In this document: piece by piece, positions 1 to 18,636 of the stretch | How positions within the stretch are numbered: position 1 is the first letter of the stretch | Layout: each line of letters opens with the position of its first letter | IMG/VR virus record: IMGVR_UViG_2547132278_000016 | Origin: a virus | Lineage: Duplodnaviria > Heunggongvirae > Uroviricota > Caudoviricetes | Length of the DNA: 18,636 bases | Strand: one strand, 5' to 3' | The notes under the pieces: model-generated | The model's input: the letters and a program-made list of their open reading frames with translations, nothing else | Databases searched by the model: none | Told to the model about the DNA's origin: nothing | Made by a program: the position numbers and the translations under genes

Positions 1-1284
1 TTACTTCTTCGCCTCTGCAACCACTTTACTACCCACGCCGCGGTTATTGTATTCCCACATGCGGTTGTAGTTAGTGTCATTCAGATTGCGCTGTATTTCG
101 TCGTTATCATCTACGCTGCCGGTATTACCCGCAAACGGACGATTAGAGATCACCGCATCGGCCCACGGTTTAGCCGTGTTAAAACCTTCGTTGATGGCGC
201 TATCACGGATCACCACCTGACCGTTGGTATTGGCATCAACATCCAGCGAGCGGCCCAGTTGCGCCACACCATCACCGAAAGCATTGAAACGGCTGTTTAC
301 GGCGAGGAAACCGTAGTAAATGTTGGACAGCGTAGCCGGTGCAAACACATACGCTTCTTGCTGAGTACGTGAGTTCACCACGCGGAATTCGGTGTTATCG
401 AACACCACTGCGCCGCGACCAGAAACGATATCCACATCCCCTTCAATGTAGCTGTTGGTCACCAGCGTACGCGGCTGACGGTTGGTTTCCAGACGGTTCT
501 GCACACCGCTGTTGGTGACAAAGAAGGTGTTCTGACGACCGAGAATGTTAACGTTGTTAATCTGTACCTGGTCACCATCAGTACGCAGTGCCACCGCCGG
601 ATGGTTACCTGCATCTACGCTATCGCCCAGCGTGTTTTCGATGGTCAGATTTTGCAGTTGCAGGCCATTGTTTTGTGACCAGAAGACCGCAGAGCAGAGA
701 ACACCGATACTGTCGCTGCGTTTGCTCTGGCAGCTATCGTACATATACCACGCTGGTTTACCTGGCATATATTTGCCGCGCGGGTTGACGTCGTGACGCC
801 AGTCGGCAGGGCTCATGCCACCATCAAGGGAAAGCCCAATCTTCACATCAATCGGTTTTTCACCTGTACCGTACAGAGTAATTCCACCCGGAGCGGCAGG
901 GACATATACCGTTCCCTGATACTCACCAGGCATCACGGCAATATACTGGCGCTTGTTGGTACGCTTGATAATTGCCGCATCTACCGCCGCCTGAATCGTG
1001 GTATGCGTTACACCTTGAGTGCCCGCCGGGCCGACAACAAAGTCAGGTTGCGCAGGCAGGGTAATCGGGGAAGGATTCCACGCTGCAGCACCTGGTGTCA
1101 GGGATGCAAAATAGTGTTGAGCATCGAAATTCTGCGCTTCTTTTGCCGACAGAATCGGGCGAGAAGAGGTACCAGGCGCGGTTTGATCAGAAGGACGTTG
1201 ATCGGGCGGGGTTGAGCTACAGGCGGTCAGCGTCACGCCAAAAGCCAATGCCAGCGCCAGACGGGAAACTGAAAATGTGTTCAC
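1..1284 (-). CDS. ybhC: YbhC, pectinesterase-family outer-membrane lipoprotein (host gene flanking lambda attB)
   Basis: 427-aa ORF with lipoprotein signal (…LTACSS…); matches remembered E. coli YbhC over full length; sits directly left of the att core. Confidence 0.9.
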   Translation of the reverse strand: MNTFSVSRLALALAFGVTLTACSSTPPDQRPSDQTAPGTSSRPILSAKEAQNFDAQHYFASLTPGAAAWNPSPITLPAQPDFVVGPAGTQGVTHTTIQAAVDAAIIKRTNKRQYIAVMPGEYQGTVYVPAAPGGITLYGTGEKPIDVKIGLSLDGGMSPADWRHDVNPRGKYMPGKPAWYMYDSCQSKRSDSIGVLCSAVFWSQNNGLQLQNLTIENTLGDSVDAGNHPAVALRTDGDQVQINNVNILGRQNTFFVTNSGVQNRLETNRQPRTLVTNSYIEGDVDIVSGRGAVVFDNTEFRVVNSRTQQEAYVFAPATLSNIYYGFLAVNSRFNAFGDGVAQLGRSLDVDANTNGQVVIRDSAINEGFNTAKPWADAVISNRPFAGNTGSVDDNDEIQRNLNDTNYNRMWEYNNRGVGSKVVAEAKK

Positions 1285-1319
1285 AGGTTGCTCCGGGCTA
1301 TGAAATAGAAAAATGAATC

Positions 1320-1425
1320 CGTTGAAGCCTGCTTTTTTATACTAAGTTGGCATTATAAAAAAGCATTGCTTATCAATTTGTTGCAACGAACAGGTCACTA
1401 TCAGTCAAAATAAAATCATTATTTG
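1320..1425. other. attL: attL: lambda att core GCTTTTTTATACTAA (1331-1345) joined to the P' arm of attP
   Basis: Exact 15-bp lambda core at 1331-1345 followed by GTTGGCATTATAAAAAAGCATTGCTTATCAATTTGTTGCAACGAACAGGTCACTATCAGTCAAAATAAAATCATTATTTG, recognised as the lambda attP P' arm. Confidence 0.8.
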
Positions 1426-2489
1426 ATTTCAATTTTGTCCCACTCCCTGCCTCTGTCATCACGATACTGTGATGCCATGGTGTCCGACTTATGCCCGAGA
1501 AGATGTTGAGCAAACTTATCGCTTATCTGCTTCTCATAGAGTCTTGCAGACAAACTGCGCAACTCGTGAAAGGTAGGCGGATCCCCTTCGAAGGAAAGAC
1601 CTGATGCTTTTCGTGCGCGCATAAAATACCTTGATACTGTGCCGGATGAAAGCGGTTCGCGACGAGTAGATGCAATTATGGTTTCTCCGCCAAGAATCTC
1701 TTTGCATTTATCAAGTGTTTCCTTCATTGATATTCCGAGAGCATCAACATGCAATGCTGTTGGGATGGCAATTTTTACGCCTGTTTTGCTTTGCTCGACA
1801 TAAAGATATCCATCTACGATATCAGACCACTTCATTTCGCATAAATCACCAACTCGTTGCCCGGTAACAACAGCCAGTTCCATTGCAAGTCTGAGCCAAC
1901 ATGGTGATGATTCTGCTGCTTGATAAATTTTCAGGTATTCGTCAGCCGTAAGTCTTGATCTCCTTACCTCTGATTTTGCTGCGCGAGTGGCAGCGACAGG
2001 GTTTGTTGTTATATGGCCTTCAGCTATTGCCTCTCGGAATGCATCGCTCAGTGTTGATCTGATTAACTTGGCTGACGCCGCCTTGCCCTCGTCTATGTAT
2101 CCATTGAGCATTGCCGCAATTTCTTTTGTGGTGATGTCTTCAAGTGGAGCATCAGGCAGACCCCTCCTTATTGCTTTAATTTTGCTCATGTAATTTATGA
2201 GTGTCTTCTGCTTGATTCCTCTGCTGGCCAGGATTTTTTCGTAGCGATCAAGCCATGAATGTAACGTAACGGAATTATCACTGTTGATTCTCGCTGTCAG
2301 AGGCTTGTGTTTGTGTCCTGAAAATAACTCAATGTTGGCCTGTATAGCTTCAGTGATTGCGATTCGCCTGTCTCGGCCTAATCCAAACTCTTTACCCGTC
2401 CTTGGGTCCCTGTAGCAGTAATATCCATTGTTTCTTATATAAAGGTTAGGGGGTAAATCCCGGCGCTCATGACTTCGCCTTCTTCCCAT
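1419..2489 (-). CDS. int: Lambda-type integrase (tyrosine recombinase)
   Basis: 356-aa ORF; translation matches remembered lambda Int end to end (MGRRRSHERRDLPPNLYIRNNGYYCYRDP…WDKIEIK). Confidence 0.95.
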   Translation of the reverse strand: MGRRRSHERRDLPPNLYIRNNGYYCYRDPRTGKEFGLGRDRRIAITEAIQANIELFSGHKHKPLTARINSDNSVTLHSWLDRYEKILASRGIKQKTLINYMSKIKAIRRGLPDAPLEDITTKEIAAMLNGYIDEGKAASAKLIRSTLSDAFREAIAEGHITTNPVAATRAAKSEVRRSRLTADEYLKIYQAAESSPCWLRLAMELAVVTGQRVGDLCEMKWSDIVDGYLYVEQSKTGVKIAIPTALHVDALGISMKETLDKCKEILGGETIIASTRREPLSSGTVSRYFMRARKASGLSFEGDPPTFHELRSLSARLYEKQISDKFAQHLLGHKSDTMASQYRDDRGREWDKIEIK

Positions 2490-2685
2490 TTCTGATCCTC
2501 TTCAAAAGGCTACCTGTTACTGGTCGATTTAAGTCAACCTTTACCGCTGATTCGTGGAACAGATATTCTCTTCCATCCTTAACCGGAGGAGGGAATATCC
2601 TGCATTCGCGCACCCATCGACGAACTGTTTCAAGGCTTCTTGGGCGTCGCTGGCGAGCGTTCCACTCCTGAAGTGTCAAGTACAT
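2467..2685 (-). CDS. xis: Excisionase
   Basis: 72-aa ORF MYLTLQEWNARQRRPRSLETVRRWVRE… matching lambda Xis; overlaps the int start as in lambda. Confidence 0.9.
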   Translation of the reverse strand: MYLTLQEWNARQRRPRSLETVRRWVRECRIFPPPVKDGREYLFHESAVKVDLNRPVTGSLLKRIRNGKKAKS

Positions 2686-2724
2686 CGCAAAGTCTCCGCA
2701 ATTACACGCAAGAAAAAACCGCCA

Positions 2725-2892
2725 TCAGGCGGCTTGGTGTTCTTTCAGTTCTTCAATTCGAATATTGGTTACGTCTGCATGTGCTATCTGCGCCCACAGC
2801 ATCCAGTGGTCATAGCAGTCGCTGATGTTCTCGGCTTCGATAACTCTGTTGAATGGTTCTCCATTCCATTCACCTGTGACTCGGAAGTGCAT
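2725..2892 (-). CDS. Small hypothetical protein (55 aa) downstream of xis-side accessory region
   Basis: Hand translation of the - strand: MHFRVTGEWNGEPFNRVIEAENISDCYDHWMLWAQIAHADVTNIRIEELKEHQAA; below the 60-aa ORF-track cutoff; position corresponds to the small ORF after xis in lambda. Confidence 0.5.
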   Translation of the reverse strand: MHFRVTGEWNGEPFNRVIEAENISDCYDHWMLWAQIAHADVTNIRIEELKEHQAA

Positions 2893-2929
2893 TTATCATC
2901 TCCATAAAACAAAACCCGCCGTAGCGAGT

Positions 2930-2961
2930 TCAGATAAAAGAAATCCTCGTCAGTGCGAGGA
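2930..2961 (-). terminator. Putative intrinsic terminator (weak)
   Basis: Stem TCCTCG/CGAGGA (2944-2949 / 2956-2961) with a T-rich tract following on the - strand. Confidence 0.3.
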
Positions 2962-3134
2962 TGCTGTTCATTGCTGCTATACACTTTTTTGCTCTCAACG
3001 TAAGCGGTAGCCCATTCTGTTGGGTTGGTGCAGTTGCTTTTAGGAAATGCTATTTACCCCTTAAATGTCGGCTGAAAGAGCTAAAATCCATGCAAAAAAT
3101 TTACGCAATTTTGTGTATTATTGTGCAGTAAGTA

Positions 3135-3737
3135 ATGAGCTATTTTCTGCGCAAAAAATGGATGGTAAATTTGTCCGGGTCAGGAAAAATTTTATGGGCG
3201 CTAAACATGAAAAAAGATTCGTATCCTTATTTGATTTGCATGACAGTTTCAGGGCTGATCTTTATTTTCCTTTTCTTCTGGTGGCGGGCAGATATCTACA
3301 GGGTCACGTTTCTTAATCAGAGTATATCCCACTATTACATTCTGTTTAGCATGGGAATAGCTTTTCTGTTATCTCTGTTTTGGGTTAAGAAGGGGATAGT
3401 AAAACAAAGCGGCTGGAAGAGTCTGTCAGCATACCTTAAGGTTTATGCAGGGATGTGCATATTTGCTGGATTTTTTCTGATTATACCCCTTACGACACTA
3501 ACTTATTTTTTGCCTGGAGAGACATCGTCTTATGTTGCACCGTATCGGTATACTTCCGGTAGTTCAAAAAGTTGTTCTGGAGCTGAGGTGGATGACCCCG
3601 ATCTACATGAGAATATTCGCATTTGCTATCCGTATGGCAATTATGAGTACGATAATATTATCTATGTTGAAAAGAAAATTAATATATTAGGTGCGGTAGT
3701 GACATATGCACAGACCGCGCGTGATGATACTGAATGA
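3135..3737 (+). CDS. Hypothetical integral membrane protein (about 3 TM helices plus a ~70-aa Cys-containing C-terminal domain); accessory gene
   Basis: 200-aa ORF on the strand opposite the flanking leftward operon; hydrophobic segments LICMTVSGLIFIFLFFWW, YILFSMGIAFLLSLFWV, VYAGMCIFAGFFLIIPLTTL; AT-rich context; start uncertain (in-frame ATGs at 3135, 3162, 3207; MKKDSYPY… at 3207 looks like a typical membrane-protein N-terminus). Confidence 0.6.
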   Translation: MSYFLRKKWMVNLSGSGKILWALNMKKDSYPYLICMTVSGLIFIFLFFWWRADIYRVTFLNQSISHYYILFSMGIAFLLSLFWVKKGIVKQSGWKSLSAYLKVYAGMCIFAGFFLIIPLTTLTYFLPGETSSYVAPYRYTSGSSKSCSGAEVDDPDLHENIRICYPYGNYEYDNIIYVEKKINILGAVVTYAQTARDDTE

Positions 3738-3771
3738 TATAGTATATAGCGGGCAAGTTTTAGTTAATTTA

Positions 3772-3800
3772 TCGAGGTAATATAATTTACCTCGACTCGT
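3772..3800 (+). terminator. Putative terminator after the membrane-protein gene
   Basis: 9-bp inverted repeat TCGAGGTAA / TTACCTCGA (3772-3780 / 3787-3795) followed by a moderately T-rich stretch. Confidence 0.35.
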
Positions 3801-3947
3801 TTGTTCTGGTATTAATATTTCGCTTTACGACCGATTTTTATCTGATGATATCATGCGGTTTTCATATACTGACTTACTGTCTTTTCTCCGTTAGCGATTT
3901 TCTCCTGCTCAGCGATGATTTTATCTTTGGCTTCTAGTTAATTTCGC

Positions 3948-4169
3948 TCACTTCGAACCTCTCTGTTTACTGATAAGCTCCAGATCTTGCTGGCAACTGG
4001 CACAAGTCCGACAACCCTGAACGGCCAGTCGTCTTCGTTCATCTATCGGATCGCCACACTCACAACAATGAGTGGCAGATATAGCCTGGTGGTTCAGGCG
4101 GCGCATTTTTATTGCTGTGTTGCGCTGTAATTCTTCAATTTCTGATGCTGAATCAATTATGTCTGCCAT
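3948..4169 (-). CDS. TraR/DksA-family C4 zinc-finger protein (lambda Orf73-like)
   Basis: 73-aa ORF with CxxC…CxxC (CCECGDPIDERRRLAVQGCRTCASC), typical of TraR-like proteins. Confidence 0.75.
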   Translation of the reverse strand: MADIIDSASEIEELQRNTAIKMRRLNHQAISATHCCECGDPIDERRRLAVQGCRTCASCQQDLELISKQRGSK

Positions 4170-4220
4170 CTTTCATTAATCCCTGAATTGTTGGTTAATA
4201 CGCTTGAGGGTGAATGCGAA

Positions 4221-4246
4221 TAATAAAAAAGGAGCCTGTAGCTCCC
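4221..4246 (-). terminator. Putative weak intrinsic terminator in the leftward operon
   Basis: Stem GGAGC/GCTCC (4231-4235 / 4241-4245) followed on the - strand by TTTTTT. Confidence 0.35.
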
Positions 4247-4267
4247 TGATGATTTTGCTTTTCATGT

Positions 4268-4483
4268 TCACCGTTCCTTAAAGACGCCGTTCAACATGCC
4301 GATCGCCAGGCTTAAATGAGTCGGTGTGAATCCCATCAGCGTTACCGTTTCGCGGTGCTTCTTTAGTACGCTACGGCAAATGTCATCGACGTTTTTATCC
4401 GGAAACTGCTGTCTGGCTTTTTTGATTTCAGAATTAGCCTGACGGGCAATGCTGCGAAGGGCGTTTTCTTGCTGAGGTGTCAT
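4268..4483 (-). CDS. Hypothetical phage protein (71 aa)
   Basis: ORF in the leftward operon; start taken at internal ATG 4483 (MTPQQENALRSIARQ…), which overlaps the stop of the upstream small ORF (ATGA). Confidence 0.55.
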   Translation of the reverse strand: MTPQQENALRSIARQANSEIKKARQQFPDKNVDDICRSVLKKHRETVTLMGFTPTHLSLAIGMLNGVFKER

Positions 4484-4563
4484 TGAACAAGCCCCATGTC
4501 GGCAAGCATAAGCACACAGAATATGAAGCCCGCTGCCAGAAAAATGCATTCAGTGGTTGTCAT
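4480..4563 (-). CDS. Putative 27-aa hydrophobic peptide, translationally coupled on both sides
   Basis: Hand translation MTTTECIFLAAGFIFCVLMLADMGLVQ; its ATG overlaps the stop of the upstream ORF (ATGA) and its stop overlaps the ATG of the downstream ORF (ATGA). Confidence 0.3.
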   Translation of the reverse strand: MTTTECIFLAAGFIFCVLMLADMGLVQ

Positions 4564-4751
4564 ACCTGGTCTCTCTCATCTGCTTCTGCTTTCGCCACCA
4601 TCATTTCCAGCTTTTGTGAAAGGGATGCGGCTAACGTATGAAATTCTTCGTCTGTTTCTACTGGTATTGGCACAAACCTGACTCCAATTTGAGCGAGGCT
4701 ATGTGCCATCTCGATACTCGTTCTTAACTCAACGGGAGATGCTTTGTGCAT
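4560..4751 (-). CDS. Small hypothetical protein (63 aa), lambda orf63-like by position and size
   Basis: 63-aa [29 protein letters not shown]… in the leftward operon between exo and xis. Confidence 0.55.
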   Translation of the reverse strand: MHKASPVELRTSIEMAHSLAQIGVRFVPIPVETDEEFHTLAASLSQKLEMMVAKAEADERDQV

Positions 4752-4912
4752 ACAGCTCCCCGTTTATTATTTATCTCCTCAGCCAGCCGCTGTGCTTTCA
4801 GGGGATTTCTGATAACAGAAAGGCCGGGAAATACCCAGCCTCGCTTTGTAACGGAGTAGACGAAAGTGATCGCACCTACCCGGATATTATCGTGAGGATG
4901 CTTCATCGCCAT
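4724..4912 (-). CDS. Small hypothetical protein (62 aa), lambda orf60a-like by position
   Basis: ORF starts 7 bp upstream of the exo stop and overlaps the next ORF; compact operon organisation. Confidence 0.5.
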
Positions 4913-5583
4913 TGCTCCCCAAATACAAAACCAATTTCAGCCAGTGCCTCGTCCATTTTTTCGATGAACTCCGGCACCATCTCGTCAAAACTCGCCATGT
5001 ACTTTTCATCCCGCTCAACCACGACATAATGCAGGCCTTCACGCTTCATACGCGGGTCATAGTTGGCAAAGTACCAGGCATCTTTTCGCGTCACCCACAT
5101 GCTGTACTGCACCTGGGCCATGTAAGCCGACTTTATGGCCTCGAAACCACCGAGCCGGAACTTCATGAAATCCCGGGAGGTAAACGGGCATTTCAGCTCA
5201 AGGCCATTGCCGTCACTGCATAAACCATCGGGAGAGCAGGCGGTACGCATACTTTCGTCGCGATAGATGATCGGGGATTCAGTAACATTCACGCCGGAAG
5301 TGAATTCAAACAGAGTTCTGGCGTCGTTCTCGTACTGTTTTCCCCATGCCAGCGCCTTAGCATTAACTTCCGGAGCCACACCGGTGCAAACCTCAGCCAG
5401 CAGGGTGTGGAAGTAGGACATTTTCATGTCAGGCCACTTTTTTCCGGAGCGGGGTTTTGCTATCACATTGTGAACTTCTGAAGCGGTGATGACGCCGAGC
5501 CGTAATTTGTGCCACGCATCATCCCCCTGTTCGACAGCTCTCACGTCGATTCCGGTACGCTGCAGGATAATGTCCGGTGTCAT
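4903..5583 (-). CDS. exo: Lambda exonuclease (Red alpha)
   Basis: 226-aa translation [40 protein letters not shown]… matches remembered lambda Exo; ATGA overlap with the bet stop. Confidence 0.95.
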
Positions 5584-6365
5584 GCAGCCACCTTCTGCTC
5601 AGTGGCTTTCTGTTTCAGGAATCCAAGAGCTTTCACTGCTTCGGCCTGTGTCAGTTCTGACGATGCGCGAATGTCGCGGCGAAATATCTGGGAACAGAGC
5701 GGCAATAAGTCGTCATCCCATGTTTTATCCAGGGCAATCAGCAGAGTGTTAATCTCCTGCATGGTTTCATCGTTAACCGGAGTGATGTCGCGTTCCGGCT
5801 GACGTTCTGCAGTGTATGCGGTATTTTCGACAATGCGCTCGGCTTCATCCTTGTCATAGATACCCGCAAATCCGAAGGCGAGACGGGCACACTGAATCAT
5901 GGCTTTATGCCGTAACATCCGTTTGGGATGCGACTGCCACGGTCCGGTGATTTCTCTGCCTTCGCGGGTTTTGAATGGTTCGCGGCGGCATTCATCCATC
6001 CACTCGGTAACGCAGATCGGATGATTGCGGTCCTTGCGGTAAATCCGGCATGTGCAGGATTCATTGTCCTGCTCAAAGTCCATGCCATCAAACTGCTGGT
6101 TTTCATTGATGATACGGGACCAGCCATCAACGCCCACCACCGGAACGATGCCGTTCTGCTTGTCAGGGAAGGCGTAAATTTCTTTCGTCCACGGATTAAG
6201 GCCGTACTGGTTGGCGACGATCAGCAATGCGATGAACTGCGCATCGCTGGCATCACCTTTAAATGCCGTCTGGCGAAGAGTGGTGATCAGTTCCTGTGGG
6301 TCGACAGAATCCATGCCGACGCGTTCAGCCAGCTTCCCAGCCAGCGTTGCGAGTGCTGTACTCAT
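5580..6365 (-). CDS. bet: Bet (Red beta) single-strand annealing protein
   Basis: 261-aa translation [37 protein letters not shown]… matches lambda Bet. Confidence 0.95.
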
Positions 6366-6370
6366 CCGTT

Positions 6371-6787
6371 TTATACCTCTGAATCAATATCAACCTGGTG
6401 GTGAGCAATGGTTTCAACCATGTACCGGATGTGTTCTGCCATGCGCTCCTGAAACTCAACATCGTCATCAAACGCACGGGTAATGGCTTTTTTGCTGGCC
6501 CCGTGGCGTTGTAAATGATCGATGCAGAGTGATTCAAACAGGTGCTGGGGCAGACCTTTTTCCATGTCGTCTGCCAGTTCTGCCTCTTTCTCTTCACGGG
6601 CGATCTGCTGGTAGTGACGCGTCCAGCTCTGAGCCTCAAGACGATCCTGAATGTAATAAGCGTTCATGGCTGAACTCCTGAAATAGCTGTGAAAATATCG
6701 CCCGCGAAATGCCGGGCTGATTAGGAAAACAGGAAAGGGGGTTAGTGAATGCTTTTGCTTGATCTCAGTTTCAGTATTAATATCCAT
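6371..6787 (-). CDS. gam: Gam, RecBCD inhibitor (138-aa long form; short form would start at 6667)
   Basis: Translation contains [98 protein letters not shown], matching lambda Gam. Confidence 0.9.
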
Positions 6788-6885
6788 TTTTTATAAGCGT
6801 CGACGGCCTCACGAAACATCTTTTCATCGCCAATAAAAGTGGCGATAGTGAATTTAGTCTGGATAGCCATAAGTGTTTGATCCAT
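6742..6885 (-). CDS. kil: Kil (host-killing / FtsZ-inhibiting small protein)
   Basis: 47-aa [50 protein letters not shown], the C-terminal part of the longer 89-aa track ORF; overlaps gam and cIII as in lambda. Confidence 0.8.
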
Positions 6886-7018
6886 TTTTTGGGACTCCTG
6901 GCTGATTAAGTATGTCGATAAGGCGTTTCCATCCGTCACGTAATTTACGGGTGATTCGTTCAAGTAAAGATTCGGAAGGGCAGCCAGCAACAGGCCACCC
7001 TGCAATGGCATATTGCAT
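6854..7018 (-). CDS. cIII: CIII (FtsH inhibitor stabilising CII)
   Basis: Hand translation of the - strand from ATG at 7018: [54 protein letters not shown] (54 aa); below the ORF-track cutoff. Confidence 0.85.
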   Translation of the reverse strand: MQYAIAGWPVAGCPSESLLERITRKLRDGWKRLIDILNQPGVPKNGSNTYGYPD

Positions 7019-7090
7019 GGTGTGCTCCTTATTTATACATAACGAAAAACGCCTCGAGTGAAGCGTTATTGGTATGCGGTAACGCCGCGC

Positions 7091-7459
7091 TCAGGCGGCT
7101 TTGATAGTCATATCATCTGAATCAAATATTCCTGATGTATCGATATCGGTAATTCTTATTCCTTCGCTACCATCCATTGGAGGCCATCCTTCCTGACCAT
7201 TTCCATCATTCCAGTCGAACTCACACACAACACCATATGCATTTAAGTCGCTTGAAATTGCTATAAGCAGAGCATGTTGCGCCAGCATGATTAATACAGC
7301 ATTTAATACAGAGCCGTGTTTATTGAGTCGGTATTCAGAGTCTGACCAGAAATTATTAATCTGGTGAAGTTTTTCCTCTGTCATTACGTCATGGTCGATT
7401 TCAATTTCTATTGATGCTTTCCAGTCGTAATCAATGATATATTTTTTGATGTTTGACAT
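7091..7459 (-). CDS. ea10: Ea10-like protein
   Basis: 122-aa ORF MSNIKKYIIDYDWKASIEIEIDHDVMTEEKLHQINNFW… matching remembered lambda Ea10. Confidence 0.8.
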   Translation of the reverse strand: MSNIKKYIIDYDWKASIEIEIDHDVMTEEKLHQINNFWSDSEYRLNKHGSVLNAVLIMLAQHALLIAISSDLNAYGVVCEFDWNDGNGQEGWPPMDGSEGIRITDIDTSGIFDSDDMTIKAA

Positions 7460-7477
7460 CTATTCATATCCTCACAG

Positions 7478-7505
7478 ATAAAAAATCGCCCTCACATTGG
7501 AGGGC
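7478..7505 (-). terminator. Intrinsic terminator in the leftward (pL) operon upstream of ea10
   Basis: Stem GCCCTC/GAGGGC (7488-7493 / 7500-7505) followed on the - strand by ATTTTTTAT. Confidence 0.45.
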
Positions 7506-7719
7506 AAAGAAGATTTCCAATAATCAGAACAAGTCGGCTCCTGTTTAGTTACGAGCGACATTGCTCAGTGTATTCACTCGTTGGAATGAATACACAGTGC
7601 AGTGTTTATTAGTATGCCTGTCTTTTAACCACATCAGGCTCGGTGGTTCTCGTGTACCCCTACAGCGAGAAATCGGATAAACTCTATTCACCCCTACAGA
7701 GAGCAAAAGAGAAACGCCG

Positions 7720-8301
7720 ATGAACAACTCATGGTGGCAGGAACTAATGCATTTTTTCCTGCAAGGAATGACACTTAAACAGTTGATTCATATGCTAATC
7801 ATCCTGATCATATTGATTATTGTTATGCCTGTAAGCGTAAAAGAATGGATAAACCTGCATAATCCAGAAATCCTTCCTCATTACTGGATGTATTACATCC
7901 TGTTGTTTTGCGTTAGCTATGTGCTTAACGGCGTTGTTAATTCCGCTTATCACGCTGTGACTGAAAGAATTGAGATATTCGCTGCTCAGAAGCGCAAATC
8001 TAAAGAAGAGAAATACGTGCAAGATTTGTTTGATTCGTTAACTCTTGGAGAAAGAGCGTATTTGGCATTCGCTGTAGCCGCTAATAACCAGCTAAAGACA
8101 GAAAAGGGAAGCCCTGAAGCAATCTCATTGCTCGAAAAAGGGCTTCTTATTCGGGTACCTTCTGCTACTGGATATCCTGAAATCGACCGTTTTGTTATCC
8201 CGGAACGCTATAGAAATGAGTGCTACATTAGGTTTGCTGGGAAGAAAGACAGTCTTATGGATGAACTTATCGCTCAGGATAAGCATGGCAAAAACAAGTA
8301 A
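7720..8301 (+). CDS. sieB: Superinfection exclusion protein B
   Basis: 193-aa membrane protein MNNSWWQELMHFFLQGMTLKQLIHMLIILIILIIVMPVSV… matching lambda SieB; converges on the N-like gene. Confidence 0.85.
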   Translation: MNNSWWQELMHFFLQGMTLKQLIHMLIILIILIIVMPVSVKEWINLHNPEILPHYWMYYILLFCVSYVLNGVVNSAYHAVTERIEIFAAQKRKSKEEKYVQDLFDSLTLGERAYLAFAVAANNQLKTEKGSPEAISLLEKGLLIRVPSATGYPEIDRFVIPERYRNECYIRFAGKKDSLMDELIAQDKHGKNK

Positions 8302-8317
8302 TTAGCAAATTAATTTA

Positions 8318-8590
8318 TCATCTCGCCGTCAGTTGTTTTGATTTCCGGTAGCCTGCCGCGTAAATGGCTACGTTTGGCAGGCAAATACTTCCACTGCATT
8401 CATCTGCCTTCTTGCAGCGAAGGCTTCCGAGTGATGCTGCTTTGTCTGCTCTGACGCAACCAGAGAGCTTTAGCGCAATTTTTCGCGCCAGTCGCTGTTC
8501 TTGCATTGCCTGCTCACGTTGAGCCTGTCTGCGTGCTCTGCGGCGATTTCTGGCGTTATTGTCAGCCAGATATGTAATGACTACTGCCAT
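8318..8590 (-). CDS. N-like transcription antiterminator (P22 gp24 type)
   Basis: 90-aa ORF with arginine-rich motif NARNRRRARRQAQRE near the N-terminus and a C-terminus (…LPNVAIYAAGYRKSKQLTAR) resembling P22 gp24; GGAGG 6 nt upstream of the ATG; placed downstream of pL/nutL. Confidence 0.65.
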   Translation of the reverse strand: MAVVITYLADNNARNRRRARRQAQREQAMQEQRLARKIALKLSGCVRADKAASLGSLRCKKADECSGSICLPNVAIYAAGYRKSKQLTAR

Positions 8591-8698
8591 GTTGACCTCC
8601 GATGATTAACTTTGGCGGTGACGCGCCGGGTGCTTATCTTCCGGTTGCCGTCGTGCAGCTGCACTTCACGTCACCCCAAAGCCAACTACTCTTTGGTT

Positions 8699-8738
8699 CC
8701 CGCATTTCGGCGGGACAATCCCATCAATGTTAAAGAGC
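8699..8738 (-). promoter_or_regulatory. nutL: nutL: boxA (GCTCTTTAACA) and boxB hairpin (CCCGCCGAAATGCGGG) in transcript sense
   Basis: BoxA-like sequence followed by a 5-bp-stem hairpin that is identical to the one downstream of cro. Confidence 0.6.
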
Positions 8739-8770
8739 CTGCCAATCTGTTCCGTTTGGCTACCAGCGTC

Positions 8771-8862
8771 CTGCCGATGACTTAAATTTAAGATTTCTTT
8801 AACTATTGGTCAAGAGTGTTTTTGAAGAAAACTTAAATTTTGTTGCGAAGCTTAAGTTTTGC
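8771..8862 (-). promoter_or_regulatory. OL operators and pL promoter (TTGACC-17 nt-TAAATT on the - strand, about 8775-8803)
   Basis: Palindromic CTTAAATTTAAG and ACTTAAA…CTTAAGT operator-like repeats resembling those at OR; good -35/-10 match reading leftward toward nutL and N. Confidence 0.55.
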
Positions 8863-8880
8863 TTTGATTTTTAAAGGAAA

Positions 8881-8902
8881 GAAAAAAAGGGGCGAATGCC
8901 CC
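8881..8902 (-). terminator. Intrinsic terminator immediately after the repressor gene
   Basis: GGGGCATTCGCCCC hairpin followed by TTTTTTTC on the - strand, directly after the c2 stop codon. Confidence 0.7.
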
Positions 8903-9553
8903 TTATGGAAGGTTTGCTATTTTTGCATCGACAACTACACCGATGATTTTGCAGTTCCCGTTGATCTCAATCATCGGATATTGTGGGTTAAGTGGTTTTA
9001 GAAACCTTCTGCCAGCATCAATAACTAACTTCTTGAAAGTTGCCTCGTTTTCTCCTTCGAGCTTTGCCACTACCAGCTTCCCATTACGAGGTTCTACTTC
9101 AGGATCGACTAGTATTATCATCCCTTCCGGGATGCTAAGACCGGCTGGAGCCGTCATCGAATCACCCTTTACGTCCAGCCAAAACGAATCTTCTGAACAA
9201 TCTACGGTTGTATCGTACCAGTTATCTATTGCACGCTTATGATATGGCTCTACAGCTTCCATCCAACATCCTGCGCTTACCCAACTAATTAGAGGATACG
9301 AACCTCTTGGATCATGCCTGCTGTGATAGGCAATGTTTGAAAGACTATCTTCTCCTTTCAACAAGTAATCAGGGGAGCACTGTAAAGCCTTGGCTAAAGC
9401 CAATAGGTTTTCGCCATTGGGCTCAGTTTCAGAACGCTCCCATTGGGAAATAGCAACATTAGACACGCCAACCATCTTGCCGAGGGCAGCCTGCCTAATC
9501 TTAAGTTCTTTTCTGCGAGCGCGAATACGCTCACCCATCAGTTGTGTATTCAT
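8903..9553 (-). CDS. c2: Prophage repressor, P22 C2 type (LexA-like HTH plus S24 peptidase domain)
   Basis: 216-aa translation MNTQLMGERIRARRKELKIRQAALGKMVGVSNVAISQWERSETEPNGENLLALAKALQCSPDYLLKG… near-identical to remembered P22 C2. Confidence 0.95.
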   Translation of the reverse strand: MNTQLMGERIRARRKELKIRQAALGKMVGVSNVAISQWERSETEPNGENLLALAKALQCSPDYLLKGEDSLSNIAYHSRHDPRGSYPLISWVSAGCWMEAVEPYHKRAIDNWYDTTVDCSEDSFWLDVKGDSMTAPAGLSIPEGMIILVDPEVEPRNGKLVVAKLEGENEATFKKLVIDAGRRFLKPLNPQYPMIEINGNCKIIGVVVDAKIANLP

Positions 9554-9554
9554 A

Positions 9555-9630
9555 GTTAAGACATCTTAAATAAACTTGACTTAAGATTCCTTTGATAGAT
9601 AATTTAAGTGTTCTTTAATTTCGGGGCGAG
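9555..9630. promoter_or_regulatory. OR operator region with divergent pR and pRM promoters
   Basis: Three operator-like palindromic elements (AGTTAAGACATCTTAAAT, ACTTGACTTAAGAT, TAATTTAAGTGTTCTTTAATT) between divergent c2 and cro; TTGACT and GATAAT hexamers reading toward cro. Confidence 0.6.
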
Positions 9631-9633
9631 TCT

Positions 9634-9819
9634 ATGTACAAGAAAGATGTTATCGACCACTTCGGAACCCAGCGTGCGGTAGCTAAAGCGTTAGGCATTA
9701 GCGATGCAGCAGTCTCTCAGTGGAAGGAAGTCATCCCAGAGAAAGACGCCTATCGACTGGAAGTCGTTACAGCTGGCGCCCTGAAGTATCAAGAAAGTGC
9801 TTATCGCAAAGCGGCATAA
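9634..9819 (+). CDS. cro: Cro, P22 type
   Basis: 61-aa translation MYKKDVIDHFGTQRAVAKALGISDAAVSQWKEVIPEKDAYRLEVVTAGALKYQESAYRKAA matches remembered P22 Cro. Confidence 0.9.
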   Translation: MYKKDVIDHFGTQRAVAKALGISDAAVSQWKEVIPEKDAYRLEVVTAGALKYQESAYRKAA

Positions 9820-9824
9820 GCAAA

Positions 9825-9868
9825 TTGCTCTTTAACAGTCATGGTCCTTATTCCCGCCGAAATGCGGG
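9825..9868 (+). promoter_or_regulatory. nutR: nutR: boxA (TGCTCTTTAACA) and boxB hairpin CCCGCCGAAATGCGGG
   Basis: Same boxA/boxB pair as nutL, directly downstream of cro. Confidence 0.6.
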
Positions 9869-9927
9869 AATACAACGCGCATCAGTTGGTGCGTATAACT
9901 TCTTATTTGTTAAGGAAATACTTACAT

Positions 9928-10206
9928 ATGCAACTTACAAGTACTCGCAAGAAAGCGAATGCAATCACAAGCAACATCCTGAATCGAATTGCTGTACGTG
10001 GTCAGCGAAAGGTTGCTGATGCATTAGGGATTAATGAATCGCAAATTTCGCGATGGAAAGACAGCTTTATCCCAAAGATGGCCATGCTTCTGGCTGTGCT
10101 GGAGTGGGGTGTTGAAGACGAGGAATTAGCAAAGCTAGCAAAGAAAGTAGCCATGGTGCTGACAAAAGAAAAGCCTCAAGACTGCTGCAACAGTTTTGAG
10201 GCCTGA
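9928..10206 (+). CDS. c1: CII-like transcriptional activator (P22 C1 type)
   Basis: Start at ATG 9928 with AAGGA upstream (MQLTSTRKKANAITSNILNRIAVRGQRKVADALGINESQISRWK…); HTH and the LLAVLEWGV motif shared with lambda CII; the track ORF from 9841 is an upstream extension. Confidence 0.8.
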   Translation: MQLTSTRKKANAITSNILNRIAVRGQRKVADALGINESQISRWKDSFIPKMAMLLAVLEWGVEDEELAKLAKKVAMVLTKEKPQDCCNSFEA

Positions 10207-10240
10207 TGTAGAAAGACTGGATCAATCCACAGGAGTCATT

Positions 10241-11140
10241 ATGACAAATACAGCAAAAATACTCAACTTCGGCAGAGGTAACTTTGCCGGACAGGAGCGT
10301 AATGTGGCAGATCTCGATGATGGTTACGCCAGACTATCAAATATGCTGCTTGAGGCTTATTCAGGCGCAGATCTGACCAAGCGACAGTTTAAAGTGCTGC
10401 TTGCCATTCTGCGTAAAACCTATGGGTGGAATAAACCAATGGACAGAATCACCGATTCTCAACTTAGCGAGATTACAAAGTTACCTGTCAAACGGTGCAA
10501 TGAAGCCAAGTTAGAACTCGTCAGAATGAATATTATCAAGCAGCAAGGCGGCATGTTTGGACCAAATAAAAACATCTCAGAATGGTGTATCCCTCAAAAC
10601 GAGGGAAAATCCCCTAAAACGAGGGATAAAACATCCCTCAAATTGGGGGATTGCTATCCCTCAAAACAGGGGGACACAAAAGACACTATTACAAAAGAAA
10701 AAAGAAAAGATTATTCGTCCGAGAATTCTGGCGAATCCTCTGACCAGCCAGAAAACGATCTTTCTGTGGTTAAACCGGATGCTGCAATTCAGAGCGGCAG
10801 TAAGTGGGGAACAGCAGAAGACCTGACCGCCGCAGAGTGGATGTTTGACATGGTGAAGACCATCGCGCCATCAGCCAGAAAACCGAATTTTGCTGGGTGG
10901 GCTAACGATATCCGCCTGATGCGTGAACGTGACGGACGTAACCACCGCGATATGTGTGTGCTTTTCCGCTGGGCCTGCCAGGACAACTTCTGGTCCGGTA
11001 ACGTGCTGAGTCCGGCCAAACTCCGCGACAAGTGGACCCAGCTCGAAATCAACCGTAACAAGCAACAGGCTGGCGTGACAGCCGGAAAACCAAAACTCGA
11101 CCTGACAAACACTGACTGGATTTACGGGGTGGATCTATGA
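10241..11140 (+). CDS. O: Replication initiator O (lambda type)
   Basis: Translation from ATG 10241 (AGGAGT upstream) MTNTAKILNFGRGNFAGQERNVADLDDGYARLSNMLLEAY… matches lambda O; contains the ori iterons. Confidence 0.95.
   Translation: MTNTAKILNFGRGNFAGQERNVADLDDGYARLSNMLLEAYSGADLTKRQFKVLLAILRKTYGWNKPMDRITDSQLSEITKLPVKRCNEAKLELVRMNIIKQQGGMFGPNKNISEWCIPQNEGKSPKTRDKTSLKLGDCYPSKQGDTKDTITKEKRKDYSSENSGESSDQPENDLSVVKPDAAIQSGSKWGTAEDLTAAEWMFDMVKTIAPSARKPNFAGWANDIRLMRERDGRNHRDMCVLFRWACQDNFWSGNVLSPAKLRDKWTQLEINRNKQQAGVTAGKPKLDLTNTDWIYGVDL
10589..10720. repeat. ori: ori-lambda: four ~19-bp iterons (O-binding sites) followed by an AT-rich unwinding region
   Basis: Direct repeats ATCCCTCAAAACGAGGGAA / AATCCCCTAAAACGAGGGATAA / CATCCCTCAAATTGGGGGA / TATCCCTCAAAACAGGGGGA, then AAAGACACTATTACAAAAGAAAAAAGAAAAGATTATTCG. 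Confidence 0.85.
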
Positions 11141-11838
11141 AAAACATCGCCGCACAGATGGTTAACTTTGACCGTGAGCAGATGCGTCGGATCGCCAACA
11201 ACATGCCGGAACAGTACGACGAAAAGCCACAGGTACAGCAGGTAGCGCAGATCATCAACGGTGTGTTCAGCCAGTTACTGGCAACTTTCCCGGCGAGTCT
11301 GGCTAACCGTGACCAGAACGAACTGAACGAAATCCGCCGCCAGTGGGTTCTGGCTTTCCGGGAAAACGGGATCACCACAATGGAACAGGTTAACGCAGGA
11401 ATGCGCGTAGCCCGTCGGCAGAACCGACCATTCCTGCCATCACCCGGGCAGTTTGTTGCATGGTGCCGGGAAGAAGCATCCGTTATCGCCGGACTGCCAA
11501 ACGTCAGCGAGCTGGTTGATATGGTTTACGAGTATTGCCGGAAGCGAGGCCTGTATCCGGATGCGGAGTCTTATCCGTGGAAATCAAACGCGCACTACTG
11601 GCTGGTTACCAACCTGTATCAGAACATGCGGGCCAATGCGCTTACTGATGCGGAATTACGCCGTAAGGCCGCAGATGAGCTTGTCCATATGACTGCGAGA
11701 ATTAACCGTGGTGAGGCGATCCCTGAACCAGTAAAACAACTTCCTGTCATGGGCGGTAGACCTCTAAATCGTGCACAGGCTCTGGCGAAGATCGCAGAAA
11801 TTAAAGCTAAGTTCGGACTGAAAGGAGCAAGTGTATGA
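11137..11838 (+). CDS. P: Replication protein P (DnaB helicase loader)
   Basis: 233-aa translation MKNIAAQMVNFDREQMRRIANNMPEQYDEKPQVQQVAQIINGVF… matches lambda P; ATGA overlap with the O stop. Confidence 0.95.
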   Translation: MKNIAAQMVNFDREQMRRIANNMPEQYDEKPQVQQVAQIINGVFSQLLATFPASLANRDQNELNEIRRQWVLAFRENGITTMEQVNAGMRVARRQNRPFLPSPGQFVAWCREEASVIAGLPNVSELVDMVYEYCRKRGLYPDAESYPWKSNAHYWLVTNLYQNMRANALTDAELRRKAADELVHMTARINRGEAIPEPVKQLPVMGGRPLNRAQALAKIAEIKAKFGLKGASV

Positions 11839-12008
11839 TGGGCAAAGAGGCAATTATTCATTACCTGGGGACGCACAAGAGCTTCTGTGCGCCGGACGTT
11901 GCTGCGACAACAGGTGTGACATTAACCAGCATAAATCAGGCTGCGGCAAAAATGGCGCGGGCAGGAATCCTGGTCATTGATGGTAAGGTCTGGCGAACGT
12001 TTGTTTAA
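11835..12008 (+). CDS. ren: Ren-like protein, C-terminally truncated (57 aa)
   Basis: Hand translation MMGKEAIIHYLGTHKSFCAPDVAATTGVTLTSINQAAAKMARAGILVIDGKVWRTFV* resembles the N-terminal half of lambda Ren (~96 aa); similarity ends near 12000. Confidence 0.6.
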   Translation: MMGKEAIIHYLGTHKSFCAPDVAATTGVTLTSINQAAAKMARAGILVIDGKVWRTFV

Positions 12009-12154
12009 CGGTTAGCTACTCAGGATGATAGGGCGGGGCAAGTGAGTATGAAGCGGATTTTCAGGAATGCCATCAGAGTTTGGAAATAAAGTGGGTTTTC
12101 TAGTGGCAAGAGACTTGATAATATTTAGTTCTTTGAATCCAAGGAGATAGGGTT

Positions 12155-12650
12155 ATGAGAAAATTTATTTTAGCCTTTGTTATAAGTGCCTCGTTTACAG
12201 CAAATGCTGGTGTAGAGAAGTTAGGGCCGTGGATAACAAAGTCTGAGATAAATAAAATGACTGACCAGACTGACTTTGTGGCCCTTAATTTATCACCAGA
12301 TTCATATAACAAAGCAGGTACTGATCGTGCAACTTCACTGGTGTTGCGTTGTAGTGATAACAAAACAGATGCCTATTTATCATTCAATGATTATATGGGT
12401 TCGGACAACCCAAGAATTACAGTGCGGTTAGATGGGCGGAAAGCCGGTCAAGAGTGTTTGGGGAGGTGGGGAAGGCGGTGATTCTGCATTTGCTCCACAA
12501 CCAATACAATTTATAAAGACCTTGGCTAAGCATAAAAAAGCTATTTTTGGGTTTGAACCTTATGGATCAACTATGCAAGTAGTTGAGTTTGACTTGTCTG
12601 AGATTGATAAGGTTGTGGAAAAAATTTCACAGTCTTGCAATTGGAAATGA
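12155..12650 (+). pseudogene. Secreted/periplasmic hypothetical protein gene split by an apparent frameshift (ORFs 12155-12481 and 12432-12650)
   Basis: AAGGAGA RBS then ATG 12155; signal peptide MRKFILAFVISASFTANA; reading frame ends in a G-rich stretch (GGGGAGGTGGGGAAGGCGG) while an overlapping frame continues to 12650. Confidence 0.5.
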
Positions 12651-12667
12651 CAAAAAAATTTCATATG

Positions 12668-12695
12668 AACCCAGTTTGCGCTGGGTTTTTTATTT
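12668..12695 (+). terminator. Intrinsic terminator
   Basis: Stem AACCCAG/CTGGGTT (loop TTTGCG) followed by TTTTTTATTT, about 20 bp after the stop at 12650. Confidence 0.6.
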
Positions 12696-13279
12696 CAGTA
12701 GCCAATAATGCATTCAAAATCTCTTACTTGAGAAACGGCCTATTTGAGATTTCAGTCGTGGCAGGATGATCAGTTGATTCGAGTATTGACGCATTTGCGT
12801 TCGGAGCGATTACAGTAGATTGTAAATAATAATGAGAAACACATAGCCACCCCGTGGTATTGAAACCATATAATGTTGGATTTGAAAACAGATCTTTTCC
12901 CATGTATTAATAACTACATCCCCGCGAGTGATTCAAAAAGGAGGGCCCAATTTTGTCCGAGTTTTTGTATTCCCCCGCATGCCGCTGCGGAGCACTACAT
13001 CTGAGTGTCTGACTAGGGGATAAAATTAGACTGGATAGTGAGAAGAAAGTGGCGCGCTAGGCTGTGCCGAGTGCTACCAGTACACCTTGGGGGTGTGCAG
13101 CTTTCGCCGAGACTGTAGTGGGTATCGGTTAATGCACGAAAAACCGAGAGGTCAGACAACCAATTTGCCGTAGGATTGTTTCCGGTGCGATACCGGTCTA
13201 CTAACTGAAAGCAATGCGAAAAAGCATAAACTCGGTCCTTCAGTCGCCCTACACACTATTTACTAAGAAGGGCTGAAGC

Positions 13280-13479
13280 ATGGATACAATTATTACATGG
13301 ATGGGAGATCGTCTGTTGGGGGGACACAAAAATCCGATCTGCGGCAGATGGCGATCACTGGATTAACTTCCGCGATTTGTTCAACAATTTTGTACACTGA
13401 AAAATTAAAACATGGTGAGCCTATTAACCCAAACGAAGAAGAAAAACTTTATAGGCTTTGGTATGAAGGAAACGCTTGA
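13280..13479 (+). CDS. Small hypothetical ORF with a G6 tract separating the RBS-linked start frame from the long frame (possible pseudogene or frameshift-prone gene)
   Basis: AGAAGGG then ATG at 13280 (MDTIITWMGDRLLGG…, stops after 28 codons); track ORF 13297-13479 is in another frame; the two frames meet at GGGGGG 13318-13323. Confidence 0.3.
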
Positions 13480-13685
13480 AAGAATAAAGCACAATTAAAA
13501 CCTTTGATTTGCGATAATCAACTTGCCATAATTAAGTAATCGGAGTCTGAACAACTCCGGTGACTTCTGCGCTAAACGGGGACGTTTATGCGCACATACA
13601 ATCCAAACTATCTTCTCCTTTCACAGATGCAGAAATGCACCTGCAATTCTTTGCATCTAGCGTTTGACCTCTGCGGAGGTGAAGC

Positions 13686-14141
13686 GTGAACCTCCCACAA
13701 GACGGCATCAAATTACATCGCGGCAACTTCACCGCTATCGGCCAGCAGATCCAGCCTTATCTGGAGGAAGGCAAATGCTTTCGCATGGTGCTTAAACCGT
13801 GGTGCGAGAGACGCAGTCTTTCCCAGAATGCACTCAGCCACATGTGGTACAGCGAAATCAGTGAATACCTCATCAGCAGGGGTAAAACGTTCGCCACTCC
13901 AGCTTGGGTAAAAGATGCTCTCAAACACACATATCTCGGTTATGAAACCAAAGACCTGGTTGATGTCGTAACCGGTGATATCACCACTATCCAGTCGTTA
14001 CGCCATACCTCCGATCTTGATACCGGAGAGATGTATGTCTTCCTGTGTAAGGTTGAAGCCTGGGCGATGAATATTGGTTGCCACCTGACTATTCCACAGA
14101 GCTGCGAGTTCCAGCTGCTGCGCGACAAGCAGGAGGCGTAA
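13686..14141 (+). CDS. ybcN: YbcN-like protein (151 aa), nin-region gene as in DLP12
   Basis: 151-aa ORF, GTG start with GGAGGTG upstream; sequence and size match remembered E. coli YbcN. Confidence 0.8.
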
Positions 14142-14311
14142 TGGCTACACCGCTTATTCGTGTCATGAACGGACACATCTACAGAGTACCAAATCGTCGT
14201 AAGCGTAAACCTGAGCTGAAGCCATCCGAAATACCAACACTGCTCGGATATACCGCCAGCCTGGTTGATAAAAAATGGTTGCGACTGGCAGCAAGGAGGA
14301 GTCATGGCTGA
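14141..14311 (+). CDS. ninE: NinE-like protein (56 aa)
   Basis: [65 protein letters not shown]; start overlaps the ybcN stop (TAATG). Confidence 0.8.
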   Translation: MATPLIRVMNGHIYRVPNRRKRKPELKPSEIPTLLGYTASLVDKKWLRLAARRSHG

Positions 14312-14594
14312 TTTGAGAAAAGCAGCGCGTGGTCGGGAATGCCAGGTAAGAATCCCTGGCGTATGTAATGGCAACCCTGAAACGTCTGTACTGGCACATA
14401 TCCGGCTGACTGGATTGTGCGGCACCGGTACGAAACCGCCAGACCTGATTGCCACCATTGCATGTTCTGCCTGCCACGACGAAATCGACCGCCGCACTCA
14501 TTTTGTCGATGCTGCATATGCAAAAGAATGCGCGCTGGAAGGTATGGCGAGAACACAGGTTATCTGGCTGAAAGAGGGGGTTATTAAGGCGTGA
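14304..14594 (+). CDS. ybcO: YbcO-like protein (DUF1364, Cys-rich putative nuclease)
   Basis: 96-aa ORF from ATG 14304 with AGGAGG upstream ([40 protein letters not shown]…CSACHDEID…). Confidence 0.8.
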
Positions 14595-14953
14595 ATACCT
14601 ACAGCATCACATTACCCTGGCCTCCGAGCAATAATCGCTATTACCGCCATAATCGCGGGCGCACGCACGTCAGCGCAGAGGGGCAGGCATACCGCGATAA
14701 CGTCGCCCGAATCATTAAAAACGCAATGCTGGATATCGGCCTGGCTATGCCTGTGAAAATCCGCATTGAGTGCCACATGCCGGATCGCCGTCGCCGTGAC
14801 CTGGATAATCTGCAAAAAGCCGCTTTTGACGCACTCACTAAAGCAGGTTTCTGGCTGGATGATGCTCAGGTCGTTGATTACCGCGTTGTGAAGATGCCTG
14901 TTACCAAAGGTGGGAGGCTGGAACTGACCATCACCGAAATGGGGAATGAATGA
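14591..14953 (+). CDS. rusA: RusA Holliday junction resolvase
   Basis: 120-aa translation [48 protein letters not shown]… matches remembered RusA; GTG start. Confidence 0.9.
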
Positions 14954-15090
14954 TGTTTGAGTTTTATATGGCAGAACGTCTTCGCCACCGCTGGGGGCGT
15001 CTGCGCTTATATCGTTTCCCCGGTTCTGTTTTGACCGATTACCGAATACTGAAGAATTACGCCAAAACCCTGACAGGAGCAGGAGTATGA
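14950..15090 (+). CDS. ylcG: YlcG-like small protein (46 aa)
   Basis: Hand translation [46 protein letters not shown]; overlaps the rusA stop; below the track cutoff. Confidence 0.5.
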
Positions 15091-15175
15091 AGTCAGAGAT
15101 AACAATCAACTAATACTGTTTTGTTGATTTTTGCTTGTAATTGGCGTTCTGGTCTGATTTTTGTGGAGTAAGTTG

Positions 15176-15559
15176 ATGCGTGATATTCAGATGGTTCTTG
15201 AGCGTTGGGGAGCGTGGGCGGCTAATAATCATGAAGATGTGACCTGGTCGTCCATTGCCGCCGGTTTTAAGGGATTAATTACTTCAAAAGTAAAATCTCG
15301 CCCGCAATGTTGTGACGATGACGCGATGATCATTTGCGGGTGCATGGCCCGTCTGAAAAAGAACAACAGCGATTTGCACGATTTATTAGTAGATTATTAT
15401 GTAGTCGGTATGACATTCATGTCACTGGCAGGTAAGCATTGCTGCTCTGATGGTTATATCGGGAAAAGGTTACAGAAGGCTGAGGGCATAATTGAAGGGA
15501 TGTTAATGGCATTAGATATCCGGTTAGAGATGGATATCGTTGTTAATAACTCTAATTAA
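15176..15559 (+). CDS. quuD: Late-gene antiterminator Q (DLP12 QuuD-like)
   Basis: 127 aa from ATG 15176 with GGAGTAAG upstream ([26 protein letters not shown]…); sits between the nin block and the lysis genes. Confidence 0.8.
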
Positions 15560-15591
15560 TACGCCAATTATTTACTAAAAGTTATTAAAAA

Positions 15592-15732
15592 TGGGGCGTT
15601 GAAACGCCCCCAAAAATAAAGGGTAATATATAACAGAAGGTTTGTATAGTTAGAAGCAAGGTTGTGCTTCTAAAGGAAGTGGCTTGAGGGAGCCACTTAT
15701 ATGTTGGGGAGGCAAAGCCTCCCACAACATAT
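15592..15732. terminator. Cluster of four stem-loops between convergent Q and porin genes (probable terminators)
   Basis: GGGGCGTT-gaa-AACGCCCC (15592-15610); AGAAGCA…TGCTTCT; GTGGCT-tgaggg-AGCCAC; ~15-bp stem ATATGTTGGGGAGGC-aaa-GCCTCCCACAACATAT (15699-15732). Confidence 0.4.
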
Positions 15733-15747
15733 CTTTTAGTAATCAAA

Positions 15748-16830
15748 TTAGAACTGGTAAACCATACCTACAGCAACGATATCATCGGTAGCAACGCCAG
15801 ATGCTTTCGTGAAATCGCTCTTATCAATCAGGTTGATTTTGTAGTCAACAAAAGTGGACATATTTTTGTTGAAGTAATAGGTTGCACCTACATCAACATA
15901 TTCAACCAGGTCCTGATCACCCCAAACACCCAAGTCTTTTCCTTTAGAATGCAGGTAAGCAACGGATGGACGCAGGCCGAAGTCGAACTGATATTGTGCA
16001 ACAGCTTCGAAGTTTTGTGCTTTGTTGGCAATATGGTTATTACCAAAAACAGTCATGTTCTGGGTTTCAGAATAGGTGGTAGCCAGATAGATGTTGTTCG
16101 CATCATATTTCAGACCAGCTGCCCATACTTCAGCATTTTGACCAGATGCATTCAGGCTGTTGTTACCGTAGATAACCTGATTATTAGTGCGGTCAGATTT
16201 AGCATAGGTTGCACCTACACCGAATCCTTCATACTCATAAGTAGTGGAGAAACCGAAACCATCACCATTAGCTTCAGTTACGTCAGTGCGGTCATTTTTA
16301 CCCTGATACTGAGCAGCAAAGTTCAGACCATCAACCAGACCAAAGAAGTCATTGTTACGATAAGTTGCAACACCTGTGGTGCGACCAGTCATGAATACAT
16401 CTGTTTGGGTCCAGGTATCGCCACCGAATTCTGGCAGAACGTCGGTCCATGCACCAATATCGTATGCTACACCGTAGTTACGGCCATAATCGATGGAGCC
16501 GTAGTCACCGAATTTCAGGCCAGCGAAGGCAAGACGGGTTTTATCTTTGGAGGAACCTTGAGATTCAGCGCGGTTGCCTTTGAATTCATATTCCCACTGA
16601 CCGAAACCAGTCAGTTGATCGTTGATTTGGGTTTCACCTTTGAAGCCAAGACGGGCATAAGTAGTATCACCATCATCTGCATCATTAGAGGAGAAGTAGT
16701 GCTTAGCATTAACTTTCCCGTACAGATCCAGCTTGTTACTGTCTTTATTATAAATTTCAGCTGCCTGAGCAGACATCGCCATCAGTACTGATGCAGCTAC
16801 AGCAGAAATTGCCACTGTTAATTTTTTCAT
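15748..16830 (-). CDS. nmpC: OmpC/OmpF-family general porin (NmpC / Lc type), apparently intact
   Basis: 360 aa from ATG 16830: signal peptide [23 protein letters not shown], porin-like beta-strand periodicity, C-terminal …VGMVYQF; matches remembered NmpC; the track ORF adds a 20-aa upstream extension. Confidence 0.9.
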
Positions 16831-17256
16831 CGTGAGCCCTTTTTTTGAACTATTATTAAAAAATGATGTCACTGCGCGATAAATATTCATCTAATCAATG
16901 TGATTATTTCAAGATGTAAGTTTTGGTTTCTCATTTGATTTGTGAAGTAGATCTCTATTTTTATCTGAACTTTTTCTATCGAATCCTATTCATGGCTCTT
17001 GGCTGAATAAAAATAAATCTATTAGCCAATTTATATTAATGGCTGTTATTTATAAGTGCTCTATAATTTGAAGATTCAATTTAAACCAGCTAAAAATAAC
17101 GCTGGAAATTATTTGTTGGTTATTTGTTGAGATTTGCTTATGTATTTGTAGTGGTGTTTTCAATACTCGGTAGCATTCTCGCAAATATCATTTAGTGGTT
17201 TACGTACGTAAAAAATTGGTTATGCTGTTAAGAGTGGTTACTTCGTCACACAGCTT

Positions 17257-17289
17257 AAACCCGCCGTCGAGCGGGTTTTTCCATTTTTT
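17257..17289 (+). terminator. Intrinsic terminator upstream of the lysis genes (tR'-like)
   Basis: AAACCCGC-cgtcga-GCGGGTTT followed by TTCCATTTTTT, ~130 bp before the holin start, with no + strand gene upstream. Confidence 0.6.
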
Positions 17290-17417
17290 GAGTCTCGATA
17301 TTAGCTGATAACCCAATACCTGAGTTATTCACTGACTCCGAGTCTGTTACGTTTCTGCTTTTTTGCGATACGTTGTATTCCCTCAATTTACACCCGCTTT
17401 GTCTGCGAGGTGGGGTT

Positions 17418-17633
17418 ATGAAATCCATGGATAAGTTAACAACGGGTGTCGCCTATGGCACCTCAGCAGGTAGTGCCGGTTACTGGTTTTTACAGCTGCT
17501 CGATAAAGTCACGCCCTCACAGTGGGCAGCAATAGGTGTGCTGGGTAGCCTGGTATTTGGCCTGCTGACGTACCTGACAAACCTTTATTTCAAGATTAAA
17601 GAAGATAAGCGCAAGGCTGCGAGAGGTGAATAA
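17418..17633 (+). CDS. S: Class II holin (phage 21 S-type pinholin) with dual-start motif
   Basis: [71 protein letters not shown]; Met1-Lys-Ser-Met4 gives 71- and 68-aa products; GAGGTGGGG upstream. Confidence 0.85.
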
Positions 17634-18126
17634 TGCCTCCATCATTACGAAAAGCCGTTGCTGCTGCTATTGGTGGCGGAGCAATTGCTATAGCATCAGT
17701 GTTAATTACTGGCCCAAGTGGTAACGATGGTCTGGAAGGTGTCAGCTACATACCATACAAAGATATTGTTGGTGTATGGACTGTATGTCACGGGCATACA
17801 GGAAAAGACATCATGCTCGGTAAAACGTATACCAAAGCAGAATGCAAAGCCCTCCTGAATAAAGACCTTGCCACGGTCGCCAGACAAATTAACCCGTACA
17901 TCAAAGTCGATATACCGGAAACAATGCGCGGCGCTCTTTACTCATTCGTTTACAACGTGGGTGCTGGCAATTTCAGAACATCGACGCTTCTTCGCAAAAT
18001 AAACCAGGGCGATATCAAAGGCGCATGTGATCAGCTACGTCGCTGGACATATGCTGGCGGTAAGCAATGGAAAGGTCTCATGACTCGTCGTGAGATTGAG
18101 CGTGAAATCTGTTTGTGGGGTCAGCA

Positions 18127-18130
<4 letters not shown>
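17633..18130 (+). CDS. R: SAR endolysin (T4-lysozyme-like muramidase with N-terminal signal-anchor-release domain)
   Basis: 165 aa; Gly/Ala-rich weak TM segment [20 protein letters not shown], then E…D…T-containing region ([22 protein letters not shown]); start overlaps the holin stop (TAATG). Confidence 0.85.

Positions 18131-18636
<506 letters not shown>

What the first reader, a model, noticed from the sequence alone, without database searches (positions are those of the whole stretch)
2962..3800. Lone, oppositely oriented membrane-protein gene in the xis-exo accessory slot
Between xis/orf55 and the TraR-like gene, where lambda carries the dispensable ea genes, this prophage has a single 200-aa ORF on the + strand, against the leftward operon. 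It has about three predicted TM helices and a ~70-aa soluble C-terminal tail with Cys residues (SKSCSGAEVDDPDLHENIRICYPYGNYEYDNIIYVEK). The region is noticeably AT-rich and is flanked by hairpins on both sides. That is the architecture of a moron expressed from its own promoter in the lysogen, which makes it a candidate superinfection-exclusion or abortive-infection effector. I do not recognise the protein.
Basis: partly seen in the sequence, partly recalled or inferred. Interest (0 to 1): 0.7.

Follow-up and report, generated by a model that had tools for sequence, protein, structure and literature searches.

The report
Mobile prophage membrane-protein gene cassette
This is a real, self-contained cargo gene that moves between lambda-like and P2-like prophages and encodes an uncharacterised inner-membrane protein with a small domain facing the periplasm; it is a good but untested candidate for protecting the lysogen at the cell envelope.

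Summary
A + strand ORF at 3135-3737 lies against the leftward int-xis...exo operon, in AT-rich DNA (37.5% GC vs 46% for the window), with terminator hairpins on both sides.

Corrections:
- The conserved protein is 176 aa and starts at ATG 3207, not 200 aa.
- The mobile unit is window 3070-3827.

The same promoter-gene-terminator cassette lies in P2-like prophages of E. coli and Salmonella, always in the gpQ-gpA (old/tin) hotspot. Diverged copies lie at fixed chromosomal sites in Enterobacter, Klebsiella and Cedecea. The lambdoid allele is in phages 434, mEp332 and 2B8 and in 915 of 5426 complete E. coli genomes, always named "hypothetical".

dN/dS is about 0.1. An extended -10 promoter (TGnTAAnTT, 3163-3171) is conserved in seven lineages.

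The product has three TM helices (N-in, C-out). Its periplasmic domain is a five-stranded OB-like barrel with two invariant Cys.

It matches nothing in Pfam, NCBIfam or PADLOC, and is not detectably related to SieA or HK97 gp15. Rousset et al. 2022 list a homolog as untested "system #4, 3 TM".

Verdict: a genuine moron. An envelope-level protective role, most likely superinfection exclusion, is plausible but unproven (about 0.4).

The parts
2912..2931 (-). Terminator-like hairpin of the leftward operon, just upstream of orf55
   Evidence: The terminator scan finds it. RNA fold dG is -11.0 kcal/mol, z = -4.3.
2943..2962 (-). Terminator tL4 of the leftward (pL) transcript. The hairpin is palindromic, so it is also scored on the + strand. 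It marks the left edge of the slot.
   Evidence: Found by the scan. Folds at -9.5 kcal/mol. It corresponds to the feature annotated 't-L4' in phage 434 record M60848. Homology to other lambdoid phages (933W, BTP1 and others) ends at about 2989.
3070..3827 (+). Mobile cassette (moron): regulatory region, gene and terminator, shared with P2-like prophages
   Evidence: A local alignment of the window against the E. coli P2-like loci L098 and L020 spans window 3070-3827. Identity is at chance level (33%) upstream of about -130 from the ATG. GC is 37.5%.
3101..3127 (+). Three direct repeats of TTGTGCA type at a 10-bp period (TTACGCA, TTGTGTA, TTGTGCA). Putative binding array for an unidentified regulator, about -77 to -51 from the inferred transcription start.
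   Evidence: The alleles carry 1 to 4 copies at the same 10-bp period. Copies are perfect three times in L005, three perfect plus one variant in L103 and L112, and three with variation in L106. The annotators of 434 marked 3111-3124 as a CII consensus, which I consider unlikely.
3142..3159 (.). 18-bp AT-rich dyad ATTTTCTGCGCAAAAAAT over the -35/spacer position. Possible operator.
   Evidence: Found as an inverted repeat. An RTTTT-N8-AAAAY dyad is kept in the diverged alleles although its centre differs (TGCGCA, TACGTA, AAACACTT). It is not a stable RNA hairpin (z = 0.0).
3163..3171 (+). Extended -10 promoter element TGgTAAATT. The inferred transcription start is near 3178.
   Evidence: These columns are invariant in alignment A3. 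TGnTAnnnT lies 44-48 nt before the start codon in the lambdoid allele, in four P2-like allele groups (about 80%, 71%, 59% and 45% identity), and in the chromosomal Cedecea and Citrobacter copies. The simple sigma-70 scan missed it because there is no -35 match. The element is inferred, not mapped.
3207..3737 (+). Coding sequence, 176 aa, stop codon included. The longest ORF, from ATG 3135, gives the 200 aa that is annotated in RefSeq.
   Evidence: All diverged homologs start at this Met. In-frame stops lie upstream of it in L020, L098 and L005. dN/dS is 0.09-0.17.
3219..3509 (+). Membrane anchor: TM1 (residues 5-29), conserved periplasmic loop IYRxTFLN, TM2 (38-61), Lys-rich cytoplasmic loop, TM3 (70-101)
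   Evidence: AlphaFold2 model with mean pLDDT 82. Hydropathy and charge counts are: N-terminus KK, loop 2 with four Lys. I read from the sequence that the TM helices of the window allele contain no charged residue.
3513..3719 (+). Periplasmic five-stranded OB-like beta-barrel with two invariant Cys (C123 at 3573-3575, C140 at 3624-3626) and the motif CSGAxVxDPxL...IRICYPxGxY
3772..3795 (+). Intrinsic-terminator-like hairpin of the cassette, followed by CTCGTTTGTT
   Evidence: Found by the scan. dG is -12.9 kcal/mol, z = -3.8. The hairpin is kept, with substitutions, in the E. coli P2-like locus.
3893..3937 (-). Short relic resembling part of a 127-aa gene that lies next to the cassette in E. 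coli P2-like prophages
   Evidence: A 44-nt local match to L098 8712-8756. At the protein level, 11 of 16 residues are identical to that protein. This evidence is weak.

Best explanation
Shown or strongly supported: window 3070-3827 is an autonomous, horizontally mobile cargo cassette (a moron).

- It carries its own conserved extended -10 promoter (3163-3171) with upstream repeat and dyad elements.
- It has one gene (3207-3737, 176 aa) and its own terminator (3772-3795).
- It sits against the leftward early operon, between terminator tL4 and the TraR-like gene.

The product is an inner-membrane protein with three TM helices, N-terminus inside and C-terminus outside. It displays a conserved loop and a small OB-like beta-barrel, probably disulfide-bonded, on the periplasmic face of the membrane.

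Inferred:
- It is transcribed from the repressed prophage, and during lytic growth it is opposed by antisense pL transcription.
- It protects the lysogen at the envelope. Most likely it blocks passage of the DNA of superinfecting phages across the periplasm and inner membrane, working like P22 SieA or HK97 gp15 without being related to them.
- It probably acts by binding a conserved host or conduit component, because the periplasmic domain is the most conserved part.

My confidence is about 0.9 for the cassette and the topology, and about 0.35-0.4 for the exclusion function. The confidence score below is for the whole statement.
For: Real gene:
- dN/dS is about 0.1 against alleles at 59-80% identity.
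- The family has 61 representative clusters, all in Enterobacterales.

Mobile unit:
- The same cassette lies in lambdoid prophages and phages (434, mEp332, 2B8).
- It also lies in P2-like prophages of E. coli and Salmonella, almost always between portal gpQ and gpA; L109 and L111 differ.
- Its edges are at window 3070 and 3827.

Own expression signals:
- The upstream 130 nt are 75% identical between the lambdoid allele and the P2 allele, whereas synonymous sites are only 43% identical.
- TGnTAnnnT is kept at -44 to -48 in seven lineages.
- The terminator hairpin is confirmed.

Insulation and insertion:
- tL4 lies at the left edge.
- Related lambdoids carry leftward ea genes at this point.
- GC is atypical.

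Topology and fold:
- See; two Cys are invariant across the whole family.

Functional hint:
- The gpA-gpQ locus is an experimentally validated hotspot of anti-phage systems, including old and tin (PMC9122126; PMC13586616).
- A homolog is its fourth most frequent cargo: 'system #4', 470 occurrences, 3 TM.
- P22 SieA is likewise a protein of about 162 aa with three TM helices in the inner membrane, with its own annotated promoter (PMC10883804).
- HK97 gp15 likewise has mostly chromosomal enterobacterial homologs (PMC3594210).
Against: - I found no experiment on this family, and no paper mentions the Sakai locus tag ECs_0804 or accession WP_000120056.
- There is no sequence or profile similarity to SieA (hhalign probability 0.2%), to HK97 gp15 (1.2%), to any PHROG annotated as exclusion, or to any PADLOC model.
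- There is no significant structural match in the viral structure library.
- The P2 hotspot also holds non-defence cargo such as partition systems and cytolethal distending toxin.
- Diverged copies sit at the same chromosomal locus in at least five Enterobacter species, and at chromosomal, non-prophage sites in Klebsiella and in Cedecea/Pseudescherichia. This fits a general envelope function.
- The periplasmic domain is under stronger constraint than the anchor and shows no arms-race signature.
- The promoter and the topology are predictions.
Confidence: 0.4

Rival explanations
1. Lysogenic-conversion or host-physiology factor. The protein modulates an envelope process, for example a membrane sensor, a transporter or a stress response, and has no direct anti-phage role. 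Prophages carry it because it raises host fitness.
For: - Copies are syntenic across Enterobacter species. Chromosomal copies also occur in Klebsiella, Cedecea, Pseudescherichia and Citrobacter without P2 or lambda markers nearby.
- The periplasmic domain is conserved rather than diversifying.
- Conserved upstream repeats and a dyad suggest regulation by a host factor.
- The P2 hotspot also carries non-defence cargo.
Against: - The gene recurs in two different prophage accessory slots, one of them strongly enriched for defence genes.
- No partner or pathway can be named.
- Known exclusion proteins such as HK97 gp15 also have chromosomal homologs.
Confidence: 0.25
2. Orphan immunity protein. 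The periplasm-facing domain neutralises a toxin that acts in or crosses the envelope, such as a colicin or bacteriocin, or a T6SS or CDI effector.
For: - It is a small inner-membrane protein with a periplasmic domain and a likely disulfide.
- It is a solitary gene scattered over mobile elements and chromosomal islets.
- From my own knowledge: immunity proteins to pore-forming colicins are inner-membrane proteins with 3-4 TM helices, and colicin M immunity is a membrane-anchored periplasmic protein.
Against: - No toxin gene lies next to it in any context examined.
- It has no similarity to known immunity families in Pfam or NCBIfam.
Confidence: 0.12
3. Abortive-infection effector. The protein senses infection and depolarises or permeabilises the membrane, killing the infected cell.
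For: - Transmembrane proteins are common effectors in defence systems of these hotspots (PMC9122126).
- The gene lies in the hotspot.
Against: - It is a single gene with no sensor or partner in any context.
- The TM helices of the window allele contain no charged residue (read from the sequence).
- The most conserved part is periplasmic, away from cytoplasmic infection cues.
- It has no PADLOC or SieB/Rex-type match. The window has a separate true sieB at 7720-8301.
Confidence: 0.1
4. Phage life-cycle gene driven by CII. The TTGYN6TTGY match at 3111-3124, marked by the annotators of phage 434, makes it a CII-activated gene that acts during establishment of lysogeny.
For: - The CII consensus is annotated in OL657226.
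- Genuine CII sites of this phage exist at pI (2698-2711) and near pRE (9961-9974).
Against: - The pattern is not enriched in the window: 8 matches against 4.9 expected, and 20 of 200 shuffles reach 8.
- The site reads TTGT, not TTGC.
- It lies about 55-67 nt upstream of the inferred start rather than straddling a -35.
- The same repeats accompany the gene in the P2-like loci examined (L005, L020, L098, L103, L106). From my own knowledge, P2-like phages have no lambda-type CII.
Confidence: 0.05

Closest known systems
P22 SieA (superinfection exclusion A)
   Same: - It is encoded by a prophage and has its own annotated promoter.
- It is about 162-164 aa with three predicted TM helices, and is located exclusively in the inner membrane.
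- It is proposed to interfere with the DNA-delivery conduit across the periplasm and inner membrane (PMC10883804).
   Different: - There is no detectable homology (hhalign probability 0.2%).
- SieA's conserved motif FxRYPxEAxxFNK is predicted to be cytoplasmic. Here the conserved module is a periplasmic OB-like barrel with a Cys pair.
- SieA is confined to P22-like phages. This family lies in lambdoid and P2-like prophages and in chromosomes.
HK97 gp15 moron (YebO family)
   Same: - It is the archetypal moron: an independent transcription unit of atypical composition inside an operon.
- Its small inner-membrane product blocks genome entry.
- Most of its homologs are chromosomal and enterobacterial (PMC3594210).
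   Different: - gp15 has 62 aa and one TM helix, with no homology to this protein (hhalign probability 1.2%).
- It lies in the tail operon, not in the int-exo region.
P2 old and tin, the cargo of the gpA-gpQ hotspot
   Same: - Homologs of this gene occupy the same cos-proximal slot, convergent with gpA.
- Like old and tin, they are single accessory genes.
   Different: - From my own knowledge, Old is a cytoplasmic ATPase-nuclease and Tin is a cytoplasmic protein that blocks T-even replication.
- This protein is an integral membrane protein with no enzymatic domain.
- No phenotype is known for it.
Small membrane-anchored OB-fold proteins of unknown function (DUF1093/YxeA 3npp, YhhM/DUF2500 3q6c, BcR97A 2k5q)
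   Same: They are the best structural matches to the periplasmic domain, all small five-stranded OB-like barrels attached to a membrane anchor.
   Different: - There is no Pfam match to these families.
- The resemblance is in general fold, not evidence of family membership.

Membership tests
Moron (autonomous prophage cargo unit, as defined for HK97 gene 15) | Present as extra DNA relative to related phages | tested here: met
   Homology to other lambdoid phages stops at about 2989. 933W and BTP1 continue with leftward ea genes. The cassette at 3070-3827 is shared instead with P2-like prophages.
Moron (autonomous prophage cargo unit, as defined for HK97 gene 15) | Base composition differs from the surrounding genes | tested here: met
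   GC is 37.5% against 46-50% in the flanks. Only 9 of 358 windows of equal length are as AT-rich.
Moron (autonomous prophage cargo unit, as defined for HK97 gene 15) | Own promoter | tested here: inconclusive
   An extended -10 (TGnTAnnnT) is conserved at -44 to -48 in seven lineages, and the upstream region is more conserved than synonymous sites. There is no transcript mapping. The simple sigma-70 scan found no -35/-10 pair upstream of the gene.
Moron (autonomous prophage cargo unit, as defined for HK97 gene 15) | Own terminator | tested here: met
   Hairpin at 3772-3795 with a T-rich tail. It is kept in the E. coli P2-like locus.
Moron (autonomous prophage cargo unit, as defined for HK97 gene 15) | Expressed from the repressed prophage | not testable with these tools
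   This needs RNA-seq or 5' RACE on a lysogen.
P22 SieA family | Sequence or profile homology, including the motif FxRYPxEAxxFNK | tested here: not met
   hhalign probability is 0.2%. The motif is absent from the sequence. The only PHROG hit is phrog_1416, of unknown function.
P22 SieA family | Inner-membrane protein of about 160 aa with three TM helices | tested here: met
   The protein has 176 aa and three TM helices. This is a resemblance only.
P22 SieA family | Blocks DNA delivery by superinfecting phage | not testable with these tools
   This needs phage challenge and DNA-entry assays.
HK97 gp15 / YebO family | Sequence or profile homology | tested here: not met
   hhalign probability is 1.2%.
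Known anti-phage defence systems (PADLOC-DB 2.0) and SieB/Rex-type exclusion | Match to a defence-protein model | tested here: not met
   PADLOC gives no hit at E up to 1. Pfam SieB matches only the separate gene at 7720-8301.
Cargo of the P2 gpA-gpQ hotspot (Rousset et al. 2022, Table S5B, system #4) | A homolog recorded at that locus | tested here: met
   Table S5B lists a single-protein system with no Pfam domain, 470 occurrences and '3 TM'. Its sequence carries the family motifs SCSGAFVDDPDL and ICYPYGDY. My own loci confirm the position.
Cargo of the P2 gpA-gpQ hotspot (Rousset et al. 2022, Table S5B, system #4) | Demonstrated anti-phage activity | not tested
   The family motifs are absent from the stored text of that paper's table of cloned systems. 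It was therefore apparently never assayed.
NfeD-like proteins (three TM helices plus a C-terminal OB domain) | Match to the NfeD domain, and a neighbouring SPFH/stomatin gene | tested here: not met
   [not shown]

The most novel reading that the evidence does not exclude
This is a new family of single-protein, periplasm-facing phage-exclusion or envelope-immunity factors. The self-contained cassette shuttles between P2-like and lambdoid prophages, including the classical phage 434, and has settled in enterobacterial chromosomes. It acts through a disulfide-bonded OB-like domain on a conserved inner-membrane entry component. It is controlled by a host regulator that binds the 10-bp-periodic TTGTGCA repeats.
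Probability: 0.3. Interest if true: 0.7.

Novelty: new member of a known kind. Interest (0 to 1): 0.55.

Why it matters
- Abundance: the cassette is common but wholly uncharacterised. It is in about 17% of complete E. coli genomes through the lambdoid allele alone. It is also in EHEC O157:H7 prophage Sp3 (ECs_0804), and it is the fourth most frequent cargo of the E. coli P2 defence hotspot.
- Evolution: it is a clear case of one small promoter-gene-terminator unit exchanged between two unrelated temperate phage families and the chromosome.
- Testability: it is a single gene of 758 bp with its native promoter, and it is present in phages that grow on K-12 (434, mEp332). Its function can therefore be tested with very simple experiments.
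- If it does block entry: it would add a structurally new exclusion protein, and probably point to a host envelope component used during phage DNA entry.
- Annotation: the 200-aa model in RefSeq and the 90-aa profile of PHROG 1416 both appear to have the wrong start.

Tried and rejected
- **The 200-aa start (ATG 3135).** Rejected in favour of 3207. No homolog conserves the extension, and the P2-like loci have in-frame stops there.
- **The 56-aa ORF at 2961-3131, annotated in 434 and mEp332.** Judged spurious, because it spans tL4 and the cassette boundary.
- **A CII-dependent promoter at 3111-3124.** The pattern is not enriched, it is wrongly placed, and it also occurs in P2-like contexts.
- **A classical -35/-10 promoter.** None was found upstream of the gene.
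- **A known RNA family in 2850-4000.** None at E up to 1.
- **The dyad as an RNA hairpin.** It is not stable.
- **PDB sequence profile search.** Nothing below E = 0.4.
- **A 3074-aa repeat protein (P0122) in the representative search.** Set aside as unrelated: it is a nine-stretch, short-segment match to a repetitive protein.
- **Naming the regulator of the TTGTGCA repeats from memory.** I compared them with the TorR, OmpR, CRP and MarA consensus sequences. No match was convincing, so I make no claim.
Full report
**Setting**

The window opens with the end of ybhC (1-1284, -) and then a lambdoid prophage integrated at the lambda attachment site. On the - strand lie int (1419-2489), xis (2467-2685), orf55 (2725-2892), a TraR/DksA zinc-finger gene (3948-4169), orf63/DUF1382 (4560-4751), exo (4903-5583) and bet (5580-6365). 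A true sieB lies further on at 7720-8301 (+).

Window 2900-3950 is 98.9-99.9% identical to phages 434, mEp332 and 2B8. In those records the ORF is called 'putative membrane protein' or 'hypothetical protein'.

**Check of the observation**

The ORF at 3135-3737 (+), its orientation against the leftward operon and its position between orf55 and the TraR-like gene are as described.

- *Base composition.* The DNA is AT-rich: 37.5% GC for 3070-3827, against 46.1% for the window and 46-50% for the neighbouring genes. Only 9 of 358 windows of equal length are as low.
- *Hairpins on the left.* Two leftward terminator-like hairpins lie at 2912-2931 and 2943-2962. The second corresponds to the feature annotated tL4 in the old 434 record M60848.
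- *Hairpin on the right.* A + strand hairpin lies at 3772-3795, 35 nt after the stop codon (dG -12.9 kcal/mol, z = -3.8).
- *No known RNA.* No Rfam family matches the region.

**It is a real gene, and shorter than annotated**

A search of 5.8 billion proteins found 74 relatives. Those at 42-78% identity come from Salmonella, Enterobacter, Klebsiella and Cedecea. They are 169-180 aa long and all begin at the Met encoded at window 3207 (MKKDSYPYL).

In the P2-like loci the reading frame upstream of that Met contains stop codons (GGG AAA TTT TAA ... ATG in L020 and L098). The 24-residue extension of the 200-aa RefSeq model is therefore not conserved as coding sequence.

Nei-Gojobori dN/dS against alleles at 59-80% identity is 0.09-0.17. 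The C-terminal domain changes less (pN 0.08-0.16) than the membrane part (0.13-0.32).

**The protein**

Three hydrophobic segments are predicted. The AlphaFold2 model, with mean pLDDT 82, gives helices at residues 5-29, 38-61 and 70-101, followed by five beta strands.

The charge distribution supports an N-in, C-out topology:
- The N-terminus carries KK.
- Loop 2 carries four Lys.
- The C-terminal 75 residues have net charge -6.

This places loop 1 (the conserved IYRxTFLN) and the C-terminal domain in the periplasm.

Two Cys (residues 123 and 140) and one Gly are invariant even in the most distant members. I take this as an indication of a periplasmic disulfide.

The protein has no match in Pfam, NCBIfam, PADLOC or PDB sequences. 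This also holds for ten diverged members scanned against Pfam. The only PHROG hit is phrog_1416, of unknown function. Its 90-position profile covers only the last 88 residues, which probably reflects truncated gene calls in older phage records.

The family is small and confined to Enterobacterales. It has 61 clusters at 50% identity among 1.84 billion representatives. The members I looked up are named 'hypothetical' or just 'Transmembrane protein', apart from one stray IMG label. They extend to Proteus, Providencia, Erwinia and Phytobacter.

**Where the family lives**

1. *Lambdoid prophages.* The allele is at least 97% identical everywhere. It always lies 744 nt before the TraR-like gene, while the integrase module varies. 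It is present in 915 of 5426 complete E. coli genomes. These include O157:H7 Sakai prophage Sp3, where it is ECs_0804.
2. *P2-like prophages of E. coli and Salmonella.* These alleles are 45-80% identical to the window. In all but two loci they lie between portal gpQ and replication gene gpA, convergent with gpA. In L109 and L111 gpA lies upstream and the gene is near the contig end. This is the old/tin locus, an experimentally validated hotspot of anti-phage systems (PMC9122126; PMC13586616).
3. *Chromosomal sites without P2 or lambda markers.*
   - One site is the same in at least five Enterobacter species, upstream of GGDEF and AI-2E transporter genes.
   - One site is in Klebsiella.
   - One site lies near an SBP_bac_5 gene in Cedecea and Pseudescherichia.
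   - One site is in Citrobacter.

In every context it is a solitary gene.

Table S5B of Rousset et al. lists a homolog as 'system #4' of the E. coli P2 hotspot, with no Pfam domain, 470 occurrences and '3 TM'. The family motifs are absent from the stored text of that paper's table of cloned systems. It was therefore apparently never assayed.

**The mobile unit and its control region**

A local alignment of the window with the E. coli P2-like loci L098 and L020 spans window 3070-3827. The shared unit therefore includes about 137 nt upstream of the start codon, and the terminator.

Upstream identity is 75% over -130 to -1 and then falls to chance (33%). Synonymous sites of the same pair are only 43% identical, so the upstream region is under constraint.

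Its conserved features are:
- An extended -10 element, TGnTAAnTT, at 3163-3171. It is invariant in alignment A3 and lies 44-48 nt before the start codon in seven independent lineages, including the chromosomal Cedecea and Citrobacter copies.
- An 18-bp AT-rich dyad over the -35/spacer position (3142-3159). Its arms are kept although the centre differs between alleles.
- One to four direct repeats of TTGTGCA at an exact 10-bp period (window 3101-3127), about 51-77 nt upstream of the inferred start.

I infer a transcription start near 3178 and control by at least one DNA-binding protein that I could not identify.

The CII annotation placed on 3111-3124 in the 434 record is probably a chance pattern match, for four reasons:
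- The window holds 8 matches against 4.9 expected.
- The site reads TTGT rather than TTGC.
- It is badly placed relative to a -35.
- The repeats travel with the gene in P2-like phages.

**How it most likely works**

*Shown or strongly supported.* This is an autonomous cargo cassette inserted between terminator tL4 and the TraR-like gene, where other lambdoid phages carry leftward ea genes. It encodes an inner-membrane protein that presents a conserved loop and an OB-like barrel to the periplasm.

*Inferred.*
- The cassette is transcribed from its own promoter in the lysogen.
- In lytic growth, antiterminated leftward transcription would run antisense through it.
- The protein sits at the periplasmic face of the inner membrane. 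That is where phage tape-measure and ejection proteins meet inner-membrane entry factors, and where the known exclusion proteins SieA and HK97 gp15 act (PMC10883804; PMC3594210).
- The periplasmic module is the most conserved part, in phage and chromosomal copies alike. Its partner is therefore more likely a conserved host or conduit component than a fast-evolving phage protein.

I put about 0.9 on the cassette and topology and about 0.35-0.4 on an entry-blocking function.

**Rivals**

- *A non-defence envelope or fitness function, about 0.25.* This is favoured by the syntenic chromosomal copies and by non-defence cargo in the same hotspot.
- *An orphan immunity protein against envelope-acting toxins, about 0.12.* No toxin neighbour was seen in any context.
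- *An abortive-infection membrane effector, about 0.1.* There is no partner gene, the TM helices of the window allele contain no charged residue, and the conserved part faces the periplasm.
- *A CII-driven life-cycle gene, about 0.05.*
- *A spurious ORF.* This is excluded by dN/dS and conservation.

**Comparison with what is known**

It works like, or at least looks like, a SieA-type or gp15-type moron. It is not a member of either family: hhalign probabilities are 0.2% and 1.2%, and the SieA motif is absent. It is not a SieB/Rex-type protein and matches no PADLOC model.

The three-TM-plus-OB layout recalls short NfeD proteins (from my own knowledge). However, there is no NfeD match by sequence or fold and no SPFH neighbour.

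**Novelty and verdict**

The sequence is not new. It is in phage 434 and in thousands of genomes, and it has been counted as an anonymous hotspot cargo. I found no paper or annotation that assigns it a function.

What this analysis adds:
- the corrected start codon;
- the limits of the cassette;
- its exchange between P2-like and lambdoid prophages and the chromosome;
- the conserved promoter and repeat architecture;
- the predicted topology and fold.

It is a sound, easily testable candidate rather than a surprise, so I score interest at 0.55.

Noticed in passing
window 2961-3131 (+): A 56-aa ORF is annotated as 'putative membrane protein' in phage 434 (CPT_434_35) and as hypothetical in mEp332. 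It runs across terminator tL4 and across the cassette boundary at 3070, so it is probably not a gene.
   Followed up: partly
window 3101-3127; L005 5896-5922; L103, L112, L106 upstream regions: Direct repeats of TTGTGCA at an exact 10-bp period. The copy number varies from 1 to 4 between alleles. This looks like a binding array for a regulator that recognises direct repeats. I could not identify the regulator.
   Followed up: partly
window 3893-3937 (-): A 44-nt stretch resembles part of a 127-aa gene (L098 8622-9005, -) that lies beside the cassette in E. coli P2-like prophages. It may be a relic carried along when the cassette moved, which would hint at transfer from a P2-like phage into the lambdoid phage. 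The evidence is thin (11 of 16 residues identical).
   Followed up: partly
window 7720-8301 (+): A full-length sieB homolog (Pfam SieB E = 1e-25; phrog_1301). The prophage therefore already carries one recognised exclusion gene on the same strand as the finding.
   Followed up: no
window 3135-3737; PHROG phrog_1416; RefSeq WP_000120056.1: Gene models disagree. RefSeq gives 200 aa, the 434 record gives 188 aa from a TTG codon, and the PHROG profile covers only the last 88 residues. Homologs support 176 aa from ATG 3207.
   Followed up: yes
L023 (JARKOR010000073.1): A 3.5-kb contig in a 'Candidatus Nanosynbacter' metagenome-assembled genome is 97-100% identical at the protein level to this E. 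coli prophage segment (target, TraR-like gene, orf63, exo). It is almost certainly a binning contaminant.
   Followed up: no
L001 1-90 (phage 434, OL657226 23916-24614): Phage 434 carries a gene near attP that is annotated as an NleC-like type III effector metalloprotease. The EHEC prophage at the same attachment site (OI-36 / CP-933K) also carries nleC.
   Followed up: no
L004 5284-5888 and 6696-7004; L005 6703-7687: In Salmonella P2-like prophages the gene shares the hotspot with other small unknown ORFs (81, 119 and 102 aa). In one locus it lies next to a YafO-type toxin gene. These neighbours are absent from other loci, so they are separate cargo.
   Followed up: no
L020 7068-8343; L098 downstream region: In E. 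coli P2-like prophages the cassette lies next to a ParM/StbA-StbB partition module. Rousset et al. report that module as the most frequent, non-defence cargo of the hotspot.
   Followed up: no
P0122 (3074 aa, from the representative search): A giant repeat protein gives nine short matches to the region around the second conserved Cys. I judged this a repeat-inflated chance similarity.
   Followed up: partly

Follow-up and report, generated by a model that had tools for sequence, protein, structure and literature searches.

Comparative sequence analysis of a 333-nt structured non-coding RNA gene preceding a variable cargo slot in lambdoid prophages

Promoter-proximal structured RNAs serve antitermination in lambdoid phages, as in HK022 put and lambda nut. 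The type III toxin-antitoxin systems (ToxIN, CptIN, TenpIN) and the AbiF/RCd22 module with its abiF RNA motifs (PMC12373285) consist of a promoter, a structured RNA, an intrinsic terminator and a promoterless small gene, and are found on prophages and mobile elements. In the AbiF/RCd22 prophage module, the structured RNA neutralises the Abi toxin in cis as well as in trans (PMC12373285). In these systems the antitoxin RNA consists of short tandem repeats or of small motifs, and a single cognate toxin family binds and processes it.

The window analysed in this study is the whole 18,636-nucleotide stretch of the virus record IMGVR_UViG_2547132278_000016. Judged from comparison with homologous sequences, positions 12918-13250 of its plus strand are the gene for a previously undescribed structured non-coding RNA of 333 nt, and the same comparison establishes the family, structure, strand, boundaries, distribution and modular context of this RNA. 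In most relatives examined, the locus resembles the type III and AbiF/RCd22 modules in layout, and it is likewise located on prophages. In contrast to the type III systems, it comprises a single two-domain RNA that is followed by at least five unrelated proteins and also occurs cargo-free. We favour an autonomous RNA that would be made in lysogens; the chief alternative is an RNA that regulates the cargo or pairs with it like an antitoxin.

Mosaic layout of the interval between ren and ybcN

The earlier note on this DNA described positions 12010-13685 as a variable segment, with lambda-like similarity stopping inside ren near 12000. This was upheld by BLAST comparison with another prophage (L004), in which the similarity to the full-length gene at the ren position ends at about 12023. 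The ren gene of the window (11835-12103, plus strand) is a pseudogene: its counterpart in L001, L002 and L003, among which are near-identical E. coli prophages, is annotated as 'protein ren; frameshifted; internal stop'.

The secreted-protein gene with a frameshift, also claimed by the earlier note, is present: two ORFs at 12155-12481 and 12432-12650 correspond to one gene of 164 amino acids in relatives. This VasI/TagO-like gene (PHROG 1848; 12155-12650, plus strand) is intact in L001 (6146-6640), and one extra G at 12434, which is the sole difference between the window and L001 over 2.1 kb, breaks it. The protein matched phrog_1848 with an E-value of 2.7e-70 and Pfam PF11319 (VasI) with 26.7 bits against a cut-off of 26.5; its N-terminus MRKFILAFVISASFTANA was read from the sequence as a Sec signal peptide, and no relative was found in the PDB. 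The gene is an extra, decayed moron to the left of the RNA. Its module ends with the intrinsic terminator that had been noticed before at 12667-12688 plus a T run (12667-12697 in full, plus strand; 9-bp stem, 4-nt loop). The Rfam family C0465 was matched here with E=4.9 and 17.8 bits against a cut-off of 40, which was taken as just a terminator hairpin. Positions 12730-12818 (plus strand) align with the end of a CDS in L004 (3766-4089) and represent the 3'-end remnant of an antirepressor-like gene, i.e. its P22AR C-terminal domain, which also aligns in more than 300 E. coli genomes.

The claim that DLP12-like sequence resumes at ybcN (13686-14141, plus strand), the first gene of the DLP12-like nin block according to the ORF list and the annotation in relatives, had to be corrected, as similarity already restarts at 13503. 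Within the interval, only 13503-13685 onward is shared with K-12 DLP12. This segment, annotated as 'ylcH', is a leader (13503-13685, plus strand) with a promoter-like TTGATT-17-CATAAT (13504-13532), three hairpins (13539-13561, 13569-13593 and 13624-13643) and a 33-codon ORF (13588-13689) overlapping the ybcN start. Over 2700 E. coli genomes share it, K-12 with its DLP12 among them. Hairpins 1 and 3 carry compensatory changes, and hairpin 2 was read directly from the sequences. Since the region is a conserved promoter and three-hairpin leader, the 'hypothetical protein' annotation of ylcH in K-12 DLP12 merits a second look. The earlier note was right that K-12 DLP12 carries different cargo at the equivalent position, namely ren::IS3, emrE, ylcJ, ybcK, ybcL, ybcM and ylcH; compared with the K-12 annotation, the window does not contain emrE-ylcJ-ybcK-ybcL-ybcM between ren and ylcH.

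Alignment with other prophages places the mosaic joints of the interval near 12023, 12730, 12800 and 13468-13503, and other genes lie at the same place in L003, L004 and K-12 DLP12, which supports a recombination hotspot with differing payload. End to end, the interval aligns at 99-99.9% with 58 complete E. coli genomes, where it is annotated only as 'TagO', 'hypothetical protein' or not at all. Of the overall interpretation in the earlier note the hotspot thus stands, while the right boundary does not; the odd ORFs turned out to be decayed genes, and the stretch of about 580 bp regarded as ORF-free filler is not filler. The lack of any ORF of 60 codons or more was confirmed for about 12709-13296, where the longest ORF has 59 amino acids and lies on the minus strand. 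This stretch had been called unrecognisable, and no RNA was proposed for it; it harbours the structured RNA gene, the most conserved part of the interval.

Structure, distribution and predicted expression signals of the 333-nt RNA

The covariance model of the RNA gave a single match in the window, with 381.6 bits and an E-value of about 1e-136. A search of the whole window with the 4227 covariance models of Rfam 15 at gathering thresholds detected only Lambda_thermo at 6973-7031, and in the region 11900-13800, at E-values up to 10, only the terminator-like C0465 was reported, leaving the RNA without any family. No tRNA or tmRNA genes were found in the window by ARAGORN. Literature searches by sequence, topic and gene name yielded no published description, and the RNA is not covered by a 50-genome ncRNA survey or by the Pas sRNA preprint.

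The RNA is carried by 158 of 5426 complete E. coli genomes (about 3%). E. coli strains with the element include 120899, ETEC-2265 and EC93. Homologues are also present in prophages of Klebsiella, Enterobacter and Obesumbacterium, and in the viable phages IdasGreatGrand, Turner and Kp4856-1. E. coli and lambdoid prophages have been heavily searched, yet the RNA stands unannotated in all 158 complete genomes and in isolated phages. Most lambdoid prophages are without it, and the covariance model found no match in K-12 DLP12. Pattern scans of GTDB species-representative genomes gave no true match, two hits (in Bacillota and in a Dehalococcoidia MAG) being judged chance, and there was no match in the plasmid collection. 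The RNA forms an island of 50-51% G+C within surroundings of 33-45%. Many other prophages carry an RNA identical to the copy in the window, where the cargo gene is a pseudogene.

Structure statistics were calculated from 33 distinct homologues of 70-100% identity and 82 nested pairs, and pairing was also assessed in an independent MAFFT alignment. The nested pairs were 97.7% paired, compared to 32-45% in controls with partners slid by 1-3 columns, and 155 double-change cells were observed versus 10-21 in the slid controls. None of 500 shuffles reached the observed pairing values, and compensatory changes were found in 20 of the 82 pairs. The comparative model comprises about 16 helices in two domains (12918-13021 and 13029-13246), connected by tertiary contacts with covariation of their own. 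A kissing loop joins the P3 loop CACUAC (12993-12998) to the P6 loop GUAGUG (13115-13120); it is 98.7% paired and occurs in four versions (CACUAC/GUAGUG, CGCAAC/GUUGCG, CACCAC/GUGGUG and CAUCAC/GUGAUG). A pseudoknot helix between UCUGACU (13008-13014) and GGUCAGA (13150-13156), also on the plus strand, joins the two domains; across 25 sequences its pairing amounts to 99.4%, and L086 shows a double change from C-G to U-A. Together, the two tertiary helices are 99.1% paired against 27-44% in controls. A small 3-bp hairpin (columns 234-245) was replaced in the model by the long-range helix, as homologues L074 and L086 break the hairpin and keep the helix. The RNA also contains a conserved boxB-like hairpin, AUGC-GAAAAA-GCAU.

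Alternations of G-U with A-U and of G-U with G-C are numerous (e.g. pairs 20-49, 115-329 and 231-320) and assign the RNA to the plus strand, because they would be A-C mismatches on the opposite strand. Folding energy was uninformative on either strand, the single-sequence minimum free energy being not unusual (z = -0.86). As a rule, RNAs this large and complex are ribozymes, scaffolds of ribonucleoproteins or elaborate sensors. An interpretation as CsrA sponge was dropped, the five GGA motifs being close to chance in our own count. Complementarity of the RNA to the rest of the window was at chance level for 12-mers. One such chance-level 12-mer is located in ybcN and is not kept in Klebsiella.

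A sigma-70-like promoter is predicted at 12882-12911 (plus strand), with a -35 box TTGAAA at 12882-12887, a TG-extended -10 region at 12903-12911 and a predicted start at A12918. In 21 diverged homologues the only upstream features conserved are TTGAAA/TTGTAT, the spacing and TGT+T(T/A)A(A/T)AT. In many homologues, position 2 of the -10 box is not the canonical A, and for this reason a strict consensus scan did not list the promoter. Homology to FG92-1 that starts exactly at the RNA start was traced to an IS1 truncation and not to an alternative promoter context. Directly 3' of the RNA, 16 of 22 homologues examined have an intrinsic terminator, for instance a stem ACCGCC-N4-GGCGGU followed by a T run. 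This terminator begins 8-15 nt beyond the final helix, and its sequence varies from subtype to subtype. In the E. coli subtype, to which the window belongs, no terminator follows the RNA, and the next gene, ORF A, comes 30 nt downstream; here the RNA may be no more than a 5' leader. We infer promoter use, the 5' end and the stability of the RNA, as well as its expression in lysogens, an activity in trans and the type of its partner.

Cargo slot and possible roles of the RNA

The slot downstream of the RNA, which has the RNA as its left border and the ylcH leader as its right one, holds at least five unrelated small gene families (cargo A-E). In the window it contains the decayed gene ORF A (PHROG 12412/8527; 13280-13479, plus strand; ATG at 13280), identified by PHROG matches. 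The small ORF with a G6 tract reported in the earlier note is part of it (ORF 13297-13479; G6 at 13318-13323). The tract causes a frameshift, and the C-terminal half has been lost: the intact form of 118 amino acids is encoded in L004 (4551-4907), of which the window lacks 4744-4866 (a 123-nt deletion), and L002 has a 66-amino-acid form with G7. Searches of cargo A-E against Pfam, NCBIfam and PADLOC gave no match; only PHROGs of unknown function were hit. The proteins are small and fast-evolving, one of them with transmembrane ends. By eye, one cargo seems to have a PIN-like N-terminus and one an R-x4-H motif, neither with a database match. A fold search of the protein A model, a 5-helix bundle, against the PDB gave no significant match.

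Based on these comparisons, we propose, with a probability of roughly 45%, that 12918-13250 is a self-contained gene for a two-domain pseudoknotted RNA, carried as an RNA 'moron' and acting as a folded molecule, not via the following gene. Transcription would start at about A12918 from the conserved sigma-70-type promoter, and the approximately 16 helices would fold into two domains locked together by the kissing loop and the pseudoknot. In most relatives, the transcript would end at the strong intrinsic terminator 8-15 nt past the last helix, giving a discrete stable RNA in lysogens, which would most likely be a protein-binding scaffold or decoy in conflicts of phage with host or of phage with phage. 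The downstream position may serve as a swap-in slot for unrelated small cargo, the RNA acting independently of it, with the RNA and the ylcH leader, as two conserved non-coding blocks, supplying homology for cassette exchange. Independence of the RNA from its neighbours is suggested by the five or more downstream families, by the shuffling of cargo type relative to RNA subtype (L074 has cargo D and L086 cargo B, with RNAs near-identical in type), by an RNA with terminator and without cargo (L057), by the occurrence elsewhere, without the RNA, of remote homologues of cargo B in L115 and of cargo A in L170, and by the pseudogene state of the cargo in the window.

All but the last of these observations also weigh against the rather unlikely alternative that the RNA is a regulatory partner of the cargo, in which a promoter, the RNA, a leaky terminator and a small effector form one unit and the RNA gates read-through and/or neutralises the product. 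The arrangement would suit such a unit. The RNA is on the same strand and always directly upstream, with a terminator in between, and the cargo genes begin about 25-35 nt after the terminator, leaving no room for a promoter of their own; cargo transcription must therefore traverse the RNA, which fits a cis role. All close homologues of cargo A and B that were found (IMG/VR, Enterobacter, Obesumbacterium) have the RNA directly upstream, the cargo genes sit in a prophage hotspot and encode small, uncharacterised proteins that evolve fast, and a structured RNA neutralising a prophage Abi toxin provides a precedent (PMC12373285). On the other hand, one RNA precedes at least five unrelated families, tandem repeats like those of type III antitoxins are lacking, and no cargo matches PADLOC or the toxin or Abi families of Pfam, protein A being modelled as a plain helix bundle. 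Nor is an antiterminator alternative visible, since the terminator lies clear of the last helix and varies in sequence from one subtype to another.

In an improbable reading, the RNA would act in cis within the early-right operon, as a large element of the put, nut or leader type with a terminator at the lambda tR2 position; it would alter RNA polymerase, or control by other means the transcription passing from the replication genes into nin/Q. The location, with the replication genes (O, P, ren) on one side and the nin block on the other, the operon orientation, the terminator behind it in most relatives, the boxB-like hairpin and the lambdoid precedents HK022 put and lambda nut would agree with this. 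Against it, the RNA has a conserved predicted promoter of its own, most lambdoid prophages, K-12 DLP12 among them, do not carry it, and it exceeds put four- to fivefold in size, with a globular fold and tertiary contacts; in addition, it lacks a terminator in the E. coli subtype and has no boxA-like element conserved outside helices. Very improbable is the absence of any functional RNA; the conservation would then be due to a DNA-level element, such as a site of recombination or a single-strand structure, to the remains of a protein gene, or to a short gene for a UUG-initiated peptide (MSEFLYSPAC...). The RNA flanks are indeed recombination joints, and a Shine-Dalgarno-like AAGGAGG followed by UUG and a frame of 16-19 codons recurs in most members. 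The motif is nevertheless lost in L074 and L086 (GUUGG, GGUGG), which also have a 1-nt indel breaking the frame of this sole recurring mini-ORF. This indel, the lack of a conserved start codon and the near-invariance of third-codon, would-be synonymous positions led us to reject a protein-coding reading. No ORF of at least 60 codons exists in six frames, and compensatory changes in 20 pairs, the two tertiary helices and the G-U asymmetry marking one strand point to an RNA.

Beyond the self-contained gene, we tentatively consider a new class of large RNAs with tertiary structure, encoded by Enterobacterales temperate phages, of which this RNA would be the first member; it might be a ribonucleoprotein scaffold, sensor or ribozyme in lysogens and in addition the fixed 'driver' of a cassette with exchangeable cargo, for instance sensing infection and releasing expression of the defence or conversion gene that happens to lie behind the terminator. 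A new RNA class in a tractable host is directly testable. The fixed position of the RNA before rapidly exchanged genes points to a general way in which temperate phages could express or control accessory, possibly defence, genes, and makes the RNA a nucleotide-level landmark for locating such cargo.

Comparison with described RNA systems

The terminator between RNA and promoterless gene, as in type III systems, is found in 16 of 22 homologues and is absent in the subtype of the window itself. No tandem repeats were detected at 11900-13800 (minimum score 30), the only direct repeat, of 15 nt, was at chance level, and no member of the ToxN/AbiQ, CptN, TenpN or Abi_2 HEPN families was found among cargo A-E using Pfam, NCBIfam and PADLOC. 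Retron msr-msd and DRT non-coding RNAs are likewise structured RNAs beside variable effector genes on prophages; at the loci examined no reverse transcriptase gene was annotated or called near the RNA, and there was no Rfam retron or DRT match. A riboswitch or attenuator is not indicated, the terminator being apart from the last helix and the downstream genes unrelated.

HK022 putL/putR, lambda nut and the PR'-6S RNA-tR' unit also consist of a promoter-proximal structured RNA followed by a terminator in a lambdoid transcription unit, and the 333-nt RNA, like such cis elements, lies within a transcription unit, at the tR2-equivalent position before the nin genes. Those elements are, in contrast, simple stem-loops of 15-200 nt with defined boxes and no sequence resemblance to the 333-nt RNA, which is optional. 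ROOL and GOLLD (Rfam) are also large, structured, phage-associated and independently transcribed (predicted here), with conserved unpaired nucleotides and long-range contacts. The 333-nt RNA is smaller than these, has no Rfam match at E-values up to 10, belongs to lambdoid prophages of Enterobacterales and has no tRNA genes beside it in the window. Like the lambdoid morons, which are inserted units with a promoter and a terminator of their own, it is an optional insert (158/5426 genomes) between conserved genes and of differing G+C; its own signals are predicted ones, a promoter-like motif that is conserved and a terminator present in most relatives. It differs from the usual morons in its product, which would be a structured RNA and not a protein.

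Comparative analysis and predicted fold of the RNA

A distant-similarity search of phage genomes matched window positions 12918-13246 to Klebsiella phage Kp4856-1 with 78% identity, in an alignment of long invariant blocks interspersed with variable ones. Scanning IMG/VR and metagenomes with patterns, and then with BLAST, yielded 91 full copies (32 distinct sequences, 70-100% identity), and copies from Enterobacter and Obesumbacterium prophages were added via homologues of ORF A, the gene behind the RNA. RNAalifold analysis of an unbiased MAFFT alignment of 25 sequences gave 85 base pairs, and compensatory double changes were seen in 18 of these. In this alignment 97.4% of the cells were paired versus 33-45% in slid controls, with 126 double-change cells versus 8-20, and none of 500 shuffles reached the observed values. 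The model-fitted alignment of 33 distinct sequences (82 pairs, 20 of which covary) gave 97.7% versus 32-45% and 155 versus 10-21 double-change cells, again with 0/500 shuffles.

Tertiary helices were sought by a compatibility scan of unpaired columns, and the candidates were then tested. A kissing loop joins the P3 loop (12993-12998) to the P6 loop (13115-13120) in four covarying versions, while a pseudoknot of 7 bp (13008-13014 with 13150-13156) shows a C-G to U-A exchange in one homologue, L086. Together, these two helices are 99.1% paired versus 27-44% in slid controls. Since both bridge domain 1 (12918-13021) and domain 2 (13029-13246), a compact RNA is predicted. Pairs alternating between G-U and A-U or between G-U and G-C are frequent and fix the plus strand.

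The covariance model built from the alignment found one match in the window, 12918-13250 (+), with 381.6 bits; K-12 DLP12 and prophages that carry other cargo gave no match. The RNA forms an island of 50-51% G+C in surroundings of 33-45%. Rfam, tRNA and tmRNA searches gave no match, and no description was found in the literature, also when the sequence words of the RNA were used. The RNA is a new, well-supported structured RNA family. A coding reading of the segment was rejected: the only recurring mini-frame has no conserved start, its Shine-Dalgarno-like motif is lost in L074 and L086, where a 1-nt indel also breaks the frame, and the would-be synonymous positions are nearly invariant. A 12-nt perfect complementarity of the invariant GACUGGAUAGUG (13029-13040) to the ybcN coding sequence (13985-13996) was also discarded, being about at chance level for the search space and not conserved in Klebsiella ybcN.

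The RNA is present in 158 of 5426 complete E. coli genomes, always as a single copy, and the annotation under it is 'none' in all E. coli matches listed. Four deposited phage genomes carry it. It was absent from the plasmids searched and, at the patterns tried, from GTDB species-representative genomes.

Ends of the RNA gene

Upstream of the RNA the homologues diverge freely, and only three features are kept: TTGAAA (or TTGTAT), a spacer of constant length and TGT with an A/T-rich hexamer behind it, which ends 5-6 nt before the conserved first A of the RNA. These motifs are predicted to form an extended -10 sigma-70 promoter. A strict consensus scan missed it because the -10 element has no A at position 2 in many members. 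In many homologues (e.g. L065 and L068; window 12860-12881) the -35 element adjoins an A-tract and an imperfect palindrome, ACCATA-N5-TATGGT, which could represent an operator or UP element; in the Klebsiella subtype another palindrome takes this position. In E. coli FG92-1 (1748-2501 of its locus) the promoter and all sequence to its left are gone, deleted by an IS1 that lies about 55 nt before the RNA start; the RNA, ORF A in its intact form and the nin genes are retained.

At the 3' side, a canonical intrinsic terminator lies 8-15 nt past the last RNA helix in 16 of the 22 homologues examined. The window subtype has no terminator here, ORF A following 30 nt on, and the subtype carrying cargo D (L074, L097) and L090 likewise do not have a canonical one.

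Mosaic structure of the interval and its cargo

The window is a prophage of lambda/DLP12 type with the genes bet, gam, kil, cIII, sieB, cI, cro, cII, O, P, ren, ybcN, ninE, ybcO, rusA, ylcG and quuD in this order, as annotated in a nearly identical prophage of E. coli. At 6973-7031 (minus strand) the lambda cIII thermoregulator (Rfam RF01804) is matched over its full length with 88.5 bits, which agrees with this order and confirms a lambda-type left operon. The variable segment at 12010-13685, which the earlier note had described and regarded as a recombination hotspot, is confirmed, and 58 complete E. coli genomes align over its entire length (99-99.9%). Prophages with a full-length gene at the ren position are similar only up to 12023. 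The stretch 12024-12729 is common only to L001/L002/L003-type prophages, 12730-12800 to all three prophage types and 12801-13468 to L004-type prophages, which carry emrE, ylcJ, ybcK and an antirepressor remnant to the left of it; from 13503 on, more than 2700 E. coli genomes share the sequence, K-12 DLP12 among them. The interval is a mosaic, and the hotspot idea was right, although the interpretation in the note holds only in part. DLP12-like similarity resumes at 13503, not at 13686 as had been proposed, and the actual finding is the structured RNA family in the ORF-free core, whose content had not been recognised. E. coli EC9952 (L003) does not have 12801-13468 and carries two other genes in its place, for 108-aa and 181-aa hypothetical proteins, with intergenic gaps of 372 and 146 nt (3640-4012 and 4338-4484 of its locus) in which the covariance model found no match.

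On the left, ORFs 12155-12481 and 12432-12650 correspond to a single 164-aa gene in relatives. An extra G at 12434 (in 12432-12434) breaks the gene and is the sole difference from L001 over 2.1 kb. This base is missing from all of the 25 complete E. coli genomes that match best, the best ones differing by exactly that position; a private mutation or a sequencing error may account for it. The protein is named 'type VI secretion system-associated protein TagO' in RefSeq, its Pfam VasI match is marginal (26.7 bits against a cut-off of 26.5), it matches PHROG 1848, a group without known function, and a PDB search gave no relative. Its N-terminus looks like a Sec signal peptide. An intrinsic terminator (12667-12688) follows the gene, and then the tail of an antirepressor-like gene with the P22AR C-terminal domain (12730-12818).

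Behind the RNA, at least five unrelated small gene families (cargo A-E) occur, each starting about 25-35 nt past the terminator: A (118 aa; decayed in the window), B (178 aa; both ends hydrophobic), C (183 aa), D (177 aa) and E (two ORFs of 95 and 162 aa). Pfam, NCBIfam and PADLOC gave no assignment for any of them. By eye, the start of cargo D in L097 and L074, MKNIIIDSNAW, resembles the first strand of a PIN domain, and RLRHNLLH in cargo C of L096 and L005 contains an R-x4-H motif as in HEPN nucleases; as none of the three databases matched, these are visual leads only. Cargo type is shuffled relative to RNA subtype. Close homologues of cargo A and B always have the RNA directly upstream; a 51%-identical A homologue (L170) and a 39%-identical B homologue (L115) occur in other contexts without it, and L057 has the RNA and terminator without cargo.

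The small ORF with a G6 tract noticed earlier is the downstream part of the decayed ORF A, which is intact in L004 (4551-4907 of that locus). With G6 at 13318-13323, the frame from ATG 13280 stops at 13366 and a second frame covers 13297-13479, while the G7 allele (L002 type) opens a 66-aa form from the same ATG. The 3' half of the window copy is also short of 123 nt. Both alleles, G6 (L001 type) and G7, occur in several complete genomes, and the difference could reflect slipped-strand switching or simple decay. Protein A is predicted to be a five-helix bundle (pLDDT 82.8), for which a fold search returned no significant structural match.

The cargo is followed by a ylcH-like block and then by ybcN or ninB. 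In the window this block (13503-13685; 6501-6683 in the K-12 DLP12 locus) carries the annotation ylcH (33 aa), and Rfam gave no match for it. It contains a conserved promoter-like site, TTGATT-17-CATAAT, three hairpins with compensatory changes, two of them closed by GNRA loops (loops CCUGAACAA, GGGA and GAAA), and a short ORF of 31-33 codons with a stop codon overlapping the ybcN start. Amino acid changes coincide with covariation of the hairpin, so selection seems to act on the RNA structure. In L074, L086, L097 and L105 a ylcH-like block also lies upstream of the RNA, so that the RNA and cargo unit is flanked on both sides (from about -320 to -160 and from about +915 to +1080, counted from the RNA start); the upstream copy has kept its Shine-Dalgarno sequence and lost the gene behind. 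This looks like the trace of recombination between repeated leaders during cassette exchange, and the ylcH block and the RNA probably supply the homology for cargo exchange.

Possible modes of action

The reading we favour, with a probability of roughly 45%, is that of an RNA 'moron', an RNA gene that is autonomous. In lysogens its own promoter would drive transcription up to the terminator, and the RNA would work in its folded form, probably together with a protein partner and independently of the gene behind. The size of the RNA, its tertiary contacts, the strong conservation of unpaired nucleotides, its independence from neighbours and a terminator not interlocked with the RNA structure all favour this reading. 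Strand-specific covariation argues against non-RNA readings of the conserved segment, which are very improbable. A function comparable to put or nut, in read-through to the nin/Q region, is improbable too.

The main rival to the autonomous RNA, itself rather unlikely, is a cassette like type III toxin-antitoxin systems or AbiF/RCd22 (PMC12373285), with the RNA gating or neutralising the cargo. The cargo families are unrelated, repeats and toxin-family matches were not found, and RNA and cargo occur apart in some cases, all of which speak against such a cassette; the layout, the cargo genes without promoters of their own and the tight linkage of close cargo homologues to the RNA speak for it.

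Follow-up and report, generated by a model that had tools for sequence, protein, structure and literature searches.

A single extra G at positions 12434-12436 splits one prophage gene into two overlapping open reading frames in the 18,636-nt stretch of DNA analysed here (the window, given in full 5' to 3'). The extra base is either an ordinary sequencing error or a private knockout mutation, and it is not a device of programmed frameshifting. A draft-assembly error, with the strain making the intact protein, has a somewhat better than even chance of being the explanation. All readings beyond such an error or a private null allele share, taken together, only a very small probability. A one-base frameshift in an already annotated accessory prophage gene is routine and carries little biological weight. 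In its normal form the locus is one 164-codon gene, a moron of a lambdoid prophage that has what is left of ren on one side and the nin region on the other and is equipped with a ribosome binding site and a terminator. The product belongs to the phage VasI/TagO-like family (phrog_1848, with a predicted IalB-like fold); it has a single domain and would be exported via Sec to the periplasm.

Gene layout and position of the lesion

The gene is preceded by the Shine-Dalgarno sequence AAGGAGA (12141..12147, +), read directly in the sequence 7 nt ahead of the ATG at 12155, as the original prediction had described. The signal-peptide codons MRKFILAFVISASFTANA (12155..12208, +) follow. By inspection the N-terminus has a basic n-region (MRK), a hydrophobic core and T-A-N-A followed by G (an A-x-A motif), with a predicted cleavage after A-N-A, in agreement with the signal peptide claimed earlier. 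Among homologs this N-terminal stretch is the variable part of the alignment, although an A-x-A end occurs in most family members, and the signal-peptide region of the structure model is disordered (pLDDT below 50). Export of the restored protein via Sec and a periplasmic location are putative, judged from the N-terminus by eye and from the N-termini of homologs.

The two overlapping frames first reported are both present. ORF1 (12155..12481, +) comprises 108 codons and TGA. Its residues 1-94 are authentic and residues 95-108 (RKAGQECLGRWGRR) are read out of frame, up to the premature TGA at 12479-12481 (+). ORF2 (12432..12650, +), in the +1 frame, comprises 72 codons and TGA, and its residues 2-72 equal residues 94-164 of the intact protein. 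It lacks a signal peptide of its own and holds the family's most conserved half (FGFEPYGSTMQVVEFD). A TAG in the +1 frame (12429..12431, +) lies immediately 5' of the ORF2 ATG at 12432 and thereby limits the overlap of the two frames to 12432-12481. Directly 5' of this ATG no Shine-Dalgarno-like sequence was seen on reading by eye. Joined, ORF1 and ORF2 give 164 aa, and the exported protein of about 165 aa that had been predicted is correct in this respect. An intrinsic terminator (12667..12694, +), with a 9-bp stem, a 4-nt loop and a T-run, stands 17 nt after the stop codon, where a terminator following ORF2 had been noted. Immediately 5' of the gene no sigma-70-like promoter was found; transcription may start at a promoter of its own or come by read-through from pR. 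Rfam gave no match at the split locus.

The split was originally attributed to the G-rich tract GGGGAGGTGGGG, and in this the prediction was mistaken. Three records, each with one 495-nt CDS, were fetched and aligned with the window, and the only length difference is at 12434-12436 (+), where GG has become GGG by one inserted G in codons D93-G94-G95. The window has GATGGGCGG where the others have GATGGCGG, that is, GAT GGG CGG versus GAT GGC GG. From the extra G it is 24 nt downstream to the G-rich tract and 43 nt to the premature stop, which is found at the 3' edge of that tract. The tract itself (GGGGAGGTGGGGAAGGCGG, 12460..12478, +) is the same in the window as in intact genes; in the correct frame it encodes W-G-G-G-E-G-G, and it is a glycine-rich loop only. 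The deposited sequence does contain the split, as the window is identical to contig AELB01000007.1.

Source strain and its clonal relatives

The window is the last 18.6 kb of draft contig AELB01000007.1 of assembly GCA_000166555.2. AELB00000000 belongs to enterotoxigenic Escherichia coli (ETEC) strain TW10722, a Guinea-Bissau isolate that is now a human challenge strain. Over positions 1-18229 the window and ETEC strain 120899 (lineage 5) show 0 mismatches and 1 gap, the gap being the extra G. Seven ETEC genomes, 120899 and six more, match the whole window at 100.0%, and these are the remaining members of ETEC lineage 5 as given in PMC10761095. The intact counterpart in 120899 (WP_001224618.1, TagO, CXW56_RS03145) occupies the same position and has identical DNA over the gene and 18.2 kb of flanking prophage, from which the window differs by one G at 12434-12436 that yields 108 and 72 codons instead of one frame.

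The chromosome of TW10722 has also been closed (GCF_018884385.1, CP035841.1; accession from PMC9320388), and the strain is cited under a second BioProject, PRJNA190209. Exact products were searched in a collection of about 15 billion proteins that includes the read-derived Logan set. The 108-aa product, recorded as the 'hypothetical protein' WP_001355774.1, comes from one contig only, AELB01000007.1, and no Logan source for it was found among these proteins. ORF2 is not on record as an exact protein anywhere in the collection, while the intact 164-aa protein has at least 1000 source contigs there. The TagO-like protein of the closed assembly is not listed in the supplements of the ETEC T6SS paper. 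For curation, WP_001355774.1 (108 aa) is to be regarded as a truncated form of the TagO-like protein. Since TW10722 is a human challenge strain, its closed assembly is preferable to the draft genome for users.

The window ends where the contig ends, inside an IS100 element. The left end of IS100 (TGTCACGAACGG...) adjoins the Rz lysis gene at 18229|18230 and runs to 18636, truncating Rz. In at least six lineage-5 relatives the same IS100 lies 590 bp further on (19318|19319 in L004), and the 590 bp missing beside IS100 in the TW10722 contig may represent either an IS-adjacent deletion or a draft mis-join. The IS100 junction of the window was absent in one piece from all complete E. coli genome records searched, and the protein collection lacks the ORF that spans the junction 18229/18230, in its 40-aa as well as its 44-aa form.

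Other copies of the gene

With a 751-base query the locus was matched in 83 of the 5,426 complete E. coli genomes and in one phage, IdasGreatGrand. The records listed for this query have a single gene annotated, except for one copy interrupted by IS1 and one partial match. A 65-base probe centred on the site matched 83/83 of these genomes at 98.5% (64 versus 65 bases), each with a one-base gap, and no exact match to the GGG probe was found among them. A pattern scan that allowed either form gave 11 metagenome and 41 viral contigs, and all 52 have GG. A complete 164-codon ORF is present in 49 of the 52; of the other three, two run off the end of the contig and the third, L017 with about 1x coverage, is interrupted by a stop codon further upstream in the frame. 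GGG at the site is therefore found in none of 136 other copies, which comprise 52 contigs of viral or metagenomic origin, the 83 E. coli genomes and the phage. When species-representative genomes were scanned, the site had no match. Other rare truncated alleles of the gene do exist in public data (P0002, P0008, P0013 and P0015), some of which are consistent with indels in GGGG runs.

The intact protein, its family and selection

RefSeq calls the restored 164-aa protein 'T6SS-associated protein TagO'. Its match to phrog_1848, a PHROG family of unassigned function, is full-length (residues 1-164 versus 1-166 of 166, 236 bits). A Klebsiella prophage homolog likewise matches this family end to end; the window copy differs by the frameshift alone. 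The match of the restored protein to PF11319 (VasI) is borderline, at 26.7 bits against a gathering score of 26.5 bits, and covers model positions 78-184. Neither fragment of the window scores on PF11319 by itself. The restored protein had no match in NCBIfam or PADLOC, and a search of its sequence profile against solved structures gave no match.

Homologs at 55-81% identity are all single ORFs of 164-167 aa and occur in Salmonella, Enterobacter, Citrobacter, Pantoea, Serratia and Klebsiella. The subfamily profile gathers 3,800 representatives at E <= 1e-3 and reaches VasI-type proteins of about 200 aa at E around 1e-20 to 1e-27. Profile searches place a shared domain of about 145 residues, with both sides of the lesion included, typically at the C-terminus of these ~200-aa proteins, and seven of the eight that were checked score 45-67 bits on PF11319. 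The PF11319 proteins (VC_A0118 / EvfG; TagO) have ~200-220 aa, whereas the phage proteins are shorter (164-167 aa), leave the N-terminal part of the model unmatched and, in the five genomic contexts looked at in detail, are found in prophages and not in T6SS clusters.

The predicted structure is a single domain across the junction, with strands and helices on both sides of residue 94. The closest fold to the model (mean pLDDT 77) is that of IalB of Bartonella henselae (PDB 3dtd), a resemblance that comes from a predicted model and is accompanied by a sequence identity of only 10%. The frame is lost at residue 94/95, in the middle of the domain, and the half that is lost is the family's most conserved part.

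Over 19 distinct intact alleles pN/pS is 0.11; the part ahead of the lesion gives 0.09 and the part after it 0.18. Purifying selection acts on both halves, and since pN/pS is low on both sides of the lesion the gene is selected as one reading frame. Across Enterobacterales the phrog_1848 family, with its predicted IalB-like fold, is conserved in prophages by purifying selection.

The 90%-identity cluster that holds the intact TagO-like protein is represented by a 'replication protein P' (233 aa) and mixes two unrelated neighbours. This looks like a clustering artefact, and it may explain why the E. coli protein is missing as its own homolog match.

Assembly error or private mutation

Of the three readings offered with the original prediction, a recent inactivating indel and a sequencing error both stand, while a programmed or slippage-dependent frameshift in the G-rich tract does not. 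Where the extra G lies, that no other copy has it and what it does to the gene are shown here; between the first two readings we infer an error, at odds slightly on its favourable side. Contig AELB01000007.1 would then read GGG where the true sequence is most likely GG, probably because base calling or consensus building for the draft misjudged the length of the homopolymer. In 18,229 bases the extra G is the lone difference from 120899, with 0 mismatches and 1 gap; it lengthens a homopolymer run by one base, no substitution accompanies it, and none of the 136 other copies has GGG. The source is a draft whole-genome shotgun assembly and the contig ends in an IS element. The 108-aa product has one contig as its only source, and none in Logan, despite the existence of PRJNA190209 and the closed CP035841.1, an argument conditional on other TW10722 assemblies being in the protein collection. 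Purifying selection on both halves of the intact gene points in the same direction. Against an error, GG to GGG concerns a very short run, where consensus errors are rarer than at long homopolymers; the TW10722 draft was presumably sequenced by 454. Prophage morons are known to decay, and this one has other rare truncated alleles. The same contig also has a second private difference, the 590 bp missing next to IS100.

There is a substantial chance, though one that falls somewhat short of even, that TW10722 does carry the extra G, as a private +1 insertion that arose very recently and knocks out the moron. The base is, after all, in the deposited sequence. Accessory prophage genes are dispensable, and the sporadic truncated alleles P0002, P0008, P0013 and P0015 exist; the adjoining ren is annotated as a pseudogene in relatives; and the IS100-adjacent loss of 590 bp that truncates Rz would be a second private change in this prophage. 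With a real insertion, an N-terminal fragment of 94 residues would be exported with a nonsense tail of 14 residues, and strands and helices of the model flank residue 94, with the most conserved half lost. Because this fragment is without the last β-strands and both helices of a single domain, it would be expected, from the model, to misfold and be degraded; ORF2, without a signal peptide and with no Shine-Dalgarno-like sequence seen, would add nothing. On the other side, the base has no independent sequence support, being in 0/136 other copies and giving a product known from one contig. A lone homopolymer indel without a substitution in 18 kb of draft sequence is a classic signature of error, and purifying selection maintains the gene wherever it is intact.

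The stronger claim, that the base is real and that TW10722 is naturally null for a VasI/TagO-like periplasmic protein carried by a phage, is improbable. Were it true, TW10722 and its seven intact lineage-5 relatives would be a ready-made isogenic comparison, provided that the phage paralogs act on the host T6SS or envelope; these paralogs might, for instance, tune the firing of the T6SS or protect lysogens. In such a mutant ribosomes could also slip spontaneously by +1 at GGG-CGG, at a low level, and make some wild-type protein, which would be a leak and not a programmed device.

Frameshifting, phase variation and separate genes

Programmed or leaky +1 ribosomal frameshifting that joins the frames, at GGG-CGG (12434-12439) or near the stop, is very unlikely. 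A +1 shift at the GGG codon does regenerate the wild-type protein with 0 mismatches, and the next in-frame codon is CGG, a rare arginine codon in E. coli. Further downstream a Shine-Dalgarno-like GGAGG (12462-12466) and rare AGG CGG precede the TGA, and the RNA of the region has a mildly stable structure (z = -2.2). This structure, however, is formed from sequence common to intact alleles. The GGAGG and other G-rich sequences are likewise glycine codons that are present in intact alleles and missing from distant homologs, so that slippage in the tract, as first proposed, fails on the location of the lesion, on the absence of these codons and on the lack of any two-frame homolog. Among E. coli alleles the tract varies synonymously (GGA/GGT, GGT/GGG); in its place Klebsiella homologs have TCT GGC GCA GAG and Serratia homologs AAT TCT TCA GAA. 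None of the 136 other copies has the extra G, and homologs down to 55% identity as well as the wider VasI family are single ORFs.

The locus resembles the +1 frameshift of prfB superficially, having GGAGG upstream of an in-frame TGA and a continuing frame at +1. The prfB stimulator needs a spacing of about 3 nt, whereas the GGAGG of the window ends 8 nt before the last sense codon. Also unlike prfB, the locus has no CUU-U-like slip codon at the stop, and its two-frame layout is not conserved. A shift near the stop would moreover replace up to 12 conserved residues. Within the overlap there is no in-phase slippery heptamer (X XXY YYZ) and no homopolymer longer than 4 nt. A programmed frameshift site was accordingly rejected, as the two-frame layout is unconserved and there is no conserved slippery motif with a correctly spaced stimulator.

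Phase variation, in which the G run would be a contingency tract that switches the gene by slipped-strand mispairing, is scarcely credible. The lesion does make a G run longer, and the gene product is putatively exported; surface and exported proteins are typical of phase-variable loci. Known contingency tracts, however, have about 7 nt or more, and this one has only 2-3 nt, with no length polymorphism in the 136 other copies. Phase variation is ruled out by this tract length together with the lack of polymorphism at the site.

Two genuinely separate genes, for a small secreted protein and a 72-aa cytoplasmic protein, have next to no probability: both ORFs start with ATG and ORF1 has a strong ribosome binding site, but the fragments match no family alone while the joined protein matches PF11319 and, end to end, phrog_1848, the model is a single domain across the junction and the exact ORF2 protein is not on record. 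Homologs with two separate genes at this position were looked for, as the original prediction had suggested, and every homolog is a single ORF; the two-gene arrangement is refuted by this comparison.

Genomic context and adjacent regions

The gene is a prophage moron. In E. coli and in phage IdasGreatGrand it has a lambdoid setting, flanked by the ren remnant on one side and the nin genes on the other, and the 120899 prophage that carries it is integrated beside ybhC. In Klebsiella, Pantoea and Serratia the gene is found in the tail modules of siphovirus-type prophages, just upstream of the tape-measure gene. No T6SS gene was found near the TagO-like gene in the contexts examined, five of them in detail. 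The RefSeq name 'T6SS-associated protein TagO' reflects homology only, and proteins that bear it in E. coli, Klebsiella and relatives are encoded by prophage morons in every context examined and are not parts of T6SS clusters. The function of TagO/VasI itself is listed as unknown in a 2026 review (PMC13584744).

In these Klebsiella, Pantoea and Serratia prophages (L006-L012) the phrog_1848 members, with the gene at about 8001-8504, occupy a second moron slot. The neighbours there are variable accessory genes: KilA-N, a YafO toxin, Ant/Arc, and HNH and GIY-YIG endonucleases.

Upstream of the split gene, a ren-like ORF of 57 aa (11835-12008, +) matches phrog_7054 end to end (57/57, 147 bits). 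RefSeq annotates the ren region in relatives as a pseudogene ('frameshifted; internal stop'), and IdasGreatGrand annotates a CDS. Rather than being a pseudogene, the 57-aa ORF may encode a genuine, short form of Ren.

Downstream, from the terminator to the small gene upstream of ybcN (~12700-13590), about 900 bp contain no ORF longer than 60 aa and gave no Rfam match at the gathering threshold. In 154 complete E. coli genomes this stretch is found almost entire; it could consist of decayed genes or be a regulatory or non-coding region. The only Rfam match of the window is the lambda cIII thermoregulator RNA (RF01804; 6973-7031, -; 88.5 bits, full length), which is expected in a lambdoid prophage. 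An OmpC-type porin gene (15748-16830, -) lies between the Q-like antiterminator gene (quuD) and the lysis genes, in the slot of the known nmpC/lc-type lambdoid moron.

Follow-up and report, generated by a model that had tools for sequence, protein, structure and literature searches.

Genes and features around the ORF-free gap

The window, meaning the whole 18,636-nt stretch of DNA that was analysed, is a DLP12/lambda-like prophage of E. coli. Its left part carries the integrase gene, the Rfam cIII thermoregulator (6973-7031, minus strand) and cI/cro/cII, followed by O (10196-11140), P (11137-11838) and a VasI/'TagO'-like lipoprotein gene (12155-12650) that was named from the annotation of identical relatives. 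A gap follows directly, to the right of which lie ybcN/ninB (13686-14141) and then ninE, rusA and Q. The intrinsic terminator of the lipoprotein gene (12667-12695, plus strand), made up of a 9-bp stem at 12667-12688 and a T run, forms the left edge of the gap; it is context and lies outside the RNA described below. An earlier sequence-only reading had reported this terminator and, behind it, a segment without ORFs of 60 codons or more. The terminator proved to be real, and an inspection of the sequence and of the ORF lists confirmed that no ORF of at least 60 amino acids overlaps 12700-13280 on either strand, the longest being one of 59 amino acids on the minus strand (12724-12903). The gap consists of three parts: a gene relic (12732-12818), a promoter-like region (12819-12917) and a structured RNA (12918-13248), the core, with a G+C content of 0.51. 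Since this core is the best conserved stretch of the neighbourhood, the absence of ORFs is no chance gap.

Remnants of genes were detected on both sides of the core using tblastn. On the left, the last 28 codons and the stop codon of an Ant-like (Bro-N) antirepressor gene are found at 12732-12818 on the plus strand (19/28 residues identical, E 2e-8). The intact Ant-like gene, of 202 amino acids, is present in phage IdasGreatGrand and matches PHROG anti-repressor families; DNA identity between the window and IdasGreatGrand at the relic is 82.8%. On the right, a broken cassette gene of the phrog_12412 family occupies 13280-13498 on the plus strand, where it was recovered in three pieces and two reading frames, with a 1-nt deletion relative to a 66-aa allele and a 138-nt deletion relative to a 118-aa allele. 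The intact 118-aa protein matches PHROG phrog_12412 with an E value of 8e-70 and is predicted to form a four-helix bundle (AF2 pLDDT 80), and its model has no significant fold match in the PDB. A HEPN identity for this protein was rejected, as the matches were weak and the Rx4-6H motif is absent. The suggestion that the segment holds remnants of a degraded gene was thus right for 12732-12818 and 13280-13498, but not for the core.

A putative sigma-70 promoter is located at 12882-12910 on the plus strand, with a -35 hexamer TTGAAA (12882-12887), a 17-nt spacer and a -10 hexamer TATTAA (12905-12910), and its position predicts an RNA start at about 12917/12918. The two hexamers are kept at equal spacing in other lineages despite otherwise diverged upstream regions, and conservation across lineages begins at the A of ATCCCC, which is the predicted +1. 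The promoter was missing from a consensus promoter scan of the window, because its -10 hexamer lacks the final T. Between the core and the cassette gene lies a 31-nt linker (13249-13279, plus strand) that contains AAGAAGGG at 13265-13272 before the ATG at 13280. No terminator is found in this linker in the lineage of the window, whereas most other lineages carry a GC-rich hairpin and a run of 6-8 T at the same position.

Covariation and fold of the 331-nt core

The core is a structured non-coding RNA of 331 nt (12918-13248, plus strand), beginning with AUCCCCGCGAG and ending with CAGUCGCC. Its homologues were aligned as 26 distinct variants that are 71-100% identical, from which RNAalifold gave 84 base pairs, 19 of them with a compensatory change; the refined model has 99 pairs in 17 helices. 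In this model 96.8% of the cells are paired, compared to 32-42% in slid controls, in which the partners were shifted by 1-3 columns, and 26 pairs are compensatory (both sides changed), compared to 3-8 in the controls. The observed pairing score was reached by none of 500 shuffles. As G-U cells number 285 and A-C cells only 6, the RNA strand is fixed as the plus strand; pairing on the complementary strand was only 85.9%. Covariance model R1 matched the window with 376.8 bits across positions 1-331. The folding energy of the single sequence was no better than that of shuffled sequences, with z values of 0.03 and 0.13 for the two strands. A covarying fold on one strand, the generic sign of a structured RNA, was therefore found at 12918-13248, and this comparison of homologues shows a highly structured non-coding RNA on the plus strand, as the sequence-only reading had proposed among other options; the proposal was right for these 331 nt. 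The family is narrow (Enterobacterales phages, at least 71% identity), so recent common descent could explain much of the sequence identity.

In the model the RNA has two domains. Helices 1-4 make up the 5' domain (12918-13021), in which AUCCCC (12918-12923) and GGGGAU (13016-13021) form the closing helix around two hairpin arms; variants L076 and L086 keep helix 1 by means of U-G and U-A changes. A multi-branch structure with arms C, D and E (helices 7-17) forms the 3' domain (13029-13245), which is closed by GACUGG (13029-13034) pairing with UCAGUC (13240-13245). The most heavily covarying helices are 13045-13050/13099-13104 and 13106-13114/13121-13129. One short hairpin that had been picked out by eye, CCGGTGCGATACCGG, is present as the tip of a helix, although it lies at 13182-13196, one base away from the 13183-13197 first given for it, and its closing pair covaries (AU 14, CG 6, UA 6).

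Two long-range contacts join the domains. In the first, CACUAC in the loop of arm B (12993-12998) pairs with GUAGUG (13115-13120), which makes up the entire 6-nt loop of arm D, to form a 6-bp kissing loop. Four fully complementary versions of it occur (CACUAC/GUAGUG, CACCAC/GUGGUG, CGCAAC/GUUGCG and CAUCAC/GUGAUG), and three of its six pairs covary (for instance 79/204, AU 15 and GC 10, and 81/202, AU 10, UA 9 and CG 7). The kissing loop could be intra- or intermolecular, as the covariation is compatible with both. In the second contact, UCUGACU at the junction of the 5' domain (13008-13014) pairs with GGUCAGA of the 3' domain (13150-13156) in a 7-bp pseudoknot that is invariant except in L086, where a C-to-U change is matched by a G-to-A change. 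A rival local hairpin, GGU/ACC, is broken in both L076 and L086, whereas the long-range pairing is kept by L086 and loses one pair in L076. The pairing patterns show the pseudoknot and the kissing helix clamping the 5' and 3' domains together, and the RNA looks globular. The longest conserved unpaired stretch is about 13 nt, which makes the RNA unlike an antisense regulator.

Several further pairings were rejected as lacking compensation, namely GAYUGG with CCAAUU, GAAAGC with GCUUUC, UAGUG with CACUA, CCGAGUUU with AAACUCGG, and UUUUUGUAUU with AAUGCGAAAAA. A candidate antiterminator, GUCGCC/GGCGGU, is weak and does not covary; in RNAs with GAC at the 3' end it becomes weaker still, and no compensating change restores it. 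The Shine-Dalgarno (SD) sequence discussed below could be masked by a 5-bp pairing, GCCCU/AGGGC, that exists in the E. coli type alone.

The covariance-model scan suggested by the sequence-only reading was run with the 4227 models of Rfam 15, which include ROOL, GOLLD, HEARO, OLE, raiA, riboswitches, RNase P, tmRNA, 6S and group I/II introns, and the RNA matched no catalogued family. At the gathering threshold the whole window gave only Lambda_thermo (6973-7031); between 12600 and 13700 at E values up to 10 there were two chance matches, both on the upstream terminator, and five divergent homologues gave no match at E values up to 1. ARAGORN found no tRNA or tmRNA genes in the window. A search of full-text literature, exact sequence strings included, returned no description of the RNA; one 2026 ncRNA-mining preprint was outside its coverage.

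Distribution of the RNA and its cassette

Compared with IdasGreatGrand, the window has 99.1% identity in the core and 82.8-96.8% in the flanks. In Klebsiella phages Kp4856-1 and Kp4862-1 the alignable part is limited to 12918-13253, at 78-79% identity, and both flanks are unrelated. The RNA is present as a single copy in 158 of 5426 complete E. coli genomes (about 3%), with at least 99% identity in 154 of the 158, and nothing is annotated at its position among the 60 E. coli records listed. Pattern scans found it in approximately 65 IMG/VR contigs and 28 metagenome contigs, protein-guided look-ups found it in genome contigs of Enterobacter and Obesumbacterium, and the isolated phages that carry it include IdasGreatGrand and Turner. 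In the Klebsiella phages and in all of the IMG/VR, metagenome, Enterobacter and Obesumbacterium contigs, conservation starts at the A of AUCCCCGCGAG and stops at CAGUCGCC. Model R1 detected near-identical copies in 18 of 80 phage contigs bearing ybcN and no divergent copies at E values up to 1 in these 80 loci, which indicates that the RNA is accessory. PLSDB plasmids gave no match. A single pattern match among GTDB representative genomes, in a Bacteroidetes MAG, had no model match and was discarded as chance, as were four extra IMG/VR pattern matches in high-GC contigs.

In lambdoid phages, the RNA heads a mobile accessory cassette that lies in the nin region. The genes behind it belong to at least five unrelated ORFan families, which encode the four-helix protein of 118 amino acids, a membrane protein of 178 amino acids (group B), and proteins of 183, 95 and 177 amino acids, and none of these cargo proteins has a match in Pfam or PADLOC. 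At locus L010 there is no cargo gene, and an ordinary DUF1367 nin gene comes next. In most lineages a strong intrinsic terminator, with 5-7 GC pairs and a run of 6-8 U, lies 10-25 nt past CAGUCGCC. The 118-aa lineage, including this window, has no terminator after the RNA; this holds in two diverged RNA lineages from IMG/VR and also in the Enterobacter and Obesumbacterium contigs. The start of the cargo gene is at a fixed distance from the RNA, either +32 to +34 or +53/54, leaving no room for a promoter of its own. In L097 and L086 a 1.24-kb unit of RNA and cargo is bracketed by direct repeats of 108-190 nt, which are the sequence that normally precedes ninB.

The RNA remains intact where the cassette gene is broken, as it is in 24 truncated or frameshifted alleles of the IMG/VR set, compared to 25 full-length ones. 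Close homologues (at least 54% identity) of the 118-aa and group B 178-aa proteins always have the RNA upstream, whereas distant homologues (43-51% identity) of the 118-aa and 178-aa proteins occur without it, in other contexts. ORF clustering of 19 diverse RNA-bearing loci was used to look for a partner protein elsewhere in the phage and returned only ordinary lambdoid genes. Among loci of the E. coli type, the 118-aa gene alone distinguishes those with the RNA (18/18) from those without it (0/62).

Possible roles of the RNA

A frame-disrupted piece of a known gene, which the sequence-only reading had named as the outcome that would speak against an RNA, is not what was found in the core. Variable columns fall 66/49/59 by codon position, without periodicity; all six reading frames contain 2-5 stops each; and ORF fragments of the core have no match in Pfam or PHROG. 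It is vanishingly unlikely that the core is a decayed protein gene, a neutral spacer or a DNA-level site (a recombination boundary or an origin) with no function as RNA. The left 90 bp and the right-hand ORF are genuinely gene relics, the region is a hot spot of recombination and has repeats at its boundaries, and the single-sequence fold is of ordinary stability, all as such a reading would have it, but it is already contradicted by covariation, with compensatory pairs that include the long-range ones and a strand-specific excess of G-U over A-C. The core is also conserved better than the adjoining genes, and across genera whose flanks differ entirely, while both codon periodicity and protein-family matches are absent. 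The possibility of a small peptide deserves more attention, as both the SD-like AAGGAGGG (12938-12945) and the 19-codon TTG frame behind it, noticed in the sequence-only reading, are present. The frame runs on the plus strand from TTG at 12953 to the stop TGA at 13010-13012, and on its way crosses arm B, the kissing loop and the 3' strands of helices 2 and 3; the stop codon falls within the pseudoknot strand. In favour of the 19-aa peptide MSEFLYSPACRC... as the product, with the RNA structure secondary, AAGGAGG lies 8 nt ahead of the TTG, 23 of 26 variants keep the frame open as far as a shared stop, and 24 of 26 begin with the same 10 residues (MSEFLYSPAC). However, those 24 variants do not differ at any codon position over the initial 30 nt of the frame, even where overall identity is as low as 71%, which indicates RNA constraint, and no synonymous-only changes occur in the frame among the 26 variants. 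Its C-terminal residues change non-conservatively (G/R/E, L/P/Q, H/P), and these changes fall in covarying RNA pairs. L100 has an internal stop in the frame, and L076 and L086 carry a 1-nt deletion that shifts it. In these last two variants the SD sequence is also degraded, and in L018 and L095 it is altered; together with the start codon it is partly sequestered in helix 3. A peptide would explain only 60 of the 331 conserved nucleotides. Despite the near-perfect SD sequence and the retention of the frame, the peptide itself does not look selected, and we regard it as very unlikely to be the product; the frame was kept, but its changes track RNA pairing rather than codons. By the model, a ribosome translating the frame would open up the pseudoknot and the kissing loop along with the 5' domain.

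On balance, we lean towards the folded RNA itself being an autonomous product, of a new class of large phage-borne RNA. It would be transcribed from the weak sigma-70 promoter TTGAAA-17-TATTAA, and such a promoter of its own could allow its synthesis in the lysogen even under repression of pR. Transcription would stop, in most lineages, at the strong terminator about 10-25 nt downstream, giving a discrete RNA, and in the lineage of this window, which has no terminator, it would continue into the cassette gene, dead here. By analogy with ROOL and GOLLD, the product may be a compact RNA or a ribonucleoprotein particle, with a host or phage factor as its binding partner or with the capacity to self-assemble. 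Read-through past the terminator would yield transcripts that include the promoterless cargo gene as well. An autonomous product is favoured because the terminators are strong with no covarying antiterminator, because the cargo is interchangeable or absent, because the RNA is intact where the cargo gene is dead, and because the fold is far more elaborate than known leaders. Several observations go against it: the putative promoter is weak at its -10 and was unlisted by the consensus scan, the fixed short distances to the cargo are the classical layout of a cis-acting leader, close homologues of two cargo families were never found without the RNA, the terminator is absent in the lineage of this window, and the single-sequence folding energy is like that of shuffled sequences (z = 0.03).

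In the main rival reading, the RNA forms the 5' untranslated region of the cassette mRNA and controls how strongly the cargo is expressed, sensing a ligand, a protein or the state of translation and acting via terminator read-through or access to the ribosome-binding site. The layout fits such a leader or sensor well. The order of promoter, RNA, (terminator) and gene is kept, with its fixed spacing and no room for a second promoter; RNA and gene move as one repeat-flanked cassette; the 118-aa gene has no terminator before it in diverged lineages; and the close 118-aa and group B homologues always follow the RNA. Many junction nucleotides are invariant and may form a binding pocket, and the conserved SD sequence and 19-codon frame, if translated, would melt the elements named above. 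Second-messenger riboswitches typically precede varied genes, so that varied downstream genes also fit. We nevertheless consider a leader doubtful, as the sole antiterminator candidate is the weak GUCGCC/GGCGGU, the terminators are strong, the cargo consists of unrelated ORFans and is replaced in L010 by an ordinary nin gene, the RNA is kept beside a dead cargo gene, and distant homologues of both proteins exist without it. As in riboswitch and attenuator leaders, a structured RNA with conserved junction nucleotides immediately precedes a promoterless gene of the same strand, with an intervening intrinsic terminator in most lineages. No known aptamer class matches it, however, and at 331 nt it far exceeds known aptamers, being two to five times the typical size; a covarying antiterminator was not found, and instead of the coherent set of regulated genes expected of a riboswitch there are five unrelated ORFan families, or none, with no nameable function in common. 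An RNA that neutralises the protein encoded behind it, as antitoxin or regulator of a toxin or abortive-infection gene in a type III toxin-antitoxin (ToxIN-like) or AbiF-type layout, would likewise explain the order of promoter, ncRNA, terminator and promoterless protein gene on a mobile element, the location in a prophage accessory slot, and cargo genes that are all ORFans, with a membrane protein in group B. This appears quite unlikely, since one RNA paired with at least five unrelated proteins is a poor fit to a specific RNA-protein antidote. The RNA has no tandem or direct repeats and thus no repeat array (direct repeats of at least 20 nt are absent from 11700-13800), its protein partner is interchangeable and of no known toxin family, and it persists beside a broken protein gene. 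No ToxN/AbiQ-type endoribonuclease gene lies directly downstream, as judged by Pfam and PADLOC on the cargo proteins, which gave no match to ToxN, AbiF or other toxins.

Returning to the RNA as a product in its own right, it is possible, if doubtful, that it represents a new class of ornate phage RNA with its own activity, either as a sensor or as a self-assembling or catalytic particle. As a sensor, its fold, or unfolding through translation of the 19 codons, would gate interchangeable prophage cargo genes, so that accessory or defence cassettes would be served by a new kind of riboswitch-like 'expression platform'. As a particle it would be a ROOL/GOLLD-like self-assembling or catalytic RNA of E. 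coli and lambda-like phages, placing such an RNA in the most tractable host-phage system. ROOL and GOLLD are large 'ornate' bacterial RNAs of unknown function, often found on prophages, and form RNA-only homo-oligomers by cryo-EM (PMC12286853). They are the nearest analogues by kind, not descent. Like them, the RNA described here is phage-borne and non-coding, is hundreds of nucleotides long, and has several domains with covarying helices, many invariant junction nucleotides, and loop-loop and pseudoknot contacts joining distant parts. Unlike them, it is hosted by Enterobacterales, where theirs are mainly Firmicutes and environmental bacteria, and its place is in the nin region before a cargo gene and not beside tRNA genes. 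Neither Rfam model matches it, even at E values up to 10. ROOL is about 580 nt and GOLLD about 800 nt in length, and this RNA is smaller than both.

The comparative evidence argues for a real and unannotated class of large structured RNA, apparently undescribed so far, that is carried by lambdoid phages of Enterobacterales. Bacterial RNAs longer than 300 nt with complex tertiary structure are rare, most of them being without an assigned function (OLE, ROOL, GOLLD and raiA), and to our knowledge none of these four is native to E. coli or its lambdoid phages, which are the easiest system for genetics, phage biology and structural work. The RNA has been overlooked in about 3% of complete E. coli genomes, and it suits experiment through its clean boundaries, the natural compensatory variants of its kissing loop, a defined cassette and the availability of isolated phages. 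If it acts in trans, an accessory function at the RNA level would be added to temperate phages; if it acts in cis, it would be a shared regulatory front end for swappable cargo, and the hypervariable nin slot would have to be reread.

The position of the RNA in the rightward early operon of a lambdoid phage also recalls the nut sites (boxA/boxB) and the put sites of HK022. Those elements are 15-70 nt long and directly follow pL and pR, whereas the RNA has 331 nt, a putative promoter of its own and a location approximately 3 kb downstream of pR. It lacks a boxA. A hairpin at 13214-13227, AUGC-GAAAAA-GCAU, bears a superficial likeness to boxB, but the loop, which varies in L086, is 6 nt long instead of 5.

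Flanking repeats and cargo of the cassette

In two of the loci compared, L097 and L086, the cassette made up of the structured RNA and its cargo gene lies between direct repeats (L097 5037-5179 and 6277-6419; L086 8279-8435 and 9514-9669), which are 92-96% identical and enclose about 1.24 kb. The repeats consist of ylcH-like sequence, which is normally found ahead of ninB/ybcN, and they have the look of boundaries at which cassettes are exchanged. No ylcH-like direct repeat flanks the cassette in the window.

The cargo gene behind the RNA in the window (13280-13498) occurs as three alleles among IMG/VR contigs: one encoding 118 aa (about 25 contigs), one encoding 66 aa with a 138-nt deletion (about 18), and the form found in the window (about 6), in which a 1-nt deletion is added to the 138-nt deletion of the 66-aa form. 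The intact 118-aa protein is predicted by structural modelling to be a four-helix bundle, and this predicted structure gave no significant fold match. At another locus, L252 (1073-1500), a homologue of the group B cargo family of membrane proteins (43% identical) adjoins a P4-type integrase, and the 430-nt AT-rich gap upstream of it has no match to the covariance model of the RNA.

Upstream motif and integrity of the RNA fold

A motif, ACCATATGTTGTAYAGTTGAA, located about 25 nt 5' of the -35 element of the putative RNA promoter, is kept in several non-E. coli lineages with otherwise diverged flanks (L051, L037, L057, L035, L023, L239, L242, L086 and L076). The equivalent position in the window is about 12862-12881. 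The motif may be a binding site for a regulator or an UP element.

Within the RNA, a 19-codon frame (12953-13012) spans the kissing loop at 12993-12998 (paired with 13115-13120), and its stop codon lies within a pseudoknot strand (13008-13014, paired with 13150-13156), so that translation of this putative frame would be incompatible with the tertiary fold, and vice versa. In the RNA copy of L076 (4025-4355), two kissing-loop pairs and one pseudoknot pair are mismatched and the SD-like site is degraded. This copy may be in decay, and could act as a natural negative control.

Neighbouring prophage genes

Upstream of the RNA lies a VasI/'TagO'-like lipoprotein gene (12155-12650; Pfam PF11319, E 5e-6; phrog_1848). 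In the window a single additional G near 12434 shifts its reading frame, so that it is a pseudogene unless the extra base is an error of sequencing. The gene is intact in strain 120899, where it encodes 164 aa. In the relatives 120899 and AR_0369, the region matching window positions of about 11835-12104 carries ren, a pseudogene in RefSeq (frameshifted, with an internal stop). On the minus strand at 6973-7031, the Rfam model of the lambda cIII thermoregulator matches over its full length (88.5 bits), which confirms the lambdoid early-left region.

Follow-up and report, generated by a model that had tools for sequence, protein, structure and literature searches.

Organization of the locus

The window (the whole 18,636-nt stretch of viral DNA analysed) holds a lambdoid prophage integrated beside ybhC. 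Genes were assigned also with the help of the annotation of near-identical RefSeq prophages. The left part carries a lambda-type integrase gene, exo, bet, gam and the cIII thermoregulator (Rfam RF01804), followed by an N-like gene, a cI-like repressor gene, cro, cII, O, P and a remnant of ren. A TagO/VasI-like gene, the locus of a 66-codon ORF, and the genes ylcH, ybcN, ninE, ybcO and rusA come next; the Q antiterminator gene, an nmpC-like porin gene and the lysis genes occupy the right end. Features between ren and ylcH are listed in Table 1.

Table 1. Features of the window between the ren remnant and ylcH.
Feature	Position	Strand	Remarks
ren remnant	11835-12103	+	in nearly every relative examined, PGAP labels the equivalent 269 nt 'protein ren; frameshifted; internal stop'
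TagO/VasI-like gene, frameshifted	12155-12650	+	extra G at 12432-12434, GGG versus GG elsewhere
Intrinsic terminator of the TagO/VasI-like gene	12667-12696
Recombination junction	12730-12818	+	homology to phage Turner starts at 12730
8-nt unit CACATAGC	about 12831-12839		once in the window, 2-3 tandem copies in close relatives
Promoter-like site	12882-12911	+	TTGAAA, 17 nt, TATTAA(T), preceded by TG; read by eye
Candidate structured RNA	12918-13250	+	~330 nt; ends about 30 nt 5' of ATG 13280
Shine-Dalgarno-like AGAAGGG	13266-13272	+	7 nt 5' of ATG 13280; identical in G7 relatives
Probable frameshifted pseudogene	13280-13479	+	G6 allele of the 66-codon ORF (phrog_8527), itself truncated from a 118-aa gene (phrog_12412)
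Frame opened by the Shine-Dalgarno-linked ATG	13280-13366	+	28 codons, MDTIITWMGDRLLGGHKNPICGRWRSLD; the last 13 are out-of-frame read-through
60-codon frame	13297-13479	+	rest of the ancestral coding sequence; own ATG without Shine-Dalgarno
G6 homopolymer	13318-13323	+	site of the -1 frameshift
Deletion junction	13458-13468	+	last copy of the 11-bp direct repeat TTGGTATGAAG; from a three-way alignment with Turner
Stranded 3' end of the 118-aa gene	13460-13498	+	GMKETLERIKHN*; frame differs from that of the 66-codon ORF
Sigma-70-like site	13504-13532	+	TTGATT-17-CATAAT with TG extension; upstream of ylcH and ybcN

Several of these features are themselves marked by lesions or junctions. Since ren is called a pseudogene by PGAP in almost all relatives, its inactivation is common to this prophage group. 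The intact TagO/VasI-like gene encodes 164 aa and matches the Pfam VasI family (E 5e-6); in the window one extra G splits it into two frames of 108 and 72 codons. The extra residue is absent from all the complete genomes spanning the locus (0/56) and thus private to the window; it stems from a fresh mutation or else from an error of assembly. Between this gene and the RNA element sits a gene fragment starting at the 12730 junction, which falls within the 3' end of an ORF of 107 aa in Turner (residues 80-107, 64% identity). At the other side of the locus, the stretch of phage 82 (X92588) homologous to the sigma-70-like site is annotated as containing -35 and -10 signals and a 'possible regulator-binding site'.

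The arrangement P, ren, TagO-like gene, RNA, 66-aa ORF, ybcN is shared by a 43,337-bp circular 'plasmid' of E. coli SZQ1 (locus L024, NZ_CP174001.1), a complete replicon. Probably this replicon is the same lambdoid phage in excised or episomal form, assembled as a plasmid, which suggests that prophages of this type are still active.

Two reading frames meeting at the G6 tract

The ATG at 13280, its Shine-Dalgarno-like motif, the stop after 28 codons, the 60-codon frame and the coordinates of the G6 tract, all taken from an earlier sequence-only reading of the window, were confirmed on reading the sequence. In relatives with seven G residues (G7) PGAP starts the ORF at the ATG equivalent to 13280. 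The ATG at 13297 is not preceded by any Shine-Dalgarno-like motif in the 17 nt at its 5' side. The frame downstream of the G6 tract is -1 relative to the upstream frame, and adding one G fuses the two, as had been proposed; G7 relatives do encode the fused ORF. The fused product is 66 aa long (MDTIITWMGDRLLGGTQKSDL...) rather than ~67, one surplus Gly having been included in the sequence spelled out before.

The G6 tract is the only run of at least six G or C residues in the window, where 3.6 +/- 1.8 are expected under a first-order Markov model, and by itself is unremarkable with respect to chance. The tract is meaningful because relatives carry an in-frame G7 run, annotated as a 66-aa CDS.

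The 118-aa gene and the 134-bp deletion

Once repaired by the addition of one G, the ORF matches phrog_8527 from end to end (E 2e-49), and positions 1-65 of the 118-position profile of phrog_12412 (E 6e-26). Relatives of 85-118 aa were found by protein searches, and identity to the 118-aa members is 82-85% across the shared part. The 118-aa sequence reconstructed from relatives is found at 100% identity in the phages Turner (PP925837) and IdasGreatGrand (PP925829), in which the DNA around the intact gene is 95% identical to the window.

In the intact gene two TTGGTATGAAG copies flank the 134-bp segment that is missing here. Since 134 is not a multiple of 3, the frame shifts past the junction, and the short ORF ends ...WYEGNA*; the stranded end listed in Table 1 is to be compared with GMKATLEGIKHN, the C-terminus of the 118-aa family. 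At the site corresponding to the tract, intact 118-aa genes have GGGGTGGATA, with no homopolymer, where the short form has GGGGGGG. As Turner carries GGGGTGGATA, the homopolymer arose after truncation.

Full-length homologues are exactly 118 aa long in ten cases out of ten, down to 51% identity, in E. coli, Enterobacter and Obesumbacterium. Residues invariant among the ten are densest at positions 64-118, the segment lost here. This conserved C-terminal half (LAKRCLxKSEYWL ... ELNISL) is absent from the window copy, having been removed by the 134-bp deletion. Full-length genes are under purifying selection, with dN/dS values of 0.21-0.32 for the N-terminal segment and at most 0.16 for the C-terminal one. 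The value for the short form versus Turner is about 0.4 (about 6 synonymous and 8-9 non-synonymous changes), which does not prove neutrality. The alignments show phrog_8527 to be nothing but a deletion-truncated form of phrog_12412, and the window copy is a remnant of the latter family, rather than an intact member of it.

Tract alleles in related prophages

Of 5426 complete E. coli genomes, about 150 match a 551-bp query around the locus over its full length. Five of these matching genomes were read, and G6, G7 and G8 tracts were seen in otherwise near-identical DNA. Alleles were then counted by short tract-centred queries in the 58 complete E. coli genomes carrying this form of the gene. The frame is intact in genomes with G7 (18/58), which encode the 66-aa hypothetical protein, and in those with one substitution in the 64-nt query (16/58; GAGGGGG, coding for Leu-Leu-Arg-Gly, in every copy read). 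It is shifted in genomes with G6 (18/58, hence 18 of the 5426 complete genomes) and G8 (5/58). In the last genome (1/58) GAGGGGG is directly followed by an inserted IS3-family element, ISEc52, and the gene is disrupted. Overall the 66-codon frame is open in 34 of 57 copies, and out of frame in 23 of the 41 uninterrupted tracts. Among IMG/VR contigs, 11 have G7 and 6 have G6 (6/17).

Annotation follows the frame. The 201-nt CDS (66 aa; WP_000379697.1, WP_000379696.1) is annotated by PGAP in the in-frame genomes only, and nothing is annotated by PGAP at the locus in G6 or G8 genomes, not even a pseudogene. Further lesions occur in other family members, namely a frameshift from A5 to A4, the in-frame loss of 11 codons and altered C-termini. 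Every substitution seen within the 66 codons is non-synonymous (G to R, R to Q, L to F, I to T, P to T).

Inheritance of the G6 allele

The sequence-only reading had suggested comparing tract length in related prophages; once this is done, length is seen to track the phylogeny of the flanks. Between the window and ETEC strain 120899 one base differs in about 3.55 kb, outside the tract. Fifteen complete genomes are identical to the window over 1.5 kb, save for the private extra G in the TagO-like gene, and all fifteen have G6; their hosts are human, dog and swan, and they were sequenced in separate projects. None of the complete RefSeq E. coli genomes matches 12100-13600 of the window without a difference. 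The window's haplotype, in about 19 copies, is G6 throughout, and no genome of this haplotype has G7.

A tree was made from ~2.3 kb of flanks at 21 loci, after removal of the tract. Six of the seven G6 loci fall into one clade, the sister group of which is made of the G8 locus and a G7 locus. Pairs of loci with 0-2 flank differences always have tracts of equal length, and the nearest pairs with unequal tracts are at least 9 differences apart in about 2.3 kb. G6 goes together with flanking SNPs, such as T at +223 in the main haplotype. Members of the G6 clade diverge from each other by up to about 0.5%, so the allele is not fresh. Two G6 loci are outliers: L017 sits next to a G7 locus in the tree, and L013 has a clearly different right flank. 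Because of them, either the tract changed more than once, or it was moved by recombination; two to four changes, or transfer by recombination, probably account for the data.

G6 is a real, stably inherited frameshift allele. The sequence-only reading listed a fresh frameshift mutation among the possible origins of the split frame. It was right as to the kind of event, and wrong as to its age, given the 18 genomes sharing the allele and the diverged clade with two outliers. The pattern of tract lengths argues against rapid switching and fits a mutational hot spot: the rate of indels in E. coli rises exponentially with homopolymer length (PMC8510543).

Probable decay of the gene, and alternatives to it

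The locus is best described, with good though not full confidence, as a dispensable accessory gene that a lambdoid prophage is losing stepwise, at a site prone to slippage. The ancestor would be a 118-aa gene of the phrog_12412 type, the length of which has been kept in prophages of E. coli, Enterobacter and Obesumbacterium. The first step was the deletion of 134 bp between the TTGGTATGAAG copies, visible in the aligned sequences, which took away the most conserved, C-terminal half of the protein and left the 66-codon ORF. In the truncated lineage GGGGTGGATA then turned into GGGGGGG, a run of 7 G at codons 13-15; this change, too, can be read by comparing the two gene forms. The run next lost one G, an event marked by the G6 allele itself, and presumably caused by replication slippage. 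As a result the frame from ATG 13280 stops after 28 codons, with the remaining 52 ancestral sense codons lying in the -1 frame. Parallel lesions are the gain of one G in a sister lineage (G8), the IS3-family insertion in another copy and the further lesions found elsewhere. From then on the G6 allele has been passed on stably with the prophage. An intact and constrained homologue exists, and the window copy carries both a deletion and a -1 frameshift, as pseudogenes do. The window gene is most likely non-functional, its expected product being a peptide of 28 aa. Two observations can be set against decay: the 34 open frames out of 57 could reflect residual function, not youth, and the repeated change of the tract (L013, L017) is formally compatible with slow switching. 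What probability decay leaves over falls to slow phase variation, to translation of the 60-codon frame on its own, to recoding and to an assembly error.

Slipped-strand phase variation, also put forward by the sequence-only reading, would make the tract a contingency switch, on at G7 and off at G6 or G8, flipping at high frequency. Three tract lengths are indeed found in close relatives, more than half of the uninterrupted tracts break the frame, the tract sits near the start of the ORF and G6 occurs on more than one flank background. Moreover, the promoter-like site of the upstream RNA may also drive transcription of the ORF, which could then be expressed in lysogens. The lengths, however, differ between lineages, but closely related copies always agree: all pairs of loci with unequal tracts are at least 9 differences apart in 2.3 kb, and the copies of the window's haplotype, about 19, are uniformly G6. 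The tract is also short (6-8 nt). Mismatch repair is intact in E. coli, and few switches based on homopolymers are known in this species. In Neisseria, variability at the level of reads is found mainly in tracts of at least 8 nt, and seldom in shorter ones (PMC5084427). The protein made in the 'on' state would be a truncated remnant of the 118-aa gene, devoid of the conserved half of the family. Intact genes have no homopolymer, and the tract is interrupted in 16 genomes (GAGGGGG where read); a slippery tract is therefore not maintained by selection. Phase variation thus finds no support, and is improbable as the origin of the split frame. The last origin named in the sequence-only reading, an error of sequencing or assembly hiding a true G7, may be dismissed with near certainty. 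Homopolymers are classic sites of indel errors in long-read, 454 and Ion data, and the private 1-nt insertion in the TagO-like gene, absent from 56 complete genomes at that locus, tells that the window may not be free of them. Yet G6 recurs in 18 complete genomes, produced by many laboratories, and in 6 IMG/VR contigs, no genome of the window's haplotype has G7, and random errors would not track phylogeny, while G6 is tied to flanking SNPs and to a clade. Many independent assemblies and this linkage together refute the error.

The two other alternatives accept the G6 allele and ask whether most of the protein may still be made from it. A 66-aa protein could arise by -1 ribosomal frameshifting or transcriptional slippage. 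UUG GGG GGA is formally a heptamer of the X XXY YYZ type (G GGG GGA at 13318-13324), and a -1 slip on it gives exactly the G7 product. No downstream stimulatory structure is found, though, since the 13325-13400 segment folds at -11.7 kcal/mol, against a mean of -12.3 for shuffled sequences (z = +0.23), and the split frame is not conserved, a single frame being present in 34 of 57 copies and in all 118-aa homologues. The split arrangement is a minority, derived state, and the intact family lacks the tract. Six G residues are few for slippage of RNA polymerase, and all-G heptamers are not known as efficient shift sites in E. coli. Recoding is accordingly very unlikely. Independent translation of the 60-codon frame from ATG 13297, by which most of the truncated protein would still be made, is a poor candidate as well. 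The ATG is present, its product would retain 52 residues out of 66, all but one ancestral, and some gene callers predict the frame in G6 genomes (P0010) or in the GAGGGGG/A4 variant (P0008). On the other side, the start lacks a Shine-Dalgarno motif in the 17 nt upstream and lies inside the translated 28-codon ORF, in a different frame; all G6 and G8 genomes are left unannotated in the region by PGAP, and the product would still miss the conserved C-terminal half. The sequence-only reading would have taken it as a sign against joined frames if homologues shared the G6 tract and conserved a separate start for the downstream frame. Homologues with G6 exist, but are near-identical copies of one allele, and give no evidence of an independent start.

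Comparison with known systems

The decayed gene resembles other pseudogenes of lambdoid prophages, such as ren in the same prophage. In both, an intact homologue is found in free phages, and the inactive allele is passed on along with the prophage; a deletion between short direct repeats and a single-base frameshift are lesions of the same sort, and independent lesions occur in other lineages. The locus differs from them as its last lesion hit a homopolymer formed after truncation, and did so at least twice (G6, G8), and as it carries no pseudogene call by PGAP.

Poly-G and poly-C contingency loci of Neisseria, Campylobacter, Haemophilus and Bordetella also have a G tract near the 5' end which sets the frame, and is polymorphic in length between strains. 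In contrast to them, the tract measures here 6-8 nt, varies in length according to phylogeny and is often interrupted; it is absent from the intact family, and the in-frame product is truncated. Nor is E. coli known for such homopolymer switches. Programmed -1 sites, such as A AAA AAG in dnaX or G GGA AAG in lambda G/GT, have in common with the locus an X XXY YYZ heptamer placed where two frames in -1 register overlap. Unlike them, the locus has no stimulatory structure, its two frames are not conserved, and the in-frame allele is the ancestral one.

The biological weight of the G6 allele is low, as it adds another homopolymer frameshift in a dispensable prophage gene. Its use is mostly practical: phrog_8527 is recognised as a truncated phrog_12412; PGAP is seen to omit the locus silently in G6 and G8 genomes, with no pseudogene call; and the case offers a worked example of how a phylogeny of the flanks tells inheritance of an allele apart from phase variation and from errors of sequencing.

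The 118-aa family

Both phrog_8527 (66 aa) and phrog_12412 (118 aa) are labelled 'unknown function' in PHROG, and neither form has a match in Pfam, NCBIfam or PADLOC. The AlphaFold model of the 118-aa protein is a four-helix bundle (pLDDT 80, pTM 0.70). Foldseek searches against PDB returned generic helical bundles with E >0.4, including HEPN toxins at low probability, and were rejected as uninformative. A profile search retrieved 348 cluster representatives, mostly of 100-140 aa, which make a large uncharacterised family. None of the 20 representatives scanned has an informative Pfam domain over the matched region. One distant member (P0073, 309 aa) features a TIR domain after the matched region (TIR_2, E 4e-18). 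The fusion is a weak hint that the 118-aa family may act in defence or signalling modules.

A candidate structured RNA upstream of the ORF

No terminator-like T run separates the conserved ~330-nt region upstream of the ORF from ATG 13280. The region is 75-79% identical in Klebsiella phages and in Enterobacter-type prophages, in the form of long invariant blocks with variable stretches in between, and its homologues have no ORF in common. RNAalifold predicts from 22 distinct copies a structure of 82 pairs in 17 helices; 13 pairs show compensatory changes, concentrated in three helices, at alignment columns 130-135/185-190, 140-147/151-158 and 191-199/206-214. With the structure derived from the same alignment, and the sequences falling into about six related groups, paired cells amount to 98.4% versus 94.2% in shuffled alignments, double-change cells to 65 versus 21, and the covariation score to 0.190 versus 0.114 (none of 500 shuffles reaches any of these values; slid controls score 0.04-0.06). 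Support for a structured RNA is good but not conclusive. Many conserved G-U pairs point to an RNA transcribed from the + strand. Single-sequence folding of the region is not distinctive on either strand (z about -0.5), and only comparative analysis gave a signal.

The promoter-like site upstream is left unflagged by a stricter consensus scan. It ends about 7 nt before ATCCCC, the conserved start of the RNA, and its layout is retained in diverged variants (TTGAAT-17-TTTAAT, TTGTAT-17-TTAAAT). The RNA finds no match in Rfam, even at E up to 10; ARAGORN detects neither tRNA nor tmRNA, and there are no tandem repeats like those of type III antitoxin RNAs. A literature search with the sequence blocks of the RNA found no mention of them. 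Searching species-representative genomes for the invariant 18-mer of the RNA gave 10 matches in unrelated phyla, where ~17 are expected by chance (596 Gb, both strands), and these were discarded. A second, degenerate pattern retrieved from IMG/VR only loci already found with the 18-mer, and no further diversity of the RNA. Based on the comparative data, the 12918-13250 region is a credible candidate for a new structured RNA, or a long leader.

The element is found in 158 of the 5426 complete E. coli genomes (about 3%), and is never annotated. The 118-aa gene, or a remnant of it, follows the RNA with no T run in between at 67 of 77 classifiable loci, a set biased toward that gene. At other loci the RNA is followed, after a terminator-like T run, by unrelated genes (183 aa, 178-191 aa, about 200 aa); a 93-aa gene sits behind the RNA with no T run. 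The 178-aa and 183-aa genes were considered as remote homologues of the 118-aa gene, and rejected (hhalign probability <1%); they have no reliable match in Pfam, and none in PADLOC.

The RNA and the 118-aa protein may tentatively be seen as a two-part accessory module, in which the RNA would be the part under selection. The idea, doubtful as it is, comes from the apparent co-transcription of RNA and ORF, with no T run between them, whereas the RNA is followed by a T run at most loci with an unrelated gene downstream. Moreover, the protein partner was lost repeatedly, by truncation, G6 or G8 tracts and IS insertion, and the RNA is almost invariant, which suggests selection on the RNA. A true phase switch made by a G tract in E. 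coli is much less likely than such an RNA-protein module. An RNA with a variable gene slot downstream is probably the finding of lasting value at the locus, and more interesting than the G6 tract. The 8-nt unit CACATAGC varies in copy number ~45 nt 5' of the promoter-like site, with insertions of 8 and 16 nt at three related loci (L003, L005, L002).

Follow-up and report, generated by a model that had tools for sequence, protein, structure and literature searches.

A lambda-like prophage carries an intact NmpC/Lc-class porin gene between Q and its lysis genes, upstream of an inferred late promoter

Phage-borne porins of the NmpC/Lc clade have been known since the 1970s–80s, and a further example carries little weight as a discovery. 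The classical porin expressed by lysogens is reportedly Lc of phage PA-2, known through the work of Schnaitman in 1975 and Blasband in 1986; Schnaitman and co-workers are also said to have found that Lc synthesis depresses OmpC, the receptor of PA-2, and leads to exclusion. In Salmonella, OmpD is encoded by a chromosomal gene that is not known to belong to a prophage. The Q-porin-S layout is common to DLP12, 434B, PA-2, and Perceval, and many phage records name this porin gene OmpD. The DLP12 copy of Escherichia coli K-12 (nmpC, b0553 in MG1655) is listed as a pseudogene in two pieces with IS5B between them, and phage 434B, which picked up the region from K-12, carries the same IS5 there. Unlike K-12, EAEC 042 has an apparently functional nmpC/ompD (PMC2808357). 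Earlier publications already cover the porin family, where its gene is located, its disruption by IS5 in K-12, and its interpretation as a moron, and the exact protein described below is in RefSeq; our only additions are a corrected start, the placement relative to a pR' homologue, loop-focused allelic differences, and prevalence counts.

We analyzed a stretch of 18,636 nt (the window; IMG/VR virus record IMGVR_UViG_2547132278_000016). It carries a lambda-like prophage at att-lambda, which is not DLP12. The host gene ybhC occupies positions 1–1284, the lambda att core GCTTTTTTATACTAA lies beside it at 1331–1345, and the phage genes follow in the order int, xis, exo/bet/gam, cIII, N, cI, cro, cII, O, P, nin region, rusA, and Q. 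The porin gene, an S21-type holin gene, and a lysozyme gene are found 3' of Q, and the tail genes lie beyond the end of the window. Positions 1–18229 are 99.995% identical to ETEC strain 120899 (NZ_CP025916), and the identical locus in ETEC genomes carries the same annotation of Q, holin, and lysozyme around the porin. An initial annotation, made from the sequence alone, had located the porin between Q and the lysis genes and opposite in strand to late transcription. The flanking genes confirm this position, with Q, S, and R all on the plus strand and the porin on the minus strand. The genes concerned are the following:

15176–15559, plus strand: Q late-gene antiterminator of the QuuD/Q933W type (Pfam Phage_antitermQ, E = 4e-53; quuD in the identical RefSeq locus)
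15748–16830, minus strand: porin coding sequence, 360 aa plus stop codon, NmpC/Lc/OmpD class
16762–16830, minus strand: signal peptide of the porin, 23 codons followed by AEIYNK, its 69 nt 100% identical to the sig_peptide of J02580.1
17418–17633, plus strand: S21-type holin with a dual start (M-K-S-M) (Pfam Phage_holin_2_1, E = 3.5e-35; annotated essD)
17633–18130, plus strand: endolysin, a lysozyme of the RrrD type (Pfam Phage_lysozyme, E = 1.3e-45; annotated rrrD)
18127–18229, plus strand: Rz spanin, truncated after ~34 codons by IS100 (the NZ_CP025916 match stops at 18229)

The phage 434B homologue of the holin is annotated as an antiholin/holin pair. At the junction between 18229 and 18230, Rz runs into the left end of IS100 (TGTCACGAACGG...). 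In NZ_CP025916, otherwise identical, IS100 lies 590 bp further right and Rz is intact. The window prophage therefore carries either a deletion next to IS100 or an independent insertion, and it is probably unable to complete lysis. Because Rz is truncated by IS100, the prophage looks defective, and lysogenic conversion may be a fossil here.

Elsewhere in the window, the Rfam model Lambda_thermo (the cIII thermoregulator RNA) matches at 6973–7031 on the minus strand over its full length with 88.5 bits, and a lambda-type cIII leader is therefore confirmed. Between xis and the recombination genes, a 200-aa ORF at 3135–3737 (plus strand, opposite to that of the pL operon) has no Pfam match, and its C-terminal 88 residues alone match phrog_1416; it is a candidate second moron. 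For the ren gene (11835–12103), the annotation of the near-identical RefSeq locus notes a frameshift and an internal stop, and a 57-aa ORF (11835–12008) is all that remains of it in the window. At 12155–12650, a 164-aa VasI/TagO-like gene (Pfam VasI, E = 5e-6) is split into ORFs of 108 and 72 aa by an extra G at 12434–12436 (GGG vs. GG in NZ_CP025916), reflecting either a frameshift pseudogene or a homopolymer sequencing error. The ~940 bp that follow (12651–13587) are without annotated gene in the RefSeq relative. They include a 60-aa ORF (13297–13479, plus strand) that matches phrog_8527 (E = 2e-44) and is probably a small conserved phage gene left unannotated.

The porin frame contains no frameshift and no internal stop, and the complete, uninterrupted 360-aa porin proposed in the initial annotation is thereby borne out. 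Its extent required a correction. The coordinates first given, 15748–16890, are right at 15748, whereas 16890 is the ATG of the maximal ORF in the six-frame list (16890 to 15748 on the minus strand, 380 aa counted from the first ATG) and adds 60 bases at the 5' end. As read from the sequence, the true start is the ATG at 16830 (MKKLTVAIS...), which has an AAGGG Shine-Dalgarno-like motif 6 nt upstream. The same start is used by RefSeq for the 100%-identical gene WP_000737273.1 ("porin OmpC"), and the lc record of phage PA-2, J02580.1, also begins the gene there and marks a signal peptide of 23 aa. A wrong start, 20 codons longer, is present in many database entries.

The match of this protein to the porins is far beyond chance. 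Pfam Porin_1 (PF00267) aligns over profile positions 1–337 of 337 (E = 1e-152; 508.9 bits vs. a cutoff of 23.7), and 48 different porins of solved structure can be aligned with it over their whole mature length, through the C-terminal Phe (E = 1e-136 to 1e-107), their mature residue 1 corresponding to residue 24 of the window porin. This full-length match and the identity of the 23-aa signal peptide to that of PA-2 lc uphold the earlier description of an OmpC-family porin with a signal peptide. The LPEFGGD motif of the L3 constriction is formed by residues 132–138, the protein ends with YQF, and P133, G136, G137, and F360 are invariant across 37 homologues. The AlphaFold2 (AF2) model shows 16 main strands; its confidence is moderate (pLDDT 72.7), which makes the loop boundaries approximate. 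Foldseek comparison of the model with OmpC (2xe3 and 2j1n) and OmpK36 gave TM scores of 0.86–0.90 and rmsd values of 2.1–2.5. We predict that the protein is exported by Sec and forms a general-diffusion porin of 16 strands, in which L3 constricts the channel as usual and the chain ends in Phe.

The gene might be taken for host chromosomal ompC, or for a paralogue of it, and not for phage cargo. RefSeq indeed names it ompC, and the protein passes the NCBIfam OmpC cutoff (515 vs. 484 bits), although this is a subfamily and not an equivalog model; it scores below both the PhoE and the OmpF equivalog cutoffs of NCBIfam. The likelihood of a host gene is negligible, and the genomic context has already refuted it: the porin lies between Q and S of a prophage that has a lambda att core and int. 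Its identity to solved OmpC structures is 61–64%, against 91% to Lc and NmpC. It also has a full-length match to phrog_410, and the porin is encoded in 42 phage records, among them PA-2, Perceval, P7, and several lambdoids of the ev and PhiR series. What RefSeq calls "porin OmpC" is a prophage NmpC/Lc porin.

An antisense 280-aa ORF within the porin coding sequence (15949–16791, plus strand) was discarded as a mechanical ORF without homology support, likely a by-product of porin codon composition. We also rejected a control by MicC like that of Salmonella ompD. The best duplex between the porin mRNA and the 5' end of MicC, taken in a sequence that agrees with E. coli genomes and with the K-12 annotation, has −17.1 kcal/mol at +15 to +36 and is equalled by 54 of 500 shuffles. 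The ompD-type site (codons 23–26) shows extra mismatches in the window porin and is not convincingly conserved.

The disruption of K-12 DLP12 nmpC by an IS element, stated in the initial annotation, could be read at the junctions: IS5B follows codon 346, and the target sequence CTAA is duplicated. Removal of IS5 in silico restores a 365-aa K-12 NmpC, which shares 331 identities with the window porin over 365 alignment columns (91%) and is identical to Lc at 361 of 365 positions. At the DNA level, the nin-Q segment of the window (13503–15786) is 98.3% identical to DLP12, and the porin-to-lysis segment (from 15806) 92.7%. The 98.3% identical part takes in Q, the nin region before it, and ~13 codons at the 3' end of the porin gene, and the mosaic junction where identity to K-12 DLP12 changes coincides with the K-12 IS5 insertion site.

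An intact porin is the norm and K-12 the exception. Of 5426 complete genomes of E. coli, 2352 cover at least 80% of the 2.7-kb Q-porin-S segment. A 201-nt probe across the K-12 IS5 site is contiguous in at least 1651 of the 5426 and only partially matched in ~300, K-12 derivatives included. An intact porin gene is present in about one third of these genomes or in a larger share, and the 90%-identity protein cluster of the window allele has 2741 members.

The expression of the porin gene would depend on the following elements around it and on their arrangement:

16831–17198, minus strand: AT-rich porin leader and regulatory region (27–30% GC), expected by homology to hold the nmpC/lc promoter
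16938–16958, minus strand: putative proximal CRP-site homologue, identical to misc_binding 1363–1383 of J02580.1 (TGTGA-N6-TCTCT)
17199–17226, plus strand: inferred late promoter pR', with −35 TTTACG at 17199–17204, a 16-nt spacer, and −10 TATGCT at 17221–17226
17230–17288, plus strand: homologue of the qut/pause region with the first terminator, from a terminator scan and alignment to the 933W qut/terminator
15583–15610, minus strand: intrinsic-terminator-like hairpin and T-run, GGGGCGTTTCAACGCCCC then ATTTTTAATA, that would end the porin transcript
15651–15732, minus strand: three tandem stable hairpins of the porin 3' untranslated region, from RNA folding

The porin-holin intergenic region is 98% identical to the upstream regions of K-12 nmpC and PA-2 lc and 96% identical to that of Perceval. 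In K-12, deletion of −199 to −1 abolishes the activity of the nmpC promoter, which also drives the transposase of the nested IS5 (PMC11677980). Perceval nmpC is transcribed in an LF82 lysogen at a level 10-fold above the median of that prophage's genes (PMC9928086), and the nmpC genes of CFT073 are strongly induced at 37 °C at both the RNA and the protein level (PMC12890032). By eye, candidates for a −35 box of the porin gene, such as TTGAAA at 16912–16907, have poor −10 partners, and we therefore claim no −10 and −35 elements.

The porin gene may alternatively be intact and yet transcriptionally silent, a passenger without current phenotype. H-NS, for example, could silence the very AT-rich upstream region, with 27% GC in part of 16831–17198, and a scan for sigma-70 consensus promoters found no site in the region upstream of the porin, the only two sites being both inside Q. 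We nevertheless consider silence quite unlikely, given that both K-12 (PMC11677980) and the LF82 lysogen of Perceval (PMC9928086) transcribe nmpC from upstream DNA 96–98% identical to that of the window. The frame, the signal peptide, the L3 motif, and the C-terminal Phe are moreover all kept, and intact copies number in the thousands (2741 in the protein cluster), which argues for purifying selection.

A search for distant DNA homologues with the porin-holin intergenic region as query retrieved more than 300 Stx-phage records matching the window at 17198–17280. The records of 933W and VT1-Sakai assign the matching segment, directly after Q, to pR', qut, and the first terminator. The −10 box of the window pR' is followed by a conserved AAGAGTGGTTAC start/qut region and then by a tR'-like hairpin, AAACCCGCCGTCGAGCGGGTTT, with a T-run at 17257–17288. 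This homologue is unique in the window, with 0 expected by chance, and the site at 17199 is 100% conserved in phage Perceval; the assignment relies on a DNA similarity of 77–78%, and the records of 933W and VT1-Sakai call these features putative. The predicted short pR' RNA (17233–17300) has no unusual structure beyond the terminator hairpin (z = −1.1). In the porin flanks, no tRNA genes were found and Rfam gave no match at the gathering threshold, the tR' hairpin giving only a sub-threshold Trp_leader match (E = 0.4). In the 1986 PA-2 lc record, a distal "CRP binding site" is annotated that maps to 17233–17253, within the pR' initial transcribed/qut region. It contains one perfect TGTGA half-site only, which 933W lacks. 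The site may instead serve as a qut/pause element; alternatively, CRP could interfere there with escape from the late promoter.

Window Q is 78% identical to the Q of phage 933W over residues 1–126, and DNA homology to 933W stops near 15540, in the last few codons of window Q. In 933W, the homologous Q abuts pR' without a porin. The end of homology near 15540 together with the pR' homologue at 17199 suggests that, relative to the 933W layout, a cassette of ~1.66 kb (roughly 15540–17198) containing the porin is interposed between Q and pR'. A remnant of the 933W-type Q 3' end was sought at 17150–17198, where there is weak similarity only, with in-frame stop codons, and this candidate is unsupported. 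Most likely, the porin is located upstream of the inferred pR' and outside the late operon, and late transcripts would not cross it. Lying between Q and pR', it would be expressible in a lysogen independently of the lytic programme and of prophage induction.

A different layout would place the porin inside the late unit. With pR' right after Q, as in lambda, 82, and 933W, antisense late transcription would silence the porin during lytic growth. In most characterized lambdoid phages pR' does directly follow Q (933W annotation), and a weak TTGAAA...TAATAT pair can be read from the sequence at 15599–15629. This candidate, however, has a 19-nt spacer and overlaps the terminator hairpin, and the sole 933W-type pR'/qut/terminator homologue of the window, at 17199–17288, is on the S side of the porin. 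Window Q, being 78% identical to Q933W, should use such a 933W-type site, and in the DLP12 literature the lysis-cassette regulatory region is cloned from nmpC-essD intergenic DNA. We regard a porin within the late unit as very unlikely.

The primers used for that DLP12 regulatory region ("−121 to +650"; PMC7918800) map to window position 16758 and to the holin gene. This mapping would put the "+1" of the DLP12 literature near 16879, between the porin start and S. Such a start at ~16879 on the plus strand would be separated by no more than 49 nt from the ATG of the porin, which is on the other strand. A sigma-E-like GAACTA-N16-TCACT can be read just upstream of it (~16848–16879). A long leader beginning at ~16879 would need to pass through pR' and its terminator to reach the holin gene.

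At the 3' end of the porin gene, RNA folding of 15570–15760 on the minus strand gave −67.5 kcal/mol (z = −9.5 vs. 200 shuffles), and the hairpin at 15583–15610 is present in the minimum-free-energy fold of the 3' untranslated region. The hairpins at 15651–15732 are perfect and are located between the porin stop codon and the terminator, in the zone where Q and the porin gene converge. They might act as an mRNA stabilizer or as a barrier to convergent transcription from Q. N-antiterminated early transcription proceeding past Q could converge on the porin 3' end during lytic growth.

We consider it very likely that the window encodes a functional general porin of the NmpC/Lc type, made from its own promoter in the lysogen, that forms trimers in the outer membrane and alters permeability and receptor display. 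An intact classical NmpC/Lc allele of the OmpD clade would thus form a self-contained 1.66-kb cassette, read from a promoter in 16831–17198, as judged by homology to K-12 nmpC and PA-2 lc, and ending at its own terminator at 15583–15610. By the same homology, catabolite state and temperature are likely to modulate this promoter. With the cassette between Q and a Q-responsive pR', the carrier strain would express the porin in the lysogen outside the lytic programme. After export by Sec, the protein would trimerize in the outer membrane, where it would add to or replace OmpC/OmpF and change permeability and the set of phage and colicin receptors. Independence from prophage induction would bear on how such prophages are judged to change antibiotic permeability, phage susceptibility, and heat resistance in pathogens, such as the ETEC lineage that carries this locus.

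The locus also has the characters of a moron: a terminator of its own, a GC content of 27–43% vs. ~50% in the flanking genes, and a counterpart in 933W where the Q-pR' junction is without porin. The moron's own promoter is suggested by homology to the active K-12 PnmpC only. A moron with a role in lysogenic conversion, as first proposed, fits the closest relatives, PA-2 lc (91%) and the transcribed Perceval nmpC (94.7%).

The window porin differs in sequence from NmpC and from Lc at 30 of its own positions each, in addition to two deletions: compared with the 365 aa of Lc, its 360 aa lack three residues in predicted loop L4 and two in L5. Relative to NmpC, 23 of the 30 positions fall in the predicted extracellular loops L3–L8 (Fisher P = 7e-7), and relative to Lc, 21 of 30 fall in predicted loops (P = 3e-5). 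The loop differences are mainly in L4, L5, L6, and L8, within loop limits taken from the moderate-confidence model. Such a loop-focused pattern is usual for surface-exposed porin loops and would be compatible with receptor or antigen diversification. A more far-reaching proposal is that the loop-remodelled allele is a receptor or antigenic variant under diversifying selection and that porin and lysis are, in addition, coupled through their shared control region. The shared 370-bp AT-rich region could link the porin composition of the outer membrane with the readiness of the lysis/vesiculation cassette. Promoters back-to-back with that of the porin, namely, the 933W-like pR' at 17199 and the reported sigma-E-dependent start near 16879, could provide this link, and catabolite state or envelope stress could be the signals. 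Taken as a whole, this joint proposal is unlikely.

Aligned as the initial annotation had suggested, the window porin is 91% identical to NmpC, 91% to Lc, and ~80% to OmpD. DLP12 has the same gene in the same Q-porin-S-R arrangement; its nmpC is a split pseudogene, whereas the window copy is intact, and DLP12 resides at argU, whereas the window prophage is at att-lambda with a lambda-type int/xis. PA-2 Lc (protein 2 of J02580.1) has the same position and orientation beside the lysis genes. Its signal peptide is identical, and the 590 bp upstream are 98% identical, including the proximal annotated CRP site; the two porins share 331 identities over 365 alignment columns. NmpC of the LF82 prophage Perceval is closer to the window porin, with 94.7% identity. 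Salmonella enterica OmpD belongs to the same clade and has a similar length of 360–362 aa.

More distantly, OmpC, OmpF, and PhoE of E. coli and OmpK36 and OmpK37 of Klebsiella share with the window porin the family, the 16-strand barrel (TM 0.85–0.90), the PEFGG motif of L3, and the C-terminal Phe. Their identity to it is only 57–64%, and the window gene, in contrast, is prophage-borne. The stx and tRNA morons of 933W and VT1-Sakai are likewise cargo in the Q-to-S interval, and the Stx phages have in common with the window a homologous Q (78%) and a homologous pR'/qut/terminator block. However, stx is downstream of pR', on the late strand, and Q-dependent, whereas the window porin is upstream of pR', on the opposite strand, and apparently Q-independent.
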